Assembly (NCBI GenBank): GCA_036735545.1
Contig: DAINOD010000007.1
Span: 2,972 to 66,971 of the forward strand
DNA from: Rubrimonas sp.
GTDB lineage: Bacteria; Pseudomonadota; Alphaproteobacteria; Rhodobacterales; Rhodobacteraceae
Reading direction: 5' to 3'
Length of the DNA: 64,000 bases
The notes under the pieces are model-generated. The model was given only the letters and a program-made list of their open reading frames with translations, ran no database searches and was not told where the DNA came from. A program made the position numbers and the translations under genes. Shown in pieces: positions 1 to 64,000 of this stretch; within the stretch, counting starts at the first letter, position 1, and every line of letters starts with the position of its first letter.

Positions 1-1972
1 CGCCGGTCTCGATCAGGTGCGCGACGAAGTTGCCGGCGTCGAGCGCAGGGTCGGCCATGGCGTAGAGGTCGAGGTCGATCAGCCAGACCCTTTCGCCGTC
101 GATCAGCGCTTGCTCGGGGTGAAAATCCCGGTGCGCCGGAGACGGCGCCGGTTCGGGCATGGCGCCCGCCAACGCGACGGCCGCCTCGGCGAGCGCCGCC
201 GTCGGCAGCGACGGCGCCGCCGCAGCTCCCTCCGCAAGCGCGCGTTCCAGAACGACGAGTTCGTCGCGAAGCGTCCACCGCCGCGCCGTCGACGGACCCA
301 GCCGGCGCAGCTTGGCCAGCGCCGCGCCGACCCTCGCCGCAGGCCACGGGTCGGCGCCCGGCGTGAGAAGATCGGCCGCGGGCCGGCCGGGAACGTGCGC
401 CTGAAGCCACATCGACAGGGCGGGCGTCATGCCGAGCGGCGCAGGGGTGGCGATCCCGTCGGGCGCCGCCTCGACGAACCCGACGGCGCGCAAGCTCGCC
501 GACAGCCGCGCCGCCCGCGCGTCGAGGCCCTTGGCGCGCAGTTTCCCCAGCGCGGCGACCTCGCCGTCCGCCCCCTGCAGCCGGTACGCGACCAGCGCGC
601 GGCGACCATGCTTCAGGCGGATGAGGCGCGGTCGGCCCTGCGGCGCCTTCGCCCCCGTGGCGTCGGCCAGCGCCTGCGCCGCCCCTTGGCGCGACAGCGC
701 CCGCGCGAGGGTGGCGGCGAAGGGTCCGGGGCCGTCCAGCGCCGCCTCGGCCCGCTCGAGGAGAGCGGCGGCGCGGGCCGGCCAGTCGCGGCGGCGCTCG
801 CGAAAGCCCTCGACCGTCAACCTCAGCAGCGCGGCGGCGGCCTGGGCGGCGTGCGGGAACGGGGGCTCGGCCCGCCCGGCGTAGCCTGCGACCAGCGCCT
901 CCTGCGCGCGGGCGGCGTCGGCTTCGGAGACGACGCCGTCGAGCGCCTGCGCCTCGAGCCGGCCGCGGAACGCGCCGAAATCGGCGGCCGGGTCGCCGTC
1001 GCACGCTTCGTCCCAGTCGATGACGCCAGCGCGCCGCCCGTCCCACAGCGCCTGATCGGCGGTGAAGTCGCCGTGGATGAGCCGGGTCGCCCCGGGAGCC
1101 GCGAGGAGCGCCGCCGCGATGCGGGATGCCAGCGCGCGGGCCACGCCGCCGAGGTCGGGCAGCAGCCGCGCCAGCGTCTCGGCGGTGGCGGCGAGCGCCG
1201 TGGCGGTCCGCGCGCCGTGGTCGTCACGCACGAGACGCAGCGGCGTCCGGTGCAGTTCGGCGAGCGCGCGCCCCGCCGCGGCGATCCCGTCGAGATCGAC
1301 GCGTCCCGACGCCTCGGGGCAAAGCGTGGCGCCTTCGGTCCAGCGCACGGCGAAGGCGCGCAACGGCGCCGAGGCGCCCATCAGGCGCGGCCCGCCCGCG
1401 GTCTGGGCGGCCGCCGCGCCCGCCAGCGCGCGAGGATAGTCGGTCTCGTTGGACACCTTGAGCACCGCTATCGCCGATCCGGCGCGATCGATCCGCGCGA
1501 CGAAGCGGCGCTCCGGCTTCCAGCGCAGCGGCGTCAGCGTCAGGTCGCCGCTCTTGTCGAGCAGGCGGCGCAGGTGCTTGTCGGCGCGCTCGGGGTCGTC
1601 GAGGCGCGACAGGGCGCGCAGGCCGGGGTCCTCGCGCCGGTCGCGGATCAGGATGCGCGCGCCGTCGAGGCGGCGCGGCAGACGGCCGTCGGGCAGCCGC
1701 GGCGCCGCCCATTTCGAGTTCGCGTCGACCGTCGCCCAGCGGTCGGCGGTCACGGCCTTGGCCGAGATCTCGCGCCCGCACGACAGCCGGAACCCCGCAA
1801 GGCAGCTCTCGCCGGGCTTGTAGCGCAGGTAGAGCGGCCGGGCGCCTGCAACGCCGGCCGCCGCGGCGAAGGCCGTCGCGTCGAGCAACAGGCGCAGGCC
1901 GGGCAGACCGGGGTCGGCGGCGACAAGGGCGGCGTCCGCCGCGGCGCCGCAGGGGATGGCGTCACGCGGCAT
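1..1972 (-). CDS. tandem APH/ChoK-fold phosphotransferase (kinase-like) protein; C-terminus lies beyond the window edge
   Basis: Absent from the ORF track because it runs off the left edge. My reverse-strand translation from ATG at 1970-1972 (overlapping the TGA of the upstream ABC gene) stays open to nt 1 with G/C-rich third positions. Two kinase cores are present: ATRLIHGDFTADQALWDGRRAGVIDWDEA (plus ~1000-1095) and PAHRDFHPEQALIDGERVWLIDLDLYAM (plus ~55-140). Each has the catalytic-loop HxD plus DxD metal motif of the aminoglycoside/choline kinase fold, so the fold is duplicated. Confidence 0.6.
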   Translation of the reverse strand, partial: MPRDAIPCGAAADAALVAADPGLPGLRLLLDATAFAAAAGVAGARPLYLRYKPGESCLAGFRLSCGREISAKAVTADRWATVDANSKWAAPRLPDGRLPRRLDGARILIRDRREDPGLRALSRLDDPERADKHLRRLLDKSGDLTLTPLRWKPERRFVARIDRAGSAIAVLKVSNETDYPRALAGAAAAQTAGGPRLMGASAPLRAFAVRWTEGATLCPEASGRVDLDGIAAAGRALAELHRTPLRLVRDDHGARTATALAATAETLARLLPDLGGVARALASRIAAALLAAPGATRLIHGDFTADQALWDGRRAGVIDWDEACDGDPAADFGAFRGRLEAQALDGVVSEADAARAQEALVAGYAGRAEPPFPHAAQAAAALLRLTVEGFRERRRDWPARAAALLERAEAALDGPGPFAATLARALSRQGAAQALADATGAKAPQGRPRLIRLKHGRRALVAYRLQGADGEVAALGKLRAKGLDARAARLSASLRAVGFVEAAPDGIATPAPLGMTPALSMWLQAHVPGRPAADLLTPGADPWPAARVGAALAKLRRLGPSTARRWTLRDELVVLERALAEGAAAAPSLPTAALAEAAVALAGAMPEPAPSPAHRDFHPEQALIDGERVWLIDLDLYAMADPALDAGNFVAHLIETG

Positions 1973-3747
1973 GGTGCGCCTCCGTCCTGTCCCACAGGGC
2001 GGCGTAGCGGCGGTCGGTCGCGATCAGCCGGGCGTGCGGTCCGTCCGCCACGATGCGCCCGCCTTCCAGCATCACGACGCGCCCGCAGGCCGCGGCCAGC
2101 GCGGGATCGTGCGTGACGACGAGCGTCGTGCGGCCAGCGGCGAGCGCGGGCAGCGCGGCGGCCACGGCCGCGGCGTTCTCGGGGTCAAGCCCGGCGGTCG
2201 GCTCGTCCAGGATCAGCACGGCCGCGTCGCGGAGCGCGGCGCGCGCGAGGCCGACGCGGCGGCGCTGGCCCTCCGATAGCGCCCCGCCGCGCTCGCCCGC
2301 CTCGGTGGCGTAGCCCGCAGGCAGCGCGGCGATGAAGCCGTGCGCCCCGGCCCGCCGCGCCGCCGCTTCGATCGCGGCGGGCGCGACATCGGGGCCAGCG
2401 CCGAGCGCGATGTTCTGCGCCACGGTCCCGGCGAACAGCAGCGCGTCCTGCGGCGCGACGGCGACGGCGGCGCGCAGGCTGTCGAGGGTGAGATCGCGCA
2501 GGTCGATCCCGTCGAGGCTCACCGAGCCCGCATCGGGGTCGTGCAGCCGGACGACGAGGCCCGCCAGCGTGGTCTTTCCCGCCCCGGACGGCCCCACAAC
2601 CGCCACCGCCTCGCCCACGGCGATCGACAGGTCGAGCCCGTCGAGCGCCGGCGCCGCGCGGTCGTGACCGAAGCGAACGCCATCGAAGCGAAGGGCCCCG
2701 CGGATGGCGGGCGCCGGCCGGGCGTGGGGCGCGTCGCGCACCTCGGGCGTCGCATCGAGCAGATCGGCGACCCGGTCGCCCGCAGCCGAGGCCTTGGCGA
2801 GGCGGGCGGCGTATTTGGCGTAGTCGCGCACCGGGCGGTAGGCGTTCTTGAGGTAGGTGAGGAACACGATCAGATCGCCCGGCGTGAGCAGCCCCGCCTG
2901 CACCGAGAGCGCACCGCGCCACAGCACGACGGCCAGCGACAGGGCCACCAGCAGGTCCACGGCGCCCTCCATGCGCGCGGCCAGCCGCTTCGCCTTCACG
3001 CCCTCCTTCATGCTGCGGGCGTTGGGCCCCCGGAAGGCGGCCGCCGCGCGGTCCTCAAGCCGCAGCGCCTGCACGGTGCGGATCGCGCCCAGCGTCTCGG
3101 CGGCGGTCGCGGCCATGGCGCCCTCGCGCGCGCGCTGGACCTTGCTGACGTCGCGGATGCGGCGGCCGAAGCGCAGGGTGGTCAGCCACAGCAGGGGCAG
3201 CGGCGCGAAGGCGAGCAACGCGAGGCGCCAGTCGAGAACCAGCATCACCCCCGCCATGCCGAGCAGGATCAGCAGATTGGCCGCAAGCGGGAGGGCGGCG
3301 GTGACCATCACCTCCTTCAGCATGCCGACATCGCCGATCAGCCGCATCGTCAGGTCGCCGGTGCGGGCGCGGCCGTGAAAGCCGGGCGAGAGGCGCAGGA
3401 CGTGGCGGAAGGCGTCCTCGCGCACCCGCGTCAGCACCCGGACGCCCGCAAGGGCGAAGCCGACCGTCGCGCCGTAGGATGCGACCGCCCGGAGACCGAC
3501 CGCCGCGACCAGCGCCGCGGCGCAGAGCGCGAACAGCGTCGCCGTGTCGAGCCCGGCCAGCGCCGCGGGACCCGCCGCGCCCGCCAGCGCGTCGATGACC
3601 AGCTTCAGCGGCCATGGCTCCAGCAGCTTGAACGCCGTGGCGCCGATCAGGGCGAGGGTGGCGCCGCCGATCAGCCCGCGCTCCCGCCGCAGGTAGGGTC
3701 CGAAGCGGCGCAGCAGGCGGCGCATGCCGCCCGCGGTCGCGGCCATC
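1962..3747 (-). CDS. ABC exporter, fused 6-TM permease + ATPase (MsbA/ABCB type)
   Basis: ORF 1962..4301 minus. Its first ~185 aa are Arg-rich and overlap the upstream GT gene, so I moved the start to MAATAGGMRRLLRRFGPYLRRERGL (3747; alternative ATG 3726). Exporter TM domain, then Walker A GPSGAGKTTL, signature LSEGQRRRVGLARA and Walker B VLILDEPTAGLD. Confidence 0.85.
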
Positions 3748-3769
3748 CCCTCCGGGCGCCTCGCGCGCT

Positions 3770-4930
3770 TCACGCCGCGTCCTTTCGCCGGTCGAGCCCC
3801 ACGACGGCCAGGATGCGCGCCACCGCGGCGTCCCAGCCCAGTTCGTCCGCCGCGCGCGTGCGCGCCGCGGCGCCCAGACGGGCGGCGAGCGCCGGGTCTT
3901 GGGCCAGCCCGATCAGCGCCGCGCCGAGGGCCGCGCCATCGTCGGGCGTCGTCAGCAGCCCGTCGACGCCCTCGCGCACAACCTCGGGCAGATGGCCGAT
4001 GCGGCTCGCGACCACCGGCAGACCGGCGGCCATGTACTCGTAGATCTTGAGCGGCGAGAAATAGAACGGCTGGCGGGCGCTGTAGGGTGCGACGCCGACG
4101 CTCATCCGCCGCATCAGGCCGGGGACGTCCGCGGCGTCGACGGCGCCGGTCAGCGTCGCGCGATCGCTGAGCCCGCGGGCGGCGAGATCGGCCTCGAGCG
4201 CCGGGCGCCCTGGCCCGTCGCCGACGACGAGCAGCCGCGCGTCCGGGCGCGCCGTCGCCAGCCGGGCGAACCCGGCGACGAGCGTCGCGAGGTCGTGCCA
4301 CGGCTTCAGCGTGCCGACGAAGCCGACCGTGAAGGCGACGGGCTGGTGTTCAGCGGGGCGGAACAGCGCGGCGTCGACGCCATTGGCGACCACATGAACC
4401 CGACCGCGCGCCTCGGCGAAACCCTCCAGCCAGTCGCCGACCGCGGGCGAGACCGCGACCAATGCGTGCGCGGCCCCGTAGGCGCGCCGTGCGGCGCGTT
4501 CGGCGATCCCGGGCATGGGCAGGGTCCGGGCGCGAGCCTGCTCCTCCAGAAGGGGCGCGTTCACCTCCAGCACCGTGCGCGCGCCGGAGGCCGCGCCGCC
4601 GCGCATCGCCGCCCAGCTCCACAAGGCGTGACGCTCGTAGACGAGGTCGAAGGGCCCGGCCCGGGCGAGCGTGCGTCGCGTCGCGGCGTTGGCGGCCAGC
4701 GCGGCGCGCGCCCGGTCCTCAGCGTCGCCGCCGCGCGGCATGTCGAGGGGCGCGACGGCGAGGTCGGCGAGGTCGGCCGGGGCGTCGCCGCCGGTCCGCG
4801 CGGCGAAAAGCGTCACCTCCGCCCCGCCGCGGCGCAATGCGCGGACGACCGCGCGCACATGGTTCGAGGCGCCCTTGGTACCGAACACCGGGACGCCCGC
4901 ATCGGCGCAGACATAGGCGACGCGCATCAC
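3770..4930 (-). CDS. glycosyltransferase family 4 (GT-B, retaining type)
   Basis: ORF 3770..4930. N-terminus MMRVAYVCADAGVPVFGTKGASNHVRAVVRAL. C-terminal EX7E-like region FYFSPLKIYEYMAAGLPVVASRIGHLPEVVREG. 4-nt overlap with the upstream GT gene. Confidence 0.85.
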   Translation of the reverse strand: MMRVAYVCADAGVPVFGTKGASNHVRAVVRALRRGGAEVTLFAARTGGDAPADLADLAVAPLDMPRGGDAEDRARAALAANAATRRTLARAGPFDLVYERHALWSWAAMRGGAASGARTVLEVNAPLLEEQARARTLPMPGIAERAARRAYGAAHALVAVSPAVGDWLEGFAEARGRVHVVANGVDAALFRPAEHQPVAFTVGFVGTLKPWHDLATLVAGFARLATARPDARLLVVGDGPGRPALEADLAARGLSDRATLTGAVDAADVPGLMRRMSVGVAPYSARQPFYFSPLKIYEYMAAGLPVVASRIGHLPEVVREGVDGLLTTPDDGAALGAALIGLAQDPALAARLGAAARTRAADELGWDAAVARILAVVGLDRRKDAA

Positions 4931-6186
4931 GCAGCCCCCCGCAGCGGCGAGGCCGCCCGCCGCGCCGCGATCTCGGTGAAGATGTCGCGCAGCCGCGCGG
5001 CGTTGACGTCGATGTCGAAGTCCCGCTCGATCCGCGCCCGCCCCGCCAGAGACAGGCGCGCGCGCAGGGCTGCGTCCGCCAGCAGCGCCTCCATGCGGTC
5101 CGCCAGCGTGTCGGGGTCGCCTTCGGCGGCGATCAGCCCTGTCTCGCCGTCGGCCACCAGTTCGGGGATTCCGGTCACGTCCGTGGCGACGCAGGGCAGG
5201 CCGACGGCCATCGCCTCCAGCAGCACGGTCGGCAGGCCGTCGCGGTTGCCGTCTTCGCCGACGATGCAGGGCGCGGCGAGCAGCGCCCCCCGCCGCATGG
5301 TCGCGATCACCTCGGCCTGGGGCCGCGGCCCCGCCAGCGTCGCGACGTCGGACAGGCCGCTGCGCGCGATCTGCGCCCGGAGCCGGCCTTCCTCGGGACC
5401 GGAGCCGATGATGCGCAGGGTGAAGTCCGCGCCGCGCTCGCGCATCAGGCGACAGGCCTCGATCAGGACGTGAAAACCCTTCTTCTCGATCAGCCGGCCG
5501 ACCGCCACGATCTCGCGCGCCGCGGGAACGGCGCCGGAGAAGGGCAGGCCGCGCAGGTCGAGGCCGTTGTAGACCAGCGTCGTATCCGCGCCGAAGGTCC
5601 GCGCGAGATGGCGGCGGTTGAAGTCGGAGATCGTCACGACCGCCTCGGCGTCGCGCAGCTTGACGTCGAGGTGGATCGGCTCGGGATACTGGTAGTAGAT
5701 GTCCTTCGCGTGGGCGGTGAAGCTGTAGCCGATCCCGGCGAAGGACGCCGCCAGCCGCGCGACCGTGGTCGCCACCGTGCCGAAATGGGCGTGAAGGTGC
5801 CCGATGCGTCGCTGTCTCACCTGCAAGGCGAGGGTGACCGCCTGCACGAGGTCGTCGGGGTTCACCTCCTCCACGGCGCCGAGCGCGCGCCAGAAACCCG
5901 GCAGGTCCCGCCGGGCGGCGGCCAGAAGGGTCCAGAACGCGGGGGCGTTGCGCATCTTCTCGGGGATGCGGATCACCGGCGCCTGCACGCGCGCGACCGC
6001 GTCCTGGAAATGGGTCTCGGCGACCGGGCGCAGCGGGAAGATGTCGATCGAGAGGCCCGCACGCTCGTGAGCCAGGACCTCGTGCACGATGAAGGTCTCG
6101 GAATAGCGCGGATAGCGCTTGAGAACGTAGCCGACGCGCAGGCCTTCGGTCGTGGGCGCAGGCACGGTCACGGTGGGGTCGAGCAT
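4927..6186 (-). CDS. glycosyltransferase family 4 (WcaL-like)
   Basis: ORF 4927..6186. N-terminal RVGYVLKRYPRYSETFIVHEVLAHERAG and C-terminal GLPTVLLEAMAVGLPCVATDVTGIPELV (GT4 EX7E region). Confidence 0.85.
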   Translation of the reverse strand: MLDPTVTVPAPTTEGLRVGYVLKRYPRYSETFIVHEVLAHERAGLSIDIFPLRPVAETHFQDAVARVQAPVIRIPEKMRNAPAFWTLLAAARRDLPGFWRALGAVEEVNPDDLVQAVTLALQVRQRRIGHLHAHFGTVATTVARLAASFAGIGYSFTAHAKDIYYQYPEPIHLDVKLRDAEAVVTISDFNRRHLARTFGADTTLVYNGLDLRGLPFSGAVPAAREIVAVGRLIEKKGFHVLIEACRLMRERGADFTLRIIGSGPEEGRLRAQIARSGLSDVATLAGPRPQAEVIATMRRGALLAAPCIVGEDGNRDGLPTVLLEAMAVGLPCVATDVTGIPELVADGETGLIAAEGDPDTLADRMEALLADAALRARLSLAGRARIERDFDIDVNAARLRDIFTEIAARRAASPLRGAA

Positions 6187-6217
6187 GGAGTTCTCCTTCC
6201 TCGGGTCGGGCCGCGGA

Positions 6218-7429
6218 TCAGGCCACGTCGGCGTCGAAAAGGTCGGGGTCGATCTCGGGGCGGGGCGCGACGGTCTCGGTAGGCGCGCGCACGAGCGCCG
6301 CGGCCTCCGCGACGACGCGGTCGAGACCGCCGAAATCGAGGGCGACGCACGGCGGCGCGGCGGGCTGGGCGAGCCATGCCGCGATGGCCGCGGGGGTCGC
6401 GGCTTCCGGCGCCAGCGTGTCGACGAGGCCGAGCGCGGCGAACCTTTCGGCGCGGATCGCCTGTTCGCGGCGCGGGCGGACGCGCGGGACCAGCAGGGTC
6501 GGCTTGCCGAGCGCCAGCGCCTCGATGGTCGTGTTGTAGCCGCCCATGGCGACGACCCGCTCGGCGCCGGCCATCAGCACCATGGCCTCGGCGCTCTCGT
6601 CGAGCACGGTCACGGCGGGGTTGTCGGCGGCGATCGCGCGGACCTGCGCTCGCGCCTCCGGCGGGGCCATCGAACCGAGGAGGACCACGCCGCGCAGCCC
6701 CTCGGGCATCGGGGCGGCCGCGAAGGCGGCGGTCAGCGCCGCGCCGTCCTGCCCGCCGCCCGCGGCGCACAGGACGTAGCGCCCTTCGACCGGCGAACGC
6801 TCCGTGGTCGTCGCGAGGCGACCGCGCGGGTCGAGATAGCCGAGATGGCGCACGCGCGGCGCGATGTCGGGGCCGAAGCCGTATTCCCGGTCGGCCCGGC
6901 AGACCTCGGGATCGCCATAGACCCAGATCGCGTCGAACCAGGCGCCGGCCGCCTCGTAGCAGCGGGTCCGCCACCACTGGCGGCGCACGGCGCCGGGCTC
7001 GTCGAGAATGTCGCGCAGCCCCAGCACGCAACGGGTGGCGCCGCGCTTGCGCAGCGCCTTCAGGACCGGCGCGAGTTCGCCCTCGGCGCCCCGCGGCGCG
7101 TTGTCCACGACGAAGACGTCAGGGCGGAACTGGTCGAGCGCCGCGCTGATCACGGCCCCGCGCAGCGACGCCAGCGCGCCGACCCCGCCCGGCAGGTCGC
7201 GGGGCGCGTATCGCCCGTCGGCGTCCTTGCGCCAGCCCGGCAGCGTGACGAGATCGGCGCCGGGAGGCAGCGCGAAGCGGCCCGCTTCGCGCATCCCCGA
7301 CAACAGCAGCACCGCAGCGCCGAGCGGAGGCCGCACGAAGGCCTGGGCGAGCAGCAGGTTGCGGCGAAAATGGCCCAGCCCCATCGTGTCGTGCGAATAG
7401 AGCGCGATCCTTGGCTGTGCGGTCTCCAT
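6218..7429 (-). CDS. MurG/GT28-like predicted glycosyltransferase (COG4671-like)
   Basis: ORF 6218..7429. RIALYSHDTMGLGHFRRNLLLAQAF at the N-terminus and VVAMGGYNTTIEALALGKPTLLVP near the C-terminus match my recollection of this family. First gene of the minus-strand operon. Confidence 0.7.
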   Translation of the reverse strand: METAQPRIALYSHDTMGLGHFRRNLLLAQAFVRPPLGAAVLLLSGMREAGRFALPPGADLVTLPGWRKDADGRYAPRDLPGGVGALASLRGAVISAALDQFRPDVFVVDNAPRGAEGELAPVLKALRKRGATRCVLGLRDILDEPGAVRRQWWRTRCYEAAGAWFDAIWVYGDPEVCRADREYGFGPDIAPRVRHLGYLDPRGRLATTTERSPVEGRYVLCAAGGGQDGAALTAAFAAAPMPEGLRGVVLLGSMAPPEARAQVRAIAADNPAVTVLDESAEAMVLMAGAERVVAMGGYNTTIEALALGKPTLLVPRVRPRREQAIRAERFAALGLVDTLAPEAATPAAIAAWLAQPAAPPCVALDFGGLDRVVAEAAALVRAPTETVAPRPEIDPDLFDADVA

Positions 7430-7521
7430 GCGGCCCGGACCTCCTGTCGCGGCGCGCGCCGGACGCGCACGCTTTGTGTGTGAACAACGTGCGAAGGTTG
7501 CGTCTCATTCCCGTGACGTCA

Positions 7522-7587
7522 GATTAGATTTTGCTGAGAACTGTCGTCAGCCATTGAAAACAGGGGTTTGGCCCTGATTAGATTTTG
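7522..7587. promoter_or_regulatory. two direct copies of GATTAGATTTTG (7522-7533 and 7576-7587, 54 bp start to start) in the divergent GT-operon/HK intergenic region
   Basis: Read directly from the sequence. The region is locally AT-richer. The first copy is immediately preceded by the perfect palindrome TGACGTCA (7514-7521). Direct repeats about 5 helical turns apart would suit an OmpR-type regulator, but no binding evidence exists. Confidence 0.35.
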
Positions 7588-7634
7588 ATGAGGAGGCGGA
7601 TGCGCCACGTGAACCGACGTCTCGGGGAAGATCC

Positions 7635-9188
7635 ATGACCACCATCCGCACGCGGATCGCCCTCGTTCACGGCGCCTTGCTGGTCGCGGTCGTGGCGTTC
7701 TGCCTCGCCCTGCTCGCAATCCTCGACGCGGCCGAACGTCGGCGCGCCGAGCAGATGGCGTCCTACGAGCAGCTTCGCGCGATCGATCTCGTGCAGGCGC
7801 GCGCCAACCGGTTTTCCGAGCAGATAGCCGAACTCTTCATCCTCGGCCCCTCGGCCTATCGCGACCTGCACGAGGCGCGGGTGTCGCTGATCGAGGCGAT
7901 CGAGGGGCTCGAGACGCTGTGGCGCCTGGAGTCGGTGCAGGATGGGGCGCGGACGGCTCCCGGCGGGACCAACCGGATGACGACCGTCGCCGTGGCCCTC
8001 GACGAGACTGCGGCCGAGATCCGCGCGATGCTCTCCGCAGGGCGCGCAGACGACGCGGCCGTCCTTTTCGAGGAGACGGTCGAGCACGGGCTGGGTCTGC
8101 GCATGAAGCGGCTGATCGCAGAGGCCGCCGCCGCCGAGGAACAGCAGGTCGTCGCAGCAGCCGTCGCCGGCGAGGCGCTTCGGCGACGCGCCGTCCAGAT
8201 GAGCGTCGGCCTCGCCATCGCCGTGGTCGCGCTGACCGCGGGCGCGGCCCTGTTCCTGAACCGCAACATCTCCCGACCGATCGTCGCGCTCTCCGACGCG
8301 GCCGACGCCCTTGGCCGCGGGCTCGCCCCGACCGCAGCCCCCGAAGGCGACGACGAACTCGGCCGTCTGGGCCGCAGGTTCAACGTCATGGCCGCCGAGA
8401 TAACCCGCGGTCGCGCACGGCTGGAGGAGACGGTCGCCGAGCGAACCCGCGAACTCTCCCGACGCAGCGAGGATCTCGAGCGCGCGAACGAGCGGCTCAG
8501 GGGGCTCGAAGCCGCGCGCGCCCGGTTCTTCGCCGAGATCAGCCACGAGTTGCGCACTCCGCTGACCGTGATCCGCACCGAGGCCGAAGTGGCGCTGCGC
8601 ACCGGCGCCGACGACCCGGCCGCGCTGCGCGACGCCGTCGAAACCGCCGCGCGGAAGGCGCGCCAGATGGGCGATCTGGTCGACAATCTGATGTTTCTGG
8701 CCCGACTGGAGGGCGCGGAGTGGACGGTCGACGCAGCGCCGGTGGCGTTGAAGGGGCTGGTGGACGAGGCCGTCGAGGATGGCGCCGTGCTGGCGCGGCC
8801 CGAGGGGGTGCGCGTGCGGGCCGTCGAGCCCATCGCTCCGGTGACTGTGCGCGGCGACGCGGCGCGGCTGCACCAGGTGATGCTGATCCTGCTCGACAAC
8901 GCGGTGAAGTTCTCCCCGCCGGACGGTCGGATCGACGTGGAGCTTGTCGCGTCGCACGGGCAGGCGGTGTTGGCCGTGTCCGACGCCGGACCAGGCTTCA
9001 GCCCGACCGATCGGCGCCGCGCCTTTGAGCGGGTGCGCCGCAGCGGCGACCGCCCGGGCTCGGGGCTGGGCCTGTCCATCGCCCGCTGGATCGTCGAGAA
9101 GCACGGCGGCGTCATCCGGATCGACACCAGCCTCAGCGGCGGCGCGCGGGTCGAGGTGCGGCTGCCGCTCGCTGACGAAGCGGCATGA
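7635..9188 (+). CDS. sensor histidine kinase (TM - periplasmic region - TM - HAMP - HisKA - HATPase_c)
   Basis: ORF 7635..9188. N-terminal TM LLVAVVAFCLALLAIL, second TM GLAIAVVALTAGAALFL. H-box FFAEISHELRTPLTVI, N-box LLDNAVKFSPPDG, G-boxes DAGPGF and GSGLGLSIA. Confidence 0.9.
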   Translation: MTTIRTRIALVHGALLVAVVAFCLALLAILDAAERRRAEQMASYEQLRAIDLVQARANRFSEQIAELFILGPSAYRDLHEARVSLIEAIEGLETLWRLESVQDGARTAPGGTNRMTTVAVALDETAAEIRAMLSAGRADDAAVLFEETVEHGLGLRMKRLIAEAAAAEEQQVVAAAVAGEALRRRAVQMSVGLAIAVVALTAGAALFLNRNISRPIVALSDAADALGRGLAPTAAPEGDDELGRLGRRFNVMAAEITRGRARLEETVAERTRELSRRSEDLERANERLRGLEAARARFFAEISHELRTPLTVIRTEAEVALRTGADDPAALRDAVETAARKARQMGDLVDNLMFLARLEGAEWTVDAAPVALKGLVDEAVEDGAVLARPEGVRVRAVEPIAPVTVRGDAARLHQVMLILLDNAVKFSPPDGRIDVELVASHGQAVLAVSDAGPGFSPTDRRRAFERVRRSGDRPGSGLGLSIARWIVEKHGGVIRIDTSLSGGARVEVRLPLADEAA

Positions 9189-9874
9189 CCGCCCGCCGCA
9201 TCCTGCTTGTCGAGGACGAGGCGGACATCGCGCGAGCGCTGGTTCGGGGTCTCAGCCGGGAGAGCTACCTCGTCGATCATGCTGCGACGTTGCGGCAGGC
9301 TCGCGCGCTGATGGCCGAGGCGGATCATCCGATGGTCGTCGTCGATCGCATCCTGCCCGATGGCGACGGAGTCGACCTGTGCCGGGCGCTGCGCGCGCAG
9401 GGGTCGCAGGCGATGATCCTGCTGCTCACCGCGCGCGACGCCATCGCCGACCGGGTCGAGGGCCTGCGCGCCGGGGCCGACGACTACCTCACCAAGCCGT
9501 TCGCCTTCGAGGAGCTGCTCGCCCGCATGGACGCCGTGGCGCGGCGAGCGCCCGAGCCGCAACACGAGGCCGCGCTCGTCGTCGGCGCGCTGGAGATCGA
9601 CCCGTCGATCCGCGGCGCCCGCCTGGCGGGGCGGGAGATCGCGCTCACCGCGCGCGAATTTGCGCTGCTGGGGTGCCTCGCCGCGCGCCCGGGCCGCGCC
9701 GTGGCGAAAGCCGACATCCTGCGCGAAGTGTGGGGCTATGGCTTCGACCCCGGCACCAACATCGTCGAGGTCTATGTGCGCTACCTGCGCCAGAAGCTGC
9801 AGGCCGACGGCGACGCGCCCCTGATCGAGACCGTGCGGGGGCACGGCTATCGGCTGACGCGGACGGAAAGTTGA
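9185..9874 (+). CDS. OmpR/PhoB-family response regulator
   Basis: ORF 9185..9874. ATGA overlap with the kinase gene. Receiver ILLVEDEADIARAL ... VVVDRILPDGDG ... LTKPF. Winged-helix output REVWGYGFDPGTNIVEVYVRYLRQKL. Confidence 0.9.
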   Translation: MTARRILLVEDEADIARALVRGLSRESYLVDHAATLRQARALMAEADHPMVVVDRILPDGDGVDLCRALRAQGSQAMILLLTARDAIADRVEGLRAGADDYLTKPFAFEELLARMDAVARRAPEPQHEAALVVGALEIDPSIRGARLAGREIALTAREFALLGCLAARPGRAVAKADILREVWGYGFDPGTNIVEVYVRYLRQKLQADGDAPLIETVRGHGYRLTRTES

Positions 9875-9902
9875 CCGGTCGCGCGGCCAGGCGGGCGCCG
9901 GC

Positions 9903-11243
9903 TCACCAGCACCGCGCGCCGGGTGCGCGGACGAGCCCGAACCCCGTCGCCGCGTCGCGACCCGGCGCGCCGAGATCTTCGGTGGTGCGGGCCAGCAGCG
10001 CGCGGGCGGCTGCGGGGTCGCCGCCGGTTTCGGCGCGCGCCCTCAGCAGCGCCGCCAGGGCGAAGGGAACGGCGAAGCTCGTTCCCGTCCAGCCGGTCGC
10101 GCCGCCGCCCGGCGCGGCGGACATCACATCCACTCCCGGCGCGGCGAGCTCCAGATAGTCGCCGCGATTGCCGCCGCGCCAGGCGCGCTTTCTGGCGTCC
10201 ACGGCCGCGACCGCGATGACGTCGGGGTGCGCGGCGGGAAAGGCGGGGGCGGCCAGCGCGCCTCCATTGCCGGCGGCGGCGAGGAGATTGGCGCGCCGCG
10301 CCGTGAGCGTCAGCGCCCGGTCGACAAGAACGTTACGCGCGCCCGCAAGGCTCAGGCCGATCGCCCGCGCCCGCTGCGCCAACGCCCAGTCGAGGCTCCG
10401 GATGAGCGTGGCCGCATCCGCGCGGGAGAGGCCGTCACGCAACCCGAAGGCTTCCGCCACCAGCAGCCGCGCGCCGGGCGCCAGGGGCGAGGCGTCCCGG
10501 TCGACCCGGCCCACCAGAAGCGCGGCGACCGCCGTGCCGTGATCGGTCGGGGCCGGCGCCAGTCCATCCGGCAGGAACCGCCGCTGCGTGATCGCGGCGC
10601 CGGCGAGCGCCGGGTGGCCGGTGTCGACCCGCGTGTCGACGATGGCGATGGGCGCGCCGCGGGCGCAGGCGTCGGCGCGCGCTTCCGCCAGCCGGACCAT
10701 CGTCGCGCTCCAGCAGGAGGGCCCGGCGCAGGCGTCGCCGCCGCTTGGGTAGAGGTGGTTGAAATCGAGCGCCGCGTCGGGCGCCGTCGCCCGCGCCGTC
10801 TCGAGCGCCTCGGCGATGCCGAGGTCCGCGGGCACCCCGAGACGGTGCAGCGTATCCCCCAGGGCGCCCAGTGGATCGGCGGAGAGAACCGGAAACCCCG
10901 CCGCAGCAAGCGCCACGAGCTCGGCCGGACCGAGCCCGAGTCCGACGATCTCGCGCGGGGCGACGTCGCGTCCTTCAACGATGCTCGGACCGAAGATCGC
11001 CTGCAGGGTTCTCAGGAGCGAGGCCCCGCCGTCCGGCTGCGCCCGTGTGACGCCCGAGAAGCCGTTTCCGCCGTCACTACCGCCAGCGCCGCCCCGCCCA
11101 CCGCCGGGTCCATCGTCGTCATCGTCGTCATCGTCGTCGTCATCGTCATCGTCGTCTGCGATCGCCGCGGGCGCGCCCCACTCCGACCAGACGGTCAAAG
11201 GCGGGCCAACGACAAAGAGGAAGAGGACCAGGAGCCAACGCAT
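9903..11243 (-). CDS. secreted S8 (subtilisin-like) serine peptidase with an N-terminal poly-Asp tract
   Basis: ORF 9903..11270. Start moved to MRWLLVLFLFVVGPPLTVWS (signal-peptide-like, ATG at 11243). Triad in D-H-S order: IAIVDTRVDTGHP, DHGTAVAALLVG, GTSFAVPFALAALL. Confidence 0.85.
   Translation of the reverse strand: MRWLLVLFLFVVGPPLTVWSEWGAPAAIADDDDDDDDDDDDDDDGPGGGRGGAGGSDGGNGFSGVTRAQPDGGASLLRTLQAIFGPSIVEGRDVAPREIVGLGLGPAELVALAAAGFPVLSADPLGALGDTLHRLGVPADLGIAEALETARATAPDAALDFNHLYPSGGDACAGPSCWSATMVRLAEARADACARGAPIAIVDTRVDTGHPALAGAAITQRRFLPDGLAPAPTDHGTAVAALLVGRVDRDASPLAPGARLLVAEAFGLRDGLSRADAATLIRSLDWALAQRARAIGLSLAGARNVLVDRALTLTARRANLLAAAGNGGALAAPAFPAAHPDVIAVAAVDARKRAWRGGNRGDYLELAAPGVDVMSAAPGGGATGWTGTSFAVPFALAALLRARAETGGDPAAARALLARTTEDLGAPGRDAATGFGLVRAPGARCW
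11112..11156 (-). repeat. (GAY)15 trinucleotide tract encoding 15 consecutive Asp
   Basis: The plus strand reads atcgtcgtcatcgtcgtcatcgtcgtcgtcatcgtcatcgtcgtc, in frame with the S8 peptidase. It lies directly after the predicted signal peptide (..APAAIA-D15-GPGGGRGGAGGSDGG). Confidence 0.9.
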
Positions 11244-11310
11244 CGCAATCTCCCGCTGCACACCATCCACCCGGAGAACGCGAGCCGCGTAGCCTTATGC
11301 CCGTGGCGTT

Positions 11311-11335
11311 GGAATAGACTTCGCCCTGGCGCGTT
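11311..11335 (+). promoter_or_regulatory. candidate ECF-type promoter GGAAT-N16-CGTT upstream of the sigma gene
   Basis: ggaatagacttcgccctggcgcgtt read from the sequence. It resembles the GGAAC-N16/17-CGTT class of ECF promoters and sits 15-35 nt upstream of the candidate start codons (11351, 11354, 11369). Consensus match only. Confidence 0.3.
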
Positions 11336-11350
11336 CTGGAACCGGAGCGT

Positions 11351-11890
11351 TTGATGGAAAGACCCAGCATGCCCGAGCAGCCGGCCGTCGGCCAAGCGGC
11401 GATCCGCGCGGAGATCGTGGCTCTGCTGCCGCGTCTGCGGCGCTTCGCGTGGTCGCTTTCCGGCTCGCGCGACGAGGGCGACGATCTTGTGCAGGCGGCC
11501 TGCCTCAAGGCGCTCGGCGCGCTTGACCAGTATCAGCCCGGCACGCGGCTCGACGCGTGGATGTTCCGCATCCTGCGCACCGGCTGGATCGACCGGGCGC
11601 GGTATCGAATGCGGCGCCCGAGCACCTCTGACGCCGGGACGCTGGCGGCGATTTCGGATGCGGGGCTCGGCGCGCAACTGGCGGAAGCGCGCCTGACGCT
11701 GGCGCGGGTGCGCGCCGCGATGGAAGCACTGCCGCCCGAGCAGCGCGAGGTGCTTGCGCTGGTGGCGATCGAAGGCCTGTCCTACCGCGAGGCGGCGGAT
11801 GCGCTCGGCATTCCCATCGGCACGGTGATGAGCCGCCTCGGCCGCGCCCGCGCACGGCTGGGCGCGATGATCGAGGAGCGCGCGGCATGA
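11351..11890 (+). CDS. ECF (sigma-70 family, group 4) RNA polymerase sigma factor
   Basis: ORF 11351..11890. Region 2 DDLVQAACLKALGALDQYQPGTRLDAWMFRILRTGWIDRAR. Region 4 LPPEQREVLALVAIEGLSYREAADALGIPIGTVMSRLGRAR. The true start may be ATG at 11369. Confidence 0.85.
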   Translation: MMERPSMPEQPAVGQAAIRAEIVALLPRLRRFAWSLSGSRDEGDDLVQAACLKALGALDQYQPGTRLDAWMFRILRTGWIDRARYRMRRPSTSDAGTLAAISDAGLGAQLAEARLTLARVRAAMEALPPEQREVLALVAIEGLSYREAADALGIPIGTVMSRLGRARARLGAMIEERAA

Positions 11891-12621
11891 CTGTGAAGTG
11901 GACCGAGGCCGAGATCGCGGCTTTCATCGGCGGTCGCCTTCATGGTTCGGACGCGGACCGCGTCGCCGAGGCGCTGGAAACCGATCCCGCGGCGCAGGCC
12001 GCCGCGGAGGCCATCGGCGCGGCCGACGCCGGCGACCAGACGCTGCGGCAGGCTTTCGCGGCGCCGCTTTCCGAGGCGCCGGCTTTGGCGCTGCGCGCCA
12101 CGCTGCTGGCCGGGACGGGCGGCGTGGCGACGCCGCCGCGGCGGGCGCGCGCGGCCTGGGCGCCGGCCGCGCTGGCCGCCAGCCTTGCGCTGGCTGCGGG
12201 CTTCGGGGCGGGATGGGGGCTGCGCCCGTCCGGCGCCCCGGAGACGCCCGCCGTCATCGCCGTCGGGCAGGCGACAGGCGCGGTGGAGCTGGCCCTCTCA
12301 TCCGCGCCCTCCGGCGCGGCGCGGAGCGGTTTGGCGCCGACGGCCACCTTCCGCGACAGCGCCGGAAACGCCTGCCGCGAGTTCGACGTGATCGACGCGG
12401 CCGGCGCGCCTGCCGCCGCAGGTGTCGCCTGCCGCGATGCGCAGGGCTGGCGCGTCCTGCTGATCGCCACGCATCGGGACGCCGCCCCGGCTGGACCCGG
12501 TTTCGCGCCCGCCTCTGGCGCCGACGCCGATCCGGTGGGGGACTACCTGAACGCCATCGGCGCCGGTCCGGCCCTGCACCCCGCGGAGGAAGCCGCGCTC
12601 ATCGCGCGCGGCTGGCGCTGA
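11887..12621 (+). CDS. putative transmembrane anti-sigma factor
   Basis: ORF 11887..12621. ATGA overlap with the sigma gene. Cytoplasmic N-terminal helical region, single TM AWAPAALAASLALAAGFGAGWGL, periplasmic C-terminal domain with Cys pairs (ACREFDV..GVACRDAQGW). The call rests mainly on position and topology. Confidence 0.6.
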   Translation: MTVKWTEAEIAAFIGGRLHGSDADRVAEALETDPAAQAAAEAIGAADAGDQTLRQAFAAPLSEAPALALRATLLAGTGGVATPPRRARAAWAPAALAASLALAAGFGAGWGLRPSGAPETPAVIAVGQATGAVELALSSAPSGAARSGLAPTATFRDSAGNACREFDVIDAAGAPAAAGVACRDAQGWRVLLIATHRDAAPAGPGFAPASGADADPVGDYLNAIGAGPALHPAEEAALIARGWR

Positions 12622-12703
12622 CAGGCGCGTCGCTCGCCGAAACGGCGGCCATCCCCGGCGGCGATCACGCTTCCTCCAGCCAGGCGAGGCAGGCCCCGAA
12701 GCA

Positions 12704-14014
12704 TCAGGCTGAGGACCTGAATTCTCCGCCGAGTCGGTCCCGCAGTTCCAGCCATGACGCCGCAATCGCGCCGCCGAGCTGTCGAAAGGGATGCAACGGG
12801 ATCGGCGCGATGGGCGACACGGCCAGGGGCGCGCCCTCCCAGTGTCCGCGACGAAGCCGCTCGGCGACGATTTCGCCCAGCGCCACCGAGTAGGCGACGC
12901 CCCGGCCGTTGCAGCCGATCGCTGCGATCAGGCCGGGCGCGCTTTCGTGCAGATGCGGGAGATGATCCAACGTCGCGGCCAGCCGGCCGGCCCAGCGATG
13001 CGTGACCGCGATCCGCGAGAGACGGGGAAAAACCGTTCGCAACGCGCGCTCGAGGCGGCGATAGCTGTCGTTCCGGGTGGCCCCGATCACGCCGCCGCGG
13101 CCGCCGAACATCACGCGCCCGTCCGGCGAGCGGCGGAAGTAGAGCAGGCTGCGACGGGTGTCCGAAACAGCGGATCCGCTCGGCAAGATCGGCGCGAGCG
13201 TGTCGTGCGGGAGGGGCTCCGTCGCGATCTGCGCGCTTTCGACGGTCACCACCGACGCCGCCAGCTTGGGCACGAGGCCGGCGGTGTAGCCGTTCGTCGC
13301 GACCACGACGTGTCGCGCGCGGACGACGGCGCCGCCCGCGTCGGCGCGCCAGCCGTCGCGCTCCCGCGTCAGAGCGGTCACCGGGGTCGCGCCGTGAACG
13401 GCGGCCCCGGCCTCGGCCGCGGCCCGCGCGAGCCCGCGGGCAAGACTGAGGGGGTGGACGACGCCGCCACGCTCGTCCAGCCAGCCGCCGCAATAGGCGT
13501 CGCTGCCCAGATGCGCGGCGATGGCGTCGCGGTCCAGCCAGCGCACGGGCGCCCCGCGCGACGCCCACTGATCGTGCTTCCAGCGCTGTTCGGCGAGCTT
13601 GGCGGGATGGTGGCCGGCGTGGACCCAGCCGCTGCGGGTCGCGGCGCAACGGATTCCGTGCTCGGCGATCACCGCGAAAAGGCGGTCGGCGATCCCGGCG
13701 CCGAATGCGGCCATCGCGCCACCGCGCTCGACGCCGAAACGGGCGACGAGGTGATCGGGATAGGTCTTGAACCCCGGCAGCACCTGCCCGCCATTCCGCC
13801 CCGAGGCCCCGTATCCCGGGCGCTCGCGATCGACGCAGATGACGCTCAGGCCATGGCGCGCGGCGTGCAGGGCGGTCGAGAGGCCGGTGTAGCCGGCGCC
13901 GACCACCAGGACGTCGGCGTCGCGGTCGCCGGGCAGGGCGGGGGCGTCGGGCGCGGGCTCCGCCGTCTCGCCCCACAGGCCGAAGTCGCGATCCTGACGC
14001 GCGGCGGGGCTCAC
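12704..14014 (-). CDS. FAD-dependent oxidoreductase (DAO family; gamma-glutamylputrescine/opine oxidase-like)
   Basis: ORF 12704..14014. Dinucleotide fold DVLVVGAGYTGLSTALHAARHG. Length and C-terminal GCNGRGVA are typical of DAO-family oxidases. 4-nt overlap with the upstream ATPase gene. Confidence 0.85.
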   Translation of the reverse strand: MSPAARQDRDFGLWGETAEPAPDAPALPGDRDADVLVVGAGYTGLSTALHAARHGLSVICVDRERPGYGASGRNGGQVLPGFKTYPDHLVARFGVERGGAMAAFGAGIADRLFAVIAEHGIRCAATRSGWVHAGHHPAKLAEQRWKHDQWASRGAPVRWLDRDAIAAHLGSDAYCGGWLDERGGVVHPLSLARGLARAAAEAGAAVHGATPVTALTRERDGWRADAGGAVVRARHVVVATNGYTAGLVPKLAASVVTVESAQIATEPLPHDTLAPILPSGSAVSDTRRSLLYFRRSPDGRVMFGGRGGVIGATRNDSYRRLERALRTVFPRLSRIAVTHRWAGRLAATLDHLPHLHESAPGLIAAIGCNGRGVAYSVALGEIVAERLRRGHWEGAPLAVSPIAPIPLHPFRQLGGAIAASWLELRDRLGGEFRSSA

Positions 14015-15639
14015 GGCGTGGCCGCCGCCCGCGGCGCGAACGCGCTCGCAGCCGCCTCGACCCGCGGCGCCGCGGCGAGCAGCGCCCGGGTGTAGCCGGC
14101 CTGCGGGCGGTCGAACACCGCGTCGCGCGGCCCCTGCTCGATGATGCGGCCGTCCTGCATGACGATCACGCGGTCCGCGATCTGCTCGATGGCTGCGAGG
14201 TCATGCGAGATGAAGATGCAGGCGAAGCCGTAGTCCGCCTGCAGCGCCTTGAACAGCGACAGGATCTGCGCCTGGATCGTCATGTCGAGCGCCGACACCG
14301 GCTCGTCGGCCACCACGAAGCGCGGTCGGCGGACGATGGCCCGGGCGATCGCGACGCGCTGGCGCTGCCCGCCCGACAACTGGTGCGGGAAGCGGTCGGC
14401 GAAGTCGCCCAACCCAACGTCGGCCAGCGTCCTCGCCACCCGCTCCCGCCGCTCCGCCTCGCCCATCTCGGGGACGTGGCGCAGCGGCGCGCGGACGATG
14501 GCGCCGACGCGCATCCGGGGGTCGAGCGAGGAGTAGGGGTCCTGGAACACGAGCTGGCCCGCGAGGCGGTAGGCGCGTCGGGCGGGACCGGGCGCGCGCA
14601 GCACGTCGCGCCCCTCGAACCGCACCTCGCCCGAATGCGCCGGGATCAGGCGCAGGATCGCCCGGCCGAGCGTGGTCTTGCCGCAGCCCGAGCCGCCGAC
14701 GACCGCGACGACCTCGCCGGGGTGGACGTCGAAGGTGACGCCGTCCACGGCCCGGTGCGGCCTGCGGCGGCGGAACAGCGACAGGCCGCCGGCATGGGTC
14801 ACGACGAGATCGCGGACCGACAGCAGGGGCGCGCCGTCGCGCGGGGCCGGCGGCGTCGTCGCGCGCCGCGGCAGCGCCGCGACGAGCGCGCGGGTGTAGG
14901 GCTCGCGCGGCGCCGCCAGCAGCGTCCGGCTGTCGCCCTCCTCGACCAGCCTGCCCTTCTCCAGCACCAGCGCACGCTCGGCGTAGCGGGCGACGAGGCC
15001 GAGGTTGTGGGTGATGAGGATGACCGACGCGTCGCCCTCGCGCGCCAGCGCCATCATGAGGTCGAGCACCTCGCGCTGGGTCAGCGTGTCGAGCGCCGTG
15101 GTGGGCTCGTCGGCGATCAGCAGCCGCGGCTTCAGCAGCATCACCGAGGCGAGCATGATGCGCTGGCGCATCCCGCCCGAGAACTCGTGCGGGTAGGCCG
15201 CGAGCCTGCGCGCGGCGTCCGGTATGCCGACCCGCTCCAGCATCGCCGCCGAGCGGGCCGCGATCTCGCGCGGGGGCAGCCTGAGGTGGAGGGCGAGGCC
15301 CTCCGCGATCTGGGCCCCGACGGTCATGGCGGGGTTGAGCGACGCCATGGGCTCCTGGAAGACCATCCCGATGCGCGGGCCGCGCAGCCGGCGGAAAGCG
15401 TCCTCGGGAATGTCGGCGACGTCGGCGCCCTCCAGGACGATGCGCCCCTGCGTGCGCCGCAGCCCCGGCGGCAACAGCCGCAGCAGCGCGCGGGCGGCCA
15501 TGGTCTTGCCGGACCCCGACTCGCCCACGATCGCAAGGCACGTCCGCGGCGCGACGGCGAACGACAGGTCCTCGACGATCGGCGGCCCCGCGTCCGTCTC
15601 GACCCGCAGGCCGTGGACGGCGAGAAGCGGCGCGCTCAT
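14011..15639 (-). CDS. ABC importer ATPase with two fused NBDs (DppD/DppF type)
   Basis: Part of ORF 14011..16398. Start set at MSAPLLAVHGLRVE (ATG 15637-15639, ATGA overlap with the permease stop). Walker A GESGSGKT and GGSGCGKT, signatures FSGGMRQR and LSGGQRQR, Walker B LLIADEPT and FVVADEPV. Confidence 0.9.
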   Translation of the reverse strand: MSAPLLAVHGLRVETDAGPPIVEDLSFAVAPRTCLAIVGESGSGKTMAARALLRLLPPGLRRTQGRIVLEGADVADIPEDAFRRLRGPRIGMVFQEPMASLNPAMTVGAQIAEGLALHLRLPPREIAARSAAMLERVGIPDAARRLAAYPHEFSGGMRQRIMLASVMLLKPRLLIADEPTTALDTLTQREVLDLMMALAREGDASVILITHNLGLVARYAERALVLEKGRLVEEGDSRTLLAAPREPYTRALVAALPRRATTPPAPRDGAPLLSVRDLVVTHAGGLSLFRRRRPHRAVDGVTFDVHPGEVVAVVGGSGCGKTTLGRAILRLIPAHSGEVRFEGRDVLRAPGPARRAYRLAGQLVFQDPYSSLDPRMRVGAIVRAPLRHVPEMGEAERRERVARTLADVGLGDFADRFPHQLSGGQRQRVAIARAIVRRPRFVVADEPVSALDMTIQAQILSLFKALQADYGFACIFISHDLAAIEQIADRVIVMQDGRIIEQGPRDAVFDRPQAGYTRALLAAAPRVEAAASAFAPRAAATP

Positions 15640-16454
15640 CGCACCATCATCCGAGGGTCGAACCGGTCGCGCAGGGCGTCGCCGAGCAGGTTGACCCCGA
15701 GCAGCGTCAGCGCGATGCACAGGCCGGGCGCGAGGGAGAGCCAGAGCGCGCTCTCCATGTAGCTGCGCGCCGCGGACAGCATGTTGCCCCAGGTCGCCGC
15801 CGGAGGCGGCACCCCGAGGCCGAGAAAGCTGAGCGCGCTCTCCGACAGCACGGCCCAGCCGAACATGCTGGTCGCCAGCACCGCGATGGGCGCGAGGCAG
15901 TTGGGCAGGATGTGGCGGGCCATCGTGTAGGCCTCGCTGTCGCCGATCATGCGCGACGCCTCGACGAACTCCTTCTCGCGCAGCGACAGCACCTGGCCGC
16001 GCACCACGCGGACCACGGCGGGCGTGTAGGCGAGGCCCAGCGCGACGACGATGCTGATCTGCCCCGGCCCCATGACCACCATCAGCGCGAGCGCCAGCAG
16101 AATCCCCGGAAAGGCCAGCATCGCGTCGTTCACCACCATCGCGAGCCGGTCGGTCCAGCCGCGCAGGAAGCCCGTCAGCACGCCCACGACCGAGCCGACG
16201 ACTATGGCGAAGGCGGTGACGCCGAGGGCGATGCGGAAGCTGACCGCGGCGCCGTCCATGATGCGGCTGAGCACGTCGCGGCCGAACTCGTCGGTGCCGA
16301 GCCAGAACCGCGCGGAGGGCGGCTGAAGGCGGCTGGTGATGTTGACCCCGGTCGGGTTGTGCGGCGTCCACAACGTCGCCAGCGCCGCGACCGCGCACAT
16401 GGACAGGCTCAGCGCCAGCCCGATGGCGAGGTTCGCACGCCGTCGCCGGGTCAT
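15636..16454 (-). CDS. ABC importer permease (DppC/OppC type)
   Basis: Part of ORF 15636..17195. Start MTRRRRANLAIGLALS (ATGA overlap with the upstream permease). Characteristic FWLGTDEFGRDVLSRIMDG and multi-TM body. Confidence 0.85.
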   Translation of the reverse strand: MTRRRRANLAIGLALSLSMCAVAALATLWTPHNPTGVNITSRLQPPSARFWLGTDEFGRDVLSRIMDGAAVSFRIALGVTAFAIVVGSVVGVLTGFLRGWTDRLAMVVNDAMLAFPGILLALALMVVMGPGQISIVVALGLAYTPAVVRVVRGQVLSLREKEFVEASRMIGDSEAYTMARHILPNCLAPIAVLATSMFGWAVLSESALSFLGLGVPPPAATWGNMLSAARSYMESALWLSLAPGLCIALTLLGVNLLGDALRDRFDPRMMVR

Positions 16455-17395
16455 TCCGCCGAGACCCGCGGATCGAACAGCGGATAGAACAGGTCGACGA
16501 CGAGGTTGACCATCACGTAGACGAAGGCCGTGAACAGCAGGCAGCCCTGCACGACGGGATAGTCGCGGGCGAAGACCGCATCGACGAGAAGGCGGCCGAG
16601 GCCGGGCAACGTGAACACCGTCTCCAGCACCGCGATGCCGCCGAGAAGGTTGCCGAGGATCAGGCCGACCAGCGTCCAGGTCGGGGCCAGCGCGTTGGGC
16701 AGGACGTGCCGGGCGAGCACCCGCGCCTCGCTCAGGCCCTTGGCGCGGGCGTGGGTGACATACTCCAGCCGCAGCACCTCGATGGCGCTGGCGCGCGCCA
16801 TCCGGGTGACGACCCCGCTCTCGTGCAGGGCGAGGGTGGCGATCGGGAGCGCGAGAAAGCTCATCGCGCGCCACGGGTCCTCGCCGATCGGCACGTAGCC
16901 CACGACCGGCAGCCAGCCGAGCGTCAGGCCGAACAGCAGCAGCAGCAGAAGGCCCATCCAGAAAGTCGGGATCGACAGGATCAGCGTCGTCGTCGCGACG
17001 ATGGCGACGTCGAGCGCGCTGTCCTGCCGCCACGCCGCGATCACGCCGACCGTCACGCCGGCGACGGCGGCGAAGGCGACCGCCGCCAGCACCACGCTGG
17101 CGCTGACCTGGAACCGCTCCAGCACCATCGGCGCCACGGGCTGGCGGTTGGTGATCGAGACGCCGAGATCGCCCCGGAGCAGGTCGCCGAGCCACAGCAG
17201 GAACTGCGCGGGGATCGGCCGGTCGAGCCCGAGCGCGGCGCGGGCGGCCGCGATCTGCTCCGGCGAGCCGCCGTCCCCGAACATCAGCGTCACCGGGTCG
17301 CCGGGGATCATCCGCATCAGCGCGAACACCATGACCGACACGATCAGCAGCGTCGGTATCGTCATGAGCAGACGCCGCACGACGTAGCCGATCAT
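16451..17395 (-). CDS. ABC importer permease (DppB/OppB type)
   Basis: Part of ORF 16451..17521. Start MIGYVVRRLLMTIPTLLIVSVMVFALMRMIPGDPV is the canonical DppB-type N-terminus. Confidence 0.85.
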   Translation of the reverse strand: MIGYVVRRLLMTIPTLLIVSVMVFALMRMIPGDPVTLMFGDGGSPEQIAAARAALGLDRPIPAQFLLWLGDLLRGDLGVSITNRQPVAPMVLERFQVSASVVLAAVAFAAVAGVTVGVIAAWRQDSALDVAIVATTTLILSIPTFWMGLLLLLLFGLTLGWLPVVGYVPIGEDPWRAMSFLALPIATLALHESGVVTRMARASAIEVLRLEYVTHARAKGLSEARVLARHVLPNALAPTWTLVGLILGNLLGGIAVLETVFTLPGLGRLLVDAVFARDYPVVQGCLLFTAFVYVMVNLVVDLFYPLFDPRVSAE

Positions 17396-17421
17396 GGCCG
17401 ATCCCCCGCCGATCCCGGGCG

Positions 17422-19014
17422 TCAGTCGAGCGACACGCCCCAGAGCCTCGGCATCGACGCGGCCCAGGTCTGGTAGCCCTGGACGTTGCTGCGCCACGCG
17501 GCGATGTCGACGGAGTTCCACAGCGGGATCATCGGCAGGTCCTCGTCGAACATCTCGTGCAGCCGGTCGAACAGTGCCTGCCGCTCGGCGCGGTCGCTGA
17601 CGATCATGGACTGCGCGATCAGTTCGCGCGCCTCGGCGTTGTCCCAGACCTTGCGGGGCTCCGTCGCCTTGGGGCCGTTGATCATGTCGAAGCTCAGCGA
17701 CGGGTCCAGCCTAGCGGAGAAGCTGAAGAACATCGTCTGGTAGTTTCCCGCCCCGTAGAGGTCGAGCTGCGTCGCCCATTCGAGCGTCTCCAGCTCGATG
17801 TTCAGCCCGGCTTCCTGCGCCATCGCCTGCACGAAGACGGCCCCGTTGAACATCGACATGTAGCGCTGGGTCGTCACCATCCTGATCGGCCGACCGTCGT
17901 AGCCGGCCTCGGCCAGCAGCGCCCGCGCCGCCTCGAGGTCGCGCGCCACCGGCGCGCGCTGCACCGGCCCGGAGTAGGGGCTGGCGAGCGGCACGGGCGA
18001 GTGGACCGGCTCGACGAGACCGAAGGTCAGCGCCTCGACCAGCGCCTCGCGGTCGATGGCCAGCGACAGCGCGCGACGGATGCGCACGTCCGACAGAACC
18101 GGGTCCAGCACCTGGAAGAGGATGCCGTTGAGCTCCATCGTGGGGTGCGTGCCGATGACGATGTCGCTTCGCCCCCTCGCCTCCTCGAGATCGCGGGCGG
18201 CGAAGTCCGGGCGCACGTCGATCGAGCCCGAGTAGAGCGCAGCCTTCGCGGAGGCGGATTCCGGGATCACCGTGAAGATCACCTTCTCCGCGAGGGCCTG
18301 CTTGCCGCCCGTCAGGCCGTCGCGCGGACCCGGCAGCGAGGCGTAGGCGTCGAAGCGCGCCAGCTCCACCGACTGGCCGCTGCGCCACTCGCCCCATGCG
18401 TAGGGGCCGGTGCCGACGGGCGCGGCCCATGCGCCGTCCGCGCCCAGGCTGTCGCGGTGGTAGATCGCCGACCCGCCGCAGTCGGTGCGGGCCATCTGGC
18501 CGAGAAACAGCGCGCTCGGCCTCTCGATGGTGATGACGAAGGTCAGCGGGTCGGGCGCTGTCATGTCCACGATCTTCGCCGCGCCGCTGCCGTCGAAGGC
18601 CGGCAGGCAGCGCCACTGCGTCGCGGGGTCCATGTAGCGCGTCCAGGCGAACAGCACGTCGTCCGCGCTCAACGGCGCGCCGTTGTGGAAGGTCACGCCC
18701 TCGCGGAGCCGGAACGTGTAGGTGACGCCGTCGTCGGAAAGCTCGACCGACTCCGCGAGCATCGGGCCGACGCTGAGGTCCTCGCGGTAGGCCACCAGCC
18801 CCTCGAGCATGTGCATCGTGATGGTGTCGGAGTTCAGGTCGCGGTTCACGCCGGGATCCGTGCCGCGCAGGTCCGAATTGATCATCACCCGGATCGCGCC
18901 GCCGCCGGGGCCGGCCTGCGCCAGCGCAAGCCCCGGAACGAGCGTCAGGCCGAGCGCAGCGGCGCGGCCCGTGTGCAGGACGAATGAACGAGGCATCGGC
19001 GCGCTCCTTTTCAA
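17422..19014 (-). CDS. ABC importer substrate-binding protein, family 5 (peptide/nickel/opine)
   Basis: ORF 17422..19014. Signal peptide ..AAALGLTLVPGLALAQAG. About 530 aa with family-5 architecture. The start may be MPRSF at 18996. Confidence 0.9.
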   Translation of the reverse strand: MKRSAPMPRSFVLHTGRAAALGLTLVPGLALAQAGPGGGAIRVMINSDLRGTDPGVNRDLNSDTITMHMLEGLVAYREDLSVGPMLAESVELSDDGVTYTFRLREGVTFHNGAPLSADDVLFAWTRYMDPATQWRCLPAFDGSGAAKIVDMTAPDPLTFVITIERPSALFLGQMARTDCGGSAIYHRDSLGADGAWAAPVGTGPYAWGEWRSGQSVELARFDAYASLPGPRDGLTGGKQALAEKVIFTVIPESASAKAALYSGSIDVRPDFAARDLEEARGRSDIVIGTHPTMELNGILFQVLDPVLSDVRIRRALSLAIDREALVEALTFGLVEPVHSPVPLASPYSGPVQRAPVARDLEAARALLAEAGYDGRPIRMVTTQRYMSMFNGAVFVQAMAQEAGLNIELETLEWATQLDLYGAGNYQTMFFSFSARLDPSLSFDMINGPKATEPRKVWDNAEARELIAQSMIVSDRAERQALFDRLHEMFDEDLPMIPLWNSVDIAAWRSNVQGYQTWAASMPRLWGVSLD

Positions 19015-19064
19015 CTGAGCCTACGAGGGGTGCGGACTGGCGCCGCAAGGGTGCGGACGCGGCT

Positions 19065-20198
19065 TCATGCGCCGACCCGGTGAACCGCGGCGACGGGCGT
19101 CGAGAGACCGTAGTCCCGGAAGTCGCGGTTGAGCGCCGGCAGGGGCGCAATCGACATCGCGCCAGCCGCCGGCTCCATGACGATCATGGCGACCGTGGCG
19201 CTGAGGTTGTCGCCGCGGGACGGCCGAGGCGGCCGGCAGACCGAGAACGGGGTCTGGAAATCGTCGAACAGCGCCGCGCGGACGTCGGCCGGCGTGATCC
19301 GGCCGAGGCGGGGCGTCAACAGGCTGCGCACGCGCAGGTCGCGATAGAGGCTGTCGGGCACCGAGGCGACGCCCGTGTCGCGCAGCTTCGACAGCGCCAC
19401 CGGGCTGATCCAGTGGTTCGCGTGCACCAGCAGCCCGTCGCGCTGCTCGACGACGAAGGTCTCGTCGGGGGCGCACTCGAAGTTGAAGACCAGCCCCTCC
19501 GCATGGCTGAGCACCATGTTGTTCGAGGCCGATTTTGGCGTGGCGTGGATCGCCCGGATCGCGCCGGCGAGCGTGTGCTGTTCGAGCGCCTTGCGCCGGA
19601 TCAGCGCCAGCGGCACGCCGAGCCTGCCATAATCGCGGTCGGACTCGAGGTAGTTCGCCGTGATCGCGAGCCCCGCAGCGTTGAGGCCGGAGCGCGCCAG
19701 CCCCCCGGCCTCGGTGAAGGTCAGCAGGTCCGGCTTGCCCTTCTGGCGCACGTGCAGCACGACGCCGGTCTCCGCGCACTCCGCCTTCCAGTCCCAGTTC
19801 TGCGCATGGATCAGCATGCCGCCCGCGGTCGCCTCGGGCAGCGCGACGACGCTGGTGCAGGCGTCCGGGTCGGGATCTTCGACATGGCCGACCGTGCGCT
19901 CGGCCAGTTTCAGGACCTCGGTCCGGGCGTTCAGGAGGGCGACGGTGGCGAACGGCGCCTCGGCCCCCTTCGCGATCCAGCGCATCTCCTCGACATAGCC
20001 GGCGTCGAACGCCTGCATTCCCGGCGTCAGCTGCGCGACCAGCGCCTCGACCTTCGCCAGATCGAACCCGAGCGCGGCGAGCTGGGCGTGGTAGTGCGCC
20101 GCGCCGCGCGACAGCCGCTCGCCGGCGAGCCGGCCGTAGCGCAGGCCCCGGTCGCGCGCGTCGCCTTCGAGTTCGATCAGCGGAAAATGCTCGACCAT
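19065..20198 (-). CDS. peptidase C45 / acyl-CoA:6-aminopenicillanic-acid acyltransferase-like Ntn hydrolase
   Basis: ORF 19065..20198. Putative Ntn nucleophile context DPDACTSVVALPEATAGG, followed by LIHAQNWDW. First gene of the minus-strand transporter operon. Confidence 0.7.
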   Translation of the reverse strand: MVEHFPLIELEGDARDRGLRYGRLAGERLSRGAAHYHAQLAALGFDLAKVEALVAQLTPGMQAFDAGYVEEMRWIAKGAEAPFATVALLNARTEVLKLAERTVGHVEDPDPDACTSVVALPEATAGGMLIHAQNWDWKAECAETGVVLHVRQKGKPDLLTFTEAGGLARSGLNAAGLAITANYLESDRDYGRLGVPLALIRRKALEQHTLAGAIRAIHATPKSASNNMVLSHAEGLVFNFECAPDETFVVEQRDGLLVHANHWISPVALSKLRDTGVASVPDSLYRDLRVRSLLTPRLGRITPADVRAALFDDFQTPFSVCRPPRPSRGDNLSATVAMIVMEPAAGAMSIAPLPALNRDFRDYGLSTPVAAVHRVGA

Positions 20199-20272
20199 GG
20201 GCTGTTCCTCGTTGCGTGTTCAGCACAGTCGGTATTTTGTGAACATGCAAGACATTTCTGGAGTCATCAACG

Positions 20273-21187
20273 GTGAGCGCCGGGATCGCATCGAAGGGCC
20301 TCGACGGGGCGGGGGCGCGTCGCCCGCGCAGTCCGCTGCACCGCGCCCTTGCGGCGCGCCTGACGCGGCTGTTCCGCGAGCAGGGCCTCGCCGTGGGAGA
20401 CCGCCTGACCGAACACGCGCTGGCGCGCGCGCTGGGCGTGTCGCGTACGCCCGTGCGCGCGGCGCTGCGCCACCTCGCCGACAGCGGCGTCGTCGCCCGC
20501 ACGGCGCGCGGGCATGTCCTCGCGCGGCTGCCCGAGGCGGCGCAGGCCGAGGCGGACGCGATCGAGAAACCGGCGGAGGAGGCGCTGCTCGTCGCCATCG
20601 CGTCGGCGCGGGTGACGGGCGCGCTGGCCGACGCCGTATCCGAGGCGGACCTGATGCGGCGCTTCGGGGTTTCGCGCGCGGAGGTGCGGCGGGTTCTCGC
20701 GACCATGGGCGAAGCGGGCGTCATCGCGCGAAAACCGGGCTACGGATGGCATTTCGAGCCAATGCTGACCGATCCTGCGGCCCAGGCCGAGAGCTATCGC
20801 CTCCGCCTGCTGCTGGAGCCGGCTGCGATCCTCGAGGAGGGCTTCGCGCTCGATCCGCGCTGGGCGGAGGCGATGCGCCGCCGCCATCAGAACGCGCTCG
20901 CGACGCCATGGGGCGCCACGTCGAGCGTCGGCTTCTTCGAGATGAACGCCGCATTCCACGAAGGGATCGCGCGGGCGTCGGGCAATCGCTTTATCCATGG
21001 CGCGATCGTCCAGCAGAGCCGCGTCCGCCGGTTCCAGAACTACCACTGGACGCTGGGCGAGGCGCGCGTGGAGGCCAACTGCCGCCAGCACCTTGAGATT
21101 CTCGACAGGCTGGAGGCCGGGGACCGGGAGGTCGCGAGCCTGCTGCTGCGCCGGCATATCGACCAGGCGAGAACGCTGGAGGACTGA
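20273..21187 (+). CDS. GntR-family transcriptional regulator with FCD-type C-terminal domain
   Basis: ORF 20273..21187 (GTG start). Winged HTH LTEHALARALGVSRTPVRAALRHLADSGVV. Helical C-terminal domain with FHEGIARASGNRFIHG. Divergent from the C45/ABC operon. Confidence 0.8.
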   Translation: MSAGIASKGLDGAGARRPRSPLHRALAARLTRLFREQGLAVGDRLTEHALARALGVSRTPVRAALRHLADSGVVARTARGHVLARLPEAAQAEADAIEKPAEEALLVAIASARVTGALADAVSEADLMRRFGVSRAEVRRVLATMGEAGVIARKPGYGWHFEPMLTDPAAQAESYRLRLLLEPAAILEEGFALDPRWAEAMRRRHQNALATPWGATSSVGFFEMNAAFHEGIARASGNRFIHGAIVQQSRVRRFQNYHWTLGEARVEANCRQHLEILDRLEAGDREVASLLLRRHIDQARTLED

Positions 21188-21271
21188 CTGGCGGCCAGAT
21201 GTCTTTTGTGAGCTGATGAACCGGCAGGCGACCGGATCGCCCGCAATCGCGTCCCGTCAGGAAAGAGCGCC

Positions 21272-21598
21272 ATGTCCGCCGTCGTCCGAATCCGCCCCGA
21301 GGATTGCCCCACGCCCGCGGAGGGGCGGAAAACCGCAGCCCGCCAGTCCTATGTCGATCCGACCGGCGCGCTGACGGCCGGGATCTGGCGGTCGGCGCCC
21401 GACAGGCTGGATGTCTCCTATCAGCGCGACGAGTTCTGCCTGATCCTCGAGGGCGAGGTCCGCCTGACCGGCGAGGATGGAGCGACGGAGGTGTTTCGCG
21501 CGGGCGACGCATTCCTCGTGCCGGCGGGGTTCCGGGGCGTGTGGGAGATGCCCGTCGCCGTCAGCAAGTATTACGTCCTGCATGACCCTTCCAGGTAG
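21272..21598 (+). CDS. small cupin (DUF861/EutQ-like)
   Basis: ORF 21272..21598. DEFCLILEGEVRLTGEDGATEVFRAGDAFLVPAGFRGVWE is the cupin_3-type core. Confidence 0.75.
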   Translation: MSAVVRIRPEDCPTPAEGRKTAARQSYVDPTGALTAGIWRSAPDRLDVSYQRDEFCLILEGEVRLTGEDGATEVFRAGDAFLVPAGFRGVWEMPVAVSKYYVLHDPSR

Positions 21599-21867
21599 GA
21601 GGGCGGGCGCATCCGCGGCCTGCCTCGGGCTCCAGCAGCCCGCATCCATGAACTCCGACACGTCGTCGAGCAGCGCGCCCGGTTCAGTCGCGGTGACGGC
21701 TTCGTTGACGTCGGGTCGCTTGCCGGCCGTTTGCCGGCCCATGGCGGCCCTTGGCGGCCGATTGGGAACACGAGACCGTCGCCTCGAGGCGGCAGCGCGT
21801 GAACTCGCCCCCGCGTTCGACCCGGCGGAGGTGGCGCTCAAGTCCTGCGACGCCTGCGACTGGCCAC

Positions 21868-22431
21868 CTAGCGTCGGGGCCCACCGCGCTGGTGACGCCC
21901 GCGGCGGCGCGCAAGTTCGCGATACAACGCCTCGCGTGAGACGCCCAGTTCGGACGCGAGATCCTGCCAGGTCCCCTTCGGTGGCAGCGACTCGCCTTCG
22001 CCCAGCCACGCATCCAGCCGCTCGGCTACGGTTCTGAGAGTGCGGAGTTCGGCCCTCAGCCGCGCCGCCTGAACGGCGTGGGCCAGATGCGCAGCCCATG
22101 CTTGCGCCAGTCGGGGCTCTTCCGCCAACCGAGCGACGAAATGGGCCACCGGCACGGCGCGCAGCATCGCAGGCGCGACCGCCCGCGCGCCGCAGTGGTA
22201 GGCGGCCGCATAGGCCGACGCCTCGGCCAGAACCTGCCCGGCCCGCGCCCGCTGGAGCGTCACGGGCGCACCGCTCCCCGTCACCCGCGACAGCTCCACC
22301 GTCCCCCCGGTGACGAGGTACATCTCGCGCACGGCGTCACCGGCGTGGAAGAGCCATGCGCCACGGTCAAGCGGGCGCGGCTCTGGACCCTCGAAAAGGC
22401 AGGTTATCTCCGGCGACATGATCGAGATCAT
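21868..22431 (-). CDS. Crp/Fnr-family transcriptional regulator (no Fnr-type Cys cluster)
   Basis: ORF 21868..22431. cNMP-binding-like barrel WLFHAGDAVREMYLVTGGTVEL. C-terminal HTH QDLASELGVSREALYRELARRR. Confidence 0.75.
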   Translation of the reverse strand: MISIMSPEITCLFEGPEPRPLDRGAWLFHAGDAVREMYLVTGGTVELSRVTGSGAPVTLQRARAGQVLAEASAYAAAYHCGARAVAPAMLRAVPVAHFVARLAEEPRLAQAWAAHLAHAVQAARLRAELRTLRTVAERLDAWLGEGESLPPKGTWQDLASELGVSREALYRELARRRGRHQRGGPRR

Positions 22432-22489
22432 ATCCCGGCTCGCGCTGGCGTGTCATGCGGGCGCAAGGATGGTTGGAGACCACTGGCCC

Positions 22490-23083
22490 ATGAGAACGTT
22501 GTCCGCCCTGTCGCTCAGTCTCGCGCTCGCTCTTGCTCCGGCCATGTCGGGCGCTCAGGACCATGGCGGTCATGCGTCCCCCTACGCCGGACTCCAGGAC
22601 CGCGCCATCAAGAGCCTGTCGGACAGCGACATCGATGAACTGCGTCGCGGCGGAGGCTGGGGTCTCGCGCTGGCGGCCGAGTTGAACGGCGCGCCCGGCC
22701 CGGCCCATCTGCTGGAGCTGCGCGACGAGATCCCACTGAGCGCGGAGCAGGTCGCCGCCATCGAGGCGATCTTCGCACGGATGAAGGCCGAAGCGATCGA
22801 AGCCGGCGCTCGGCTGATCGCCGCCGAGGAAGCGCTGGAGGCCGGATTCCGGGCTGGCGGGCTTGAAGACGCTCGCCTGAGGTCGCTGGTCGACGCGGCG
22901 GAGGCCGCGCGGGCAGAACTGCGCTTCGTGCATCTGTCGCGCCATCTCTCGACGCCCGCGTTGCTGACGGATGCGCAAATCGCGCGCTACAACATGCTGA
23001 GGGGTTATGGCTCGGACCCATGCGCCAACGCGCCCGAAGGGCACAACGCCGAGATGTGGCGGCGCCACAACAACTGCGGCTGA
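22490..23083 (+). CDS. periplasmic Spy/CpxP/ZraP-family (LTXXQ) protein
   Basis: Part of ORF 22310..23083. Start moved to MRTLSALSLSLALALAPAMSGAQD (signal peptide). Two LTXXQ-like motifs (LSAEQVAAIEAIF, LTDAQIARYNML). His-rich mature N-terminus DHGGHASPY and C-terminal HNAEMWRRHNNCG. Confidence 0.5.
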   Translation: MRTLSALSLSLALALAPAMSGAQDHGGHASPYAGLQDRAIKSLSDSDIDELRRGGGWGLALAAELNGAPGPAHLLELRDEIPLSAEQVAAIEAIFARMKAEAIEAGARLIAAEEALEAGFRAGGLEDARLRSLVDAAEAARAELRFVHLSRHLSTPALLTDAQIARYNMLRGYGSDPCANAPEGHNAEMWRRHNNCG

Positions 23084-23116
23084 GATGGGCCGAGAGAACC
23101 CAGACCGCGAGATCCG

Positions 23117-24349
23117 TCAGGCGTGTCGCGGATTGATCATCGTCTGGGCGGAACTGACGAGGAAGCGCTCCGACAGAGGAAGACTTGCTGCGCCGAGCGC
23201 CCGCGCATCGGGACCGATCGACCCCTCCAGGACGGCGGGCGGGCGTATGCCGGCAAGGTTGATGCGCAGCAGGCGCGCTTTCGTCTCATCCACGAGGCGT
23301 CCCCGGATCGCAGCCGGCAGCCAGCCATCGATCAGGACGGTATCGAGGTCGATGACGGACGCAGCCGCTCCGATCGCATGGGCGATCCCGTAGGCGGCTC
23401 GCTCGACCCACGGCGCGATCAGGTCGTCGTCCACGTCCCAGCCTTCGGGAGCATCCCAGAGACTGCCGACATCCCGACCGCGGTCCTGCATCCCCGCTTC
23501 GAGCCCCGAAAGCGAGGCCAGTTCGATGAGCTGGACAACCCTGCCGTCCGGGGTCGGCACCGGCATGGAGCCGAGCGCCCCAGCGTTGCCGGTGCGCCCG
23601 AGGAACAGGCTGTGCCTCAAGACGATGCCGCCGCCGATGAAGTAGCCGACGTAGAAATACAGGAAGTCGCTCGGCCGGCTGCCGCCGCCGAAGACGAGCT
23701 CGGCTCCGCATGCGGCCGACGCGTCGTTCTGCAGGTGAACGGCGTATCCGGTGATCGACTCCATTTCCGCCTTCACGTCGGTGTTGCGCCATGACGCCAT
23801 CGCGTCCTCGGAAAGGCCGATGACGCGCGCCCACTCCCAGATCTGAGTGGGCATCGCTATGCCGAGGCCGGCGATCCGGCCGGCCTTGTCCGTGCTCAAC
23901 TCGCCGGTCAGTCGCGCGATGGCGCCGGCTGCGAAGTCAAGGACCTCGCCTGCCCTCGGGTAGGTGTAGATGAGCCTGTCCCGCGCGCTGACGTGGCCCA
24001 CGAAATTGGTCAGCACGAGTTCCGCGCTGCGCCGCCCGATCTTCAGGCCGAAAAAGTAGGCCCCGTCCGGCGCGAGGGTCATGGGCACGGACGGCTGGCC
24101 GACCTTCCCCCGGACCGGCTCGCCCTTGAGGAGAAGCCCGTCCGCCTCGAGCGCGCGAACGATAACCGATGCGGTCTGCGCCGACAGGCCGGAAAGACGC
24201 GCGATCTCGGCCTTGGGCAGGCTGCCATGCTGGCGGACAAGCGTCAGCACGAGCCGTTCGTTGTGGTCGCGGACGCCCGTGAGGTTCGATCCGCGAAGGA
24301 GCAGGCGACGCGGAGTGCCATCCTCATGTCCGCCCGGAGGATGATCCAC
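23117..24349 (-). CDS. ROK-family transcriptional regulator
   Basis: ORF 23117..24403 (TTG). I prefer GTG at 24349, preceded by GGAGAGGAG with a 6-nt spacer. wHTH NERLVLTLVRQHGSLPKAEIARLSGLSAQTASVIVRALEADGLL, then a ROK sugar-kinase-like body (FIGGGIVL). Confidence 0.8.
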   Translation of the reverse strand: MDHPPGGHEDGTPRRLLLRGSNLTGVRDHNERLVLTLVRQHGSLPKAEIARLSGLSAQTASVIVRALEADGLLLKGEPVRGKVGQPSVPMTLAPDGAYFFGLKIGRRSAELVLTNFVGHVSARDRLIYTYPRAGEVLDFAAGAIARLTGELSTDKAGRIAGLGIAMPTQIWEWARVIGLSEDAMASWRNTDVKAEMESITGYAVHLQNDASAACGAELVFGGGSRPSDFLYFYVGYFIGGGIVLRHSLFLGRTGNAGALGSMPVPTPDGRVVQLIELASLSGLEAGMQDRGRDVGSLWDAPEGWDVDDDLIAPWVERAAYGIAHAIGAAASVIDLDTVLIDGWLPAAIRGRLVDETKARLLRINLAGIRPPAVLEGSIGPDARALGAASLPLSERFLVSSAQTMINPRHA

Positions 24350-24404
24350 GGCGCGCTCCTCTCCCGTGGGAGACAGGATGACGGATCGGACATGCGCCGT
24401 CAAT

Positions 24405-24425
24405 AATAAGTCACGTTGAGTTATT
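24405..24425. promoter_or_regulatory. imperfect 21-bp palindrome AATAAGTCA-cgt-TGAGTTATT between the ROK gene and the sugar ABC operon
   Basis: Read from the sequence. 8 of 9 arm positions are complementary. It is the most AT-rich spot of this intergenic region, followed by TTGACA at about 24428. Candidate operator only. Confidence 0.3.
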
Positions 24426-24526
24426 TATTGACATGGCGCGGCGTTTCGCGCTTTTCTGACGCCAAGGCGGCCGTCGGCCGCCAGCGTCGGCCGATCAACG
24501 GTCAACCGGAAACGGGAGGAAACGAA

Positions 24527-25555
24527 TTGACACGCATGCTCACGCTGCTCGCTGCTTCCACGGCTGTGATGGGATTTGTCGCAACCGCAGGCGGCGCTTC
24601 GGCCCAGTCGATCACCGCATGCCTGATCACGAAGACCGACACCAACCCGTTTTTCGTGAAGATGCGGGAAGGCGCGGCCGAGAAGGCCGCCGAACTCGGG
24701 ATCGAGCTCAAGACCTTCGCTGGCCGCGTGGACGGCGACCACGAGACCCAGGTCCAGGCGATCGAGACCTGCATCATCGACGGGGCGAAGGGCATCCTGA
24801 TCGCGGCGTCCGACACCTCCTCGATCGTGCCGGCCGTCCGGCAGGCGCGCGATGCGGGGCTGCTCGTGATCGCGCTCGACACGCCGCTTGAGCCCATCGA
24901 CGCCGCCGACGCGACCTTCGCGACCGACAACTTCCTCGCGGGGCTGCTTATCGGACAATGGGCGCGCGCAAAGCTGGGCGACGCCGCGGAGACCGCCCGC
25001 ATCGCGACGCTCGACCTCGCGATCAGCCAACCGTCGGTCGACGTCCTGCGCAACCAGGGCTTCCTGCAGGGCTTTGGCGTCGACCTCAACGACCCGAACG
25101 TGATCGGCGACGAAACCGACCCGCGGCTGGTGGGCTCCGATGTGACCCAGGGCAACGAGGAAGGCGGCCGCCGCGCCATGGAGAACCTCCTCGCGAGGGA
25201 CCCGATGATCAACGTCGTTCACACGATCAACGAGCCGGCGGCCGCCGGCGCCTTCGAGGCGCTCCGCGCCATCGGTCGGGAGAACGACGTTCTCATCGTA
25301 TCGGTCGACGGCGGCTGCCCGGGCGTGCAGAACGTGGCCGACGGCGTGATCGGCGCGACCTCGCAGCAGTACCCGCTCCTCATGGCCTCGCTGGGCATCG
25401 AGGCGATCAAGCGCTGGGCCGACGAAGGCGTGAAGCCCGAGCCGACGCCGGGCAAGGACTTCTTCGACACGGGCGTGGCGCTCGTGACCGATGAGCCCGT
25501 GGAAGGCGTCGACTCGATCTCGGTCGAAGAGGGCATGGCGCGCTGCTGGGGCTGA
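24527..25555 (+). CDS. sugar ABC importer substrate-binding protein (RbsB/FrcB-like)
   Basis: Part of ORF 24416..25555. TTG at 24527 lies 6 nt after GGGAGGA (alternative ATG 24536). Signal peptide [24 protein letters not shown]. Type-I periplasmic binding fold beginning [17 protein letters not shown]. Confidence 0.85.
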
Positions 25556-25630
25556 TCGCGTCGGGACAGGACGTGATCGAGGGGCGGCCGACCGCCCCTC
25601 GACGCCCGATGCGGTGGGCGCCGCACGGCC

Positions 25631-26731
25631 ATGGCCGTATCGAGCGGGGAGGATGACGTGACCGAGACCGCCTCCAAGGGGCAAGACTACGAGTCCGCGC
25701 TCTCGGCGGCGAGCCAGTCGGTCGCCGAATTCGACGATCAGCGGACCGGCCTGGTGCACAGGCTCCAGAACCTGCTGCACATGAACCCGTCGCTGGTGCC
25801 GCTGATCGTTCTCGTCGTGTCCGTCGCCATCTTCGGCATTCTTCTCGGCTCGCGCTTCTTCTCGCCCTTCGCGCTGACCCTGATCCTCCAACAGGTGCAG
25901 ATCGTCGGCATCCTCGCCGCGGCGCAGACGCTCGTGATCCTGACGAAGGGCATCGACCTCTCGGTCGGAGCGATCATGGTGCTTTCCTCGGTCGTGATGG
26001 GTCAGTTCACCTTCCGCTACGGAATGCCGGTGGAGCTGGCCGTCCTTTGCGGCCTGCTCTGCGGCGCGCTGTGCGGGTTCTTCAACGGCTGGCTTGTCGC
26101 AAAGGTCAAGCTCCCGCCCTTCATCGTGACGCTCGGCATGTGGCAGATCGTGCTAGCCACGAACTTCCTGTTCTCCAGAAACGAGACCATCCGCTCGCAG
26201 GATATCGAGGCGCAGGCTGCGCTGCTTCAGTTCTTCGGCGGCAAGTTCAGCCTGGGCGGCGCGGTCTTCACCTACGGCGTGGTCTTCGTGGTGCTGCTGG
26301 TCCTCGTGCTCGCCTATGCGCTGCGGCACACCGCATGGGGGCGGCATGTCTACGCGGTCGGCGACGATCCGGACGCCGCCGAGCTGTCGGGCGTTCAGGT
26401 CAAGCAGGTGCTGATCTCCGTCTACGTCCTCTCCGGCCTCATCTGCGCCTTCGCGGGCTGGGCGTTGATCGGCCGGATCGGGTCGGTGTCGCCGACGTCG
26501 GGTCAGCTCGGCAACATCGAGTCGATCACGGCCGTCGTGATCGGGGGCATCTCCCTTTTCGGCGGGCGCGGCTCGATCCTGGGGGCCTTCTTCGGCGCGC
26601 TGATCGTGGGCGTGTTCACGCTCGGGCTCCGGCTCCTCGGCGCCGACGCGCAATGGACCTTCCTGCTCATCGGCGTCCTGATCATCGCGGCGGTGGCGGT
26701 GGACCAGTGGATCAGAAAGGTGTCGGGCTGA
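25631..26731 (+). CDS. sugar ABC importer permease (RbsC/FrcC-like)
   Basis: ORF 25631..26731. About 10 TM segments. Conserved TAVVIGGISLFGGRGSILG loop typical of BPD_transp_2 sugar permeases. Confidence 0.85.
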   Translation: MAVSSGEDDVTETASKGQDYESALSAASQSVAEFDDQRTGLVHRLQNLLHMNPSLVPLIVLVVSVAIFGILLGSRFFSPFALTLILQQVQIVGILAAAQTLVILTKGIDLSVGAIMVLSSVVMGQFTFRYGMPVELAVLCGLLCGALCGFFNGWLVAKVKLPPFIVTLGMWQIVLATNFLFSRNETIRSQDIEAQAALLQFFGGKFSLGGAVFTYGVVFVVLLVLVLAYALRHTAWGRHVYAVGDDPDAAELSGVQVKQVLISVYVLSGLICAFAGWALIGRIGSVSPTSGQLGNIESITAVVIGGISLFGGRGSILGAFFGALIVGVFTLGLRLLGADAQWTFLLIGVLIIAAVAVDQWIRKVSG

Positions 26732-27507
26732 TGGACCCCATCCTCGAAGCCCGGGGGCTCGTGAAGCGATACGGACGGGTCACCGCGCTCGACCACGCCG
26801 ACTTCGAGCTCTACCCGGGCGAGATCCTTGCGGTGATCGGCGACAACGGGGCGGGCAAGTCCACGCTGATCAAGGCGCTCTCGGGCGCGATCACGCCCGA
26901 CGAGGGCGACATCCGCCTCGAAGGAGCCCGCGTCCAGTTCTCGTCCCCGCTCGATGCGCGCAGGCACGGGATCGAGACGGTCTACCAGCAACTCGCCATG
27001 TCGCCCGCGCTGTCCATCGCCGACAACATGTTCATGGGGCGCGAGATCCGGAAGTCGGGCCTCATGGGCAGGTGGCTCCGCCAGCTCGACCGGCCGGCGA
27101 TGGAGCGGTTCGCACGCGAGAAGCTCAACGAACTCGGCCTCATGACGATCCAGAACATTCGCCAGCCGGTCGAAACGCTGTCCGGAGGCCAGCGCCAGGG
27201 CGTGGCCGTCGCGCGGGCCGCAGCCTTCGGTTCCAAGGTGATCATTCTCGACGAACCGACCGCGGCCCTTGGCGTCAAGGAAAGCCGCCGCGTGCTGGAA
27301 CTGATCCTCGACGTGAAACGGCGCGGCATTCCGATCGTGCTCATCAGCCACAACATGCCCCATGTCTTCGAAGTCGCCGACCGCATTCACATACATCGGC
27401 TTGGGCGCCGGCTGTGCGTGATCCGCCCGGGGGACTATCAGATGAGCGACGCGGTCGCCTTGATGACCGGCGCCAAGGAGCCGCCGGTCGAGCGCTCCGC
27501 CGCCTAG
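26731..27507 (+). CDS. sugar ABC importer ATPase, single NBD (FrcA-like)
   Basis: Part of ORF 26047..27507. ATG at 26731 overlaps the permease TGA. Walker A GDNGAGKST, signature LSGGQRQGV, Walker B VIILDEPTAALG, H-loop LISHNM. Confidence 0.9.
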   Translation: MDPILEARGLVKRYGRVTALDHADFELYPGEILAVIGDNGAGKSTLIKALSGAITPDEGDIRLEGARVQFSSPLDARRHGIETVYQQLAMSPALSIADNMFMGREIRKSGLMGRWLRQLDRPAMERFAREKLNELGLMTIQNIRQPVETLSGGQRQGVAVARAAAFGSKVIILDEPTAALGVKESRRVLELILDVKRRGIPIVLISHNMPHVFEVADRIHIHRLGRRLCVIRPGDYQMSDAVALMTGAKEPPVERSAA

Positions 27508-27778
27508 CAGGGGGCGCCGTGAACAAGGCGCGGAGACCTGCGGAACCGCGCCAGGGGCGGGCTGAGGCGGCGACCATCTCCGGAGCGCGACTGTCGCCGG
27601 AATTTCTCAGGTTTGGGCCGTTCCCTCCGGTGGTGAGGGCTGCGTGGGGGCTCCGAGGGTGCGACCGCCCCCGACGAGGTCGATACGCCAAGGCGAGACC
27701 ATTCGCGGCGGGTGGCGCTGATGCCGGAGATCAGACCACCTGGCGTGATGGCGAAGGGCGTCTCCGAAGCCGGGCGTG

Positions 27779-29083
27779 CTAGGCCAGCCCCAGAGCGCGC
27801 GGCAGCGCGAGCGACAGCGCTGGCGCGGCGATCAGCAGCGCAAGCCGAACGAGGTCGGCCAGCACGAAGGGCGCCGCCCCGCGCCAGATCGCGCCGAGGG
27901 GCGTTTCGGGCGAGACAGCGCGGATGACGAACAGGTTCATGCCGACCGGCGGCGTGATCAAGCCGATCTCCACCACGCTGACCAGCAGCACCCCGAACCA
28001 GATCGGGTGCAGTCCCAGCGCCTCGACCAGCGGGAAGACGGTCGGCAGGGTGAGCAGGATCATCGAGAGGCTGTCGAGAAAGCAGCCCAGCACGAGATAG
28101 AGCGCCATCACGGCCATCAGCGCGCCGAACGGCGTGAGCCCTGCCTCGGCGACCCAGCCAACGGCGGCGCGCGGCAGGCCGGAGCTTTCGACGAAGAAGT
28201 TGAACCAGGCCGCGCCGATCAGGATCAGAAAGATCATCCCCGTCGTCTGCGCCGTCTCCAGCAGCCCGTCGCGCAGGCTCGCAACACCCAGCCGTCCGCG
28301 CACGGCGGCGAGCGCCAGCGCGCCTCCGGCCCCGATCGCCGCCGCCTCGGTCGGCGAGAACAGCCCCCCGTAGATGCCGCCGATCACCAGCGTGAACAGG
28401 AGCGCCACATCCCAGACGCCGCGCAGCAGCCGCAGGCGCGCCGGCCACGGCATCCGCTCCGCGGCGCGCCCGGCGCCGGGGCGCAACGCCACCACCGCCC
28501 GCACCGCGCCCATGTAAAGCAGCGTCGCCAGCACCCCGGGGACCAGAGCCGCGGCGAACAGCGCGCCGATGGATTGCTGCGCGATCAGCCCGTAGAGCAC
28601 GAGGATGATCGAGGGCGGAATCAATACCCCCAGCGTGCCGCCCGCCGCCACGGCGCCGGCCGCCAGCGCGTCGTCGTAGCCCGCCGCGCGCATCTGGGGC
28701 AGCGCCACCCGCCCCATGGTCGCGGCCGTCGCCAGAGAGGAGCCGCAGATCGCCCCGAACCCGGCGCAGGCGCCCACCGTCGCCATGGCGAGGCCCCCGG
28801 GCCGGTGCCCGACGAAGGCGCCGACCGCCGCATAGAGATTGCGCGACAGTCCCGCATGGGTGGCGAAGACGCCCATGAACACGAACAGCGGCACCACCGA
28901 CAGGCCATAGGGAAAAACCGCCTCGAAGGCGAGATTGCCGAGCACGAAGGACGCGCCGCCCCAGCCGACCGCGAGCCACGCGCCGCCCGCGCCCACCAGC
29001 CCCATCGCCACCGCGACCGGCACGCGCAGCGCGATCATCCCCATCGCGGCGGCGAAGCCCGCCGCGCCCATCCATTCACCCAT
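27779..29083 (-). CDS. dctM: TRAP transporter large permease
   Basis: Part of ORF 27779..30250. Start MGEWMGAAGFAAAMGMIALRVPVAVAMG. DctM-type body (FMGVFATHAGLSRNLY.., LLYMGAVRAV..). Confidence 0.9.
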   Translation of the reverse strand: MGEWMGAAGFAAAMGMIALRVPVAVAMGLVGAGGAWLAVGWGGASFVLGNLAFEAVFPYGLSVVPLFVFMGVFATHAGLSRNLYAAVGAFVGHRPGGLAMATVGACAGFGAICGSSLATAATMGRVALPQMRAAGYDDALAAGAVAAGGTLGVLIPPSIILVLYGLIAQQSIGALFAAALVPGVLATLLYMGAVRAVVALRPGAGRAAERMPWPARLRLLRGVWDVALLFTLVIGGIYGGLFSPTEAAAIGAGGALALAAVRGRLGVASLRDGLLETAQTTGMIFLILIGAAWFNFFVESSGLPRAAVGWVAEAGLTPFGALMAVMALYLVLGCFLDSLSMILLTLPTVFPLVEALGLHPIWFGVLLVSVVEIGLITPPVGMNLFVIRAVSPETPLGAIWRGAAPFVLADLVRLALLIAAPALSLALPRALGLA

Positions 29084-29091
29084 GGGGCCGC

Positions 29092-29580
29092 TCACCCATC
29101 GCGCCTGCCCGCCAGCACGCCCACGAGCCTCAGCGCCGCCGCCAGAGCAGCCAGCGCGCACCCCGCCAGCAAGGCCCCCCAATAGATGATCATCGGCAGC
29201 CCGAGGTCCTGGCTCACGTCGCCCCAGCCGTGCACCCGCATCGCCTGCGGCCACGCCGTCCACAGGATCAGCGCCATGAAGCCGACCCCCAGGGCGAGCG
29301 CCAGCGCGTCGAGCGCCCGGCGCGCCAGGGCGGGCGCCGCTTCGGTGGCGATCTCGACGCGGACATGGGCGCCGGTGTGGAAGGCCCACGGGATCGCGAG
29401 AAACGCCGCCGTCATCACCGAGAGCTGCGTGAGGTCCACCGTGCCGAGCACGGTGAAGCCCAGGCCGCGCCGGCCCACCACGTCTGCGGCCACAACGCCG
29501 ATTGCGGCGACGAGCGCCGCCATGCCGATCAGCGCCGCCGCGGCGAAAAGGCGGCCCGCGGCGCGATCCAGACGGTCCAC
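29092..29580 (-). CDS. dctQ: TRAP transporter small permease
   Basis: ORF 29092..29580. 162 aa, four TM segments. GTG start directly abuts the stop of the SBP gene. Confidence 0.8.
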   Translation of the reverse strand: MDRLDRAAGRLFAAAALIGMAALVAAIGVVAADVVGRRGLGFTVLGTVDLTQLSVMTAAFLAIPWAFHTGAHVRVEIATEAAPALARRALDALALALGVGFMALILWTAWPQAMRVHGWGDVSQDLGLPMIIYWGALLAGCALAALAAALRLVGVLAGRRDG

Positions 29581-30609
29581 CTAGCGCCCGGCCTCGGCGT
29601 CGAACTGCGCCACCAACGCCTGCGCCCGGGCGTAGAGCGCGCGGGCCTGCGGCGCGCCGCCGGCCTCGAGCTCCGCCAGATAGGCGTCGATCATCGGCTC
29701 GAGCTCGGCGAGCCACGCCGCCCGCGTCGCCTGATCCACCGGCACGATGGCGTTGCCGCGGGCCTCGGCGTCGGCGCGGCCCGAGGCGTCCCACCTGGCC
29801 CACCAGTCGCCGAACTTTGCGACCAGCGCCTCGCCGGTGGTCTCGTCGATCATGGCCTTGAGATCGTCGGGCATCCGCTCGTAGGTCTGCTTGTTCATCA
29901 CGACGTAGAAGGCGGCGGTGTAAGCCCGCGCGTCGGTGTGGCAGCACAGCAGTTCGTTCAGCTTGATCGCGCCCACAAGGTCCCACGTCGTCACCAGACC
30001 GTCGAGGACGCCCTTCTGCAGGTTCTCGTAGATCTGCGCCGGCGGCATCCCGACCGGGCTCGCCCCGAGGCTCTCCAGCATCGCCGATGCGGCCGGGCCG
30101 GGCGAACGCATCCTCAGGCCGCGCAGGTCGGCCAGGCTCTCCACCGGCTTGGCGCGCGTGTGGAACAGACCGCCATTGTGAACGTAGAGGGCGAGGACGT
30201 GGAAGTCGTCGTACTCCCCGCCCAGCGCCCCTTCCTTGTGCAGCGCCCACAGGGCCTTCGAGCCCGAATCGGCATGCTCGACGAGAAAGGGCAGCTCGAT
30301 GACGGAGGTCGCAGGGAAGCGGCCGCGCGGGATGCCGGCGAGCCCCAGCGCCACGTCCACCACGCCTGCGCGCACCTGATCGGCCTGCCGCGCCGCATCG
30401 CCGAAGGCGGAGGGGCCGGGGAAGATCTCGTAGGCGATCCGACCGCCGCTGCGCGCCTTGAGGTCCTCCGCCCAGGGCCCGAGGAAATCAGTCTGGAAAC
30501 CGTGGCCCGGCGGCAGATAGTGGCTGATCCTCAGCGTCACGTCCTGCGCCGCGGCCGGACTGAGCGCCAGGATGGCGAGCCCGGCGAAGGCCCCGAACAA
30601 CTTGCGCAT
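29581..30609 (-). CDS. dctP: TRAP transporter substrate-binding protein
   Basis: Part of ORF 29581..30723. Start MRKLFGAFAGLAILALSPAAAQD (signal peptide). DctP-family body (LRISHYLPPGH.., FHVLALYVHNGG..). Confidence 0.85.
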   Translation of the reverse strand: MRKLFGAFAGLAILALSPAAAQDVTLRISHYLPPGHGFQTDFLGPWAEDLKARSGGRIAYEIFPGPSAFGDAARQADQVRAGVVDVALGLAGIPRGRFPATSVIELPFLVEHADSGSKALWALHKEGALGGEYDDFHVLALYVHNGGLFHTRAKPVESLADLRGLRMRSPGPAASAMLESLGASPVGMPPAQIYENLQKGVLDGLVTTWDLVGAIKLNELLCCHTDARAYTAAFYVVMNKQTYERMPDDLKAMIDETTGEALVAKFGDWWARWDASGRADAEARGNAIVPVDQATRAAWLAELEPMIDAYLAELEAGGAPQARALYARAQALVAQFDAEAGR

Positions 30610-30670
30610 TCCCGTTCTCCTCCCTGTCCGACGTCGTGCGCGCCGGTGCATCGTCAGAATAGCCGCGAAG

Positions 30671-31297
30671 TCAGACCGCGTCGCCCTCCAGCCGCCAGAA
30701 GCCCAGCGCCTGTTGCGCCGCACGGTCCGAGAAGGCGAACAGGACGGTCTCAGCCGTCGCTTCTATGCGCAGGCTGGACCACGGCGGCGCCACGAACACC
30801 GAGCGCGGCGCGATGGGCGCGACCATGTCGTCGATGCGCAGAGCGCCGGCGCCCTCGACGACGACGATCACCTGGCTCTCGGTGCTGCGCGGCGGCGCGA
30901 CGGTCGCGCCGGCGCGCACCTGTCGTGCGAAGGCCGCCAGCGTGCGCAGGGCGGGGCCGCCGGCGGTGGGGTCGCCGAACTCCACCACGGCGGTATCGCC
31001 GCCGTCCGCCTCAAGCGCCGCGGCCAGCGACGGGCGCCACTCGGCGTAGGGGTAGCAGACGACGCCGTCGCCGCGCTGGCGCGCCGTGGGCCGCCCGTCG
31101 GCGTCGAGCGGGCGCAGGGCGCGCGCCATGAGCGTGGAGCGCGTGTCCGGCCGCGCGTTGGCCGACACGCCGGGGCCGTGCTCGGCGAACTCGGCGGCGA
31201 AGAAGCGCACGACGGGAATGTCCAGGCCGTCGAGCCACACGGCGGGCGCCGCGCCGTGGTTGCCGTGCTCGTGCCAGCAGGAGGGCGGGGTCAGCAC
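30671..31297 (-). pseudogene. C-terminal ~60% of a gentisate 1,2-dioxygenase-like bicupin (N-terminal cupin metal ligands missing)
   Basis: ORF 30671..31297 begins inside the conserved ..LTPxWxWHxHGN.. motif (VLTPPSCWHEHGNHG..VWLDGLDIPVV). The ~150 aa that normally precede it, including the HxH ligands, are absent. An IclR fragment occupies that space. Confidence 0.5.
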
Positions 31298-31538
31298 GCG
31301 CCAGCGCCTGCGGCCCGAGGCGGTAGTTTCCTGACGCCTTGTCCTGCCCCGCCAGTCCCGCCGCCACCAGACTGGCGAGATACCTGTGCGCCATCGCCGG
31401 GGCCATGCCGGCGCGGGCGGCGAGTTCCTTCAACGGCGCCGGCCGGCCGGCCGCCGCCAGCGCCGCCAGCATCGCTCCCGCCTTGAGCGCCGCCCCTACG
31501 ACCACGAGCCGAAAGCCACGCCGCATCTCCTTGTCCAC
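31298..31538 (-). pseudogene. N-terminal HTH fragment of an IclR-family regulator
   Basis: ORF 31011..31538. The first ~80 aa read ALKAGAMLAALAAAGRPAPLKELAARAGMAPAMAHRYLASLVAAGLAGQDKASGNYRLGPQAL (IclR wHTH). The frame then turns into Arg/Pro-rich read-through over the dioxygenase fragment. No effector domain is present. Confidence 0.5.
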
Positions 31539-31940
31539 CGCAGCACCTTCGATGCGCGGCGACGGGTTCGGTCAATCCGCCAACCCGGTGTCGGACTGCG
31601 GGCGGACATGGACGCCCTGCCGATGCAGGCGCGGGGCGAGGTCGCCTGGCGGCCGGCGCCTCCCGGCGAGCCTGCTTCTGCGGGCGCTGGACCCCAGCAT
31701 GGGCGACCTCTTCGCCGGAACGACGCCCCGGGACGCGATGCGCGCGTCTTCGCAGTGACGATCCCGAGGCGACCGGCTCCCCATGCTTACCGATTAACCA
31801 GCGCGTCTCGCGGGACACGCCTTTTGCGCACAATCCGCTTGTCTGGCGGCCTTCATGCCTGAAGTCGCCGCTGTGGCGCCATTCTTGCGTGACTTACGGG
31901 CAAGCCGGCCTGTCTGGGTCAGCAGCATACAGGAGACGCC

Positions 31941-32903
31941 ATGACTGTTTCGCGATCCATCCTCCTCGCCGGAGCACTGGCCATCGTTCCCGCCATCGCG
32001 TCGGCGGACGTTTCGCTGCCCTGCCGGACCGCACAACTCATCGTGCCGTGGGCCGCGGGCGGAGACACGGACGTCGTGCTGCGCGCGGTGGCGGAGGCCG
32101 TGACGGCGCAGGGCGGAACCCCGCTGCAGGTCGTGAACGTCCCCGGCCAGGGCGGCAACCTGGGCGCGAAGCAGGCCGCCGCGGCGGCCCCGGACGGCTG
32201 CACCCTTTTCGCAATCCACCAGAGCGCGATCACAAGCTACCTGACAGGGCGCATCGAGTTCAGCCACGAAGCCTTCGATCCGGTTGCGCTGATGGTCTCG
32301 ACCCCCGCCATCTACGGCGCCGCCGCCGACACGCCCTTCGACACGCTGGAGGAGATGGTCGCCTACGCGCGCGAGAACCCCGGCCAGCTTCTCGCGGGCA
32401 GCACGCTGGGCTCGACCAGCCATTTTGCGCTTCTCCTGCTCGAGGATGCGACGGGCGCGAGCTTCAACCACATCTCCTACGAGGGCACGCGGGAGCGGAT
32501 GACGGCGCTGCTGTCGGGTGTGATCCAGTTGGCCGAGATCAACCTCGCCGCCAGCGCGCAATACATCACGACGGGCGAGTTGAAGTCGCTGGCCATCACC
32601 AGCCCCGAGCGTCACCCGGACGTCCCCGACGTGCCGACAGCGCGGGAGGCGGGGGCGGACGTGCTCTATGGCACCGACCGCGGCGTGGTGCTTCCAAAGG
32701 GCGCCGACGCCGAAGTCCAGGCCTACTGGGTGGAGCGGATGCGCCTTGCGGCGGAGTCGCCGGAGTTCCAGGAGCGCATCGCAAACCTCGGCTCGACCGT
32801 CACCTTTCTCGGCGGCCCGGCTTACGGGGAATACTTCGTCGAGACGCTGGAGACGTGGCGCACGATCGCGCAGACCGTCGGCGTCTACAGCCCGATGAAC
32901 TAG
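31941..32903 (+). CDS. tctC: tripartite tricarboxylate transporter (TTT) substrate-binding protein, Bug/TctC family
   Basis: ORF 31941..32903. Signal peptide ILLAGALAIVPAIASA. LIVPWAAGGDTDVVLRAV and NVPGQGGNLG are Bug-family hallmarks. Confidence 0.9.
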   Translation: MTVSRSILLAGALAIVPAIASADVSLPCRTAQLIVPWAAGGDTDVVLRAVAEAVTAQGGTPLQVVNVPGQGGNLGAKQAAAAAPDGCTLFAIHQSAITSYLTGRIEFSHEAFDPVALMVSTPAIYGAAADTPFDTLEEMVAYARENPGQLLAGSTLGSTSHFALLLLEDATGASFNHISYEGTRERMTALLSGVIQLAEINLAASAQYITTGELKSLAITSPERHPDVPDVPTAREAGADVLYGTDRGVVLPKGADAEVQAYWVERMRLAAESPEFQERIANLGSTVTFLGGPAYGEYFVETLETWRTIAQTVGVYSPMN

Positions 32904-32920
32904 AGCCTCGGGACAGCTTC

Positions 32921-33424
32921 GTGCGCTTGAATCGCGACGCCGCCGTCGCGTTGGGTCTGGCGCTCTTCGTCGCCGTCATGGCGATGGAGAGCTTCAACAT
33001 CCGACGGACCGCGTTTTCCTCGTTGCCCGCCGCCACATGGCCGCGCCTGCTGCTTGGCGCGCTGGGCGTGCTGACGGCGGTCTATCTCGCCCAGTCCCTG
33101 CGGGGGAGGGTGGCGCCGGCCGAACTCGACGAGATCGAGCGCGGCGCGCCCCCCGGCCTTTTGGCGGCATGGCGACGGCACGGCAACCCGGTGCTCTGCT
33201 TCGTCGCCTTTCTCGCGTTCATCGCCCTGATCCCTGCGCTCGGCATGCTTCTGGGCGGCGTGGCGTTCGTGTTCGTCTGCCTGTGCCTGCTCGGCGAGCG
33301 GACCCTGCGCGCGACGGCGCTGCACGCCGTCGTGGCGCTGGTCAGCGTCACGGCGATGTGGGCGGTGTTCACCTACGGACTGGGCGTCTTCCTGCCTGCA
33401 GGCCGTATCCTGCCCCTGCGCTGA
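32921..33424 (+). CDS. tctB: TTT small membrane protein TctB
   Basis: Last 167 codons of ORF 31889..33424. GTG at 32921. Four hydrophobic segments. Position between tctC and tctA. Confidence 0.7.
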   Translation: MRLNRDAAVALGLALFVAVMAMESFNIRRTAFSSLPAATWPRLLLGALGVLTAVYLAQSLRGRVAPAELDEIERGAPPGLLAAWRRHGNPVLCFVAFLAFIALIPALGMLLGGVAFVFVCLCLLGERTLRATALHAVVALVSVTAMWAVFTYGLGVFLPAGRILPLR

Positions 33425-33459
33425 CGGCCATATCAGCATCCCCGTCGACGGAGCCCCCG

Positions 33460-35124
33460 ATGTCCGACCTTATGGCCCGCGTTTTCGTCGACGTTTTCGA
33501 CCTCACCACGCTGTCGCTGATGCTGCTGGGCGTCTTCGCAGGCATCATCGCAGGGGCCATCCCGGGCTTCACCATCACGATGGCCGTCGTGCTGACGCTG
33601 CCGTTCACATTCGGGCTGAACGCCGTGGACGGGATCGCCACCATGATGGGCGTCTATGTCGGCGGGCTCTCGGGCGGGTTGTTGTCGGGCATCCTGCTGG
33701 GCATTCCCGGCACGCCCTCCAGCGTGGCCACGACGTTCGACGGTCACCCCATGGCCAGACGCGGCGAGGCGGGGTTCGCGCTCGGGCTCGGCCTGTGGTC
33801 TTCGTTCTTCGGCGGGATCCTGGGCGCGGCGATGCTGGTGGCGCTGGCCCCGCCGCTCGCCCGGATCGGGCTTGAGTTCGGCCCGTGGGAGTACTTTGCG
33901 CTCACCGCCTTCGCGCTGACGATCACCGCCAGCCTGTCGGGCGAGACCCTGCTCAAGGGCCTGATCGCCGCGGTGCTGGGCCTGTTCGTCGCGACCATCG
34001 GCGAGGACGGGATCAACGGCGTGGCGCGTTTCACCTTCGGCTTCGACGACGTGCGACAGGGTTTCTCCGAACTGCCGGTCCTCGTCGGCTTGTTCGCGTT
34101 CAGCCAGTTGATGAGCGACATGCGCGATCCTGCACGCGCCCGAGGGCCCCTGTTCGGCGGCGACGCCGCAACGCCCGTCCGCATCGAGCACCTGCGTGCG
34201 ATCCGGGAGATCGCGCGGCAATGGGTGAACCTGCTCCGCTCCACCTGCATCGGCGTCTTCACCGGCGCGCTGCCAGCGGCTGGCGGGGCGATCTCGAACA
34301 TTCTCGCCTACGACCAGGCGCGCAAGTTCTCTCGCGATCCGAGTGCGTTCGGGACGGGGACGCCGGCGGGCGTCATCGCGCCCGAAAGCTCCAACAACGC
34401 CACGGCCGGCGGCGCGCTGATCATGATGATGGCCCTCGGCATTCCCGGCGACGTGGTGACGGCGGTCATGTTGGGCGCGCTGACGATCCACAACGTCGTG
34501 CCGAGCCCGACCTTCATCCGCGACCAACCGCAAATCGCCTATGCGCTTTTCCTCGCCTTCTTTCTGGCTCACTTCATGATGGTGGGCACGCAGGCCGTGG
34601 CCATTCGCGGCTTTCTGGCGCTCACGCGCGTGCGGTTCTACCTGCTCGGCGTCGTGATCCTGTTCTACTGCGCCGTCGGGGCCTTCGCGCTCAACAACGT
34701 GGGGCAGGACCTCTGGACGCTGCTCGTGTTCGGCGTCCTCGGCTACGGCATGCGGCTGCTGGGATTTCCGTTGGCCCCCATGATCCTCGGCGTCATCCTC
34801 AGCGGCGTCGCCGAGCGCAACCTGTCGCGCGCGGTGTCGATAAGCAGCGACTACACGCTGTTCCTCACGCGCCCGTTCTCGCTGTTCTTCGTGGTGCTGT
34901 CGGTGTTCTCGCTGCTCTACCCGCTGTATCAGGCGCGCCGGGACGTTGCGCGGTGGACGGACTTCTACGGTCCCGCCCTTTGCCTTTCGCTGTCGCCGCC
35001 GCTCATGATGATGCGCGGCGAGGTGCGGCCGGTCGTCGGCGCGGCGCTCGCCGTGGCGGGCCTCTGGCTGGGCTGGCGCGCGCTTCGCGCGCCGAGGCGC
35101 GTCGAAAGGGAGGGCGGAACATGA
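33460..35124 (+). CDS. tctA: TTT large permease TctA
   Basis: Part of ORF 33037..35124. ATG at 33460 (MSDLMARVFVDVFDLTTLSL). GAIPGFTITMAVVLTLPFTFG and GIPGTPSSVATTFDGHPMARRGEAG are TctA signatures. Confidence 0.9.
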   Translation: MSDLMARVFVDVFDLTTLSLMLLGVFAGIIAGAIPGFTITMAVVLTLPFTFGLNAVDGIATMMGVYVGGLSGGLLSGILLGIPGTPSSVATTFDGHPMARRGEAGFALGLGLWSSFFGGILGAAMLVALAPPLARIGLEFGPWEYFALTAFALTITASLSGETLLKGLIAAVLGLFVATIGEDGINGVARFTFGFDDVRQGFSELPVLVGLFAFSQLMSDMRDPARARGPLFGGDAATPVRIEHLRAIREIARQWVNLLRSTCIGVFTGALPAAGGAISNILAYDQARKFSRDPSAFGTGTPAGVIAPESSNNATAGGALIMMMALGIPGDVVTAVMLGALTIHNVVPSPTFIRDQPQIAYALFLAFFLAHFMMVGTQAVAIRGFLALTRVRFYLLGVVILFYCAVGAFALNNVGQDLWTLLVFGVLGYGMRLLGFPLAPMILGVILSGVAERNLSRAVSISSDYTLFLTRPFSLFFVVLSVFSLLYPLYQARRDVARWTDFYGPALCLSLSPPLMMMRGEVRPVVGAALAVAGLWLGWRALRAPRRVEREGGT

Positions 35125-35924
35125 CACCACTGCGCGTCGGGCTGGCGGGACTGGGCGCCGTCGGCAAGGTCGTCGCGGAGCGCCTGATCGATGGGGTTCC
35201 CGGACTGGCGCTGGCGGCGCTCGGCGTTCGCGACGAAGGCCGAGCCCGCGCGGCGCTCCCCCGCTTCGACGGACCCGTCGTCTCGCTGGAGGAACTCGCG
35301 GCGCTGAGCGACGTCGTGGTCGAAGGCCTTCCGCCGCCTGCTTTCCTCAGCGTCGCCGTCCCGGCGCTGGAGCAGGGTCGCATCTTCGTGCCCCTCAGCG
35401 TCGGGCAACTGCTGGAGCACTGGGACCTCGTCGGGCTCGCCGAGGCGCGGGGCGCCCGCATCGTCGTCCCCACCGGCGCGCTGCTGGGGCTCGACGCGGT
35501 GCGCGCGGCGGCGGAGGGCGAGATCCGCTCGGTCGCCATGGTGACGCGCAAGCCGCCCGCCGGGTTGGCCGGCGCGCCGTGGATCGTCTCGCAGGGGTTC
35601 GATCTGGACGGTCTGGCCGAGCCTCTCAAGGTCTTCGAGGGGTCTGTCCGCGAGGGGGCGAAGGGTTTTCCGGCGAACCTCAATGTGGCCGCGGCCCTGA
35701 GCCTCGCCGGAATCGGTCCGGACCGCACGACATTGCAGGTCTGGGCCGATCCGGGCGTCACCCGCAACACCCACACCATAACCGTCGATGCCGACAGCGC
35801 CCGCTTCACCATGACGATCGAGAACGTGCCGACCGTCGAGAACCCCCGCACGGGCCGCATAACGGCGCTCAGCACCGTCGCCGCGCTCAGGGGGCTGACG
35901 GCGCCGCTGCGCATCGGAAGCTGA
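35121..35924 (+). CDS. aspartate dehydrogenase-like NAD(P) oxidoreductase (NadX/DUF108 family)
   Basis: Last 267 codons of ORF 33885..35924. The ATG overlaps the tctA TGA (ATGA). Rossmann RVGLAGLGAVGKVV. C-terminal PANLNVAAALSLAG..NTHTITVDADSARFTMTIENVPTVENPRTGRITALS matches my recollection of L-aspartate dehydrogenases. Confidence 0.8.
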   Translation: MTPLRVGLAGLGAVGKVVAERLIDGVPGLALAALGVRDEGRARAALPRFDGPVVSLEELAALSDVVVEGLPPPAFLSVAVPALEQGRIFVPLSVGQLLEHWDLVGLAEARGARIVVPTGALLGLDAVRAAAEGEIRSVAMVTRKPPAGLAGAPWIVSQGFDLDGLAEPLKVFEGSVREGAKGFPANLNVAAALSLAGIGPDRTTLQVWADPGVTRNTHTITVDADSARFTMTIENVPTVENPRTGRITALSTVAALRGLTAPLRIGS

Positions 35925-36344
35925 TCGCGTCGCCGAACCCGGCCGGCACGCCGTCCAGCGCGGTCTGATTCAGCGCTCGCGCCACGGAACGGGCAGAAAA
36001 CTACGTCAGACAGAAGTCTTGTGGGGTGGGAGAACTGACGTTCGCGTTGAATTCCGGCAGGGTGTGGAGCGCGGAGATTCTCTTGGAAAGCTTTGCGAGG
36101 CTGGCCCGTGCCGGGATACGTCGTATAGCTGCACCGAGAATTACTCTCGCACTTGACCCCTGGATTTGTAATTTGCGATTTTTTCGACAATCCGTGCGTA
36201 TCTGCCCTCGACTATTAGACATAGCCAGGCGCGAACTTGACGTTCCGGCTCTACAGGCCGTGGCGAGCCTGCCGCATCATAGCAACCATTGACTGATTTG
36301 CAGCGATACAGCGCCGCGGCGATTCCGAGCGAACAAAAAGCCTC

Positions 36345-37916
36345 TCACGGCGGCGGCGCCACGCCGGCATAGACCGCGAGGGCGGCGACGAAGGCCGCCA
36401 CCGTCGTGCCGAGTTGGAAGAGGGCGAAGCGCTCGCGCCACCCGGAACCCTCGCCGGCGCTCTGGTTGCCGCGGTTCGACCACTTCTGCTTCGATAAGTG
36501 GAAGATCATGTATATCTTGACCGAAGCGTTTATCAACTGGTTGAAGTAGAGGATGAACGGCCAGCTCAGATCCGGCCTGCGCGCATAACTGTACAGTACG
36601 GTCGACAGAACCAGCCGGGAAGCCACCAGCCAGATCAGCACGTTCCAGAGATAGACGGGGTCGATCAGCGCGGCGAAGATGGCCAGCGCGGGACTGACCA
36701 TCATCGTCCACATCGCGATGCGCTGGTCCACGACGCACCACCAGATGAAGACCGGCATCGCCCTCGGGCCGAGAGCAATCGCCCGGGCGCCGTTTCGAAG
36801 CATGTTGCCGGACCAGCGGCGGAAGTTCTGCACCATGCGCTCCATCCCCGAGCCCTTGATCACTTCGATCGTGTAGACCGTGGCGTCGGGAACGTAGGTC
36901 ATCTTCGCTCCCTTCGAGAGCAGATGATACCAGGTGGACTTGTCGTCGCCGGAAAGGAAGCGGAAGCGGCCCCAGAGCCAGTGGTCCAGATGGTCGGCCT
37001 CGATCGTGCGGATGAACTTCGCATCCACGATGTGGCGGGCGCGGAAGACGCTCATCCGCCCGGTAAGGGTCAGCACGCGGTTCGAGACGGCATGGGACTG
37101 CATCGCGAGCCTGCGCTGGGCGAAACGCATCTCGAGCCAGCCGCCGATCCATCGGGGCCCGTAGCAGAGCACCTCCTCGTCGGTGGTGAGCGCCTCGAGC
37201 GCCGGGTCGGCGCCGAACATCGACAGCGTCTTCTCCAGCACGTCGGCGCCGAACACCGCGTCGCCGTCCATGAAGATGACGAGATCGTCGGGGTCCACGC
37301 CGCTTCGCGCCATGCCGCGCAGGATCAGGCCGATGGCCATGCGCTTGCCCGGCTGATTCTGGCGCACGAAGGTCAACTCGACGAGACCCGGCGGCAAGTC
37401 GGCGCCATGCGTCTCGACGAAGTCGCGGATGATCGTCTCGTCGAAGGCCGAGCCCGTGCCGATCCACAGCGAGGTTGGGATGCGCTCGCGCCGGACCTGC
37501 CGCAGGATCGACCCGATCACCGCGCGCGTGATGGCGGGCTCCTCGAAGTAGGTCGTCATCTGGATGTGGACGCGCCGCGGCCGCCAGCCGGCGGCCCAGA
37601 GCGCCGAGGCCGCGCGGCGCAGGGGCGGCCACTTCGCGCGGCGGAACCACTCCGCCCGCGCGGCGTGGGTGAACCACCAGCCGAAGCGCCAGAGCCCGAG
37701 CGCGCCCAGCGTGAAGGTGAAGGTCTGCAGATCGGGGCTGAGGAAGCGGTTGGGGACGAGCACGGCCAGGCCGAGGATCACGGCCCACAGCGCGCCGTAG
37801 AGCGCCAGAAAGGACGGCGTCCACTTGGCGAGGCCCCGCGGCGCGGGCGCCGCCAGATCGCGCAGGCGCGCGTCGAGGCTTTTGGCGAACGCGTAGTCGC
37901 CCGGGAGCGCCTGCAT
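36345..37916 (-). CDS. alg8: membrane GT2 polysaccharide synthase, Alg8-like (mannuronan synthase catalytic subunit)
   Basis: ORF 36345..37916. N- and C-terminal TM bundles around a GT2 core: IFMDGDAVF (DxD), LTTDEE, FLSGDDKSTWYHLL, and the QxxRW equivalent QNFRRWSGNMLRN. The order and wording of these motifs match my recollection of Pseudomonas Alg8. Confidence 0.75.
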   Translation of the reverse strand: MQALPGDYAFAKSLDARLRDLAAPAPRGLAKWTPSFLALYGALWAVILGLAVLVPNRFLSPDLQTFTFTLGALGLWRFGWWFTHAARAEWFRRAKWPPLRRAASALWAAGWRPRRVHIQMTTYFEEPAITRAVIGSILRQVRRERIPTSLWIGTGSAFDETIIRDFVETHGADLPPGLVELTFVRQNQPGKRMAIGLILRGMARSGVDPDDLVIFMDGDAVFGADVLEKTLSMFGADPALEALTTDEEVLCYGPRWIGGWLEMRFAQRRLAMQSHAVSNRVLTLTGRMSVFRARHIVDAKFIRTIEADHLDHWLWGRFRFLSGDDKSTWYHLLSKGAKMTYVPDATVYTIEVIKGSGMERMVQNFRRWSGNMLRNGARAIALGPRAMPVFIWWCVVDQRIAMWTMMVSPALAIFAALIDPVYLWNVLIWLVASRLVLSTVLYSYARRPDLSWPFILYFNQLINASVKIYMIFHLSKQKWSNRGNQSAGEGSGWRERFALFQLGTTVAAFVAALAVYAGVAPPP

Positions 37917-37917
37917 C

Positions 37918-39327
37918 TCAGCGGCTCCGGCCGAAAAGCGGGCCCAGCAGATCGCGGCGAACCACGATCTCGGCGGGTGCGTTGAAGGGCAGGGCCTCGC
38001 GCGCGGCCCCGGCGGTCATGCCGCTCGCCTCGATGGTGACGATCATCCCGAAAACGTCCGGGGCCGAAGGGTCGGCCCCCGCCTCGACCGCCGCCACGCG
38101 CCCTTCGATCTCCCGCGCCACGCCGCTGCTGCGCAGCAGGATATCGGCCCGCATGCCGATCCGCACCGATCCGGCCAGTCGGTCGTCGAGCCAGCCGCGC
38201 ACCATCCGCGGCGCGTCGGTTTCGAACACGGCGACGGGGTCGCCGGCGCGCACGTATTGCCCCTCGCGCGTCAGCCATTGAACGACGAGGCCGACGGCCG
38301 GCGCCGAGAGATTCATGTACTGTTCGGTCTGGCGCAGTCGCCGCAGATCGGCGACGGCGCGGTCCCGGTCGTTCTCGACGGAGCGCAACGTCGCCTCGAG
38401 CGCCGCGCGCCGATCATTGTGGTCGCCCTGCCGGAGGGGAACGCCCGCATCGAAGCGGCGCAGCGCCGAGGCCGAGTAGAGCCTCTCAACCATGGCGCGC
38501 GCCTCCTCGCGCACCGCGTCATGCGCGGCCAGCCGCGCGCGCGCCTCCGCCGCCATCGTCTCGAGCGCGGCATGCCGCGCGTCGACGTCCGCCAGCGCCT
38601 CCTCGCCCTCCGGCTTCTCGACGCGGGCCAGCACGGTCCCTTCCTGCGTGACGCTGTCCTGCGTCGCGAGCTGGCGGAGATAGCCTTCGCGCGGCGCGGT
38701 CAGCACGAGGCGCTCGGCCGTGACGCGGGCGTGCGACAGCGTCATGCCCTCGATGCGGCTCCAGGCGAGCGAGCCGACGAACCAGACGACCGCCACGAAC
38801 AGGCCCAGATGCCACGCGATGTTCAGCGCCGCGCGAAAGAAGCGGGGACGGGCGCGGGCGACGCCCGCGGCCTTCTCCGCCTCGGTCTCGCCCATCGGGA
38901 TCAGATCGACGGGGGTGTCGAGCGCGGTGATCACCTCCTCGGTTGCGGCCATCCTGCCGACCATGAGGTTGCGGTAGAACAGGCCGAGCGCCTCCCGCTG
39001 GCGGCCGGTCAGACCCTCGAAGGGCCGGAAGCCGCCCTCGCCCACGGGGCCGAACGCCACCGGGAAGCCGACTTCGACGCCCTGGAAGGGGATGAGCAGC
39101 CGCGCCCCGCCCAGATCGCGCCTGGACGGCGCGTCGTCGTAGACGCCCGAGAGCGACCAGCGTCGCACCATGAGCCGCCGGCCGTCCGGCAGGCCGATCA
39201 CGAGCGGCGCGACGACGGTGTGCTCGGTTTCCGGCGCCGGGCGCTCATGCCTGATCTGCACGCCGGAGGGCGCCGCCTCGAAGGTCCCAGGCGCATCGCG
39301 GTCGGCGGCCTGCAAGGGCGTGGTCAT
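37918..39327 (-). CDS. alg44: Alg44-like co-polymerase: PilZ-like N-domain, one TM, HlyD/membrane-fusion-like periplasmic domain
   Basis: ORF 37918..39354 (TTG). ATG at 39327 has a GGGAG 7 nt upstream. N-domain segments RRWSLSGV, LLIPFQGVEVGFPVAF and FEGLTGRQREALGLFYRNLMVGRMA parallel Alg44 DLSAGGF, LLFQVDSISFSLEVEF and FQNLKPREVAALRYLITSYLAGEV. TM AWHLGLFVAVVWFVGSLAW, then a coiled-coil/barrel MFP-like region. The stop is 1 nt from the alg8-like start. Confidence 0.65.
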   Translation of the reverse strand: MTTPLQAADRDAPGTFEAAPSGVQIRHERPAPETEHTVVAPLVIGLPDGRRLMVRRWSLSGVYDDAPSRRDLGGARLLIPFQGVEVGFPVAFGPVGEGGFRPFEGLTGRQREALGLFYRNLMVGRMAATEEVITALDTPVDLIPMGETEAEKAAGVARARPRFFRAALNIAWHLGLFVAVVWFVGSLAWSRIEGMTLSHARVTAERLVLTAPREGYLRQLATQDSVTQEGTVLARVEKPEGEEALADVDARHAALETMAAEARARLAAHDAVREEARAMVERLYSASALRRFDAGVPLRQGDHNDRRAALEATLRSVENDRDRAVADLRRLRQTEQYMNLSAPAVGLVVQWLTREGQYVRAGDPVAVFETDAPRMVRGWLDDRLAGSVRIGMRADILLRSSGVAREIEGRVAAVEAGADPSAPDVFGMIVTIEASGMTAGAAREALPFNAPAEIVVRRDLLGPLFGRSR

Positions 39328-39961
39328 GGCGGCGCTCCCTTCCGTCTCGGTCAAACCGCAGATAACCCAAGCGGGCCGCCTGCGCCGCGCCGATCAGGGA
39401 TGGGCGCAGGGCGCGCCCGGCTCGATCCCCTGTCCGAAAGGATAGGTCCCGCCGCGACCGACCGCGCGGGCCAAGGCTTCAGGCCGGCCGCCCAGCGCTC
39501 ATCGCGGAGACCTCGGCGACGCGCCCGTCCAGCGGCGGCGTCCCGATCTTCCGATGCGTCGACAGCCTGCCGTGCTGCGATGTGGACGGCGTCGAACCGT
39601 TCGGCGTCGGGCTGAGCCACATGATCGCCGTCGCCATCGGCGACACGATCCCTGGCGCCGAACGTGGCCGCGCGCAGGACGAAAGAACGGCGGTGGCGCG
39701 GCTGAACGCTCGCAGCGCGGCGCAGGCGTAGAAGACCGCCGCGCGTCTGGGCGGCTGGTCGCTGACGGTGATCGGCGACGTCGAGGCACTGGGGCGGCGC
39801 GGCCCCCGAGCAGTCCCGCTCGCGCCGTTCGCCGACGATGCAGCCTGACGCGCAGCCGACCGCGACCCTACCCGTTCGGATAGGGCGACCCTCCCGTCGC
39901 GCGCTGGCCTTCGCGACCGTGGGGCGTAAGGTGGCGATCGTCCGGGTGGAAGGATCGAACG

Positions 39962-41140
39962 GTGCGCATCGCGACAGCCAGATCCGTCGCCCGGTCGGCG
40001 ACGCAGGCGGCCGAGGAACTCGCGGCGGAGCTGGGCGTCGACACCCTTGGCGCCCCGGACTTCCTCGCGGTCCACTTCTCGGCGGGCATCGACGCCGAGG
40101 CGTTGCGTGGGGCCGCCTTGGCGCGGTTGGGGACGGCGACGCTCCACGGCGGGTCGTCCTGCCTTGGGGTCATGTCCCAAGCGGGCGTGGACATCGAGGG
40201 CGGCGTCGGCGCGCTCGCGATCTGGGATCAGGCTGGCGACTATGGCGTTGCGTCGGCCACGCTCGGCGCGGACGCGCGCGAGGCCGCGCGCACGGCCGCC
40301 ACGGCGGCGCTCACGGCGGCGGGGCGGCCCGGCGAAATGCCCGAGCTGGTCTGGCTGTCGGTCGCCCCGGGGCGGGAGGAGGAGGCGCTGGCGGGTCTGC
40401 GGGACGCTCTCGGGCCCGACGCGCTGATCGTCGGGGGCAGTTCCGCCGACGATCATGTGAGCGGCGGCTGGCGGCAGTTCGGGCCTGAGGCCTCACACGC
40501 CGACGGCGTCGTGGTCTCGACGCTGTTTCCCTCGGCCCCTGTGGTGTCGATCTATCAGAGCGGCTACGCGCCGACCGGCGAAAGCGGCGTCGTCACCCGT
40601 GTCGACGGGCGACGCCTCTACGAGATCGACGGCCGGTCGGCCGCCGAGATCTATGGCCGCTGGACCGGCGGCGCGGTCCCCGCGGCGACCGACGCGCCCG
40701 TCTCGATCCTCGCCGCCGCCACACTCTGGCCGCTCGGGCGGGTGACGCGCCATGTGGCGGGCGTGCCGTTCCACCTGCTGGCGCATCCGGCGGCCGCGCA
40801 CCCCGACGGATCGCTGGACCTGTTCGCCGACGTCGCGGTCGGCGATCGGCTCTGGCAGATGCAGGGATCGGGCGACAGCCTCGTGGCGCGCGCGGGCCGG
40901 ATCGCGCGACAGGCGCGCGAGCAGGCGGGCGGGACCGTGCGCGGCGCGCTGATCGTCTATTGCGGCGGCTGCATGCTCGCGGTGCGCGAGCGGATGCACG
41001 AGGTCCGCGCCGGCGTCGAGGCCGCGCTGGGTGGCGCGCCCTGGCTCGGGGTGTTCACTTTCGGGGAACAGGGCGCGCCGCTGGGCGGGCGGTCCGAACA
41101 CGGCAACCTGATGATCTCCTGCACCGCTTTCGGAGGTTGA
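39962..41140 (+). CDS. stand-alone FIST_N + FIST_C protein (same architecture as the NO sensor NosP)
   Basis: ORF 39962..41140 (GTG after GGAAGGA). FIST-like PDFLAVHFSAGIDAEALRGAALARLGTATLHGGSSCLGVM. FIST_C-like GALIVYCGGCMLAV..LGVFTFGEQG..HGNLMISCTAF. No output domain. Confidence 0.7.
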   Translation: MRIATARSVARSATQAAEELAAELGVDTLGAPDFLAVHFSAGIDAEALRGAALARLGTATLHGGSSCLGVMSQAGVDIEGGVGALAIWDQAGDYGVASATLGADAREAARTAATAALTAAGRPGEMPELVWLSVAPGREEEALAGLRDALGPDALIVGGSSADDHVSGGWRQFGPEASHADGVVVSTLFPSAPVVSIYQSGYAPTGESGVVTRVDGRRLYEIDGRSAAEIYGRWTGGAVPAATDAPVSILAAATLWPLGRVTRHVAGVPFHLLAHPAAAHPDGSLDLFADVAVGDRLWQMQGSGDSLVARAGRIARQAREQAGGTVRGALIVYCGGCMLAVRERMHEVRAGVEAALGGAPWLGVFTFGEQGAPLGGRSEHGNLMISCTAFGG

Positions 41141-41143
41141 GGC

Positions 41144-41695
41144 ATGAAGGGCGTCATCTTCGTCGAACTCCTCGCCATGGCGGAGGACGCTTTCGGCGAG
41201 GCGGTGGTCGACCGCGTGATCGAGGCTGCGCGGCTGCCGTCAGGCGCCGCCTACACGAGGACCGGCAATTACCCCTGCGAGGAACTGCTGACGCTTGTCC
41301 GCGCCTTCGCGGCGTTGGACGGGAGCTCCGAGGACGCTCTCCAGCGCTCTTTCGGTCATTGGACCATGCGGAGCTTCGAGCGGCACTATCCCCGGTTCTT
41401 CTCCGGTCACGCCGGCAGCCTCGACATGCTGTCGGGGATCGAGGACGATATCCACGCCGAAGTGCGCAAGCTTTATCCCGACGCGGACCTTCCCAGCTTC
41501 GAGACGGTGCGACATGGCCCCGACGCGCTGGACATGACCTACAGGTCGCCCCGCCCGCTCGCCGCGTTCTGCCACGGGCTGATCGAGGCGTGCGTCGAGC
41601 ATTTCGGCGAGCGCGCGCGCATCGAGCGCCGCGACCCCGGCGTCGAGAACCGGACGGAGGCGCGCTTCAGCATCCGGACCGCCCCTCCGGAATGA
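41144..41695 (+). CDS. hnoX: H-NOX (heme nitric oxide/oxygen binding) protein
   Basis: ORF 41144..41695. MKGVIFVELLAMAEDAFGEAVVDRVI N-terminus. Candidate proximal His104 (IEDDIHAEVRKLYP, nt 41453-41455). Y133-R-S135-P-R137 = YxSxR heme-propionate motif (nt 41540-41554). 183 aa, starts 3 nt after the FIST gene. Confidence 0.8.
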   Translation: MKGVIFVELLAMAEDAFGEAVVDRVIEAARLPSGAAYTRTGNYPCEELLTLVRAFAALDGSSEDALQRSFGHWTMRSFERHYPRFFSGHAGSLDMLSGIEDDIHAEVRKLYPDADLPSFETVRHGPDALDMTYRSPRPLAAFCHGLIEACVEHFGERARIERRDPGVENRTEARFSIRTAPPE

Positions 41696-44600
41696 GCGAG
41701 CGCGACCCGGCGGCTCCGGTCTCCCGGGCGCGCTACGAGCGCGAGCGGCGCGCGCGCGCCGAAGCGGAGGCCCTGCTCGAGACCAAGAGCCGCGAACTCT
41801 TCGAGGCGAGCCGCCGCCTGGTGCTGGAGAGCGAGGCCGTGCGCGCCGCGCTGGCCGAGACCCACGCCCTGCGCGCGCGCGAGGCCGAGGCGCTTGAGGA
41901 GCAGTCGATCTTGTCCGGCGCCCTGGCCGCGCTGTCGGGGCGCGACGGCGCGGCCGAGGCCATGCAGGCGCTGCTCGAGACCCTGCGCTCGGGTTTCTCG
42001 GCCTCCCTGGCCTGCTACGTGCAGGCGGCGGGACCGACGCTGCGCATCGCGGCCAGCGCAGGCGCCGGCGGCGCCGGGACCGACCTGCCCGTTGCTGCCG
42101 GGCTGATCGACCGGCCGCGCCGCATCGCGGGGCTCGCGGCTCTCGCCGATGGCCGCCCCCTGCCGGGGCGCATCGCCGACTGCGCCGCCGTTCTCGTGGC
42201 GCCGCTCAGGCTGCCCGAGGAGGCGGCGGGCGCGCTGCTGCTGGGCGCGACCGAGGCGGGTGGTTTCTCGGCCGCCAGACTACGCCTGCTTGACCGCGTG
42301 GCGGCGGTGGCGACGCCTGCGCTGACAGCGCTCCGAGCCGCGCGGCGCAACGCGCTGCTGGTCTCCCTTATCGAGGGGCGGCCGATAGCGGGCGAAGGCG
42401 GCGTGCTCGACACCCCCCTGGAAGCCGTGCACCGGGCCTTCGCCAGGCTGACCGACATGCAGGGCGAGGTCGTGGGGGTCCTCGACGCGCTGCTCGGCGC
42501 TCCGCTGGCCGAGGCGGACGCGGCGATCGAGGCGGCGCTGGCCCGGATGGGAGCGCTGACGCGCAGCGACCGCGTCCATGTCGTCAGATTCAGCGACGAC
42601 GGAGACGCCGGCGGGACCAGCCACGCATGGCGCCGGCGCGGGGCAAGGGCCTTGCGCGAGGGGCCCGAGGGTATCCCCGCCGCGACAATGGCCGCCTGGC
42701 GGGAGGCCTTCGGCGACGGGCGCGACGTGCTCATCCCCGACGTGACGATCATGCCTGACGATGCTCCGGAGAAGGCGATCCTGCTCGGCCAGGGCGTCCG
42801 CTCCCTGTTCGGCACGCCCATGATCGATCACGGCGCGCTGCGCGGGATCGTCTGCTACGAAACGGCGACGGCGCAGCGCAGCCTGCTGCCCGGCGAGGTC
42901 TATCTGATCCGCTCCGTGGCGAGGGTCATCGCGACGCTGCTGGCGAGGCGCGACGCCGAGGCGGCGCTTCACGCCGCCAATGCCGAGACCGAGGCCGAGC
43001 GCGCCCGGCTGCAGTCCGTTCTGGCGGCGATGCCCGACCTGCTGATCGAACTCGATCGCGACGGCCAGACTGTAGGCTGGCGCTCTGGCGAAGGCGTCCG
43101 GCCTGCCGCCTTCGCCGCCGGAGCAGAGGGCCGCACGCCGGAGCAGGCGCTGCCCGAGCCTCTCGCGGCGCACGCGCGCGCCATGACCGTCGAGATCGAC
43201 GCCGGCCGCCGGCCTCAGCCGCGCGTGTTCGCCCATCCTCCAGACGGCGACGCGGCGCGCTGGTGGCAGGTCTCGGCCTCGGCGCTGGCGGAGCGCGGCT
43301 ATCTGCTGGTGCTGCGCGACGTCACCGAGGCGCGCGCGCAAACGGCCCTCATCGAGCGCCTCTCCGAGATCGCGCGGCGCACGACCAACCTCGTGGTGGT
43401 CACCGACGCCGAACGGCGCATCGAGTGGGTGAACGCGGCCTTCGAGCGCGCCACGGGCTGGCGGCTCGATGAGGTGCGGGGCGACGGCGCGGGCCGCCTG
43501 CTGCAATGCGAGGCCACCGATCCGGCGACCGTGGCGCGGCTTCGCGCGGCGCTCGACGCGGGCGAGGCGATACAGGCCGAGATCCTCAACCGCGCGCGCG
43601 ACGGCCGACACTACTGGGTTGCGCTCGACATCCAGCCGCTGCGCGACGCCGCGGGCGCCCTGCAGGGTTTCATGGCCGTGGAGATCGACGTCACCGAACG
43701 CCGCGCCCAGGCCGACGCGCTGCGCGCCGCCGCCGACGATGCAGCGCGGGCGCGCGCGACGCTGGAGGCTGCGGTGGGAGCGCTGCAGGACGGCTTCGCG
43801 CTCTACGACGCCGAGGACAGGCTCGTGATCTGCAACGAGCGCTACCGTCAGGTCTATCCCCGCTCCGCCGAAGCCATCCGGCCGGGCGAAACCTTCGAGG
43901 CGATCCTGCGCGCGGGCCTCGCGCTGGGGGAGTACGCCGACGCCGTGGGGCGCGAGGAGGATTGGCTCGCCGAGCGCCTCGCCCGCCACCGCGCACCCTA
44001 CAACGAGGTGGAGCAGCGGCTCTCGGATGGCCGGTGGCTGCGCGTCTTCGAGAAGGCGACCCCCGACGGCGGGCGGGTCGGCCTGCGGGTCGACATCACG
44101 GCGCTGAAGCGCGCCGAGCAGCGGGCGCTCGCCGACCGCTCCGCCGCCATGGAGGCGAGCCAGGACGGCATCGCCATCACCGACGCCGAGGGGCGGTTCG
44201 TCTACATGAACCGCGCACACCTCGCCCTGTTCGGGTTTGACGACGAGGCGCAGGTGATCGGCCGCCCGTGGAGCATCCTCTACGCGCCCGACGCGGCGCG
44301 GTGGATGGAGGCGAACGCGCTTCCCGCGCTTCGGCGCACGGGGCGCTGGTCGGGCGAGATCATGGGCCGCGCCCGAGACGGCGCGCCGGTGGACCAGGAC
44401 GTGTCGCTCACGCTGAAGGACGACGGCGGAATCCTGTGCATCGTGCGCGACATGCTTTTCCGTCGCCGCGAGGCGGAGGAGCGCGAGCGGCTGCGCGAGG
44501 AACTCCGGCTCTCGCAGCGCCGCGAGATCATCGGGCGGACGGCGGCGGGGCTCGCGCACGATTTCAACAACCTGCTTGCGGCGATTTCGGGCGGCGCCGC

Positions 44601-45648
44601 GCTCATCGAGGCGGGGGCCGAGGCGGGCGGGGTCGCCGCCGCCGGGGCCGCGCGCATCCAGAAGGCGGCCGATCAGGCGGCGGGCCTCGTGCGGCGGCTG
44701 CTGTCGCTCGGCGCGCGGCCCCAGCCGAGCGCGCCGCTCGACATGCGAAAGACGCTGGTCGAGGCGGGTCAACTTGTGCGCGCCGGCCTGCGGGCTCCCG
44801 CGCGCCTGCGCGTCGAGACGCCCGATGCGCCGATGATGGCGCTGGCGGACGCCACCGATGTCCTTCAGGTGGCGCTGAACCTCGCCATCAACGCCCGCGA
44901 CGCGCTTGGCGGGGCCGCGGGCGAGATCGTCCTCGCGCTGAGCGAGGCGCGGAGCGACGATCTGGCGGGCCCTTTCGTCGCGGGCGCGGTGGACCCGAGG
45001 CGGCCCTATCTGCTGCTGAGCGTTCGCGACGATGGGCCCGGCATGACCCCCGAGCTCGCGGCTCAGGTTTTCAGGCCCTATTTCACCACCAAGGGCGACG
45101 AAGGCTCGGGACTGGGCCTCGCCGTCGTCGCGTCGGTCGTCACGGCCCATGGCGGGGCGGTCCGGCTCGATACCGCGCCGGGGCGCGGCGCGCGCTTCGA
45201 CGTGTTGTGGCCGGCGGCGGACGGCGCAGCGCCGACCGCCGCCGGAGCGGTCGACGGGCTGAGCGGGCGGCTCGACGGCCGGGCCGTCCTCGTCGTCGAC
45301 GACGATCACGACGTGCTCGCGACGCATGTCGCGATCCTGGAGGCGGCCGGGGCGGAGGTCGCGCCGTCCACCGATCCGGCGGATGCGCTGGAGGCGCTTG
45401 TCGAGGATCCGGACGCCTGGGACCTGCTGGTGACCGACTTCGACATGCCCGGCATGACCGGCGCCGAACTCACCGGGCGCGCACGCGCGATAGTTCCCCG
45501 GCTGCCCGTGGTGCTTGTGACCGCGCTGGCGGGCGCCGGGTGGCGCGAGGGAGCGACCTTCGACGCCGTGCTGCCCAAGCCCGTGGGGCGCGAGGCGCTT
45601 GTCATCGCCGTCGAGACGGCGATACTCGCGCGGCGAGACAAGGTTTGA
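41692..45648 (+). CDS. cytoplasmic hybrid sensor histidine kinase (coiled coil, 2 GAF-like, ~4 PAS, HisKA, HATPase_c, receiver)
   Basis: Part of ORF 40960..45648. ATG at 41692 overlaps the H-NOX TGA (ATGA). No TM segment. PAS-like blocks (e.g. NLVVVTDAERRIEWVNAAFERATGW; DGFALYDAEDRLVICNERYRQVYP; DGIAITDAEGRFVYMNRAHLALFGF). H-box AAGLAHDFNNLLAAI, G-box GDEGSGLGLAVV. Receiver VLVVDDDHDVL..LLVTDFDMPGMTG..LPKPV. Confidence 0.85.
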   Translation: MSERDPAAPVSRARYERERRARAEAEALLETKSRELFEASRRLVLESEAVRAALAETHALRAREAEALEEQSILSGALAALSGRDGAAEAMQALLETLRSGFSASLACYVQAAGPTLRIAASAGAGGAGTDLPVAAGLIDRPRRIAGLAALADGRPLPGRIADCAAVLVAPLRLPEEAAGALLLGATEAGGFSAARLRLLDRVAAVATPALTALRAARRNALLVSLIEGRPIAGEGGVLDTPLEAVHRAFARLTDMQGEVVGVLDALLGAPLAEADAAIEAALARMGALTRSDRVHVVRFSDDGDAGGTSHAWRRRGARALREGPEGIPAATMAAWREAFGDGRDVLIPDVTIMPDDAPEKAILLGQGVRSLFGTPMIDHGALRGIVCYETATAQRSLLPGEVYLIRSVARVIATLLARRDAEAALHAANAETEAERARLQSVLAAMPDLLIELDRDGQTVGWRSGEGVRPAAFAAGAEGRTPEQALPEPLAAHARAMTVEIDAGRRPQPRVFAHPPDGDAARWWQVSASALAERGYLLVLRDVTEARAQTALIERLSEIARRTTNLVVVTDAERRIEWVNAAFERATGWRLDEVRGDGAGRLLQCEATDPATVARLRAALDAGEAIQAEILNRARDGRHYWVALDIQPLRDAAGALQGFMAVEIDVTERRAQADALRAAADDAARARATLEAAVGALQDGFALYDAEDRLVICNERYRQVYPRSAEAIRPGETFEAILRAGLALGEYADAVGREEDWLAERLARHRAPYNEVEQRLSDGRWLRVFEKATPDGGRVGLRVDITALKRAEQRALADRSAAMEASQDGIAITDAEGRFVYMNRAHLALFGFDDEAQVIGRPWSILYAPDAARWMEANALPALRRTGRWSGEIMGRARDGAPVDQDVSLTLKDDGGILCIVRDMLFRRREAEERERLREELRLSQRREIIGRTAAGLAHDFNNLLAAISGGAALIEAGAEAGGVAAAGAARIQKAADQAAGLVRRLLSLGARPQPSAPLDMRKTLVEAGQLVRAGLRAPARLRVETPDAPMMALADATDVLQVALNLAINARDALGGAAGEIVLALSEARSDDLAGPFVAGAVDPRRPYLLLSVRDDGPGMTPELAAQVFRPYFTTKGDEGSGLGLAVVASVVTAHGGAVRLDTAPGRGARFDVLWPAADGAAPTAAGAVDGLSGRLDGRAVLVVDDDHDVLATHVAILEAAGAEVAPSTDPADALEALVEDPDAWDLLVTDFDMPGMTGAELTGRARAIVPRLPVVLVTALAGAGWREGATFDAVLPKPVGREALVIAVETAILARRDKV

Positions 45649-45653
45649 CAGAA

Positions 45654-46271
45654 ATGCGCGTGCTGATCGCCGATGACCACGACCTGTTGCGCGACACCCT
45701 CGAACTGTGGTTCCGGCAAGAGAAGATCGACGTCGTCTCGGCGCGCGACCTCGACGCCGCGATGGCGGCCGTGGCGGCGGCCACCGAACCCTTCGACCTG
45801 ATCTTGCTCGACTACACCATGCCCGGCATGAACGGGCTCGACGGGCTTGGCCGCGCGCTGCGGGAGGGCGGCGGGACGCGCGTCGCCATCATGTCGGGGA
45901 GCGCCCCGCGCGAGGTGGCCGAGCGCGCGCTCGAGTCCGGCGCCTCCGGCTTCCTGCCCAAGACGCTGCCCGCCCGCACGCTGGTCAACGCCGTCCGCTT
46001 CATGGCGATGGGCGAGCAGTACGCGCCGGTCGACTTCATGACCGCGCCGCCCGAGGCGACGCCGGTCAACCCGCTCGCGGAGCGGCTGACCGCGCGCGAG
46101 TTGGACGTGCTGGAGAAGCTCTGCGAAGGGCTCGCCAACAAGGAGATCGCCCGCGCCCTCGGCATCCAGGAGCCCACGGTCAAGCTCCACATGAAGACGC
46201 TCTATCGCAAGATCGGCGCGAGCAACCGCACCCAGGCCGCGATGATGGCGAAACAGGCGGGCTTGTTCTAG
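45654..46271 (+). CDS. NarL/FixJ (LuxR-type HTH) response regulator
   Basis: Last 205 codons of ORF 44268..46271. ATG 5 nt after the kinase stop. Receiver MRVLIADDHDLLRD..LILLDYTMPGMNG..LPKTL. HTH LTARELDVLEKLCEGLANKEIARALGIQEPTVKLHMKTLYRKIG. Confidence 0.9.
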   Translation: MRVLIADDHDLLRDTLELWFRQEKIDVVSARDLDAAMAAVAAATEPFDLILLDYTMPGMNGLDGLGRALREGGGTRVAIMSGSAPREVAERALESGASGFLPKTLPARTLVNAVRFMAMGEQYAPVDFMTAPPEATPVNPLAERLTARELDVLEKLCEGLANKEIARALGIQEPTVKLHMKTLYRKIGASNRTQAAMMAKQAGLF

Positions 46272-46708
46272 CGGCCTTCAGGCGCAGTCCGGCGGTCTGT
46301 CAGGGTCGGGGCGAAGATCGTCATGCGTGAATGGAAGACCCTGAGCCGCCTTCTCGCCTTTGACGCCGCCCCCTACCTGCGGTTGTTCCGCGAGCAGGTC
46401 GAGGTGGCGACGGGACGGATTCGCCGCTCTGACGCCGTCGGAGGTCGATGCGGCGCTGGACGGCGGCAGGTTCGGCGTCATCCGCCATGTCGCCGCCTGG
46501 CGCCTCGCCCGCCGGCGTCCTGCGTTTACGGCGGCGTGACCGGCTAGGCCGCCTATCCTTTCGGGCAGCCCGCCGCCCCGAACGACGTCCCAACCGACGC
46601 CAGCGCAGGGGGCGACGCCCCGGCCGCGCCCCGCGCCCATCCCGGGGCGCGCGGGCGCCGCGCCGTCGCTGCTGGCACACGGTCTCCAACGCAACAGGAG
46701 ATCCCGCC

Positions 46709-48091
46709 ATGCTGAACCAAAGCGTCGCCCTCTTCGGCTCGACCGCCCCTGCCGCCCGCCCCGTCGTCTCCGTGGTCGGGCTCGGCTATGTGGGCGCCGT
46801 CTCCACCGCCTGCCTCGCAGGCCTAGGCCACCGCGTCGTCGGCGTGGACGTCGACCCGGTCAAGGTTCAGGCGGTCGGCGAAGGGCGCTCGCCGATCCAC
46901 GAGGCCGATCTCGGTCGTCTGCTCTCCGAGGGCGTCGCCGCGGGTCGCATCTCCGCCACCCACGACCTGCCCGCCGCTGTGGTCGCCTCGGACGTGACCT
47001 TCGTCTCGGTCGGCACGCCCACCGCCGCCGACGGCGGTTGCGACCACCGCTACATCGTCGCCGCCGCGCGCGGCATCGGCGAGGGCCTCAAGCGCAAGGG
47101 CGCCTTCCATGTCGTCGTGATGCGCTGCTCGATCCCGCCGGGCTCGACCATGGGCGTCATGGTCCCCGAAATCGAGGCCGCCTCGGGCCTGACCGCCGGC
47201 CGGGACTTCGGCGTGTGCTTCAACCCCGAGTTCCTGCGCGAAGGGGTGGCGGTCGCCGACTTCCACGCGCCGCCCAAGACGGTGATCGGCGTGACCGACC
47301 CCGCCACCGCCGCGCTGATGGCCCGTCTCTACGCCGACGTCGACGCGAACCCCATCGTCACCTCGATCGAGGTCGCCGAGATGGTGAAGTATGTCGACAA
47401 CGTCTGGCACGCCGCCAAGGTCACCTTCGCCAACGAGGTCGGCCGGCTGTGCAAGCCGCTCGACGTGGACAGCCACGAGGTGATGAACATCTTCGTGCGC
47501 GACACGAAGCTGAATCTGTCGCCCTACTATCTCCGGCCCGGCTTCGCCTATGGCGGCTCGTGCCTTCCCAAGGAAGTGCGCGCGGTCGCTCACCTGGCGG
47601 AAAGGCTCGGCGTCGACCTGCCGCTGATCGGCGCGCTCGACCGCTCGAACGCCAGCCAGATCGCCGAGGCGGCGCGGATGGTGAAGGCGACAGGGGCCCG
47701 CCGCGTCGCGGTGCTGGGCCTCGCCTTCAAGCCGGGCACCGACGATCTGCGCGAGAGCCCGATCCTCGAAGTCATGGCCGATCTTCTCGACCACGGCGTC
47801 GAGATCCTCGCCCACGACCCCGCGATCACCGCCGAGACGCGCATCGAGGCGCAGCTCGGCTACGTCGCCCACGCCTCGAAGGGCCTCGGGCGCCTCGCGA
47901 GCGGCCTTCGCGCCATGCTGGCGGACAGCGCGGCCGAGGCCGTCGACGCCGCCGACGCGGTGATCGTCACCCACGCGCACCCCGCCTACCGCGCGCTCGC
48001 CGCCGTCGCCGGCAAGCCGGTGATCGACGTGGCGCGACTGTGGATGTCCCGCGCCGACCAGCCCGCCCACCTCCAGGGCATCGGCTGGTGA
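46709..48091 (+). CDS. algD: GDP-mannose 6-dehydrogenase (AlgD-like)
   Basis: Part of ORF 46448..48091. ATG after AGGAG. [75 protein letters not shown]; C-terminal ..LQGIGW. These parallel Pseudomonas AlgD (..[24 protein letters not shown].., ..[24 protein letters not shown].., ..GICW) as I recall it. Confidence 0.8.
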   Translation: [460 protein letters not shown]

Positions 48092-48125
48092 GCCAATCCC
48101 CTCCCCGTTCTTCCGGAGACGAGCC

Positions 48126-48539
48126 ATGACCCTGCACGCACCCCTGCTCGCTGCGCCCTCCGCCGTCCCCGCCGATGCGCCGCTGCACGAGAACCGCCCC
48201 TGGGGCGCATTCTGGAGCCTCGACCGCGGCGCCGCGCATCAGGTGAAGCGCATCCGCGTCAATCCCAAGGGCCGGCTGTCGCTGCAGTATCACCACCACC
48301 GCGCCGAGCGCTGGGTGGTGATCGAGGGCACCGCCACGATCACCGTCGACGACGCCGTGATGAAGGTGAAGCCCGGCGGCGTGGTGATGATCCCGAAGGG
48401 CGCGGTTCACCGGCTGGAGAACCTGACCAGATCCCCCGTCGAGATCATCGAGGTCCAGATGGGCGACTACCTCGGCGAGGACGACATCGTGCGCCTCGAC
48501 GACGCCTACGGACGACCCGGGCGCGTGGCGCGCGGCTGA
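48126..48539 (+). CDS. stand-alone type II phosphomannose isomerase cupin domain (AlgA/ManC C-terminal-like)
   Basis: ORF 48126..48539. ENRPWGAFWSL..VKRIRVNPKGRLSLQYHHHRAERWVVIEGTA..IPKGAVHRLEN..EIIEVQMGDYLGEDDIVRLDDAYGR is the PMI-type cupin. No nucleotidyltransferase domain. Confidence 0.7.
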   Translation: MTLHAPLLAAPSAVPADAPLHENRPWGAFWSLDRGAAHQVKRIRVNPKGRLSLQYHHHRAERWVVIEGTATITVDDAVMKVKPGGVVMIPKGAVHRLENLTRSPVEIIEVQMGDYLGEDDIVRLDDAYGRPGRVARG

Positions 48540-48594
48540 CGCCGGCCGGGGCGGGCGCCCTGCGACGCCGGCATGACCTCCCAACAGCATCGAG

Positions 48595-50703
48595 GTGAAT
48601 CACATGACGACTGCGATCACGCCCGTCCTCGGGACGGCCGGGAACGACGTGCTGCACGGCGCCGCCGGCGGCGACATCATTTCCGGGCGCCAGGGCGACG
48701 ACATCCTTCACGGCCATGGCGGCGATGACCTGATCCATGGCGGTTCGGGCAACGACACGATCCATGGCGGCGCCGGCGACGACATCCTCTACGGCGGCGG
48801 CGGGCCGACGCTGCTGCGGATGGATCGACTGACCATCGCCGAGGATTACCTGGGCCGCGTGACCTTCATCGATGAAGGCGCAGGGTTCCGCAACACACTC
48901 GGAATGTACCGGATTGGCGAGGATGGTACGATTTCGGACGTGCAGATCCTGTTTCTGAACGCCTCGAAGGTCGGATCGGGCGGCGACCTGATCCCGGGTC
49001 AATCCCATGTCGATGTTCCGTTGCAGGCGGGCGACCAGATCGGGTTCTTCATCCTGTCGAACGGCTTCGGGCAAACCACAGGCCGGCTTCCGACCGCGCC
49101 GGGAACGTTCGAGTTCAGAAACGCCGCAGGGCAGCCCGGCAACATCGACAATCAGGGTAACCTGACGCTCTGGCATGTCGCGCCCGATGGCGCGCGGACC
49201 GCCATGCGCACGCAATACGGCACCGACACCTACCATGCGGCCGCGCGCCCCGAAAACAACTTCGCGCTGAACCCCGACAATTTCGGCCACACGGTTGGTC
49301 GTCTGGAAACCCGGCAGGGCGCCGTGCTGCTGGGCTTCGAGGATTTGCGCAACGGGGGAGACAAGGACTTCGACGACGTCATGTTCCGCTTCGATGTCGG
49401 CCAGTCGAATGCACGCGTCCTCGACCCCAACATCGTCTACGGCGCGGATGCCGAGGTGGCGCCCTCGTTCTTCTACGACGCGGACGGCATCCGTCGCGAC
49501 ATGCAGGGCGAGGTCCTCGATCAGGAGAATGACGTCATCCATGGCGGCGACGGCGACGACACGATCTATGGCGGCGTCGGGCATGACCGCCTCCATGGCG
49601 GCGATGGCGACGACGTCATCTACGGCAACTCCGGCGACGACATTCTCTGGGGCGACCGGGGCGACGACACGCTCTATGGCGGCAAGGGGGATGACATCCT
49701 CCATGGCGGCGCAGGCAACGACGAGTTGCACGGCGACAGCGGAAACGACACGCTCCATGGCGGCGACGGCGACGACGTTCTTTACGGTGGATCGGGCGAT
49801 GATGTCCTGCATGGAGATGCCGGCAACGACACGCTCTATGGCGGCGCCGGCAACGACACGCTCTACGGCGGCTCTGGCGACGACGTGCTGGACGGCGGCA
49901 GCGGCAACGACTGGCTTTATGGCGGCGCGGGCAACGACACCCTGCACGGCGGTGATGGCGAGGACGTCCTGTTCGGCGGCACGGGCAGCGACAGGCTGTA
50001 CGGCGGGGCGGGTGACGACATCCTGCATGGCGGGGACGGCAACGACTATCTCGATGGCGGATCCGGCGACGACGAGTTGTATGGCGGGATCGGCAACGAC
50101 GAACTGCATGGCGGGGCAGGCGATGACCTGCTCGACGGCGGCGAGGGCGACGACAAGCTCCATGGCGGGGCCGGGAATGACGTTCTGCATGGCGGGGCCG
50201 GCAACGATCAGCTTTGGGGCGGCACCGGCAACGACATCCTCCATGGAGGTGACGGCGACGACCGCCTTTATGGCGGGGAAGGCGACGACATCCTTCATGG
50301 CGGCGACGGCGACGACCGGCTCGAAGGCGGCAAGGGCGACGACGTCCTCCATGGCGGCGCGGGCGACGACCGGCTGTTCGGCGGCGAGGGTGACGACATC
50401 CTGATCGGCGGCGCCGGCGCCAACGTCCTGACCGGCGGCGCCGGCGCGGATTGCTTCGTGTTCGACGTGGCGGTGTCGGCGACCGACCGGATCACCGATT
50501 TCGAGTGCGGCGTCGACCGGATCGAGATCTTCGGCCTGCTCGGCGAGGGTTTCTCCCCCGTTACATTCCGCGAGGCCAGCTTCGGGATCGACGACGCCGG
50601 GACAGTCCGCATCGCCGAGGGCGGATGGTCGGTCGAGATCACGAACCGCTTCGGAGTCGGCGACTTCGCGGCGCAGGTCTGGGACAGCGTGCTCTTCGTG
50701 TGA
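48595..50703 (+). CDS. RTX (hemolysin-type Ca-binding) repeat protein with central DUF4114-like domain
   Basis: ORF 48595..50703, 702 aa. GGxGxDxUx nonapeptides at aa ~14-70 and aa ~312-620. Central [45 protein letters not shown] matches DUF4114. About 80-aa non-repeat C-terminus, as in T1SS substrates. No signal peptide. Confidence 0.85.
48634..48804 (+). repeat. N-terminal block of ~6 RTX nonapeptide repeats
   Basis: [53 protein letters not shown] read from the ORF translation. Confidence 0.85.
49528..50454 (+). repeat. C-terminal block of ~34 consecutive RTX nonapeptide repeats (27-nt periodic DNA)
   Basis: aa 312-620 ([24 protein letters not shown] ... [19 protein letters not shown]). 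The DNA is correspondingly periodic (ggcggcgMcggcgacgac variants). Confidence 0.9.
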
Positions 50704-50708
50704 CAGTT

Positions 50709-50731
50709 CGGCCGCCCGACATGGGCGGCCG
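50709..50731 (+). terminator. GC-rich hairpin 6 nt after the RTX stop codon
   Basis: CGGCCGCCC-gacat-GGGCGGCCG: perfect 9-bp stem, 5-nt loop, read from the sequence. No U-tract follows, so intrinsic-terminator function is uncertain. Confidence 0.45.
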
Positions 50732-50756
50732 AGGCGCTTGCCCCTGCGCAACACGC

Positions 50757-51242
50757 TCACCTCGGCGCCGCATGGATACGGCGCGGCATGAACGCCTCGA
50801 TCGAGGGTTCTCGGAAGTCGGCTCCTCGTCGTGCGACGCGATACAGCTGCCTCGCGGGAAGAGCCGACTTGTCGCCCGTTCCGGTCATCGCATTCGCCGC
50901 GGCGGATAGCTGCCTGGGCAGCGTCACGCCCGTCGCCGCGGTCAAGGCGAGTGGCCGCTGCGTCCCCAGTTCCGGCGAGCGCAGCGCGTCGATGTCCAAG
51001 CGGGCGATACCCGAATGGTGCACATGGCGACAGGAAGGCGTGGAGGTCGGAACTGCGACTGGTGCGAGCGACGGGATCTCGTCCCCGGCGCCCCGCCCGG
51101 CGGGCGGCGGCTTTCGGGAGAAGCCTCCGAGGCGATGGCCGCCCTCGGTCACGTCGCGTGACAGGCCGCGCTTCCAAGGGTCTGCCATCAATGCGGTGCC
51201 TGCCTGAAAGGCGCTGACCGCGGCGACGCGCGTATCGGCCAT
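50757..51242 (-). CDS. hypothetical protein (161 aa), 24 nt downstream of the alcohol dehydrogenase gene
   Basis: ORF 50757..51242. Third-codon positions are mostly G/C in this frame, and it is co-oriented with adh. No family recognised with confidence (see finding on 50757-51242). Confidence 0.3.
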   Translation of the reverse strand: MADTRVAAVSAFQAGTALMADPWKRGLSRDVTEGGHRLGGFSRKPPPAGRGAGDEIPSLAPVAVPTSTPSCRHVHHSGIARLDIDALRSPELGTQRPLALTAATGVTLPRQLSAAANAMTGTGDKSALPARQLYRVARRGADFREPSIEAFMPRRIHAAPR

Positions 51243-51266
51243 CGGCTCCCGGCGCGCAGGGCGCCT

Positions 51267-52340
51267 CTACGGCGTCAGCGCCACCTTCAGGACGCCGTCC
51301 CTCTGGTTGGAGAACAGATCATAGGCCTCCTCGACACGCTCGAGCGGGAACCGATGCGTGACCATGGACGACAGGTCCGCCCGGCCTGAAGCGACGACGT
51401 CGATCAGTCGCCGCATACGCTCCTTGCCGCCGGGGCACAGCGTGGTGACGATACGGGTGTCGCCGAGGCCTGCCGCGAACGCGCCGAGCGGGATCGTCAG
51501 GTCCCCGGAGTACACGCCGAGGCTCGACAGCGTGCCGCCCGGGCGCAGCGCCGTCAGGGCCGCGGCGAAGGTGGCCTGGGTCCCGAGCGCCTCGATCGCG
51601 ACGTCGACGCCCCGCCCGTCGGTCAGACGCATGATCGCCTCGACGGGGTCCTCCGCGCGGAAGTCGATCACGTGGTCGGCGCCCATGCGCCGGGCGATCG
51701 CCATGCGTTCAGGAACGGTGTCCACGCCGATGATGGTCGTCGCGCCCATCAGCTTCGCGCCGGCGACGGCGCACAGACCGATCGGCCCCAGCGCGAACAC
51801 CGCGACCATGTCGCCGATCCGCACCGCGCCGCTCTCTGCGCCCGAGAACCCCGTGGACATGATGTCGGGGCACATCAGCACCTGCTCATCCGTCAGGCCG
51901 TCCGGCAACGGGGCGAGGTTCGCCATGGCGTCGGGAACCCTCACGAACTCCGCCTGGCAGCCGTCGATGGTGTTGCCGAACCGCCAGCCCCCGATGGCCT
52001 TGAAGCCGTGTTTCGTTCCTGCGCCGTCCTGAGAGGCGCAGCCGCACAGGCAGGCGTAGCTGTGGCCGCTGGGCGTGATGGCGCCGGCGATCACCCTCTG
52101 ACCCTCCGCATAGCCCTCGACGCCCGAGCCGAGCTTCTCGATCACGCCGACCGGCTCATGGCCGATGGTCAGGCCTCTCGCCACCGGGTACTCGCCCTTC
52201 AGGATGTGGACGTCGGTGCCGCAGATGGTGGTGGTGGTCACGCGCATCAGCGCGTCCATCGGCCCGATGTCCGGAACTGGCTTGTCATCGAGCGCGATGC
52301 GGCCCGGCTCGACGAAGATGGCAGCCTTCATCATGGTCAT
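51267..52340 (-). CDS. zinc-dependent alcohol dehydrogenase (medium-chain, secondary-ADH-like)
   Basis: ORF 51267..52340. MKAAIFVEPGRIALDDKPVP..TTICGTDVHILKGEYP (catalytic Zn Cys/His context). Rossmann VAVFALGPIGLCAV. Confidence 0.9.
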   Translation of the reverse strand: MTMMKAAIFVEPGRIALDDKPVPDIGPMDALMRVTTTTICGTDVHILKGEYPVARGLTIGHEPVGVIEKLGSGVEGYAEGQRVIAGAITPSGHSYACLCGCASQDGAGTKHGFKAIGGWRFGNTIDGCQAEFVRVPDAMANLAPLPDGLTDEQVLMCPDIMSTGFSGAESGAVRIGDMVAVFALGPIGLCAVAGAKLMGATTIIGVDTVPERMAIARRMGADHVIDFRAEDPVEAIMRLTDGRGVDVAIEALGTQATFAAALTALRPGGTLSSLGVYSGDLTIPLGAFAAGLGDTRIVTTLCPGGKERMRRLIDVVASGRADLSSMVTHRFPLERVEEAYDLFSNQRDGVLKVALTP

Positions 52341-52879
52341 GACGCCCTCCCTGTGTCGGTCATGCTGCGACGATGGCGGCCAAGCGCGCCGCGCGCCCTG
52401 AGTTCGATCAAAGCGCGCGCCGCGCGGATCGCCGCACCTTGCGAAACACCAAGAGCGCCATCGTCCCCGAACCGTCTCGGATCACGTCGCGGCGCTCGAG
52501 CGACGCAGGAGCGCAAGCGGCCGGAATCAGAGCCCGACGGAATGTCGCCTCGGACGGCGACGCCGCGGCGCGCATCGGACTGCCGGACCTTCATGGTCAC
52601 ACAAGAGGAGCGCCGGCGGGCGCGACCATACCGAAGCCTGAGATCAAGCAGGACAGGGCCCCGAGTGACGCCGCCCAAAGGCAGGCGACGCCGGTCAGCA
52701 TGCCGGCGTCGATCACGCTGCGTTCCGATCCCTGGCCTGACCAGCCGCACCAGAACCTCGACCGGGTCTCGCGCGCGATGGCGACCGGATGACCGGCGGG
52801 GTCTCGCTGTACGCCTTCGTGAGCGCCTGGCCCGACTGGGCCTGCCTCATGGCTCAATCTCCCGGCCGGCGGCAGCGGG

Positions 52880-53182
52880 TTGATCGAGCGCGCGCAGCGG
52901 AACCCCTGGAGGTCTTTCGCGCACATCGCAGTCGCGAGACCGGACGCGCCCCCGCCCTTCAAGGCGAAACCCTCGGACCGTCGCCACGATCACCCGCTCT
53001 GGGGGACGCCGCCATTCCAGTTCTGGCCCCTCGGTCTTCTCGCGGCGCCGGAATGGCGAGACCTCGCGACCGACGATGTTCGCTGCCTTCGACCTGAAGG
53101 CGCCAACCGGATGCGCTTCATGGCGCGACAGGCGCTCGACCTGTTTTCACCGTCGAAGTTACCGTCATGCGGGGCGTCGTGA
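52880..53182 (+). pseudogene. stub resembling the N-terminal domain of a class I/II PHA synthase (PhaC_N)
   Basis: ORF 52880..53182. SDRRHDHPLWGTPPFQF...PEWRDLATDDV...ANRMRFMARQALDLFSPSKL parallels the PhaC pattern DRRF.dpaW..nP.f......W...l...v......R.rF..rQ..DA.sPsNF. The frame stops ~10 codons later, and the ~450 aa catalytic part is absent. Confidence 0.35.
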
Positions 53183-53192
53183 TAACGGAGGC

Positions 53193-53930
53193 ATGACGAT
53201 GCGCGCGCGGACACCATGCGAGGCCGCCCGGATCGAAGACCGGCCGCGTGCGGCGCGGGCCGTCGTTCGCGCCGTCGCAGCCGCCTCGCTTCTGCTGCTG
53301 TCTGTGGCGCTCGCCGCTTGCGCGGGGCCCGCGCCGCCGCCGGCCCCGGCGCCGGCGGCGGCCCGGTCGGACGACCACCAGGTTCTCGTCGTCCGCCGCG
53401 GCTGGCACGCCGGCCTCGTGCTCGACCGCGCGGCCGTCGTGGAGACGGGTCTCATGGCCGAGGCGGCGGACTTCGCGCCGGCGCGCCTGATCGAATTCGG
53501 CTGGGGCGACCGGGAGTTCTACACGGCTCGCGATCCGGGCCTGTGGCTGGCGCTCCGGGCGGGCCTCGCGCCGACGCCGTCGGTGCTCCACCTCGCGCCG
53601 CTCGCGGGCCCGCCTTCCGAGCCGGAGGTTGTCGCGCTGGGGCTGTCCGACGATGCCTTCCGAAGGCTCGTCCGGGCGGTCTCGGACACCTTCGACCGCG
53701 CCGCCGGGAACGCTGCGGTCATGCCCGGACGCGGCGCGGGCGACCGCTTCTATCCCGCGCACGGCGCATTCCACCTGAGCAACACCTGCAACACCTGGAC
53801 CGCACGTGTCCTCGCCGCGGCCGGGGTGGACATCGACCCGACTGGCGTGGTGACCGCGGACACGCTCATGCGGCGCACGCGCGCGAGCCGTCTCGCCCTG
53901 CCCGCCGCTGGCGTCGCCCGACCCCGCTAG
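53193..53930 (+). CDS. DUF2459 (TIGR02117-like) lipoprotein
   Basis: Part of ORF 53076..53930. ATG after AACGGAGG. Lipobox LLLLSVALAAC. VLVVRRGWHAGLVL, IEFGWGDREFY and FHLSNTCNTWTARVLAAAG are the family hallmarks as I recall them. Confidence 0.7.
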   Translation: MTMRARTPCEAARIEDRPRAARAVVRAVAAASLLLLSVALAACAGPAPPPAPAPAAARSDDHQVLVVRRGWHAGLVLDRAAVVETGLMAEAADFAPARLIEFGWGDREFYTARDPGLWLALRAGLAPTPSVLHLAPLAGPPSEPEVVALGLSDDAFRRLVRAVSDTFDRAAGNAAVMPGRGAGDRFYPAHGAFHLSNTCNTWTARVLAAAGVDIDPTGVVTADTLMRRTRASRLALPAAGVARPR

Positions 53931-54157
53931 CGCGCGTGGTCGCGCAAGGGCTCGATCAGGCCCTCCATCACCTCGAGCGCGCGGCGGTCGAAGCGTAGCC
54001 GAACCGCCCGGTGGCGAGGTTCCGTGTGATCATGTCCCGGACCCCATAGGTTCAGATTTGAGGATGTCGCGTCGGACTTGGCCGAGACGGACCGGCGCCG
54101 GGGCGATGCGGGACGGCGCGGCCCGGATCGCTTCGCGCCGAGGCCGGCAGTCCGCTC

Positions 54158-54856
54158 GTGTCGGCGACGGCGCATCGGCACGCGGCCTTCCAGGCGCTGA
54201 GACCCGGCCACCTGATGCGCCACCGCGTCAACCGCACGATGCTCAACCGGGTCGAGGTCTCTCGCGGGGCGCCCTCCCTTTGGGAACGGACGCTCTGTTA
54301 TGCGCGTCTGGTCGGGGACCTCCATCTCGGGGAAGTCGCGGTCGCGGCGCTCGCGGTTCTGCCGGACCGGTTCTGGCCGCAGATCATCCTGCTCGCGTTC
54401 TGCGACGAGGCTCCGGACGGGCGCAACATGTGGAGCGCTGCGCGCGAGCAACTGCTGGAGGAGCCTGGACGAAGCCGGATGCGGCTCGACGGGCTCATGA
54501 TCATCACGGGGCTCTGTGTCGGCTTCGCGCTTTTCGGGACGAGTTGGTGGATGCCGGCTGCGGCGCTGCTGGCCCGGGCCATTCTCGTATCGTTCCTCGA
54601 CAACGCCTATCGCTACGCCAACCCTCTCGACGATCCGATGGCCGCCCGTGACCTTTGGCCGCCGCGGCCGCCCCAGGCCGCAATGCTGAACTTCAACCCG
54701 CACGCGACCCATCGCCGCGCCCAAGCCACGCCGTGGAACTGCCTGCCCGAGGCGCAGCGCCGCCTCGGCGGGCGTTTCGAGGGCGGGCTCGTGACCGTCG
54801 CGCTTCGGCAGTTCGCCGGACCGATCGCCGAGTTCGCACTGCAGCGGACACGCTGA
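54158..54856 (+). CDS. hypothetical membrane protein; possibly a decayed fatty-acid-desaturase-family protein
   Basis: ORF 54158..54856 has G/C-rich third positions. The C-terminal LNFNPHATHRRAQATPWNCLPEAQRRL resembles the desaturase third His box (HxxHH ... PW..LP), with the last His replaced by Arg. The N-terminal His boxes are not clearly intact. Confidence 0.3.
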   Translation: MSATAHRHAAFQALRPGHLMRHRVNRTMLNRVEVSRGAPSLWERTLCYARLVGDLHLGEVAVAALAVLPDRFWPQIILLAFCDEAPDGRNMWSAAREQLLEEPGRSRMRLDGLMIITGLCVGFALFGTSWWMPAAALLARAILVSFLDNAYRYANPLDDPMAARDLWPPRPPQAAMLNFNPHATHRRAQATPWNCLPEAQRRLGGRFEGGLVTVALRQFAGPIAEFALQRTR

Positions 54857-55279
54857 GCCCCTGCCGCTTCAAATCGTGGATCAAGACGATCTCTTCCAAT
54901 GTGTTCACCCGCGCGCCCCGTCGTTGGGGGCCAGCAGGGGAGGTGTTCCGGCCGCCGCCGTCTTGCGGGGGCATGCCCTCCGAAAAACGGCGCTCACAGG
55001 CGGGGCCGATCGTCTCGTCAACGCCCGCATGGCCCGCACCCAGCCCATGCGCTGGCCGGAGCGCCGCGCGTTCGGCGTCCTCCAGCTCCGCCCCGCGCCT
55101 GAAGCAGCACGTCTCCCGGCAGAAGCTCGCGGCCGGAAGCCTACAAACTCGGCAAGGTCCCTCCGCTGCATCGCTCGATCCCGCTCCGGCGACCCCCCTG
55201 TCCGGCGCGACGCGCAACTGGGTCGGCGCGCCGCACGGGGCCGCGGAGGACGGGGAGCGCCAGGATCGCCGCGGGCTCG

Positions 55280-56770
55280 CTAATCCCGCTTCCGCGCTGC
55301 GCGGCGGCGTTCCGACCAGACGGACCACAGCAGCAAGCCGGCCGCCGCCAGCAGAAACGAGGCGGCGACCGGCCGGGTCAGGAATGGCTCGAAGCTGCCC
55401 CCCGACATCATCAGCCCCGTGCGCAGCCTCGCCTCGGCCAATGGCGCCAGCACGAAGCCGATGACGAAGGGGCCGAGGGGGAAACCGGTTCGCTCCATCA
55501 CGAACCCGACCAGACCGAACGCGAGCATGACCCAGACGTCGAAGATGCTGTTGTCGGCGCCGAACGCGCCGAGCACGCAGAATACGGCGATTACCGGCAG
55601 CATGAATTCGCGTGGTATCTTGGTGATCCGGACGACCAGACCCACCGACGCGCTCATGATGACATACATCAGCAGCGTGGACACGAGGCAGGCGGCGATC
55701 ATCGCCCAGACGACGTCGGCGTTGGTGATGAACAGCATCGGTCCGGGCTGGATCGAGTGCAGCATCAGCGCCCCGATCAGGATGGCGTCGATCACCGATC
55801 CGGGGATACCCATGGCGATCAGCGGGATCAGGGCGCCGCCGACCGTCGCGCTGTTGGCCGCTTCGGAGGCGACGATCCCCTCCTCCGAGCCCTTCCCGAA
55901 GGCCTCGGGCCGGTTGGAGACGTTGCGGGCGACAGTGTAGGCCACGACCGATCCCACCGAGGCCCCGACGCCCGGCAGCAGGCCGATCCACGTGCCGATC
56001 GCCGACGAGCGGATCAGGTTCACGCAGTGCCGCCGATAGTCCGAGAGCGACATCAGGATGCCGCGCCGCGAGCCTTCCATGTGCTCGACCGGCCTACGGA
56101 TCTCGACGATCTCCTTGATGATCTGGCTGACCGCGAAGATCCCGATCAGCACCGGCAGCAGCTTCAGGCCGCTGTTGAGCTGGTGGAAGTCCCAGGTCAG
56201 CCGGAGCTGTCCCGCCGAAGGGTCCACGCCCGGCATCGAGACCAGCATCCCGAACAGGCCGGCGAGCAGCCCCTTGATCAGCGCGCCCTGGCTGACCGAG
56301 GCGATCAGAACCATCGCCATCATCACCAGCGCGAAGATCTCGAAGGGGCCGAAGCGGGTGGCCCACAGGGACAGCGGCTTGGCGAGGAGGAACAGCGCGA
56401 GCCATGCGACGAGACCGCCGACCAGCGATGCGCCGATCCCCAGCCCCAGCGCCCGCCCCGGCTGACCCGCCTTGGCCATGGGGTGGCCGTCGAAGATGGT
56501 CATGATGTTCGACGGCGTGCCCGGCATCCGCAGCAACGTGGCGGTGATCAGGCCGCCGGCGATGGCCCCGGTATACATCGACACCAGCAGGATGACGGCA
56601 TGGGTCGTGGGCATGTAGTAGGTGAGCGGAATGGTCAGCGCGATGAGCATCGCGCCGTTGAGCCCCGGCACCGCACCCACCACGATCCCGAGAAAGACCC
56701 CGAGCGCGGTGTAGAAGAACGGCAGCGGCGTCAGGATCAGCAGGAGCGCGTCGCCGAGTTCGCCCAGCAC
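55280..56770 (-). CDS. tctA: TTT large permease TctA (second system)
   Basis: ORF 55280..56770. GAVPGLNGAMLIALTIPLTYYM and RMPGTPSNIMTIFDGHPMAKAGQPG are TctA signatures. Confidence 0.9.
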   Translation of the reverse strand: MLGELGDALLLILTPLPFFYTALGVFLGIVVGAVPGLNGAMLIALTIPLTYYMPTTHAVILLVSMYTGAIAGGLITATLLRMPGTPSNIMTIFDGHPMAKAGQPGRALGLGIGASLVGGLVAWLALFLLAKPLSLWATRFGPFEIFALVMMAMVLIASVSQGALIKGLLAGLFGMLVSMPGVDPSAGQLRLTWDFHQLNSGLKLLPVLIGIFAVSQIIKEIVEIRRPVEHMEGSRRGILMSLSDYRRHCVNLIRSSAIGTWIGLLPGVGASVGSVVAYTVARNVSNRPEAFGKGSEEGIVASEAANSATVGGALIPLIAMGIPGSVIDAILIGALMLHSIQPGPMLFITNADVVWAMIAACLVSTLLMYVIMSASVGLVVRITKIPREFMLPVIAVFCVLGAFGADNSIFDVWVMLAFGLVGFVMERTGFPLGPFVIGFVLAPLAEARLRTGLMMSGGSFEPFLTRPVAASFLLAAAGLLLWSVWSERRRAARKRD

Positions 56771-56771
56771 G

Positions 56772-57245
56772 TCAAAGCCCCGGAAGATCGATGACGAAGA
56801 CGCGGGTGAAGACGTACTGACCGCCGAAGCCGACCACCGCCGCGACCGCCGCCACCCACGGCAGCCGGGTGCGCCGGAAGCCGACGAGAAGACCGATGGT
56901 CAGCACGAGATAGATCGTGGTCATGACGCTGAACGTCGTCACGCGCCACGTCAGCGCGGCAAGGTAGAGCCCGGTCAGGCCGAACACGGCGAGCGCGTCC
57001 AGCCACCGCTCGTCACCGTCCTGCGCACCCCGCTCGCCCCGAATCAGCCGCATCGCCGCGCTGGCGGCGGCGAGCGCTGCCAGCGCGATGATCCCCCAGG
57101 CCGTAGCCCGCGGAACCGGCCCCGACCCCAGGGGCTCGAAGAAGCCCGGCCGGATGCTCGACGCCTCGACAAGCACCGCGCCGGCGAGGATCGCGAACGC
57201 GAGGCACACGAGAAGCTCGTGAAGCGGGTCTATCCTCTTGTCCAC
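56772..57245 (-). CDS. tctB: TTT small membrane protein TctB (second system)
   Basis: ORF 56772..57245. 157 aa, four hydrophobic segments. The stop is 1 nt from the tctA start. Confidence 0.75.
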   Translation of the reverse strand: MDKRIDPLHELLVCLAFAILAGAVLVEASSIRPGFFEPLGSGPVPRATAWGIIALAALAAASAAMRLIRGERGAQDGDERWLDALAVFGLTGLYLAALTWRVTTFSVMTTIYLVLTIGLLVGFRRTRLPWVAAVAAVVGFGGQYVFTRVFVIDLPGL

Positions 57246-57267
57246 GGCGCGGGTCCGGCCGGCGTGT

Positions 57268-58248
57268 TCAGTTGCCGCGCGCCTGTATCGCGATCGGGCT
57301 GATCACGTCCCATGTCCGCTGCAGCGACGCCGCCATGTCCGCCTCGCGCACGAACAGCGGATCGAAGGCCTGCGTATCGCGGAAGGCGCGGACGCGATCG
57401 GTGTCGCCCGCGCGTTCGAGCAGGTCGGCGAAGGCTGCGATGGCGGCCGGGGGCGTGTCCCTGGGCGCGAACCACCAGTTCTCGACGCAATACTCCACGT
57501 CGTGGCCCAGTTCCTTGACCGTGGGCACGTCCGGCAGGCGCGCGAGGCGTTGGGAGCCGGTGTAGGCGAGCGGCCTGATCTGCGCCTCGGGGTTCTCGCT
57601 GCCGTCCGGGAGGCGGGTGAAGTTGAGGACCTCGGCCCCGGACAGAACGGCGACGTCGGTCTGCCCGCCGGTCAGCGCGGTGAAGTTCTCCGCACCCCCG
57701 CCGATCTGCACGAACCGGAAACTGGCTCCGGGAGCGGCGTTCTGGAGGAGAATCCCGCCCATGTGGTTGATCGCGCCGATGTTGACGCCGAACAGCAGCG
57801 AATCCGGCTCGGCCTTCGCCTTCTCCAGCAGCTGGTCGAGGGTTTCGATGCCGCTGTCCTTCCTCACGAGCGGCAGGACGCAGAACGCGCCGGTGGTCGC
57901 GACCGGCGCGAAGTCGCGGAAGCCGAAGTCCATCGCTCCCGTCGCCTCGCCCCCCATCAACGCGATGTGCAGCACGAGGAACGTGTGCCCGTCTGGCTCC
58001 GCGTCCTTGACCTGACGCGCGCCGATCGAGAAATGGCCGCCCACGTTCACGATGTTCATCGGCTGGGAGAGCAGATCGTTCTCCTGGATCGCCGCCTGGT
58101 AGGCGCGGGCCACCTGGTCCGACGTGCCGCCCGGACCGAACGGCACGACCACGCGGACGGGCTTTTCCGGCCAGGCCGAGGCTGGCGCGGCGGCGCAGAG
58201 CGCGGCGACGGCGGCGACGGTGGCGAGCATACGCGACATCGACGACAT
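57268..58248 (-). CDS. tctC: TTT substrate-binding protein TctC/Bug family (second system)
   Basis: Part of ORF 57268..58422. ATG at 58248 after GGGGAGGAAAAC. Signal peptide MLATVAAVAALCAAAPASA. VVVPFGPGGTSDQVARAY hallmark. Confidence 0.85.
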   Translation of the reverse strand: MSSMSRMLATVAAVAALCAAAPASAWPEKPVRVVVPFGPGGTSDQVARAYQAAIQENDLLSQPMNIVNVGGHFSIGARQVKDAEPDGHTFLVLHIALMGGEATGAMDFGFRDFAPVATTGAFCVLPLVRKDSGIETLDQLLEKAKAEPDSLLFGVNIGAINHMGGILLQNAAPGASFRFVQIGGGAENFTALTGGQTDVAVLSGAEVLNFTRLPDGSENPEAQIRPLAYTGSQRLARLPDVPTVKELGHDVEYCVENWWFAPRDTPPAAIAAFADLLERAGDTDRVRAFRDTQAFDPLFVREADMAASLQRTWDVISPIAIQARGN

Positions 58249-58384
58249 GTTTTCCTCCCCGGACTTCTTTGTGTTTTTGGCGGTGCGATTCGAAGATGGC
58301 CGACGGACGGCGTGACGTACGACCAATCGCAGGTTGACCTTCGGCGTCCGCTGGCGCAACCCTTTCCGAAGCTGGAGGAGTTCG

Positions 58385-59878
58385 TTGGCGGATACTGCAG
58401 CCCATCCTGAGCGCCCGAACATCCTGCTGGTGACCGTGGACCAGTGGCCGGGGCGGTTGCTGGGCGTCGCCGGGCACCCGGTCGTCCAGACGCCGACACT
58501 CGACCAAATCGCCGCGAACGGCGTGCGCTTCGCCCGGGCCTATTCCGAGTGCCCGATCTGCATCCCGGCCCGGCGCACGCTGATGACAGGCGCGAACACC
58601 CGGCGGCACGGCGACCGCGTGTTCGGCCCCGTCAACCGCATGCCGGCCCTGCCTACGCTGGCCCAGACCTTCGCCGACGCCGGCTACAGGTGCGAAGCGG
58701 TCGGCAAGCTGCATGTCTATCCGCCGCGCGACCGGATCGGCTTCCACGAGGTCTGGCTGGCCGAGGAAGGGCGGCCGCATCTCGGAACCGTGGACGACCA
58801 CGACCTCTACTTGGCCGACCGCGGCTTTGCCGGGCGGCAGTTCCTGCACGGCATGAACAACAACGACTACGTGCACCGGCCTTGGCACCTGCCGGAGGAC
58901 TGTCACGTCACCAACTGGGCGACGTGGCAGATGTGCCGGGTCATCAAGCGGCGCGATCCGACGCGGCCGTCGTTCTGGCATCTCTCCTACACCCATCCCC
59001 ACCCGCCGCTGACGCCGCTCGAAAGCTACGTCGACTACTATCGCCGCTTCGATCCGCCCGAGGCCGCCTTCGGCGCCTGGTCGCGCGATCCGGCGACCCT
59101 GCCCAGGGCGCTGCAGATGATCCGCGGCTACTGGCGCGAACTGCGGGGGGAGGCCATGGCCGAGGCGCGGCGCGCATTCTACGCGCTGTGCACCCATATC
59201 GATCACCAGCTCCGCGTGGTTCTCGGCACGCTGCGCGAGGAGGGCGTGATGGAGCGCACCCTGCTGATGGTGGTCAGCGACCATGGCGACATGCTTGGCG
59301 ACCACGGGCTGTGGGCGAAACGGACGTTCCACGAGGGTTCGGCCAACGTCCCGTTCCTGCTCGCAGGGGGGCCGGTCCCCCACGGCAGGCTCGACGACCG
59401 GCTGACCGGTCTGCAGGACGTCATGCCGACCTTGCTGGATCTGGCCGGCCTGCGCATCCCCCAGTCCTGCGACGGCCTGCCGGCGCTGGGCGTCCGGCGC
59501 CGGACGACGCTCTACGGCGACTGTCTCGAGGGCGACGGGGCCAGCCGCATGGTCCACGACGGACGCATGAAGCTGATCTGGTATCCCGTCGGCGCCCGCA
59601 TCCAGCTCTTCGACCTGGAGGCCGACCCCGACGAGACCGAGGACCTCGCCGACGATCCCGCCCACGGCGCTTCTCGGGAGCGGCTGGCGGGCGCGCTGGC
59701 GGAGGCGTGCTACGGCGACGACCTCGACCGGGGCTGGGTCGCGGACGGGCGGCTGGTCGGCGAGCCCGCCCGGCCCTACGCGGCGGGACCCGACTTCGGC
59801 TTCAAGGGCCAGCGCGGGCTCCACTATCCCGAACCGCCGCCGCTCGACCCCGGGCGGTCCGTCGGAAGCCCCGGTTGA
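58385..59878 (+). CDS. Cys-type sulfatase (formylglycine family), no signal peptide
   Basis: Part of ORF 58334..59878. TTG at 58385 lies 5 nt after GGAGGA. PNILLVTVDQW..., active-site C-I-P-A-R-R-T-L-M-T-G (CxPxR), SDHGDMLGDHG. Confidence 0.85.
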   Translation: MADTAAHPERPNILLVTVDQWPGRLLGVAGHPVVQTPTLDQIAANGVRFARAYSECPICIPARRTLMTGANTRRHGDRVFGPVNRMPALPTLAQTFADAGYRCEAVGKLHVYPPRDRIGFHEVWLAEEGRPHLGTVDDHDLYLADRGFAGRQFLHGMNNNDYVHRPWHLPEDCHVTNWATWQMCRVIKRRDPTRPSFWHLSYTHPHPPLTPLESYVDYYRRFDPPEAAFGAWSRDPATLPRALQMIRGYWRELRGEAMAEARRAFYALCTHIDHQLRVVLGTLREEGVMERTLLMVVSDHGDMLGDHGLWAKRTFHEGSANVPFLLAGGPVPHGRLDDRLTGLQDVMPTLLDLAGLRIPQSCDGLPALGVRRRTTLYGDCLEGDGASRMVHDGRMKLIWYPVGARIQLFDLEADPDETEDLADDPAHGASRERLAGALAEACYGDDLDRGWVADGRLVGEPARPYAAGPDFGFKGQRGLHYPEPPPLDPGRSVGSPG

Positions 59879-59887
59879 GAGGCGCGG

Positions 59888-61345
59888 ATGACCGAGAGAC
59901 CCAACATCCTGTGGTTCTGCACCGACCAGCAGCGCTGGGACACGATCGGCGCCCTGAACAACCCGCACGTCTCCACGCCGACCATCGACGGCCTCGTCGC
60001 CCGCGGCGTCGCCTTCGAGCGCGCCTACGTCCAGGCGCCCGTATGCACGCCGAGCCGCGCGAGCTTCCTCACCGGCCGCTACCCCTCCAACGTCGGCGTC
60101 GTGCGCAACGGGAACGCCGTCTTTCCCGAGGGGCCGAAGCTCGTGACCGCGCTGCTGCGCGACGCCGGCTACGCCTGCGCCCTGATCGGCAAGCTGCACC
60201 TCGCGTCGGCCTATGGCCGCGTCGAACCGCGGACCGACGACGGCTACGAGGCGTTCCTCTACAGCCACGCCCCGCGCGACGACTGGCGCGAGGGTCACGC
60301 CTACGCCGACTGGGTGCGGGCGAAGGGGGGCGATCTCGGTGCTCTGGCGCGCGATCTCGACGGCGTTCCGGCGGAGATGCACCAGACCACATGGGCCTGC
60401 GAGGCGGCCATCGACTTCGTGACGCAGCGGCGCGACCGGCCGTGGCTGGCCAGCGTCAACGTCTACGACCCGCACCCGCCCTTCAACCCGCCGGCCGCCT
60501 ATCGCGCGATGTTCGACCCGGCGAAGATGCCCGGGCCGCTGTGGCGCCAGAGCGATCTCGCGCAGCAGCGCCGGCTGGCCCCGCTCGACTTCCAGTCCCG
60601 CGTCGCCGACCCGCGCGAACTCGACATCAAGCATCCGATCCTGCCGGCCTCGCCGAGCCACGGTCTGCATACCGAAGACGCCTCGCCCGGCGCGCGCGAC
60701 GCCCACAGCCTCCAGGCGGCCTACTACGCGATGATCAAGCTGATCGACGACCAGCTCGCCCGCGTGATCGCGGCGCTGGAGGCGACCGGTCAGCTCGACC
60801 GCACGGTGATCCTGTTCACCTCCGACCACGGCGAGATGCTGGGGGACCACGGGCTGATCGAGAAGGGCTGCCGCTTCTACGATGGCCTGGTGCGCGTGCC
60901 GATGATCTGGTCCTGTCCCGCGCGCTTCGCGCCGGGGCGCCGCAGCCCGGCGCTCGTCATGGCGCTCGATATCGCGCCCACCCTGCTGGACTTCGCGGGC
61001 GTCGCCGTCCCGCCGGAGATGCAGGGCCGCTCGCTGGCGCCGATGCTGGAGGGTCGCGCGCCGCTGGGGCGCCACCACGACTGGGTGCGGGCCGAGTATC
61101 TCGACGCGCTGGACCTGCCGGACGGCACCATGGCGACGATGTTCTTCGACGGCCGCCACAAGCTCTGCGTCTACCACGGGCACGGCCTCGGCGAGATCTA
61201 CGACCTCGAGAGCGATCCGGGCGAGTTCGACAACCTCTGGGATGACCCCGCGCATGAGGCGCTGAAGCTCGCGCTGATCGGGCGCAGCTTCGACGCCGCG
61301 GTGCTGTCGCTGGACAAGGGGCCGCCCCGGATCGGCCCGATGTAG
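59888..61345 (+). CDS. Cys-type sulfatase (formylglycine family), no signal peptide
   Basis: ORF 59888..61345. PNILWFCTDQQRWD, active-site C-T-P-S-R-A-S-F-L-T-G, TSDHGEMLGDHG. Confidence 0.9.
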   Translation: MTERPNILWFCTDQQRWDTIGALNNPHVSTPTIDGLVARGVAFERAYVQAPVCTPSRASFLTGRYPSNVGVVRNGNAVFPEGPKLVTALLRDAGYACALIGKLHLASAYGRVEPRTDDGYEAFLYSHAPRDDWREGHAYADWVRAKGGDLGALARDLDGVPAEMHQTTWACEAAIDFVTQRRDRPWLASVNVYDPHPPFNPPAAYRAMFDPAKMPGPLWRQSDLAQQRRLAPLDFQSRVADPRELDIKHPILPASPSHGLHTEDASPGARDAHSLQAAYYAMIKLIDDQLARVIAALEATGQLDRTVILFTSDHGEMLGDHGLIEKGCRFYDGLVRVPMIWSCPARFAPGRRSPALVMALDIAPTLLDFAGVAVPPEMQGRSLAPMLEGRAPLGRHHDWVRAEYLDALDLPDGTMATMFFDGRHKLCVYHGHGLGEIYDLESDPGEFDNLWDDPAHEALKLALIGRSFDAAVLSLDKGPPRIGPM

Positions 61346-61350
61346 CGGCG

Positions 61351-62460
61351 TCAGGCGCCGAAGGGGTCGTCCGGCGTCAGGTCGAGGCCGATGCCGGGGC
61401 CCTTGGGGGGCGCGATGCGCCCGTCCTCGACGCGGAACGCGCCCTCGGGGGCCAGCTCCCACAGCCACTGGTGCAGCATGTGATATTCGATCGAGCAGCA
61501 GTTGGGCAGCGCGGCGGCAAGGTGCAGCGACGCGGCGAACAACACGGCGGAGGACGAGGCGTGAAGGGTGCAGGGCAGGTTGAAGGCGTGCGCCAGTTCT
61601 CCGATGCGCCGGCCCTCGCGCACCCCGCCGCAGGCTGCGATGTCGAACTGGACGTAGGCGACGGCGCGCGCCTCGATCAGCCGCCGGAAATAGGGACTCC
61701 ACGCCATGTTCTCGTTGCCGCAGAGCGGTATCGGACTGCGCGCCGCCAGCCACGCCATGCCCTCGACGTCGAACGGCGACACCGGCGCCTCGAAGAACGT
61801 GACGTCATGGGGGGCCAGCGCCTCGGCCAGGCGCCACGCCTCGGCGGCGCTGCGGTTGTAGAGCGCATCGACCATCAGCCCGACGTCGGGGCCGATCGCG
61901 GCGCGTACGGCCGCCACGCGGCGCACGTCCTCGGCGAGCGGCGCGCCCGCCACCTTGATCTTCACGGCGCGGAACCCTTGCGCGACCCAGCCGGCGACCT
62001 CGGCGGCGAGATCGTCAGGCGTCTTGTCGGTTCCGTAGAGCCCGGCGCTGGCGTAGGCGGGTACGGCGTCGTGCACCGCGCCCAGCAGGTCCTTCAGCGG
62101 CAGGCCGAGCAGCTTGGCCTGCAGGTCCATCAGGGCGGTCTCCACCGCGCCCCACGCGGCGGCCACGACGCCGATCCGGCCGCTCATCTCGACGCCGCGC
62201 GCGATCTCCTCGTGCAGCCGCGCCGTGACGGCGAAGGGGTTCTCGCCGCGCAGGCGCGGGGCGATGTCGTCCTCGATGGTCGCGCGGATCGCCTCGGTCG
62301 TGCCGCCGGTGAGCCAGGCTTCGCCGCAGCCGACCCGGCCGTCCGCGCTTTCGACGAAGGCCAGCAACAGGCTCTTGCGGTCCCAGCGCATGCGCGGGTT
62401 CCATGCGACGCCGGGCATCGCCCGCTCTATCGTGCGCACGACGACGCGGGCGATGGTCAT
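61351..62460 (-). CDS. enolase-superfamily enzyme (mandelate racemase/muconate lactonizing family)
   Basis: Part of ORF 61351..62496. Start MTIARVVV at 62460. KIKVAG.. (Lys base), metal-ligand contexts MVDALY, FFEAPV and CGNENM. C-terminal PKGPGIGLDL. Confidence 0.85.
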   Translation of the reverse strand: MTIARVVVRTIERAMPGVAWNPRMRWDRKSLLLAFVESADGRVGCGEAWLTGGTTEAIRATIEDDIAPRLRGENPFAVTARLHEEIARGVEMSGRIGVVAAAWGAVETALMDLQAKLLGLPLKDLLGAVHDAVPAYASAGLYGTDKTPDDLAAEVAGWVAQGFRAVKIKVAGAPLAEDVRRVAAVRAAIGPDVGLMVDALYNRSAAEAWRLAEALAPHDVTFFEAPVSPFDVEGMAWLAARSPIPLCGNENMAWSPYFRRLIEARAVAYVQFDIAACGGVREGRRIGELAHAFNLPCTLHASSSAVLFAASLHLAAALPNCCSIEYHMLHQWLWELAPEGAFRVEDGRIAPPKGPGIGLDLTPDDPFGA

Positions 62461-62528
62461 GGCGTACCTCCTGCGATCTGCCTGAAGGGTAAGCACGGGC
62501 GAGCCGCGAAGACGAGAAGGATCGCCGC

Positions 62529-63863
62529 ATGACGCGGACGTTCGGGGTCACGGTGATGCCGGAATGGGCGCAGGCCGAGGGCGTGGCGGCGGTTCTCGAC
62601 CGGCTGCAGGCGGCCGGCGTGACGGCGGTCGCCACTTCGCCCTACGTCATGGCCGAGGCTGCGCCCGGCGAGGGCGGACGCGAGCCGCCCATCGACGCCG
62701 GCGCAGGCTCGGTCCGGCTGCTCGACCGGCCGCTCTGGGGCAAGCGCGAGCTGTGGTGCCGGACGGCGCCAAGCTTCGCGCCGGACCGCGCGCGCTACGC
62801 CGGCCTGCGCTACCAGCCGCCCGAGCCTGACGCCCTGACGGCCCGCGAAGGCGCCGTCGTCGCGCGGTTCCTGAGCGAGGCGAAGGCGCGGGGCATGGAG
62901 GCGCAGCTGCAGGTGCAGGCGGCGATCCCGCCGGGCTATCGGGTCCAGTTCGGGGCGGACCAGGGCGACGACGAACTGCTGCTACCCGACGGCGGCGCGC
63001 TGCGGCGCCGGGTGGACCGGAACGCGAGCCTCGCAAGCCCCCATGTCCGGGACTATCTCGCGGCGCTGCTCGAGGATCTGGCCGCCGCATACCCGATGGT
63101 CGACGCCATCCGCATCGACTGGCCGGAACATCCGCCCTACACGCTGGAGGCGGCCTTCACCGACTTCTCGCCCCACGCGCGGGCGGCGGCGACGCGCCTC
63201 GGCTACGATGCGCCGCGCCTGCAGGCGGACGCGCAGAATGTCCTCGACGCCCTGCGGGACGGCGCGTCGTCGCTCGACGCGATCCTGGGGCTCGGGGATC
63301 TGCGGCGCTTCAAGGCCGATCTCGTCACGGAGCTGCTGCGCGGCGCCCGCATCGCCCTGCCGCAACCAATACGGCTGATCCCGCAGTCCTTTCCGCCGCC
63401 ATGGTCGCTGATCTCCGGCTTCGACCACGCGCGCGCCGCGGCCGTCGCGGACGGGATCGGCGTCAAGCTCTACACGATGCACTGGCCGATGATGGCCCGG
63501 TTCTGGGCCGAGGCGTTGCCCGGGCGGCCGAACGCCGCCGCCGAGGTCGCCGCGTTCCTCGACATCGGCGGACCCGCGCCGCGCAGCCTCGACGACCTGC
63601 GCTATCCCGAACCCGACGAGCCCCACCCGGTCGGGGCCGAGGCGCAGCGGCGCAAGCTTGAGGCGACGGTCGCGGCGGCGGCCCCCTGCCCGGTCTACGC
63701 CTTCACCCACAGTTATGGGCCGCTCGACGATGTGGTCGCGCGCTTCCGCATCGCCTGGGCCGCGCCGGTCGCCGGGGTGTGGGTCAACCGCTATGGCTAT
63801 CTCTCCGACGCCAAGATCGCGGCGCTCGGAACCGTGGTCAGTGAAGGTCGACCTCCCGCATGA
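62529..63863 (+). CDS. hypothetical protein (444 aa), family not recognised
   Basis: ORF 62529..63863 has protein-like composition and G/C-rich third positions. Alternating beta/alpha-like pattern (VTAVATSPYVM, AIRIDWPEHP, GIGVKLYTMHWP) is suggestive of a TIM-barrel hydrolase-like fold, but this is a guess. Confidence 0.5.
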   Translation: MTRTFGVTVMPEWAQAEGVAAVLDRLQAAGVTAVATSPYVMAEAAPGEGGREPPIDAGAGSVRLLDRPLWGKRELWCRTAPSFAPDRARYAGLRYQPPEPDALTAREGAVVARFLSEAKARGMEAQLQVQAAIPPGYRVQFGADQGDDELLLPDGGALRRRVDRNASLASPHVRDYLAALLEDLAAAYPMVDAIRIDWPEHPPYTLEAAFTDFSPHARAAATRLGYDAPRLQADAQNVLDALRDGASSLDAILGLGDLRRFKADLVTELLRGARIALPQPIRLIPQSFPPPWSLISGFDHARAAAVADGIGVKLYTMHWPMMARFWAEALPGRPNAAAEVAAFLDIGGPAPRSLDDLRYPEPDEPHPVGAEAQRRKLEATVAAAAPCPVYAFTHSYGPLDDVVARFRIAWAAPVAGVWVNRYGYLSDAKIAALGTVVSEGRPPA

Positions 63864-64000
63864 GCCACGGCCCGACCCCGGGATCGACGCCGACGCCGGG
63901 CCGGTCGGCGAGCGCAAGGCCGCCACCGTCGTCCAGCGCGCCGAGGCCGACCAACTCGGTGCGCAGGGGGTTGGGGTTGGCGTCGATCTCCAGCAGCCCG
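63838..64000 (-). CDS. C-terminal end of a second enolase-superfamily (mandelate racemase-like) protein; N-terminus beyond the window
   Basis: Not in the ORF track (runs off the right edge). My reverse translation reads GLLEIDANPNPLRTELVGLGALDDGGGLALADRPGVGVDPGVGPWLMREVDLH-stop (stop at 63838-63840). ..LPDRPGLGVE..-type ending is typical of the family. 26-nt convergent overlap with the preceding gene. Confidence 0.5.
   Translation of the reverse strand, partial: GLLEIDANPNPLRTELVGLGALDDGGGLALADRPGVGVDPGVGPWLMREVDLH

Follow-up and report, generated by a model that had tools for sequence, protein, structure and literature searches.

A minimal, rearranged alginate-like exopolysaccharide locus in Rubrimonas with a conserved candidate operator and a putative haem-sensor relay

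Described systems and the locus in comparison

The alginate system of Pseudomonas aeruginosa and Azotobacter vinelandii is encoded in the order algD-8-44-K-E-G-X-L-I-J-F-A and controlled by AlgU/AlgR/AmrZ and c-di-GMP. In Alg44, the arginines of an RxxxR motif and the aspartate of a second motif are required for c-di-GMP binding; Azotobacter has RTX proteins alongside the system, with AlgE offering a parallel to the RTX protein considered below. On the sensory side, Shewanella oneidensis possesses an H-NOX/HnoK network with HnoB, HnoD and the transcription factor HnoC, a DNA-binding response regulator controlled by phosphorylation, which autoregulates the sensor genes; the main biofilm output of this network runs via c-di-GMP enzymes, with HnoC feeding back on the hno genes only (PMC8738867). 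The roseobacter Silicibacter sp. TrichCH4B has an H-NOX–HnoK–diguanylate cyclase pathway (cited in PMC8738867), and the NosP–kinase systems comprise NosP–NahK of P. aeruginosa, NosP–NosK–NosR of B. pseudomallei (PMC12570481) and NosP of Legionella.

Here we consider a locus at 36345-50731 of a 64-kb stretch of Rubrimonas sp. DNA (hereinafter the window). An earlier note, made from the sequence alone, had listed its genes, and Pfam scans of the window ORFs recovered each of the named domains in its place (Table 1). Seven of the gene models are identical to sequences in public records, and the gene order is repeated in the same organism's MAG. The 607 bp given in that note for the divergent region presupposes the upstream TTG at 39354 as start codon, the deposited ATG at 39327 giving 634 bp, a minor discrepancy.

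With the Shewanella network, the locus shares a stand-alone H-NOX gene adjoining a histidine kinase gene, and the autoregulation by HnoC may be likened to the occurrence of a candidate operator also 5' of the sensor operon; in contrast, the sole output encoded here is a DNA-binding regulator with polysaccharide operons as its predicted targets, and a FIST protein is part of the same operon. The TrichCH4B pathway is likewise from marine Rhodobacterales, and in it H-NOX controls a kinase with a biofilm-related output; it ends, however, in an active diguanylate cyclase, whereas here there is no nearby c-di-GMP enzyme and the synthase partner is without the c-di-GMP motif. As in the NosP–kinase systems, a FIST gene of the single-domain type lies directly upstream of a kinase (hybrid, as in NahK) and a link to biofilm is expected; however, as described they signal to HD-GYP/GGDEF-EAL regulators or through Hpt relays, as against a GerE-type transcription factor here, and both the FIST protein and the kinase score far under the NCBI NosP and NahK models. 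The earlier view that no characterised system has this wiring needs narrowing: published work (PMC8738867) already describes FIST genes beside hnoX, as well as an H-NOX relay whose output is a transcription factor, HnoC.

Table 1. Features of the locus, with positions in the 64-kb window.
Feature	Position	Strand	Length	Basis or context
alg8-like family-2 glycosyltransferase (GT2), putative mannuronan synthase	36345..37916	-	523 aa	Pfam Glyco_tranf_2_3
alg44-like co-polymerase	37918..39327 (39354 with TTG start)	-	469 aa	HlyD_3 at residues 349-444
Operator-like palindrome 1, CCTGTCCGAAAGGATAGG	39429..39446	.	18 bp	102 bp upstream of alg44-like ATG
Operator-like palindrome 2, CCTACCCGTTCGGATAGG	39867..39884	.	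18 bp	78 bp upstream of FIST start codon
FIST_N+FIST_C sensor protein, NosP-type architecture	39962..41140	+	392 aa	Pfam
H-NOX haem-NO-binding protein	41144..41695	+	183 aa	HNOB 122 bits, cutoff 25.5
Hybrid histidine kinase, GAF-GAF-PAS-PAS-PAS-HisKA-HATPase-REC, without Hpt	41692..45648	+	1318 aa	Pfam
NarL/FixJ-type response regulator, REC + GerE helix-turn-helix	45654..46271	+	205 aa	Pfam REC 79 bits, GerE 71 bits
Operator-like palindrome 3, CCTATCCTTTCGGGCAGC	46552..46569	.	18 bp	140 bp upstream of dehydrogenase ATG
algD-like GDP-mannose 6-dehydrogenase	46709..48091	+	460 aa	PDB match, Pfam nucleotide-sugar dehydrogenase
Stand-alone mannose-6-phosphate-isomerase-type cupin	48126..48539	+	137 aa	Pfam
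RTX calcium-binding protein, 17 RTX repeats + DUF4114 beta-sandwich	48595..50703	+		Pfam

Biosynthetic genes and their widespread family

The glycosyltransferase aligns with Alg8 of P. aeruginosa, taken from a contig with the canonical algD-alg8-alg44-algK order, at 36% identity over 458 aa (263 bits, E 3e-86). It belongs to a narrow family, with 501 matches among 1.84 billion representative proteins (E<=1e-3), some members of which are labelled Alg8/mannuronan synthase by JGI. The pairwise alignment with Alg8, read by eye, retains the catalytic signatures (MDGDAV opposite IDGDTV; FRRWSGN opposite MYRWYGN). The membership in the Alg8 family proposed earlier is thus borne out by both the alignment and the narrowness of the family, and we rejected a cellulose, hyaluronan or NodC-like synthase on grounds of sequence homology. 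The alg44-like gene adjoins it, as in the Pseudomonas/Azotobacter system, at a distance of 1 bp. Its product combines a cytoplasmic PilZ-fold domain, a hydrophobic and presumably membrane-spanning segment (judged by eye from the alignment) and a periplasmic HlyD-like domain. Profile comparison (hhalign) of its family with P. aeruginosa Alg44 gives a 95% probability (E 4e-8) across 312 columns that take in both domains, identifying the HlyD protein as a full-length remote homologue of Alg44 at the level of sequence profiles. A PilZ fold is predicted for the N-terminus: the AlphaFold model of residues 1-170 has the Alg44 PilZ structures 4rt0/4xrn as its top Foldseek matches (E 3e-4, probability 1.0), with the PilZ domain of BcsA also among the first. 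Together, these comparisons uphold the Alg44-like character of the protein.

The c-di-GMP-binding motifs, RxxxR and D/NxSxxG, are nevertheless not retained. R17, R21 and D44 of Alg44 correspond to E33, T37 and R56, in a flexible N-terminal PilZ loop where alignment confidence is modest (pLDDT 59-72). RxxxR is replaced in all 38 family members examined, with an acidic residue in the R17 column; in D/NxSxxG, the aspartate is replaced family-wide, with the serine and glycine near-invariant. Further, no member of the family scores on Pfam PilZ, whereas P. aeruginosa Alg44 does.

The dehydrogenase has P. aeruginosa AlgD (1mfz) as its best PDB match, with 373 bits; the best UDP-glucose dehydrogenase, the alternative we rejected on these scores, reaches 275. 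It is 42% identical to AlgD over 450 aa and conserves the catalytic GGSCLPK with its cysteine, as expected from the AlgD-like assignment made before. The cupin corresponds to a mere fragment of an AlgA-type enzyme, and most relatives have a complete AlgA-like ManC in its slot. The RTX protein (699 aa from the deposited ATG at 48604) is predicted to be secreted; most of the related loci have an RTX protein in the same place, as a rule with an N-terminal DUF6923 domain. In a difference from the Pseudomonas/Azotobacter system, the RTX protein of these loci carries a DUF4114 or DUF6923 domain and matches no epimerase family, nor a solved structure.

Although Alg8, AlgD and Alg44 (by PilZ and HlyD profile match) thus have homologues here, the window differs from the Pseudomonas/Azotobacter system in gene order and is not a canonical alginate operon, judged by its export, epimerase, lyase and acetylation genes. 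AlgK/AlgE, AlgG, AlgL and AlgI/J/F/X are absent among the Pfam-scanned window ORFs, and tblastn of the window with the relatives' MBOAT, AlgX-like, PGM and ManC N-domain proteins gave no match. Richer relatives encode AlgA-, AlgC-, AlgI-, AlgX- and AlgK-like genes (full ManC, PGM/PMM, MBOAT, ALGX-domain and Sel1-repeat proteins), a complement shared with Pseudomonas/Azotobacter; MBOAT and ALGX occur in 20 of them and Sel1 proteins in five.

We sampled 58 related loci with full context, mostly from Rhodobacterales: all encode the MFP, 55 the GDP-mannose dehydrogenase (GMD), 52 the regulator and 23 (~40%) the FIST+kinase pair, with the RTX protein, like the regulator, near-universal. Since MFP–GT2, the dehydrogenase and the REC+GerE regulator co-occur in 52-58 of the 58, and FIST+kinase in 23, the neighbourhood is not due to chance, and the conservation on which the earlier note had staked its reading was found. 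The bracketing of a gas-sensor relay by biosynthetic genes is likewise a real adjacency, but no one-off: the window locus represents, in minimal and rearranged form, a widespread, unstudied family of marine alphaproteobacterial alginate-like clusters. As for the relay as partner of the locus, the regulator is conserved, whereas the FIST+kinase pair is one among several inputs that can replace each other, and the H-NOX is an insertion specific to one lineage, found in three related loci (two of the 58, plus L001 by Pfam detection only), all in the closest clade of the window. Given this rarity, NO control is not a general trait of the family.

The regulator, the palindrome and the sensor operon

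The regulator retains a phospho-acceptor motif (LLDYTMPG) and LPKT, and scores under the cutoffs of all named equivalogs (e.g., NarL and ErdR). Its orthologues in the related loci (43-81% identity) occur independently of the type of kinase. A new 18-bp palindrome, CCTATCC-N4-GGATAGG, was found 5' of all three transcription units of the window, which holds these three sites only, one per promoter region; site 3 carries three mismatches, and its first 13 bases are identical to those of site 1 when the latter is read toward the alg44-like gene. A search of the related loci (1.56 Mb) gave 9 perfect copies; at <=1 mismatch it gave 47, compared to 0.27 in shuffled sequence, and the enrichment was specific to the 4-bp spacer. 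Outside the window, 41 of the 45 scored sites sit upstream of MFP, ManC/cupin, GMD or FIST, and the palindrome stands as an island of conservation amid diverged promoter DNA. Pseudomonas alg loci (1.31 Mb searched) yielded no site at <=2 mismatches. Among the related loci, the three from Gemmobacter in which the regulator is missing do not carry the palindrome either, and in 22 loci that do encode the regulator the only sites have more than 2 mismatches. This pattern of sequence conservation supports direct transcriptional control of the locus, and the direct route suggested earlier gains backing from a candidate operator that precedes both polysaccharide operons and the sensor operon. As the regulator is the sole conserved DNA-binding protein of the locus, we infer that it is the binder. 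The gene identities, homologies, synteny and conservation of this candidate operator are direct observations.

The sensor operon is tightly packed (a 3-bp gap, a 4-bp overlap and a 5-bp gap), the kinase start overlapping the H-NOX stop (ATGA). The FIST protein reaches only 23.9 bits on the NCBI NosP equivalog model against a cutoff of 450, and the label 'NosP-like' is therefore valid for its architecture alone (FIST_N+FIST_C, with a kinase in the same operon). No related solved structure was found; its orthologues, 45-68% identical, adjoin the kinase in the 23 loci mentioned above. The H-NOX protein matches solved H-NOX structures at 108 bits, with the proximal histidine (IHAEV), the haem-propionate YxSxR motif (YRSPR) and a phenylalanine at the distal position all aligned; with its non-polar distal pocket and kinase neighbour, it has the features that define its family. 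The kinase scores 100.7 bits on the NCBI NahK model (cutoff 1500), and both its H-box (LAHDFNNLL) and receiver aspartate (TDFDMPG) are intact. No Hpt domain is encoded within the 64-kb window. The absence of GGDEF, EAL and HD-GYP genes from the window, claimed before, was confirmed by zero Pfam matches among all sizeable ORFs and by tblastn with consensus probes, which gave no match below E=0.1.

Proposed control of the locus and its alternatives

We advance the following scheme, in which we infer the operator binder, the direction of regulation, the ligand, the route of phosphotransfer and the polymer. The AlgD-like dehydrogenase would supply GDP-mannuronate, which the Alg8-like GT2 and the Alg44-like protein would polymerise at the inner membrane, with the co-encoded RTX protein acting extracellularly on or with the polyuronate. 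As no epimerase is encoded, the product is more likely a plain (poly)mannuronate than true alginate. With the Alg44-like PilZ domain devoid of its c-di-GMP-binding arginines, control has apparently moved to transcription: where Pseudomonas and Azotobacter employ AlgU/AlgR/AmrZ and c-di-GMP, this locus encodes its own REC+GerE regulator with a candidate operator, and is apparently under on/off control at the DNA level by that regulator, which in this lineage would receive its input from two haem-type gas sensors rather than from c-di-GMP. The regulator would probably bind the palindrome as a dimer 5' of alg44/alg8, algD-cupin-RTX and its own sensor operon; its phosphorylation is presumably the work of the hybrid PAS kinase whose gene directly precedes its own. 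The two stand-alone sensors of the operon, FIST and H-NOX, probably modulate the kinase, FIST being the likely ancestral partner, and H-NOX a probable addition in the window lineage along with extra GAF domains of the kinase. NO would be the most likely signal. We put the probability of the overall proposal, a minimal Alg8/Alg44-type synthase-dependent exopolysaccharide locus under regulator, palindrome and haem-sensor control, at roughly 60%. The fuller version, with a widespread polyuronate synthase of marine Rhodobacterales and their relatives that has a c-di-GMP-blind Alg44, a dedicated GerE-type regulon with an 18-bp operator and exchangeable kinases, and two haem sensors converging on one kinase here, is offered more tentatively, as less likely than not.

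The strongest contender, which we still regard as unlikely, is that the relay controls the locus in response to a signal other than NO, such as oxygen, redox, haem availability or another ligand, with the PAS/GAF domains of the kinase adding inputs. The kinase indeed has five additional sensory domains, the curated model does not place the FIST protein among NosP orthologues, genes of NO metabolism (nir, nor, hmp or others) were not seen among the scanned window ORFs, and haem-free and redox signalling by H-NOX has been discussed (PMC8738867). However, the H-NOX protein has the full haem-binding set with phenylalanine in place of the O2-binding distal tyrosine and is most similar to NO-sensing proteins with solved structures, and every characterised pair of stand-alone H-NOX and kinase that PMC8738867 cites responds to NO. 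Next in order, and doubtful too, is a continued post-translational gating of synthesis by c-di-GMP through a non-canonical use of the Alg44-like PilZ fold, with cyclases and phosphodiesterases encoded elsewhere and the two-component system as an added transcriptional layer. It would account for the near-invariant serine and glycine and for a PilZ fold kept with high model confidence, and GGDEF/EAL genes could lie beyond the 64 kb; against it stand the family-wide replacement of both arginines and the second-motif aspartate, the acidic R17 position and the failure on Pfam PilZ that sets this family apart from P. aeruginosa Alg44.

The synthase might also make a polymer that is not mannuronan or alginate-like, the 'Alg' labels denoting family resemblance. 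We hold this to be improbable: identity to Alg8 is merely 36%, such labels occur in unrelated contexts (e.g., P0334 beside acyl-AMP ligases), epimerase, lyase and AlgE porin are missing from the window, and L001, L007 and L008 of the H-NOX clade are without GMD in the fetched range, but the linkage of an AlgD-type GDP-mannose dehydrogenase in 55 of the 58 loci and the match of the relatives' accessory genes to the alginate pathway argue for an alginate-like product. Very improbable is the notion that sensor operon and polysaccharide genes are mere neighbours, with the palindrome bound by an unrelated regulator. The functional link is read from sequence comparison, and the position of the H-NOX operon relative to the biosynthetic genes varies between the window, L001 and L008; yet the regulator stays linked to the locus across several bacterial families, the one palindrome precedes biosynthetic and sensor operons alike, and it is missing where the regulator is missing as well as from Pseudomonas.

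If the fuller version of this scheme is correct, it would give the first direct nitric-oxide-to-exopolysaccharide transcriptional switch, one that may serve in NO-mediated interactions with algae or denitrifying communities.

Gene content and synthase core

A Pfam domain scan recovered every gene that the earlier note had read from this DNA of about 72% G+C, at the positions collected in the table. Seven gene models of the locus exist as exact sequences among public gene calls; the identical gene order recurs in a MAG of the same organism (GCA_964525855.1), and the sequence is also found in runs SRR3311151/53/56. The locus comprises three tightly packed units, separated by 634 bp and 437 bp: the alg44-like and alg8-like genes (gap of 1 bp); the FIST, H-NOX, kinase and regulator genes (3-bp gap, 4-bp overlap, 5-bp gap); and the dehydrogenase, cupin and RTX genes (gaps of 34 and 55 bp). 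Unrelated genes for transport and metabolism flank it. The window indeed lacks GGDEF, EAL and HD-GYP genes: neither the Pfam scan of any sizeable ORF of the 64 kb, which also returned no PilZ or Hpt match, nor tblastn of the 64 kb with home-made consensus probes for GGDEF, EAL, HD-GYP and PilZ recovered any. A scan of the locus for sigma-70 promoters and terminators gave nothing exceeding shuffles, and Rfam returned no RNA family in the window.

Features of the Rubrimonas locus and occurrence of the components among 58 related loci with full context
Feature	Position	Strand	Basis	Loci with component
Alg8-like GT2	36345-37916	-	Pfam	
Alg44-like HlyD-type protein	37918-39327	-	Pfam	58/58
FIST_N+FIST_C protein	39962-41140		Pfam	23/58
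HNOB (H-NOX) protein	41144-41695		Pfam	2/58
Hybrid kinase, GAF-GAF-PAS-PAS-PAS-HisKA-HATPase-REC	41692-45648		Pfam	
REC+GerE regulator	45654-46271		Pfam	at least 52/58 (two of the six loci scored without it end at the edge of the fetched range)
Nucleotide-sugar dehydrogenase, AlgD-like	46709-48091		Pfam	55/58
Mannose-6-phosphate-isomerase cupin, 137 aa	48126-48539		Pfam	44/58
RTX protein, 17 repeat hits + DUF4114 domain	48595-50703		Pfam	
Palindrome sites, <=3 mismatches, one per promoter region	39429-39446; 39867-39884; 46552-46569			

Elsewhere in the window, a separate group of envelope- or polysaccharide-like appearance (1965-11887) includes an ABC exporter (1965-4349), a GT1 glycosyltransferase (4930-6573), a 428-aa ORF without a Pfam match (6221-7504), a HAMP kinase with an OmpR-type regulator (7578-9871), a subtilase and an ECF sigma factor. 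Two adjacent sulfatase genes beside a TctABC tripartite transporter (55283-61342) suggest the use of sulfated organic compounds or polysaccharides. A small protein with a cyclic-nucleotide-binding domain is encoded at 21871-22452, with no DNA-binding domain recognisable in the scanned ORF. The 1.2-kb stretch downstream of the GT2 gene that had seemed oddly gene-free is covered by ORF 33885-35924(+), whose translation looks like an aspartate-dehydrogenase-like gene over ~35130-35924.

Close homologues of the GT2 (67-85% identity) abound in Rhodobacterales and, where JGI names are given, are called ‘glycosyltransferase Alg8’ or ‘mannuronan synthase’. When 1.84 billion representative proteins were searched exhaustively with HMMER, only 501 clusters matched at E<=1e-3; thus, the family is narrow and is not a generic GT2 of the cellulose/NodC/hyaluronan type. 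Pseudomonas Alg8 was not found among 20 matching representative proteins that were looked up, all being unnamed or KO-labelled metagenome proteins, and one match named ‘Alg8’ (P0334) has an unrelated genomic context. A reference Alg8 came from a metagenomic P. aeruginosa contig, located with an AlgD sequence of that species reconstructed from a PDB alignment; the contig encodes an AlgD 100% identical to the query and has the canonical gene order: algD, alg8, alg44 (PilZ+HlyD_3) and algK (Sel1), with algX (ALGX+CBM_26) further downstream. The window GT2 is 36% identical to this Alg8 over 458 residues (263 bits, E 3e-86), and the DxD and RW motifs of the two align. Among solved structures, the best match of the dehydrogenase is AlgD, at 373 bits versus 275 for the best UDP-glucose dehydrogenase, with 42% full-length identity and the catalytic GGSCLPK kept. 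These comparisons favour ‘alginate-like’ on both phylogenetic points: the GT2 groups with Alg8 and not with cellulose or hyaluronan synthases, and the dehydrogenase sides with AlgD and not with the UDP-glucose enzymes. PDB sequence searches with the GT2, the Alg44-like protein and the FIST protein gave no match, and NCBIfam offered no specific model for the first two.

A plasmid collection yielded only GT2 paralogues of 35-36% identity (matches H1-H14), located on Rhizobium chromids and on plasmids of Loktanella, Tateyamaria, Jannaschia and Salipiger; hence, within Alphaproteobacteria the Alg8-like family extends beyond the present locus. Many of its members (P0251, P0254, P0256, P0260 and others) are 870-960 aa long, and their C-terminal ~400 residues lack a Pfam match; these may be fusions of the Alg8-Alg44 type.

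Loss of the c-di-GMP motif in the Alg44-like protein

Neither the HlyD-type protein nor any of its 140 homologues matches the Pfam PilZ model, and its pairwise BLAST similarity to Alg44 is marginal. An alignment of 38 sequences displays a highly conserved cytoplasmic domain of 160 residues, a hydrophobic segment that, reading the alignment by eye, we take to be a transmembrane helix, and an HlyD-like part. The AlphaFold model of residues 1-170 has six strands and a helix (pLDDT ~90 across residues 40-120), and Foldseek matches it best, within the PDB, to the PilZ domains of Alg44 (4rt0, 4xrn) and BcsA (E ~3e-4, probability 1.0). Compared with P. aeruginosa Alg44 at the profile level, the family scores 95% probability and E 4e-8 across 312 columns that span both domains. 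Taken together, these three results bear out the proposal that the protein is Alg44-like. In the profile alignment, E33, T37 and R56 occupy the positions of Alg44 R17, R21 and D44. Nearly every family member has an acidic residue in the R17 column, and the second PilZ motif retains only its Ser and Gly. Thus, the protein is an Alg44 homologue devoid of the canonical c-di-GMP-binding arginines.

A family of loci and its conserved palindrome

Scanning species-representative genomes with the GT2 gave 80 loci, and components were scored by tblastn with the window proteins in the 58 with full context. Most of the 80 belong to Rhodobacterales (Dinoroseobacter, Shimia, Sulfitobacter, Tateyamaria, Cognatiyoonia, Pseudotabrizicola, Gemmobacter), with others in Ahrensia, Roseitalea and Tepidamorphaceae. 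As the near-universal occurrence of the Alg44-like protein, dehydrogenase and regulator indicates, the neighbourhood is conserved in relatives. The usual order is alg44-alg8-manC-algD-RTX, followed by FIST-kinase-regulator on the other strand. The locus of Dinoroseobacter sp. S375 adds an ALGX-domain protein, an MBOAT (AlgI-like), a PGM/PMM (AlgC-like) and a full GMP+PMI ManC (AlgA-like). Across all loci, MBOAT and ALGX occur together in 20 and the ManC N-domain in 50, and in five a secreted Sel1-repeat protein (AlgK-like) precedes alg44. The window has none of the ALGX, MBOAT, PGM/PMM, full ManC or Sel1 extras and its order is changed; hence, its locus is a minimal, rearranged member of the family.

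A DUF6923-domain RTX protein is encoded in 61 loci, and the window carries the rarer DUF4114 type, shared with Pontivivens. The N-terminal DUF4114 domain returned only nine homologues and a beta-sandwich model of moderate confidence with no significant fold match. Three distant homologues (P0247-P0249) end, on our reading of the alignment, in PEP-CTERM-like sorting signals, a feature that would connect the domain with further secreted proteins associated with exopolysaccharides.

The sensory side is more variable, and the expected co-occurrence of FIST, H-NOX and alg8/alg44 was found only in part: FIST is a frequent companion, whereas H-NOX was scored in just two loci, with a third (L001) detected by Pfam only. 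The three (L001, L007, L008 Pseudotabrizicola sediminis) all lie in the clade closest to the window (GT2 82-84% identical), some loci of which are too short to tell, and the position of the module relative to the biosynthetic genes differs among them. From this we conclude that H-NOX was added recently to a FIST-kinase-regulator module that is older. The window H-NOX scores 108 bits against solved NO-sensing H-NOX proteins, and has the proximal His (IHAEV), the Pro and the YxSxR motif (YRSPR) in place and a Phe where the O2-binding Tyr sits. For the FIST protein the label ‘NosP-like’ is apt as to architecture but not by NCBI's NosP model (23.9 bits versus 450), and the kinase scores far below the NahK model. 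The H-box and receiver Asp of the kinase are intact, as are the Asp and Lys of the regulator. Kinases accompanying FIST in related loci are 30-40% identical to that of the window, which is longer at the N-terminus than the FIST-only Dinoroseobacter kinase (927 aa, three PAS domains) by ~390 residues that include two GAF domains.

Loci without FIST keep the regulator and have a different, PAS-type kinase with REC and Hpt. In Pontivivens ytuae (L004, 16517-19557) and in L075 (5802-8444), the same regulator accompanies a PAS-HisKA-HATPase-REC-Hpt kinase; in Pontivivens, a 168-aa protein is encoded ahead of this kinase; it has a weak molybdopterin-oxidoreductase-like match and is possibly another accessory sensor. 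The metagenomic locus L001 encodes two paralogous REC+GerE regulators (3430-4044 and 14596-15210): the one after the H-NOX-linked kinase is 73% identical to that of the window, and the one that follows the RTX gene, as is usual, is 54% identical. The latter is followed by a type I secretion ABC/MFP pair; the window RTX gene has no such pair nearby.

The same 13-mer, CCTATCCTTTCGG, occurs without mismatch in both long intergenic regions of the window, in each case pointing the same way with respect to the biosynthetic gene downstream; it is a portion of a 7-4-7 palindrome, CCTATCC-N4-GGATAGG. In the related loci (83 non-duplicate sequences, 1.56 Mb), we found nine perfect sites and 47 at <=1 mismatch versus 0.27 in shuffles; with any spacer other than 4 bp, the palindrome was not enriched in this 1.56 Mb. 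Outside the window, 45 sites at <=1 mismatch distribute as 18 just upstream of alg44, 16 between alg8 and manC/cupin, three upstream of algD, four upstream of FIST and four unclassified, whose coordinates suggest proximity to other promoters of the locus; in Pontivivens, the gene for the regulator has a site upstream of it as well. In an alignment of nine alg44 promoter regions, the palindrome stands out as identical where the surrounding DNA has diverged. At <=2 mismatches it is absent from 1.31 Mb of Pseudomonas-type alg loci and from three Gemmobacter loci without the regulator. Inverted repeats of 18 bp with such geometry are targets of dimeric LuxR/GerE-type helix-turn-helix proteins, and the regulator is the sole DNA-binding protein conserved in the locus; we infer that it binds the palindrome. 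Most alg44 promoter regions have a second short conserved element, (C)CATCCC, ~32-38 bp downstream of the palindrome (in the window at 39380-39400, ~30-35 bp from the first palindrome on the alg44 side; alignment columns ~183-192), similar to an additional half-site (xATCC) or to a promoter element.

Proposed control and its implications

Briefly, we envisage the following mechanism. The FIST and H-NOX proteins, with NO as the probable ligand, would modulate the kinase, which would phosphorylate the regulator; as no Hpt is encoded, the relay might use an orphan Hpt, for which NahK/HptB is a precedent, or direct transfer. The regulator would then bind the operator and control both biosynthetic operons as well as its own. 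The polymer would be mannuronate-based; true alginate with guluronate is unlikely because no epimerase is encoded.

The output of H-NOX and NosP is mainly through c-di-GMP enzymes or quorum-sensing relays (PMC8738867), and the final component of the B. pseudomallei NosP system is an HD-GYP regulator (PMC12570481). Shewanella HnoC is a phosphorylation-controlled transcription factor that feeds back on the hno genes, and in one H-NOX sequence group hnoX is often neighboured by FIST genes (PMC8738867); thus, there is precedent both for FIST and H-NOX genes as neighbours and for a DNA-binding output. No paper on the alg8/alg44 locus of roseobacters, or on its regulator or operator, was found in literature searches. 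Each part is known by itself, the locus family is a common one, and control by NO is what we infer. What appears to be new is the combination of an Alg8/Alg44 synthase, its PilZ domain lacking the c-di-GMP motif, with a dedicated regulator and an identifiable operator and, in the lineage of the window, two haem-type sensors that share one operon and would feed this regulator.

With the predicted output, operator and target operons all within 14 kb, the proposed circuit is directly testable, and cultured relatives exist for the FIST+H-NOX form (Pseudotabrizicola sediminis) and the FIST-only form (Dinoroseobacter, Shimia ponticola, Ahrensia marina). The RTX protein, nearly always present yet domain-swapped, points to an unknown extracellular step in the formation of polyuronate matrices. 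To our knowledge, alginate-type synthesis has been studied almost solely in Pseudomonas and Azotobacter, in which it requires the binding of c-di-GMP by Alg44. The marine alphaproteobacterial loci, with their motif-less PilZ domain and dedicated transcriptional regulator, would show an alternative mode of control of alginate-type synthases.

Follow-up and report, generated by a model that had tools for sequence, protein, structure and literature searches.

An Alg8/Alg44-type synthase pair as the predicted core of an 'atypical alginate' cluster in alphaproteobacteria

To our knowledge, work on alginate synthesis has been confined almost entirely to Pseudomonas and Azotobacter, for which the binding of c-di-GMP by Alg44 and export by way of AlgK and AlgE are treated as defining steps. 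The stretch of Rubrimonas DNA analysed here (64 kb, referred to as the window) encodes an Alg8/Alg44-like pair, and the question that it raises is what such a pair might make, how the product would leave the cell and how its synthesis would be controlled. The overall explanation that we favour, and which we hold to be reasonably probable, is that an alphaproteobacterial 'atypical alginate' cluster has this pair as its inner-membrane core.

Identity of the synthase pair

Both genes lie on the reverse strand, with the HlyD-like partner gene 5′ of the GT2 gene and a sole intergenic base, 37917, between them. The ORF coordinates exactly match the 1-nt gap and the alg44-then-alg8 order described in an earlier, sequence-only reading of this DNA, and its remark that this order is inverted relative to Pseudomonas was verified on the P. 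putida locus (L063), which runs alg8 then alg44. The features of the pair and its 3′ flank are as follows.

36345..37916 (−): Alg8-type GT2 polysaccharide synthase, 523 aa
37918..39327 (−): Alg44-like co-polymerase, 469 aa, made up of a degenerate PilZ domain, a single TM helix and, in the periplasm, a membrane-fusion domain that bears a long alpha-hairpin
38959..39216 (−): PilZ-like beta-barrel plus C-terminal helix of the partner, aa 38-123 (Foldseek of the domain model)
38749..38844 (−): single TM helix of the partner, aa 162-193 (AF2 helix)
38320..38613 (−): alpha-helical hairpin of the partner, aa 239-336 (AF2 helices 239-271 and 303-336)
35121-35924 (+): aspartate-dehydrogenase gene

The partner ATG stands at 39327, with GAAGGGAG directly 5′ of it, and the two genes are translationally coupled, the partner being first. 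Third-position GC is 0.91 in both ORFs, as expected at the 72% GC of the host genome, indicating that both are real genes. A promoter/terminator consensus scan around the pair gave nothing above chance. On the 3′ side of the GT2 gene, the ORF at 35003-36190 (−) was considered as an AlgX- or AlgL-like gene and was ruled out by codon-position GC, which marks the aspartate-dehydrogenase gene as the real gene there; the interval 35925-36344, beside the GT2 3′ end, is non-coding.

The GT2 protein matched Pfam Glyco_tranf_2_3 (E 7e-27), and its sole NCBIfam match, a weak one, was to NodC. Aligned with Alg8 of P. putida PSE7, it displayed 35% identity over 440 of 493 aa (E 4e-82), with FMDGDAV in the GT2 protein facing VIDGDTV in Alg8, and LSGDDKSTW facing LTGDDKSSW; the DGD and GDDKS columns are invariant among 25 clade members. 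In P. aeruginosa Alg8, the residues of DxD and GDDK(S) are reportedly essential, a result attributed to Remminghorst, Hay and Rehm in 2009. The family is compact (501 representatives at E < 1e-3) and its members carry database names of the type 'glycosyltransferase Alg8 / mannuronan synthase'; the nearest named relatives are from Roseinatronobacter monicus and Roseovarius sp. (84%-identity cluster), and the cluster representative P0420 was established by genome scan to be Pseudomonas Alg8.

The partner is more divergent. It matched Pfam HlyD_3 (E 3e-14), and pairwise BLASTP against Alg44 was marginal (E 1e-4). Comparison with Pseudomonas Alg44 by hhalign gave a probability of 95.9% (E 6e-9), collinear over residues 23-466, and the N-terminal part alone gave 57% (E 1e-4). 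Foldseek with the AF2 model of the whole protein (pLDDT 84) retrieved efflux adaptors only, headed by MacA, EmrA and MexA, and the PilZ match emerged only once the N-terminal domain was modelled separately, the top matches then being the Alg44 PilZ structures 4XRN, 4RT1 and 4RT0 (prob 1.00, TM 0.6-0.65). In the family alignment, an invariant juxtamembrane motif, ALDTPVDLxPMGETE, precedes the TM helix. These data show that the partner is a divergent Alg44, with the same succession of N-terminal PilZ fold, one TM helix and periplasmic membrane-fusion (MFP) domain. Searching PDB sequences with single sequences and with profiles returned nothing for the GT2 protein and only generic adaptors and biotinyl-domain proteins for the partner, and no solved Alg8–Alg44 complex was found among them. 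Taking both proteins together, homology of the GT2 protein with Alg8 and of the partner with Alg44 is very likely; the Alg8/Alg44-like identity first proposed from the sequence is upheld by the Alg8 match, the hhalign result and the Alg44 PilZ fold, and the two proteins do not fall into another characterised synthase family.

The partner departs from the c-di-GMP motifs of Alg44: RxxxR is replaced (E33...T37), RWSLSG stands where DxSxxG is expected and Pfam PilZ found no match in the protein. Among 33 homologues, the position of Alg44 R17 is D/E in 30 and that of R21 is mostly H, that of D44 is variable, and S46 and G49 are retained as WSLxG. As the clade in its entirety has lost the RxxxR arginines, gating by c-di-GMP in the canonical way has probably gone from it too, to judge from this alignment, whereas non-canonical nucleotide binding by the partner PilZ domain is still conceivable since the WSLxG of the second motif is retained. 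PilZ domains fused into Alg44 have been described as always retaining the c-di-GMP motifs (bioRxiv 10.1101/814665), to which this clade would be a counter-example.

Neighbouring genes and related loci

The sequence-only reading had found no periplasmic or outer-membrane alginate gene in the 64 kb, and independent searches agree. A six-frame tblastn search covering the window in full, with P. putida AlgK, E, G, X and L and Shimia AlgF, I, J and X as queries, gave no match at E < 0.01, and Pfam/NCBIfam scans of ~60 window ORFs gave no alginate export or modification family; the periplasmic enzymes AlgG, AlgX, AlgL and AlgI/J/F were accordingly not found in the window. The description of the locus in that reading as only an inner-membrane synthase core did not hold, as an AlgD homologue, an AlgA-derived cupin, an RTX gene and a sensor module lie nearby.

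39528..39797 (+): divergent manC (mannose-1-phosphate guanylyltransferase) relic, found by tblastn
39962..41140 (+): protein with a FIST domain, putative NO sensor of NosP-like type (Pfam FIST and FIST_C; weak NCBIfam NosP)
41144..41695 (+): H-NOX haem NO-binding protein (Pfam HNOB, E 3e-35)
41692..45648 (+): GAF/PAS hybrid histidine kinase with receiver (Pfam GAF, several PAS, HisKA, HATPase_c, Response_reg)
45654..46265 (+): LuxR/GerE-type response regulator (Pfam Response_reg, GerE)
46709..48091 (+): AlgD-type GDP-mannose 6-dehydrogenase
48126..48539 (+): stand-alone cupin, the C-terminal mannose-6-phosphate isomerase domain of AlgA/ManC (Pfam MannoseP_isomer, E 1e-39)
48595..50703 (+): RTX protein with calcium-binding repeats and a DUF4114 passenger domain (Pfam HemolysinCabind x17, DUF4114)

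The AlgD, cupin and RTX genes lie 7-11 kb from the pair (algD and the cupin gene 7-9 kb), behind the NosP/H-NOX/hybrid-kinase/LuxR module. Over 450 aa the AlgD homologue is 42% identical with P. putida AlgD (E 2e-122), and it has 64% identity with the gene of the Shimia cluster. An assignment as UDP-glucose dehydrogenase was rejected given the P. putida AlgD match and the PDB scores, in which GDP-mannose dehydrogenase 1MFZ reached 373 bits and the best UDP-glucose dehydrogenase 274 bits. The cupin covers positions 360-467 of TIGR01479 and displays 52% identity with aa 345-467 of Shimia AlgA. The manC relic, of ~90 codons, matches only aa ~275-383 of the relatives' ManC, with 42-49% identity to those of loci L082, L087, L088 and L089 (tblastn, E 1e-9 to 2e-12), and tblastn with the N-terminal 270 aa of ManC and with PMM gave no match at the window locus. 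In close relatives a PMM gene precedes the partner gene, and it is gone from the window. Linkage of algD and algA is seen here with AlgA reduced to the cupin domain and the manC relic. With PMM missing and manC a relic in this genome, precursor supply must come from elsewhere.

The FIST gene has 66% identity with that of locus L087, the start of the hybrid kinase gene overlaps the end of the H-NOX gene (ATGA), and the LuxR regulator is 48% identical with the regulator beside the Shimia cluster. Regulation has probably shifted to this adjacent module, in which case it would act on transcription and might respond to nitric oxide. The RTX protein is a probable type I secretion substrate. It was also considered as a secreted mannuronan C5-epimerase of the Azotobacter type, and this was rejected, as its match to the PDB is through the repeats alone, without a beta-helix A-module; the passenger domain differs between relatives.

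We also compared 12 related loci from Rhodobacterales, Rhizobiales and metagenomes (the named genera being Pontivivens, Hoeflea, Shimia, Cognatiyoonia, Ciceribacter and Gemmobacter). The partner-then-GT2 order is kept in every one, and the genes travelling with the pair in this set are algA/manC, PMM, algD, RTX, the LuxR regulator and kinase, and FIST/H-NOX. Most of the loci have algD, algA and the RTX gene, the last following algD in nine of the 12, and a cupin-only AlgA recurs in Pontivivens and Cognatiyoonia. In Shimia and Cognatiyoonia (2/12), algF-algI-algJ-algX immediately precede the pair, and algG, algL and algE are absent from all 12. The AlgK plus AlgE route of canonical alginate secretion, and any adjacent export cluster, were found neither in the window nor within 10 kb of the pair in these loci.

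Product, export route and alternative readings

Given this gene content, the synthase would polymerise GDP-mannuronate to a polymannuronate-type acidic polysaccharide and push the polymer through the inner membrane. A mannuronate-type product is likely on these sequence grounds, and the cluster of this genome would supply no enzyme to O-acetylate or epimerise the polymer; in the literature searched, a polymer or phenotype had been measured for no clade member. Were the product not secreted alginate, being instead a polymer of some other nucleotide sugar or a mannuronan retained in the periplasm or on the cell and not exported as free polymer, this would agree with the missing epimerase, lyase and porin at the locus, with NCBIfam scoring the dehydrogenase by generic and UDP-glucose dehydrogenase models only, and with the substrate of the Alg8 clade being a prediction. 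The linkage of AlgD and AlgA speaks against a product other than mannuronate. The dehydrogenase is nearest to GDP-mannose dehydrogenase by 100 bits, and the pair is accompanied by AlgA/ManC, by PMM and, in two of the genomes, by the acetylation set specific to alginate, AlgF-I-J-X. Periplasmic alginate accumulation is handled in Pseudomonas by AlgL (PMC9734138), which is absent here, and we regard this reading as quite unlikely. That the pair is a decaying, non-functional remnant of a larger cluster is very improbable. The manC relic, the lost PMM gene, the missing acetylation genes and the reduction of AlgA to its cupin domain would fit such decay, but the partner and GT2 frames are intact at high third-position GC and retain their 1-nt coupling, neither algD nor the regulator module is damaged, an AlgA consisting of the cupin alone is shared with Pontivivens and Cognatiyoonia, and the window pair keeps all invariant columns in both family alignments, in which the window sequence is itself an aligned row.

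The partner hairpin bears on how the predicted mannuronate-type polymer would cross the periplasm and outer membrane. [quoted passage not shown] The ~90 residues of the partner hairpin are modelled with pLDDT above 90 and have no counterpart in Pseudomonas Alg44 (a gap in the hhalign alignment), this insertion being a family-wide difference from Alg44. Its tip is conserved (H269, R277, F292, an invariant D293, G295 and G301-D302), and no RLS-type TolC-binding motif was recognisable there. The pair combines the adaptor-then-synthase order with a modelled hairpin fit to reach an outer-membrane factor. Given a hairpin of adaptor type, with a conserved tip and missing from Alg44, docking to a TolC-family channel encoded elsewhere, in place of AlgK/AlgE, would be the most likely route, and we put it forward tentatively from the model and from analogy. 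Pfam/NCBIfam scans of the ~60 ORFs in the window found no OEP/TolC or porin family and, as tolC is absent within 10 kb of the pair in 12 of 12 related loci, the link to TolC is one of fold and analogy. A TolC-like channel was among the options raised by the sequence-only reading, and it gains indirect support from the hairpin and from published GT2–MFP–TolC precedents.

A classical arrangement, with an AlgK-like TPR/Sel1 lipoprotein and an AlgE-like porin encoded elsewhere and the hairpin contacting peptidoglycan or AlgK, say, has to be set against this, the window being only 64 kb of the genome. Sel1-repeat proteins are encoded directly upstream of the partner gene in three close relatives (L082, L083 and L088), one of them with a Sel1 match at E 3e-26 and a weak peptidoglycan-binding domain, which hints at an AlgK-like scaffold and not at TolC; in Pseudomonas, AlgK contacts Alg44 (PMC9734138). 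However, the Sel1 protein resembles AlgK at the repeat level only (E 0.002) and is missing from the window and from most loci, and no AlgE-like porin occurs in the window or within 10 kb in the 12 loci, so that this arrangement appears unlikely. Docking to a TolC-family channel could also form part of a wider change, a clade-wide rewiring in which a NosP/H-NOX NO switch replaces c-di-GMP and a TolC-type duct, shared with the RTX protein, replaces AlgK/AlgE; as a whole this is a doubtful proposition.

Comparison with known systems

The cluster is widespread and uncharacterised in alphaproteobacteria and, as predicted from sequence, would make its own sugar precursor without the usual outer-membrane exporters or c-di-GMP switch. 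The clade is common in marine Rhodobacterales and occurs in some Rhizobiales, keeping Alg8, Alg44, AlgD and AlgA while probably dropping both defining steps. If the polymer is mannuronan, alga- and particle-associated roseobacters would be bacteria that supply the sea with alginate-like material and have been overlooked in that role, and the clade would be a natural experiment on changing the outer-membrane exit and the regulator in a synthase-dependent system.

The Pseudomonas/Azotobacter alginate operon is algD-8-44-K-E-G-X-L-I-J-F-A. The cluster resembles it in the full-length GT2 homology with DxD and GDDK motifs, in the PilZ–TM–MFP architecture of the partner, in the linkage of an AlgD-type dehydrogenase and an AlgA-type gene, and in relatives with AlgF, I, J and X. 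It differs in being partner-first with a 1-nt gap, in being without AlgK, AlgE, AlgG and AlgL, in having lost RxxxR and gained a ~90-aa hairpin, and in the linked NosP/H-NOX two-component module and RTX gene.

Atypical operons of this sort were already surveyed in 2020 by Bundalovic-Torma et al. (PMC7112194), who listed 'atypical alginate operons' of environmental bacteria without functional, structural or regulatory analysis. Their example from Dinoroseobacter shibae is AlgD-AlgA-Alg8-...-AlgF-AlgI-AlgJ-AlgX, in which Alg44 was not called and two genes beside alg8 were left unassigned. Name and length place the Dinoroseobacter Alg8 in one clade with the window GT2 protein, and the window locus shares with the surveyed operons an Alg8-type synthase, AlgD and AlgA and the loss of algKE and modification genes. 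What is added here is the identification of the partner as a divergent Alg44, and the window version is more reduced, without acetylation genes.

The precedents for export are of the GT2–adaptor–TolC type. In Sinorhizobium meliloti, BgsB-BgsA-TolC makes a mixed-linkage beta-glucan; the operon is bicistronic, with the MFP gene ahead of the GT2 gene, and depends on a TolC that is not linked to it (PMC13438883). Maeda et al. 2018, as it is cited there, concerns cyanobacterial extracellular cellulose made with a GT2 protein, an HlyD-type adaptor and TolC. A tblastn search of a plasmid collection with the window adaptor gave nothing at E <= 1e-3, the presence of pSymB (bgsB) in that collection being unconfirmed. 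Like BgsB-BgsA-TolC, the pair described here is an alphaproteobacterial adaptor-then-GT2 bicistron with a TolC-docking adaptor fold and no outer-membrane gene in cis, but its GT2 protein is of the Alg8 family and not of the cellulose/curdlan-synthase type, and its adaptor carries an N-terminal PilZ-like domain.

The synthase gene pair and its relation to Alg8 and Alg44

As the window has a G+C content of ~72%, at which long spurious ORFs are common, genes were called by codon-position G+C. This returned two minus-strand genes, a HlyD-like gene (hereafter the partner) followed by a GT2 glycosyltransferase gene, which match exactly the Alg44/Alg8-like pair with a 1-base gap that the sequence-only reading had given. 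These genes, and those lying upstream of and divergent from them, are as follows.

39327-37918, minus strand: partner, 469 aa, ATG preceded by GAAGGGAG
37916-36345, minus strand: GT2, 523 aa, Glyco_tranf_2_3 (Pfam)
39528-39797, plus strand: manC relic of roughly 90 codons, between the partner and FIST genes
Within 39962-46265, plus strand, after the relic: FIST (NosP-like) gene
Within 39962-46265, plus strand, after FIST: H-NOX gene
Within 39962-46265, plus strand, after H-NOX: GAF/PAS hybrid histidine kinase, about 1300 aa
Within 39962-46265, plus strand, after the kinase: LuxR-type response regulator
After the LuxR-type regulator, divergent from the pair: dehydrogenase (AlgD homologue)
After the dehydrogenase, divergent from the pair: stand-alone cupin equivalent to the AlgA isomerase domain
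48595-50703, plus strand, after the cupin: RTX protein with a DUF4114 domain

A single base (37917) separates the partner stop codon from the GT2 start codon, and the two genes are translationally coupled. On the 3′ side of GT2, 420 non-coding bases are followed by a convergent aspartate-dehydrogenase gene, so that the pair forms a two-gene operon. This non-coding stretch (35925-36344) has a G+C content of about 55-60%, clearly below that of the rest of the window, and no convincing terminator was found within it.

At E < 1e-5, database searching with GT2 returned 1831 relatives. Among the best 120, which are 67-85% identical to GT2, the named ones belong to Rhodobacterales or Hoeflea; several sources label such relatives ‘glycosyltransferase Alg8’ or ‘mannuronan synthase’. 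The family is compact, since only 501 members were obtained at E < 0.001 when 1.84 billion representative proteins were searched exhaustively. For reference, Pseudomonas Alg8 was found among the representatives and 80 Pseudomonas alg loci were fetched. GT2 has 35% identity with Alg8 from P. putida PSE7 over 440 residues (E 4e-82), with its DxD and GDDK motifs in register, and is a synthase of the Alg8 family. Many representatives of this family (P0253, P0247, P0242, P0245, P0251 and P0258) are 780-960 aa long and carry C-terminal extensions, one being a PL14 polysaccharide lyase domain and another resembling a pectate-lyase/epimerase β-helix; the remaining extensions in this set had no Pfam match. 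In addition, Roseinatronobacter monicus has two members of the 84%-identity GT2 cluster of P0002, on contigs of 3.77 Mb and 224 kb, which suggests that the gene was duplicated or that one copy resides on an extrachromosomal replicon.

The partner was matched by Pfam to HlyD_3, with no PilZ domain found. Its homologues, with 33-58% identity, are far less conserved than those of GT2, and their annotations go no further than HlyD or AcrA-like. In their alignment the cytoplasmic N-terminal region stands out by its striking conservation and closes with an invariant ALDTPVDLxPMGETE just ahead of the membrane helix. Pairwise BLASTP against P. putida Alg44 was marginal (E 1e-4), whereas profile-profile comparison with seven Pseudomonas Alg44 sequences gave a probability of 95.9% (E 6e-9), collinear over residues 23-466, and the N-terminal part alone gave 57% (E 1e-4). 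An AlphaFold2 model of the whole partner (pLDDT 84) comprises a small β-barrel and helix, one transmembrane helix (162-193) and a membrane-fusion domain, for which the best structural matches were MacA, EmrA and MexA. When the N-terminal domain was modelled alone (pLDDT 71), its best PDB matches were PilZ domains, with those of P. aeruginosa Alg44 (4XRN, 4RT1 and 4RT0) ranked at the top (probability 1.00, TM 0.6-0.65). Taken together, the profile-profile homology and the modelled PilZ match identify the partner as a divergent Alg44.

Genomic neighbourhood and related loci

A six-frame tblastn of the window (E < 0.01) gave no match to AlgK, AlgE, AlgG, AlgX or AlgL of P. putida, to the AlgF, AlgI, AlgJ-like or AlgX-like proteins of Shimia, or to the PMM and Sel1 proteins of a relative, and among about 60 window ORFs scanned with Pfam and NCBIfam there was no alginate machinery, TolC/OEP family member or porin. 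The sequence-only reading had proposed Alg8/Alg44 homology and a synthase core lacking periplasmic and outer-membrane alginate genes, both of which stand for this 64-kb window, but the pair is not alone, given the AlgD homologue, AlgA-type cupin, RTX and sensor/regulator genes beside it. Along its entire length the dehydrogenase has 42% identity with P. putida AlgD (E 2e-122), and its best PDB match is a GDP-mannose 6-dehydrogenase (373 bits, whereas the top-scoring UDP-glucose dehydrogenase reaches 274 bits). The pair is linked to genes for GDP-mannose and GDP-mannuronate. Two putative NO sensors, the FIST/NosP-like and H-NOX proteins, share an operon with the hybrid kinase and LuxR-type regulator.

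Elsewhere in the window, an ABC exporter with a fused membrane domain (1962-7504, minus strand) adjoins a GT4 glycosyltransferase and a 428-aa ORF without a Pfam match, and could represent an unrelated locus for the export of a glycan or peptide. Two tandem sulfatase genes (58316-61345, plus strand) adjoin a second TctABC tricarboxylate-type transporter set (55280-58539) and a mandelate-racemase-family gene, suggesting a sulfated-sugar utilisation locus.

Twelve loci that carry the pair in closely or more distantly related form, from Pontivivens ytuae, Hoeflea prorocentri, Shimia sp., Cognatiyoonia sediminum, Ciceribacter sp., Gemmobacter nectariphilus and metagenomes, were read with called genes. 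The partner precedes GT2 in all 12, with an overlap or gap of a few bases, and in most the pair is followed directly by AlgA (full-length or cupin only), an AlgD-type dehydrogenase and an RTX protein. A LuxR regulator and PAS hybrid kinase occur in many, with FIST and H-NOX also in several; the complete FIST/H-NOX/kinase/LuxR module adjoins the pair in Ciceribacter and several metagenomic relatives. The closest relatives carry a divergent manC and a PMM gene directly ahead of the partner, whereas the window has no PMM gene and a manC relic matching only aa ~275-383 of their ManC, which indicates a local deletion. In Shimia and Cognatiyoonia, algF, an MBOAT gene (algI) and two ALGX-domain genes lie immediately upstream of the partner; three close relatives have instead a Sel1-repeat protein (Sel1 E 3e-26), which resembles AlgK at the repeat level only. 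No AlgE-like porin, AlgG, AlgL or TolC was found within 10 kb in any of the 12 loci.

The RTX repeat protein follows algD in nine of these loci, with a passenger domain that differs among them (DUF4114, DUF6923 or Peptidase_M10_C), and in two loci (L082 and L083) the RTX gene adjoins genes for an ABC transporter and adaptor of type I secretion. A second, different Alg8-type cluster, with a GT2 about 35% identical, is plasmid-borne in Tateyamaria omphalii (pDOK1-4-5; locus L090) and also found on 13 other plasmids or chromids of Rhizobium, Loktanella, Jannaschia and Salipiger. It encodes a sugar dehydrogenase, GT2, hypothetical protein, nucleotidyltransferase, right-handed β-helix protein, Sel1-repeat protein and heparin-lyase-I-like protein.

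Departures of the partner from canonical Alg44

Where Alg44 has R17, which opens the c-di-GMP-binding RxxxR motif, 30 of 33 partner homologues carry Asp or Glu, and His predominates at R21; in DxSxxG the Asp varies, whereas WSLxG is retained. Unlike Alg44, the partner family as a whole lacks RxxxR, and its PilZ domain is degenerate, one of two features separating the cluster from canonical Alg44 systems. According to Galperin and Chou, the c-di-GMP motifs are invariably retained by PilZ domains that are part of fusion proteins such as Alg44 (bioRxiv 10.1101/814665), a rule to which this clade is an exception.

The second such feature is a predicted TolC-adaptor-like hairpin. In the AlphaFold2 model, residues about 239-336 form a long α-helical hairpin which, across the partner family, faces only a short loop in Alg44. 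Within the periplasmic domain, conservation is highest at the hairpin tip (H269, R277, F292, invariant D293, G295 and G301-D302).

Proposed function and comparison with known systems

The product of the pair would be a polymannuronate-type polymer, unmodified in the window genome and probably O-acetylated in Shimia-type relatives, and its synthesis would be under the control of the sensor kinase and regulator encoded alongside, not of c-di-GMP. Export would proceed through a TolC-family channel reached by the partner hairpin; this is the weakest step, argued from the modelled fold, tip conservation and analogy, and an AlgK-like route is kept in play by the Sel1 proteins of some relatives. We also considered that the pair might be a decaying remnant, but both genes have intact frames and retain all of the family-invariant residues.

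The pair is a reduced member of a widespread alginate-like alphaproteobacterial cluster, noticed bioinformatically before but functionally uncharacterised; no functional study of either Alg8 or Alg44 from Rhodobacterales, roseobacters or Alphaproteobacteria turned up in our literature search. In their survey of operons, Bundalovic-Torma et al. described ‘atypical’ alginate operons without algKE and modification genes, and the supplement lists AlgD, AlgA, Alg8, AlgF, AlgI, AlgJ and AlgX, without Alg44, for Dinoroseobacter shibae, leaving two genes adjoining alg8 unassigned (PMC7112194). We infer that one of these two encodes a divergent Alg44 of the partner type. A GT2-adaptor-TolC route has experimental precedent in the bicistronic bgsBA of Sinorhizobium meliloti (HlyD-type adaptor, then GT2), which requires an unlinked TolC for β-glucan (2026, PMC13438883), although the GT2 of our pair belongs to a different GT2 family; that paper also cites an analogous cyanobacterial cellulose system.

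Follow-up and report, generated by a model that had tools for sequence, protein, structure and literature searches.

Organisation of the locus

The locus lies in a window of 64,000 nucleotides from a contig of Rubrimonas sp. (the whole stretch of DNA that was analysed). It comprises four genes on the forward strand, in the order FIST, hnoX, hybrid histidine kinase and NarL-type response regulator, which are predicted to form a single operon. The first gene (39962-41140) encodes a stand-alone protein of 392 amino acids with FIST_N and FIST_C domains, a candidate second sensor or kinase accessory protein. Its open reading frame begins with GTG and ends with TGA; a Shine-Dalgarno-like GGAAGGA lies 8 nt upstream, and the GTG start is consistent with 23 homologues. 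A 3-nt gap (ggc) between 41140 and 41144 separates this gene from hnoX (41144-41695), which encodes a stand-alone H-NOX protein of 183 amino acids, a putative heme sensor of the NO-selective type by its sequence. The stop codon of hnoX overlaps the ATG of the kinase gene (41692-45648; 1318 amino acids) in the tetranucleotide ATGA. The sequence-only reading had described these three genes as joined by the 3-nt gap and the ATGA overlap, and both the coordinates and the junctions proved exact. It had overlooked the fourth gene (45654-46271), which starts 5 nt past the kinase stop codon at 45648 and encodes a NarL/LuxR-type response regulator of 205 amino acids, the probable cognate output of the kinase.

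This gene order, with gaps of 3-4 nt or overlaps of 4 nt, recurs in approximately 20 independent loci and is therefore not explained by chance adjacency. A scan for sigma-70 promoters and intrinsic terminators between 39300 and 46800 returned one site of each, both within coding sequence, and is uninformative at 72% G+C. Searches of the full 64-kb window for Rfam families and tRNAs found nothing.

The H-NOX and FIST proteins

The three Pfam models relevant to the small proteins all scored above their cut-offs. HNOB (PF07700) matched the H-NOX protein at 122.2 bits (cut-off 25.5), aligning residues 2-161 to positions 1-162 of the 163 in the model. The FIST protein gave 96.5 bits with FIST (cut-off 23.2; residues 35-225) and 79.5 bits with FIST_C (cut-off 28.5; residues 227-371), and no other Pfam domain was found in it. 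The proximal histidine (H104) and the YxSxR motif (Y133, S135 and R137) earlier picked out in the H-NOX protein align to H102, Y131, S133 and R135 of Tt H-NOX (1U4H) and are invariant in 27 clade members. The closest solved structures, chains 6BDE and 6OCV (E~1e-30), carry equivalents of the same residues in the alignment. The distal O2-binding residues of the Tt protein, W9, N74 and Y140, are replaced by L9, T74 and F142, the last being invariant across the H-NOX clade. With the distal Tyr, Trp and Asn absent, the protein is assigned by its sequence to the NO-selective subclass, and from knowledge of the family we infer that it would bind ferrous heme via His104 and sense NO rather than O2. 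The H-NOX protein was also checked for conservation of a zinc or cysteine redox site such as has been reported for the H-NOX of V. cholerae; only C45 and C143 are invariant, while C150 and H153 vary.

The FIST protein shares with NosP the presence of FIST_N and FIST_C in a single protein and a gene on the same strand as that of a histidine kinase. One short gene, hnoX, lies between the two here, and they are directly adjacent in the hnoX-less loci L084-L086. The description NosP-like, given on first inspection, therefore holds for the architecture but not for the subfamily. The protein reached 23.9 bits with the NCBIfam NosP equivalog model (NF041558; cut-off 450), and the alignment covered the N-terminal half alone. 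By the score of that model, the FIST protein is not a NosP orthologue. Neither is the kinase of the NahK/ErcS' type, falling far below the cut-offs of the NahK model (NF041831; 100.7 bits against 1500) and near_NosP_CTERM (NF041832; 60.8 against 400). When a plasmid collection was searched for an authentic NosP to compare, the sole match came from an Aeromonas chromosome entered there as a plasmid, and its FIST protein likewise falls below the NosP model (48.1 bits against 450).

An AF2 model of the FIST protein (pLDDT 81.7) found its best PDB fold matches in the FIST domain of eukaryotic FBXO22 and in Toblerone-fold amide hydrolases, at TM values of ~0.4-0.55. Neither sequence nor fold searches of the PDB yielded a structure of a bacterial FIST or NosP protein on which a heme site could be placed. 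Among 68 homologues, H275, H380, C334, C67 and C337 are near-invariant. The designation of the FIST protein as the second of two gas/redox sensors is treated here as a hypothesis, with heme or NO binding putative.

Should both small proteins be heme sensors of NO, an H-NOX and a true NosP-type FIST differing in affinity or kinetics, the kinase would read a wider range of NO concentration or time. In having a stand-alone FIST_N/FIST_C protein beside a NarL-type regulator and a hybrid kinase rich in PAS domains, the locus resembles NosP-NahK; ErdR is the second-best match of the regulator, and H275, H380 and C334 could ligate a cofactor. The low scores with the NosP, NahK and near_NosP_CTERM models nevertheless count against such a pair, as does the missing structural template for a heme site, and a review of c-di-GMP sensory systems describes ligand binding by FIST domains as poorly understood. 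We consider it rather unlikely that both proteins sense NO.

The FIST protein might instead sense a cue other than NO, such as a metabolite, redox state through the conserved C67, C334 and C337, or heme availability, in which case the kinase would detect the coincidence of that cue with NO. According to the same review, a response to heme itself has been reported for the FIST domain of V. cholerae CdpA. The FIST-kinase-regulator system is, moreover, older than hnoX in the kinase tree described below and works without hnoX in many lineages. The ligand cannot, however, be inferred from sequence, and the genes neighbouring the hnoX-less cassettes (L084-L086) are heterogeneous. A non-NO cue is a serious possibility, albeit at somewhat less than even odds.

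The hybrid kinase and its response regulator

The account of the kinase as a soluble protein with about two GAF and four PAS modules is a fair one by Pfam. GAF_2 (residues 89-211) and GAF (276-415) are followed by a PAS-like stretch (~435-550), PAS domains at 556-672, 698-810 and 818-~930, and a core of HisKA (949-1006), HATPase_c (1053-1175) and REC (1199-1307). No transmembrane segment was predicted in the kinase (maximum Kyte-Doolittle 19-residue mean of 1.57). The matches to HisKA (22.3 bits; cut-off 26.9), GAF_2 and GAF_3 lie under the Pfam cut-offs, and of all the domain calls that of the first GAF carries the least confidence. The DHp domain is supported despite its low HisKA score because the H-box, LAHDFNN (H956), is conserved; this and the receiver motif TDFDMPG (D1249) are kept in orthologues.

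The regulator matches Response_reg (79.3 bits) and GerE (71.1 bits). Its acceptor D53 lies within LLDYTMPG, and the combination of a REC domain with a GerE helix-turn-helix identifies it as NarL/FixJ-type. The best NCBIfam matches are NarL (107.7 bits) and ErdR (106.2 bits), both under their cut-offs; the latter we take to be the regulator associated with NahK/ErcS'. The gene lies directly 3' of the kinase in L005, L006, L009-L013, L024, L041 and L084-L086. The kinase would autophosphorylate on H956, with transfer of the phosphate to D53 of the regulator, a route that is uncertain because the kinase has no Hpt domain. D1249 of the kinase receiver may serve as a competing sink, or may relay via some Hpt protein.

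Codons ~4-56 of the kinase (41701-41859, forward strand) carry the motif VSRARYERERRARAEAEALLETKSRELFEA, the proposed segment for coupling to H-NOX. A motif HMM was built from 65 short hnoX-adjacent kinases of Rhodobacterales, every long kinase being excluded. The short kinases consist of an N-terminal helix, HisKA (from residues ~73-86), HATPase and REC, with or without Hpt. The model matched the window kinase at 53.7 bits over residues 4-56, all long kinases 3' of hnoX at 54-67 bits and three close relatives without hnoX at 58.8, 36.4 and 23.1 bits, and gave no match to distant FIST-only kinases. The kinase thus possesses an N-terminal motif of the HnoK/SiliHK type without being sensor-less, its GAF and PAS modules occupying residues ~89-930.

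All of the 95 motif-bearing ORFs start beside an hnoX gene, with the exception of four FIST-only ORFs (L084-L087); loci were picked through H-NOX or FIST, which places motif kinases with neither neighbour outside the sample. Among the FIST-selected loci, nine have both hnoX and the motif, none has hnoX without the motif, four have the motif without hnoX and 30 have neither, a table that overstates independence because the association in long kinases traces to a single gain. A search for motif kinases away from hnoX, using the 88-residue N-terminal helix against 5.8 billion proteins, passed three short fragments. Decay of the motif after loss of hnoX is confined to two lineages, L085 (ratio 0.94) and L086 (0.76), and is absent from L084 (1.27). 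Since its N-terminus matches the short kinases and is absent from the distant FIST-only kinases, the window kinase looks like a FIST-linked GAF/PAS kinase with a captured hnoX and an HnoK-type helix. Comparison of these sequences suggests that the kinase gained its H-NOX input later, along with the short N-terminal helix.

Distribution of the cassette and the proposed pathway

The FIST, hnoX and kinase cassette was found in approximately 20 loci, mostly of Rhodobacterales, FIST and hnoX occurring together in the window, L004-L012, L024, L041, L088-L093, L103, L117, L120 and L152. Cultured strains with the cassette include Pseudotabrizicola sediminis DRYC-M-16 and Aliishimia ponticola MYP11. 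Orthologous kinases of ~1320 amino acids with the regulator occur with FIST only in L084, L085 and L086 and with hnoX only in L013, where no FIST remnant was detected 5' of hnoX (best tblastn E = 0.77). When 26 long kinases were placed in a neighbour-joining tree, calculated without support values, the outgroups were all FIST-only, and the close FIST-only and hnoX-only relatives are nested within the FIST and hnoX clade. These positions suggest that hnoX was gained once and later lost secondarily.

That orthologous kinases occur with both sensors, with FIST alone and with hnoX alone is evidence that the kinase receives two inputs which can be separated, in line with the proposal of the sequence-only reading that two sensors converge on a single kinase of many domains. 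Alternatively, one small protein alone might regulate the kinase, with the other acting elsewhere or on its neighbour (for example, FIST on H-NOX) and the operon providing co-expression only. Direct interaction with the kinase is putative for both proteins, and characterised H-NOX proteins can act on diguanylate cyclases too. Such an arrangement is nonetheless improbable given that each small gene is found alone with an orthologous kinase, that the ATGA overlap of hnoX and kinase is kept in every locus examined, and that the kinase keeps its HnoK-type N-terminal motif.

Taken together, the sequence data favour, with a probability of roughly 60%, a four-gene signalling operon in which two separately encoded cytoplasmic sensors control one soluble kinase. 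Within this two-sensor operon, the H-NOX protein would act through the N-terminal helix of ~50 residues, as family knowledge leads us to expect. The FIST protein would be the older partner of the kinase lineage, supplying a second input that may be heme or NO if the protein is NosP-like and otherwise a small molecule or redox cue, and the GAF and PAS modules may add further inputs.

Two bacterial heme sensors have been proposed for NO at low levels, H-NOX and NosP. To our knowledge, all cross-talk described so far for the two links separate pathways. The view that each of the characterised NosP and H-NOX systems has its own kinase in its own locus agrees with published accounts. With both sensor types placed before one kinase, experiments in vitro can address directly whether their inputs are redundant, additive or combined by some logic. 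The same operon opens the questions of the docking site of each sensor on the kinase and of heme binding by this FIST subfamily, and sister lineages without one sensor offer natural controls. As a tangible candidate for the site at which H-NOX couples to a large group of kinases from marine Rhodobacterales, the N-terminal helix that they share is open to mutation.

As in SiliH-NOX/SiliHK and the HnoX/HnoK of Shewanella and Vibrio, a stand-alone H-NOX gene of ~180 codons lies directly 5' of, and overlaps, that of a cytoplasmic hybrid kinase, and the H-NOX protein keeps the proximal His and YxSxR and lacks the distal tyrosine. The kinase shares its N-terminal motif of ~50 residues with the 65 short kinases, SiliHK being counted among such kinases from its published architecture. 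Unlike SiliHK and HnoK, the window kinase has ~860 residues of GAF and PAS between this helix and the DHp domain, and a FIST gene lies 5' of hnoX. Its operon encodes a NarL-type transcription factor, whereas the SiliH-NOX and HnoX systems use an Hpt-to-diguanylate-cyclase relay instead. In SiliH-NOX/SiliHK of Silicibacter sp. TrichCH4B, a member of the Roseobacter clade, the NO-bound H-NOX inhibits autophosphorylation (PMC4436077), and by analogy inhibition would be the default expected sign here.

The NosP-NahK systems of P. aeruginosa (PA1975/PA1976), L. pneumophila, V. cholerae and B. pseudomallei similarly combine a stand-alone FIST_N/FIST_C protein with a regulator like NarL/ErdR and a soluble hybrid kinase that is rich in PAS domains. 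They differ in that the window FIST belongs to a different subfamily, with putative heme binding, and in the H-NOX gene between FIST and kinase. In S. oneidensis, NosP/NahK reportedly feeds into the H-NOX/HnoK multicomponent network (Nisbett et al. 2019). There, as proposed here, sensors of the FIST and H-NOX types would have a common output; S. oneidensis reportedly uses two kinases from separate loci with shared downstream components, whereas the window has one kinase polypeptide in one operon. The sequence-similarity and neighbourhood networks of the Yukl laboratory (PMC8738867) have also placed FIST genes near those of 'group 1' H-NOX proteins, a one-sentence survey result in which 'group 1' may or may not be the clade of the window protein. 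The FIST/H-NOX neighbourhood was hence already known, while the operon, its kinase, the hnoX-less and FIST-less variants and the chimeric N-terminus are new relative to that survey.

The genes flanking the operon suggest control of exopolysaccharide synthesis. Upstream, on the reverse strand, a divergent pair (36345-39354) encodes a family-2 glycosyltransferase (Glyco_tranf_2_3, 95.3 bits) and an HlyD-like membrane-fusion protein (HlyD_3, 53.8 bits), a candidate exopolysaccharide synthase module and candidate regulatory target; the pair also flanks the cassette in L009, L010, L089, L091 and L092. Downstream of the regulator, candidate exopolysaccharide genes on the forward strand (46709-50703) encode a nucleotide-sugar dehydrogenase, a mannose-6-phosphate isomerase-type cupin and an RTX/DUF4114 protein by Pfam and NCBIfam, and are syntenic in L006, L009, L010, L089 and L091. 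The cassette lies within the same cluster of sugar-nucleotide and glycosyltransferase genes in at least eight loci. Genes for mannose-1-phosphate guanylyltransferase and phosphomannomutase accompany it elsewhere, the window being without both.

The most likely targets of the regulator would be these flanking genes. A fuller combination can be put forward only tentatively, and is somewhat doubtful as a whole: a chimeric kinase, assembled from a FIST-regulated GAF/PAS kinase, hnoX and an HnoK docking helix, to which H-NOX and FIST bind at different regions, FIST sensing a non-NO cue, so that the kinase would be a coincidence detector switching a mannose-derived exopolysaccharide cluster. If the kinase is such a chimera, the sister lineages would provide a clean test of FIST ligands. 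NO has a role in the switch of the Roseobacter group between surface-attached and free-living states, and the link to exopolysaccharide genes fits that role.

Organisation of the operon and its proteins

The cassette is a real, conserved and uncharacterised dual-sensor two-component operon. In the 64 kb window (approximately 72% G+C) it comprises four closely packed genes on the forward strand, encoding a FIST protein of 392 amino acids (39962-41140; GTG start preceded by GGAAGGA), an H-NOX protein of 183 amino acids (41144-41695), a hybrid kinase of 1318 amino acids (41692-45648) and a response regulator of 205 amino acids (45654-46271) with REC and GerE domains and acceptor residue D53. A gap of 3 nt separates the FIST gene from hnoX, whose stop codon overlaps the kinase start as ATGA. 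These coordinates agree exactly with the sequence-only reading, the gene list of which ended at the kinase and omitted the regulator 5 nt downstream. Identical H-NOX and FIST proteins with the same gene calls were present on contigs of the metagenome-assembled genome GCA_964525855.1; the nearest named relatives were Rhodobacterales (Rubellimicrobium, Aliishimia, Tabrizicola, Pseudotabrizicola and Roseinatronobacter).

The H-NOX assignment was confirmed by Pfam (HNOB, 122.2 bits), and the best solved relatives were chains 6BDE and 6OCV (E ~1e-30). Alignment to Tt H-NOX, using a reference checked as identical to 1U4H chain A, placed H104 at the proximal H102 and Y133/S135/R137 at Y131/S133/R135, as had been proposed, with the O2-stabilising W9, N74 and Y140 replaced by L9, T74 and F142. 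H104, the YxSxR residues and F142 were invariant across 27 clade members. By established H-NOX knowledge, we take the protein to be of the NO-selective type.

The stand-alone FIST_N/FIST_C architecture was likewise borne out (Pfam FIST 96.5 bits, FIST_C 79.5 bits). The protein corresponds to NosP, the known NO-sensing FIST hemoprotein, in architecture and not in sequence family, and "NosP-like" is to be taken in that sense. The NCBIfam NosP equivalog gave it 23.9 bits (cut-off 450), over the N-terminal half only. Membership of NahK, the hybrid kinase of NosP, was rejected for the window kinase (100.7 bits, cut-off 1500), as was a match to the model for the C-terminus of NosP-neighbouring kinases (60.8 bits, cut-off 400). 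The proposal of a NosP-like and an H-NOX sensor converging on one kinase is partly supported: the dual-sensor operon is conserved, and the NosP family assignment fails. A hybrid kinase gene also comes after a FIST gene in NZ_AP026896.1, a record of chromosome size (4.94 Mb) that PLSDB labels as an Aeromonas caviae plasmid; its FIST protein also fell below the NosP cut-off (48.1 vs 450 bits).

No solved structure was similar in sequence to the FIST protein. Its AlphaFold model (pLDDT 81.7) matched the FIST domain of human FBXO22 and Toblerone-fold cyclic amide hydrolases (TM ~0.4-0.55), matches that revealed no heme site. Across 68 homologues (31-69% identity), conservation was essentially complete at H275, H380 and C334 and almost so at C67 and C337, making these five residues candidate cofactor ligands. 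According to a review of c-di-GMP sensory systems, little is understood of how FIST domains bind ligands, and one FIST protein reportedly responds to heme itself.

The kinase is soluble, with no membrane segment predicted, and the proposed content of about two GAF and about four PAS modules was broadly recovered. Pfam placed GAF_2 at residues 89-211, GAF at 276-415 and PAS at 556-672, 698-810 and 818-~930, followed by HisKA (949-1006), HATPase_c (1053-1175) and a receiver (1199-1307); residues ~435-550 look PAS-like as well. Matches to HisKA, GAF_2 and GAF_3 were below Pfam cut-offs; the DHp call is nevertheless supported because the H-box is conserved. The phospho-accepting H956 (LAHDFNN) and D1249 (TDFDMPG) are kept in orthologues. 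No Hpt domain was found in the kinase, nor an Hpt gene in the operon. Phosphate might pass directly from histidine to the regulator aspartate, in which case the internal receiver would be a sink, or it might reach the regulator through an unlinked Hpt protein. The second PAS module (43360-43707, forward strand; kinase residues 557-672) is LOV-derived, matching NCBIfam LOV kinase (81 bits) and YtvA family (69 bits) models, both below cut-off. The photoactive GRNCRFL or GENCRML is retained in two distant FIST-linked kinases (L106 and L108). The FIST+hnoX clade has GRNxGxFLQ, and has therefore lost the adduct-forming cysteine; the window kinase has GDGAGRLLQ.

Distribution and natural variants

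With one genome taken per GTDB species, an H-NOX profile found 80 loci (numbered with the prefix L). FIST lay directly upstream of hnoX for the nine closest H-NOX proteins (63-69% identity, L004-L012) and in L024 and L041, with a kinase of ~1320 amino acids and a regulator of ~205 downstream wherever the contig reached. The hnoX/kinase overlap was ATGA in every case, and junctions were gaps of 3-4 nt or overlaps of 4 nt except in L041, where FIST and hnoX are 172 nt apart and kinase and regulator 18 nt. A FIST profile scan of metagenomes returned 79 loci; hnoX came next after every FIST gene whose protein had 62% identity or more and whose contig was long enough (L088-L093, L103, L120 and L152), and after that of L117 (53%).

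Three genomes, those of Gemmobacter denitrificans, Roseicyclus mahoneyensis and one other, carry a close FIST homologue followed directly by an orthologous kinase (1318-1323 amino acids) and regulator; hnoX is absent, the intervening 64-162 nt being too short for one. Conversely, a Lake Pavin Rhodobacterales genome (L013) has hnoX-kinase-regulator with no FIST gene within 8 kb. More distant FIST proteins (49-56% identity) have related GAF/PAS hybrid kinases as partners, with the regulator gene upstream or downstream and hnoX always absent. In a neighbour-joining tree of 26 long kinases, indicative since it carries no support values, the distant FIST-only systems all fell outside, while close relatives lacking hnoX or FIST nested within the FIST+hnoX clade. 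The simplest reading would start from a FIST-kinase-regulator ancestor that acquired hnoX once, with secondary losses afterwards.

Characterised H-NOX and NosP systems have separate operons and separate kinases, as the sequence-only reading stated: nosP-nahK-narR, hnox1-lpg1057 and hnox2-lpg2458-lpg2457 in L. pneumophila, and NosP/VpsS and H-NOX/HnoK in V. cholerae. Convergence at the network level is reportedly found in S. oneidensis. The bare association is already in print, a neighbourhood survey having placed FIST genes near group 1 H-NOX genes in one sentence (PMC8738867). Full-text searching turned up no further report of FIST together with H-NOX, HNOB or NosP, and the literature searched gave no description of the operon, the single composite kinase or the three natural variants, nor of an HnoK-type N-terminal helix in this kinase or of an exopolysaccharide context.

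A shared N-terminal segment in H-NOX-linked kinases

In the other ~65 H-NOX loci (L015-L083), the gene directly after hnoX encodes a protein of 450-590 amino acids, the usual successor of hnoX in Rhodobacterales. Its similarity to the window kinase is limited to residues ~5-80 and the catalytic and receiver regions. By Pfam these are sensor-less hybrid kinases with an N-terminal segment, HisKA from ~73-86, HATPase_c and REC, plus Hpt in a longer form. They share the architecture described for SiliHK of Silicibacter sp. TrichCH4B, which is inhibited by NO-bound H-NOX (PMC4436077). Their first ~50 residues are strongly conserved and rich in arginine and glutamate, and have in common with the window kinase the motif VSRxRYERExxARxEAExLLExKSRELxxAN, of which no description was found in the literature searched.

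An HMM built solely from the 65 short kinases matched the window kinase at residues 4-56 (53.7 bits), every long kinase following an hnoX (54-67 bits) and the three hnoX-less close relatives (58.8, 36.4 and 23.1 bits); distant FIST-only kinases gave no match. All 95 motif-bearing ORFs in ~2 Mb of fetched DNA started beside hnoX except four in FIST-only loci (L084-L087). Among FIST-selected loci, hnoX and motif occurred together in nine, the motif alone in four, neither in 30 and hnoX alone in none, an association that within long kinases traces to one event. When motif conservation was set against that of the remaining protein, hnoX carriers gave ratios of 0.99-1.47, the motif being as well conserved or better, and the lowest ratios (0.94 and 0.76) came from two hnoX-less lineages out of three, the only ones to show decay. 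The N-terminal helix is likely an H-NOX coupling site, and hnoX was likely captured together with the 5' end of an hnoK-type gene; both readings go no further than likely, given the single event, the two decaying lineages and the selection of loci through H-NOX or FIST.

Regulator and flanking genes

The regulator resembles the NarL/FixJ type; NarL (107.7 bits) and ErdR (106.2 bits) were the highest-scoring NCBIfam models, each under its cut-off. Divergent from the cassette lie genes for a family-2 glycosyltransferase (GT2 synthase) and an HlyD-like fusion protein (36345-39354, reverse strand), and on its far side those for a nucleotide-sugar dehydrogenase, a mannose-6-phosphate-isomerase cupin and an RTX/DUF4114 protein (46709-50703, forward strand). 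These groups recur in L006, L009, L010, L089, L091 and L092. At least eight FIST+hnoX loci have a gene for mannose-1-phosphate guanylyltransferase immediately upstream of FIST; six of them add a divergent phosphomannomutase gene, and two a Sel1-repeat gene as well. None of these three genes occurs in the window. Neighbours of the hnoX-less cassettes are unrelated.

By predicted function, the flanks and the additional genes elsewhere make up an exopolysaccharide-type cluster with an alginate-like gene set. Given these mannose-type sugar genes, a mannose-derived, alginate-like exopolysaccharide is a reasonable target, as suggested by synteny. NO sensing is linked to biofilm, which such a target fits. 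Loci listed for the cluster besides the window are L010 (2982-6692), L007, L009, L011 and L089-L092. The RTX protein (48595-50703; 702 amino acids) carries 17 RTX calcium-binding repeat matches as well as DUF4114, and RTX proteins are also encoded close to hnoX at many unrelated loci in Rhodobacterales (L015, L018, L028, L036, L037 and L039).
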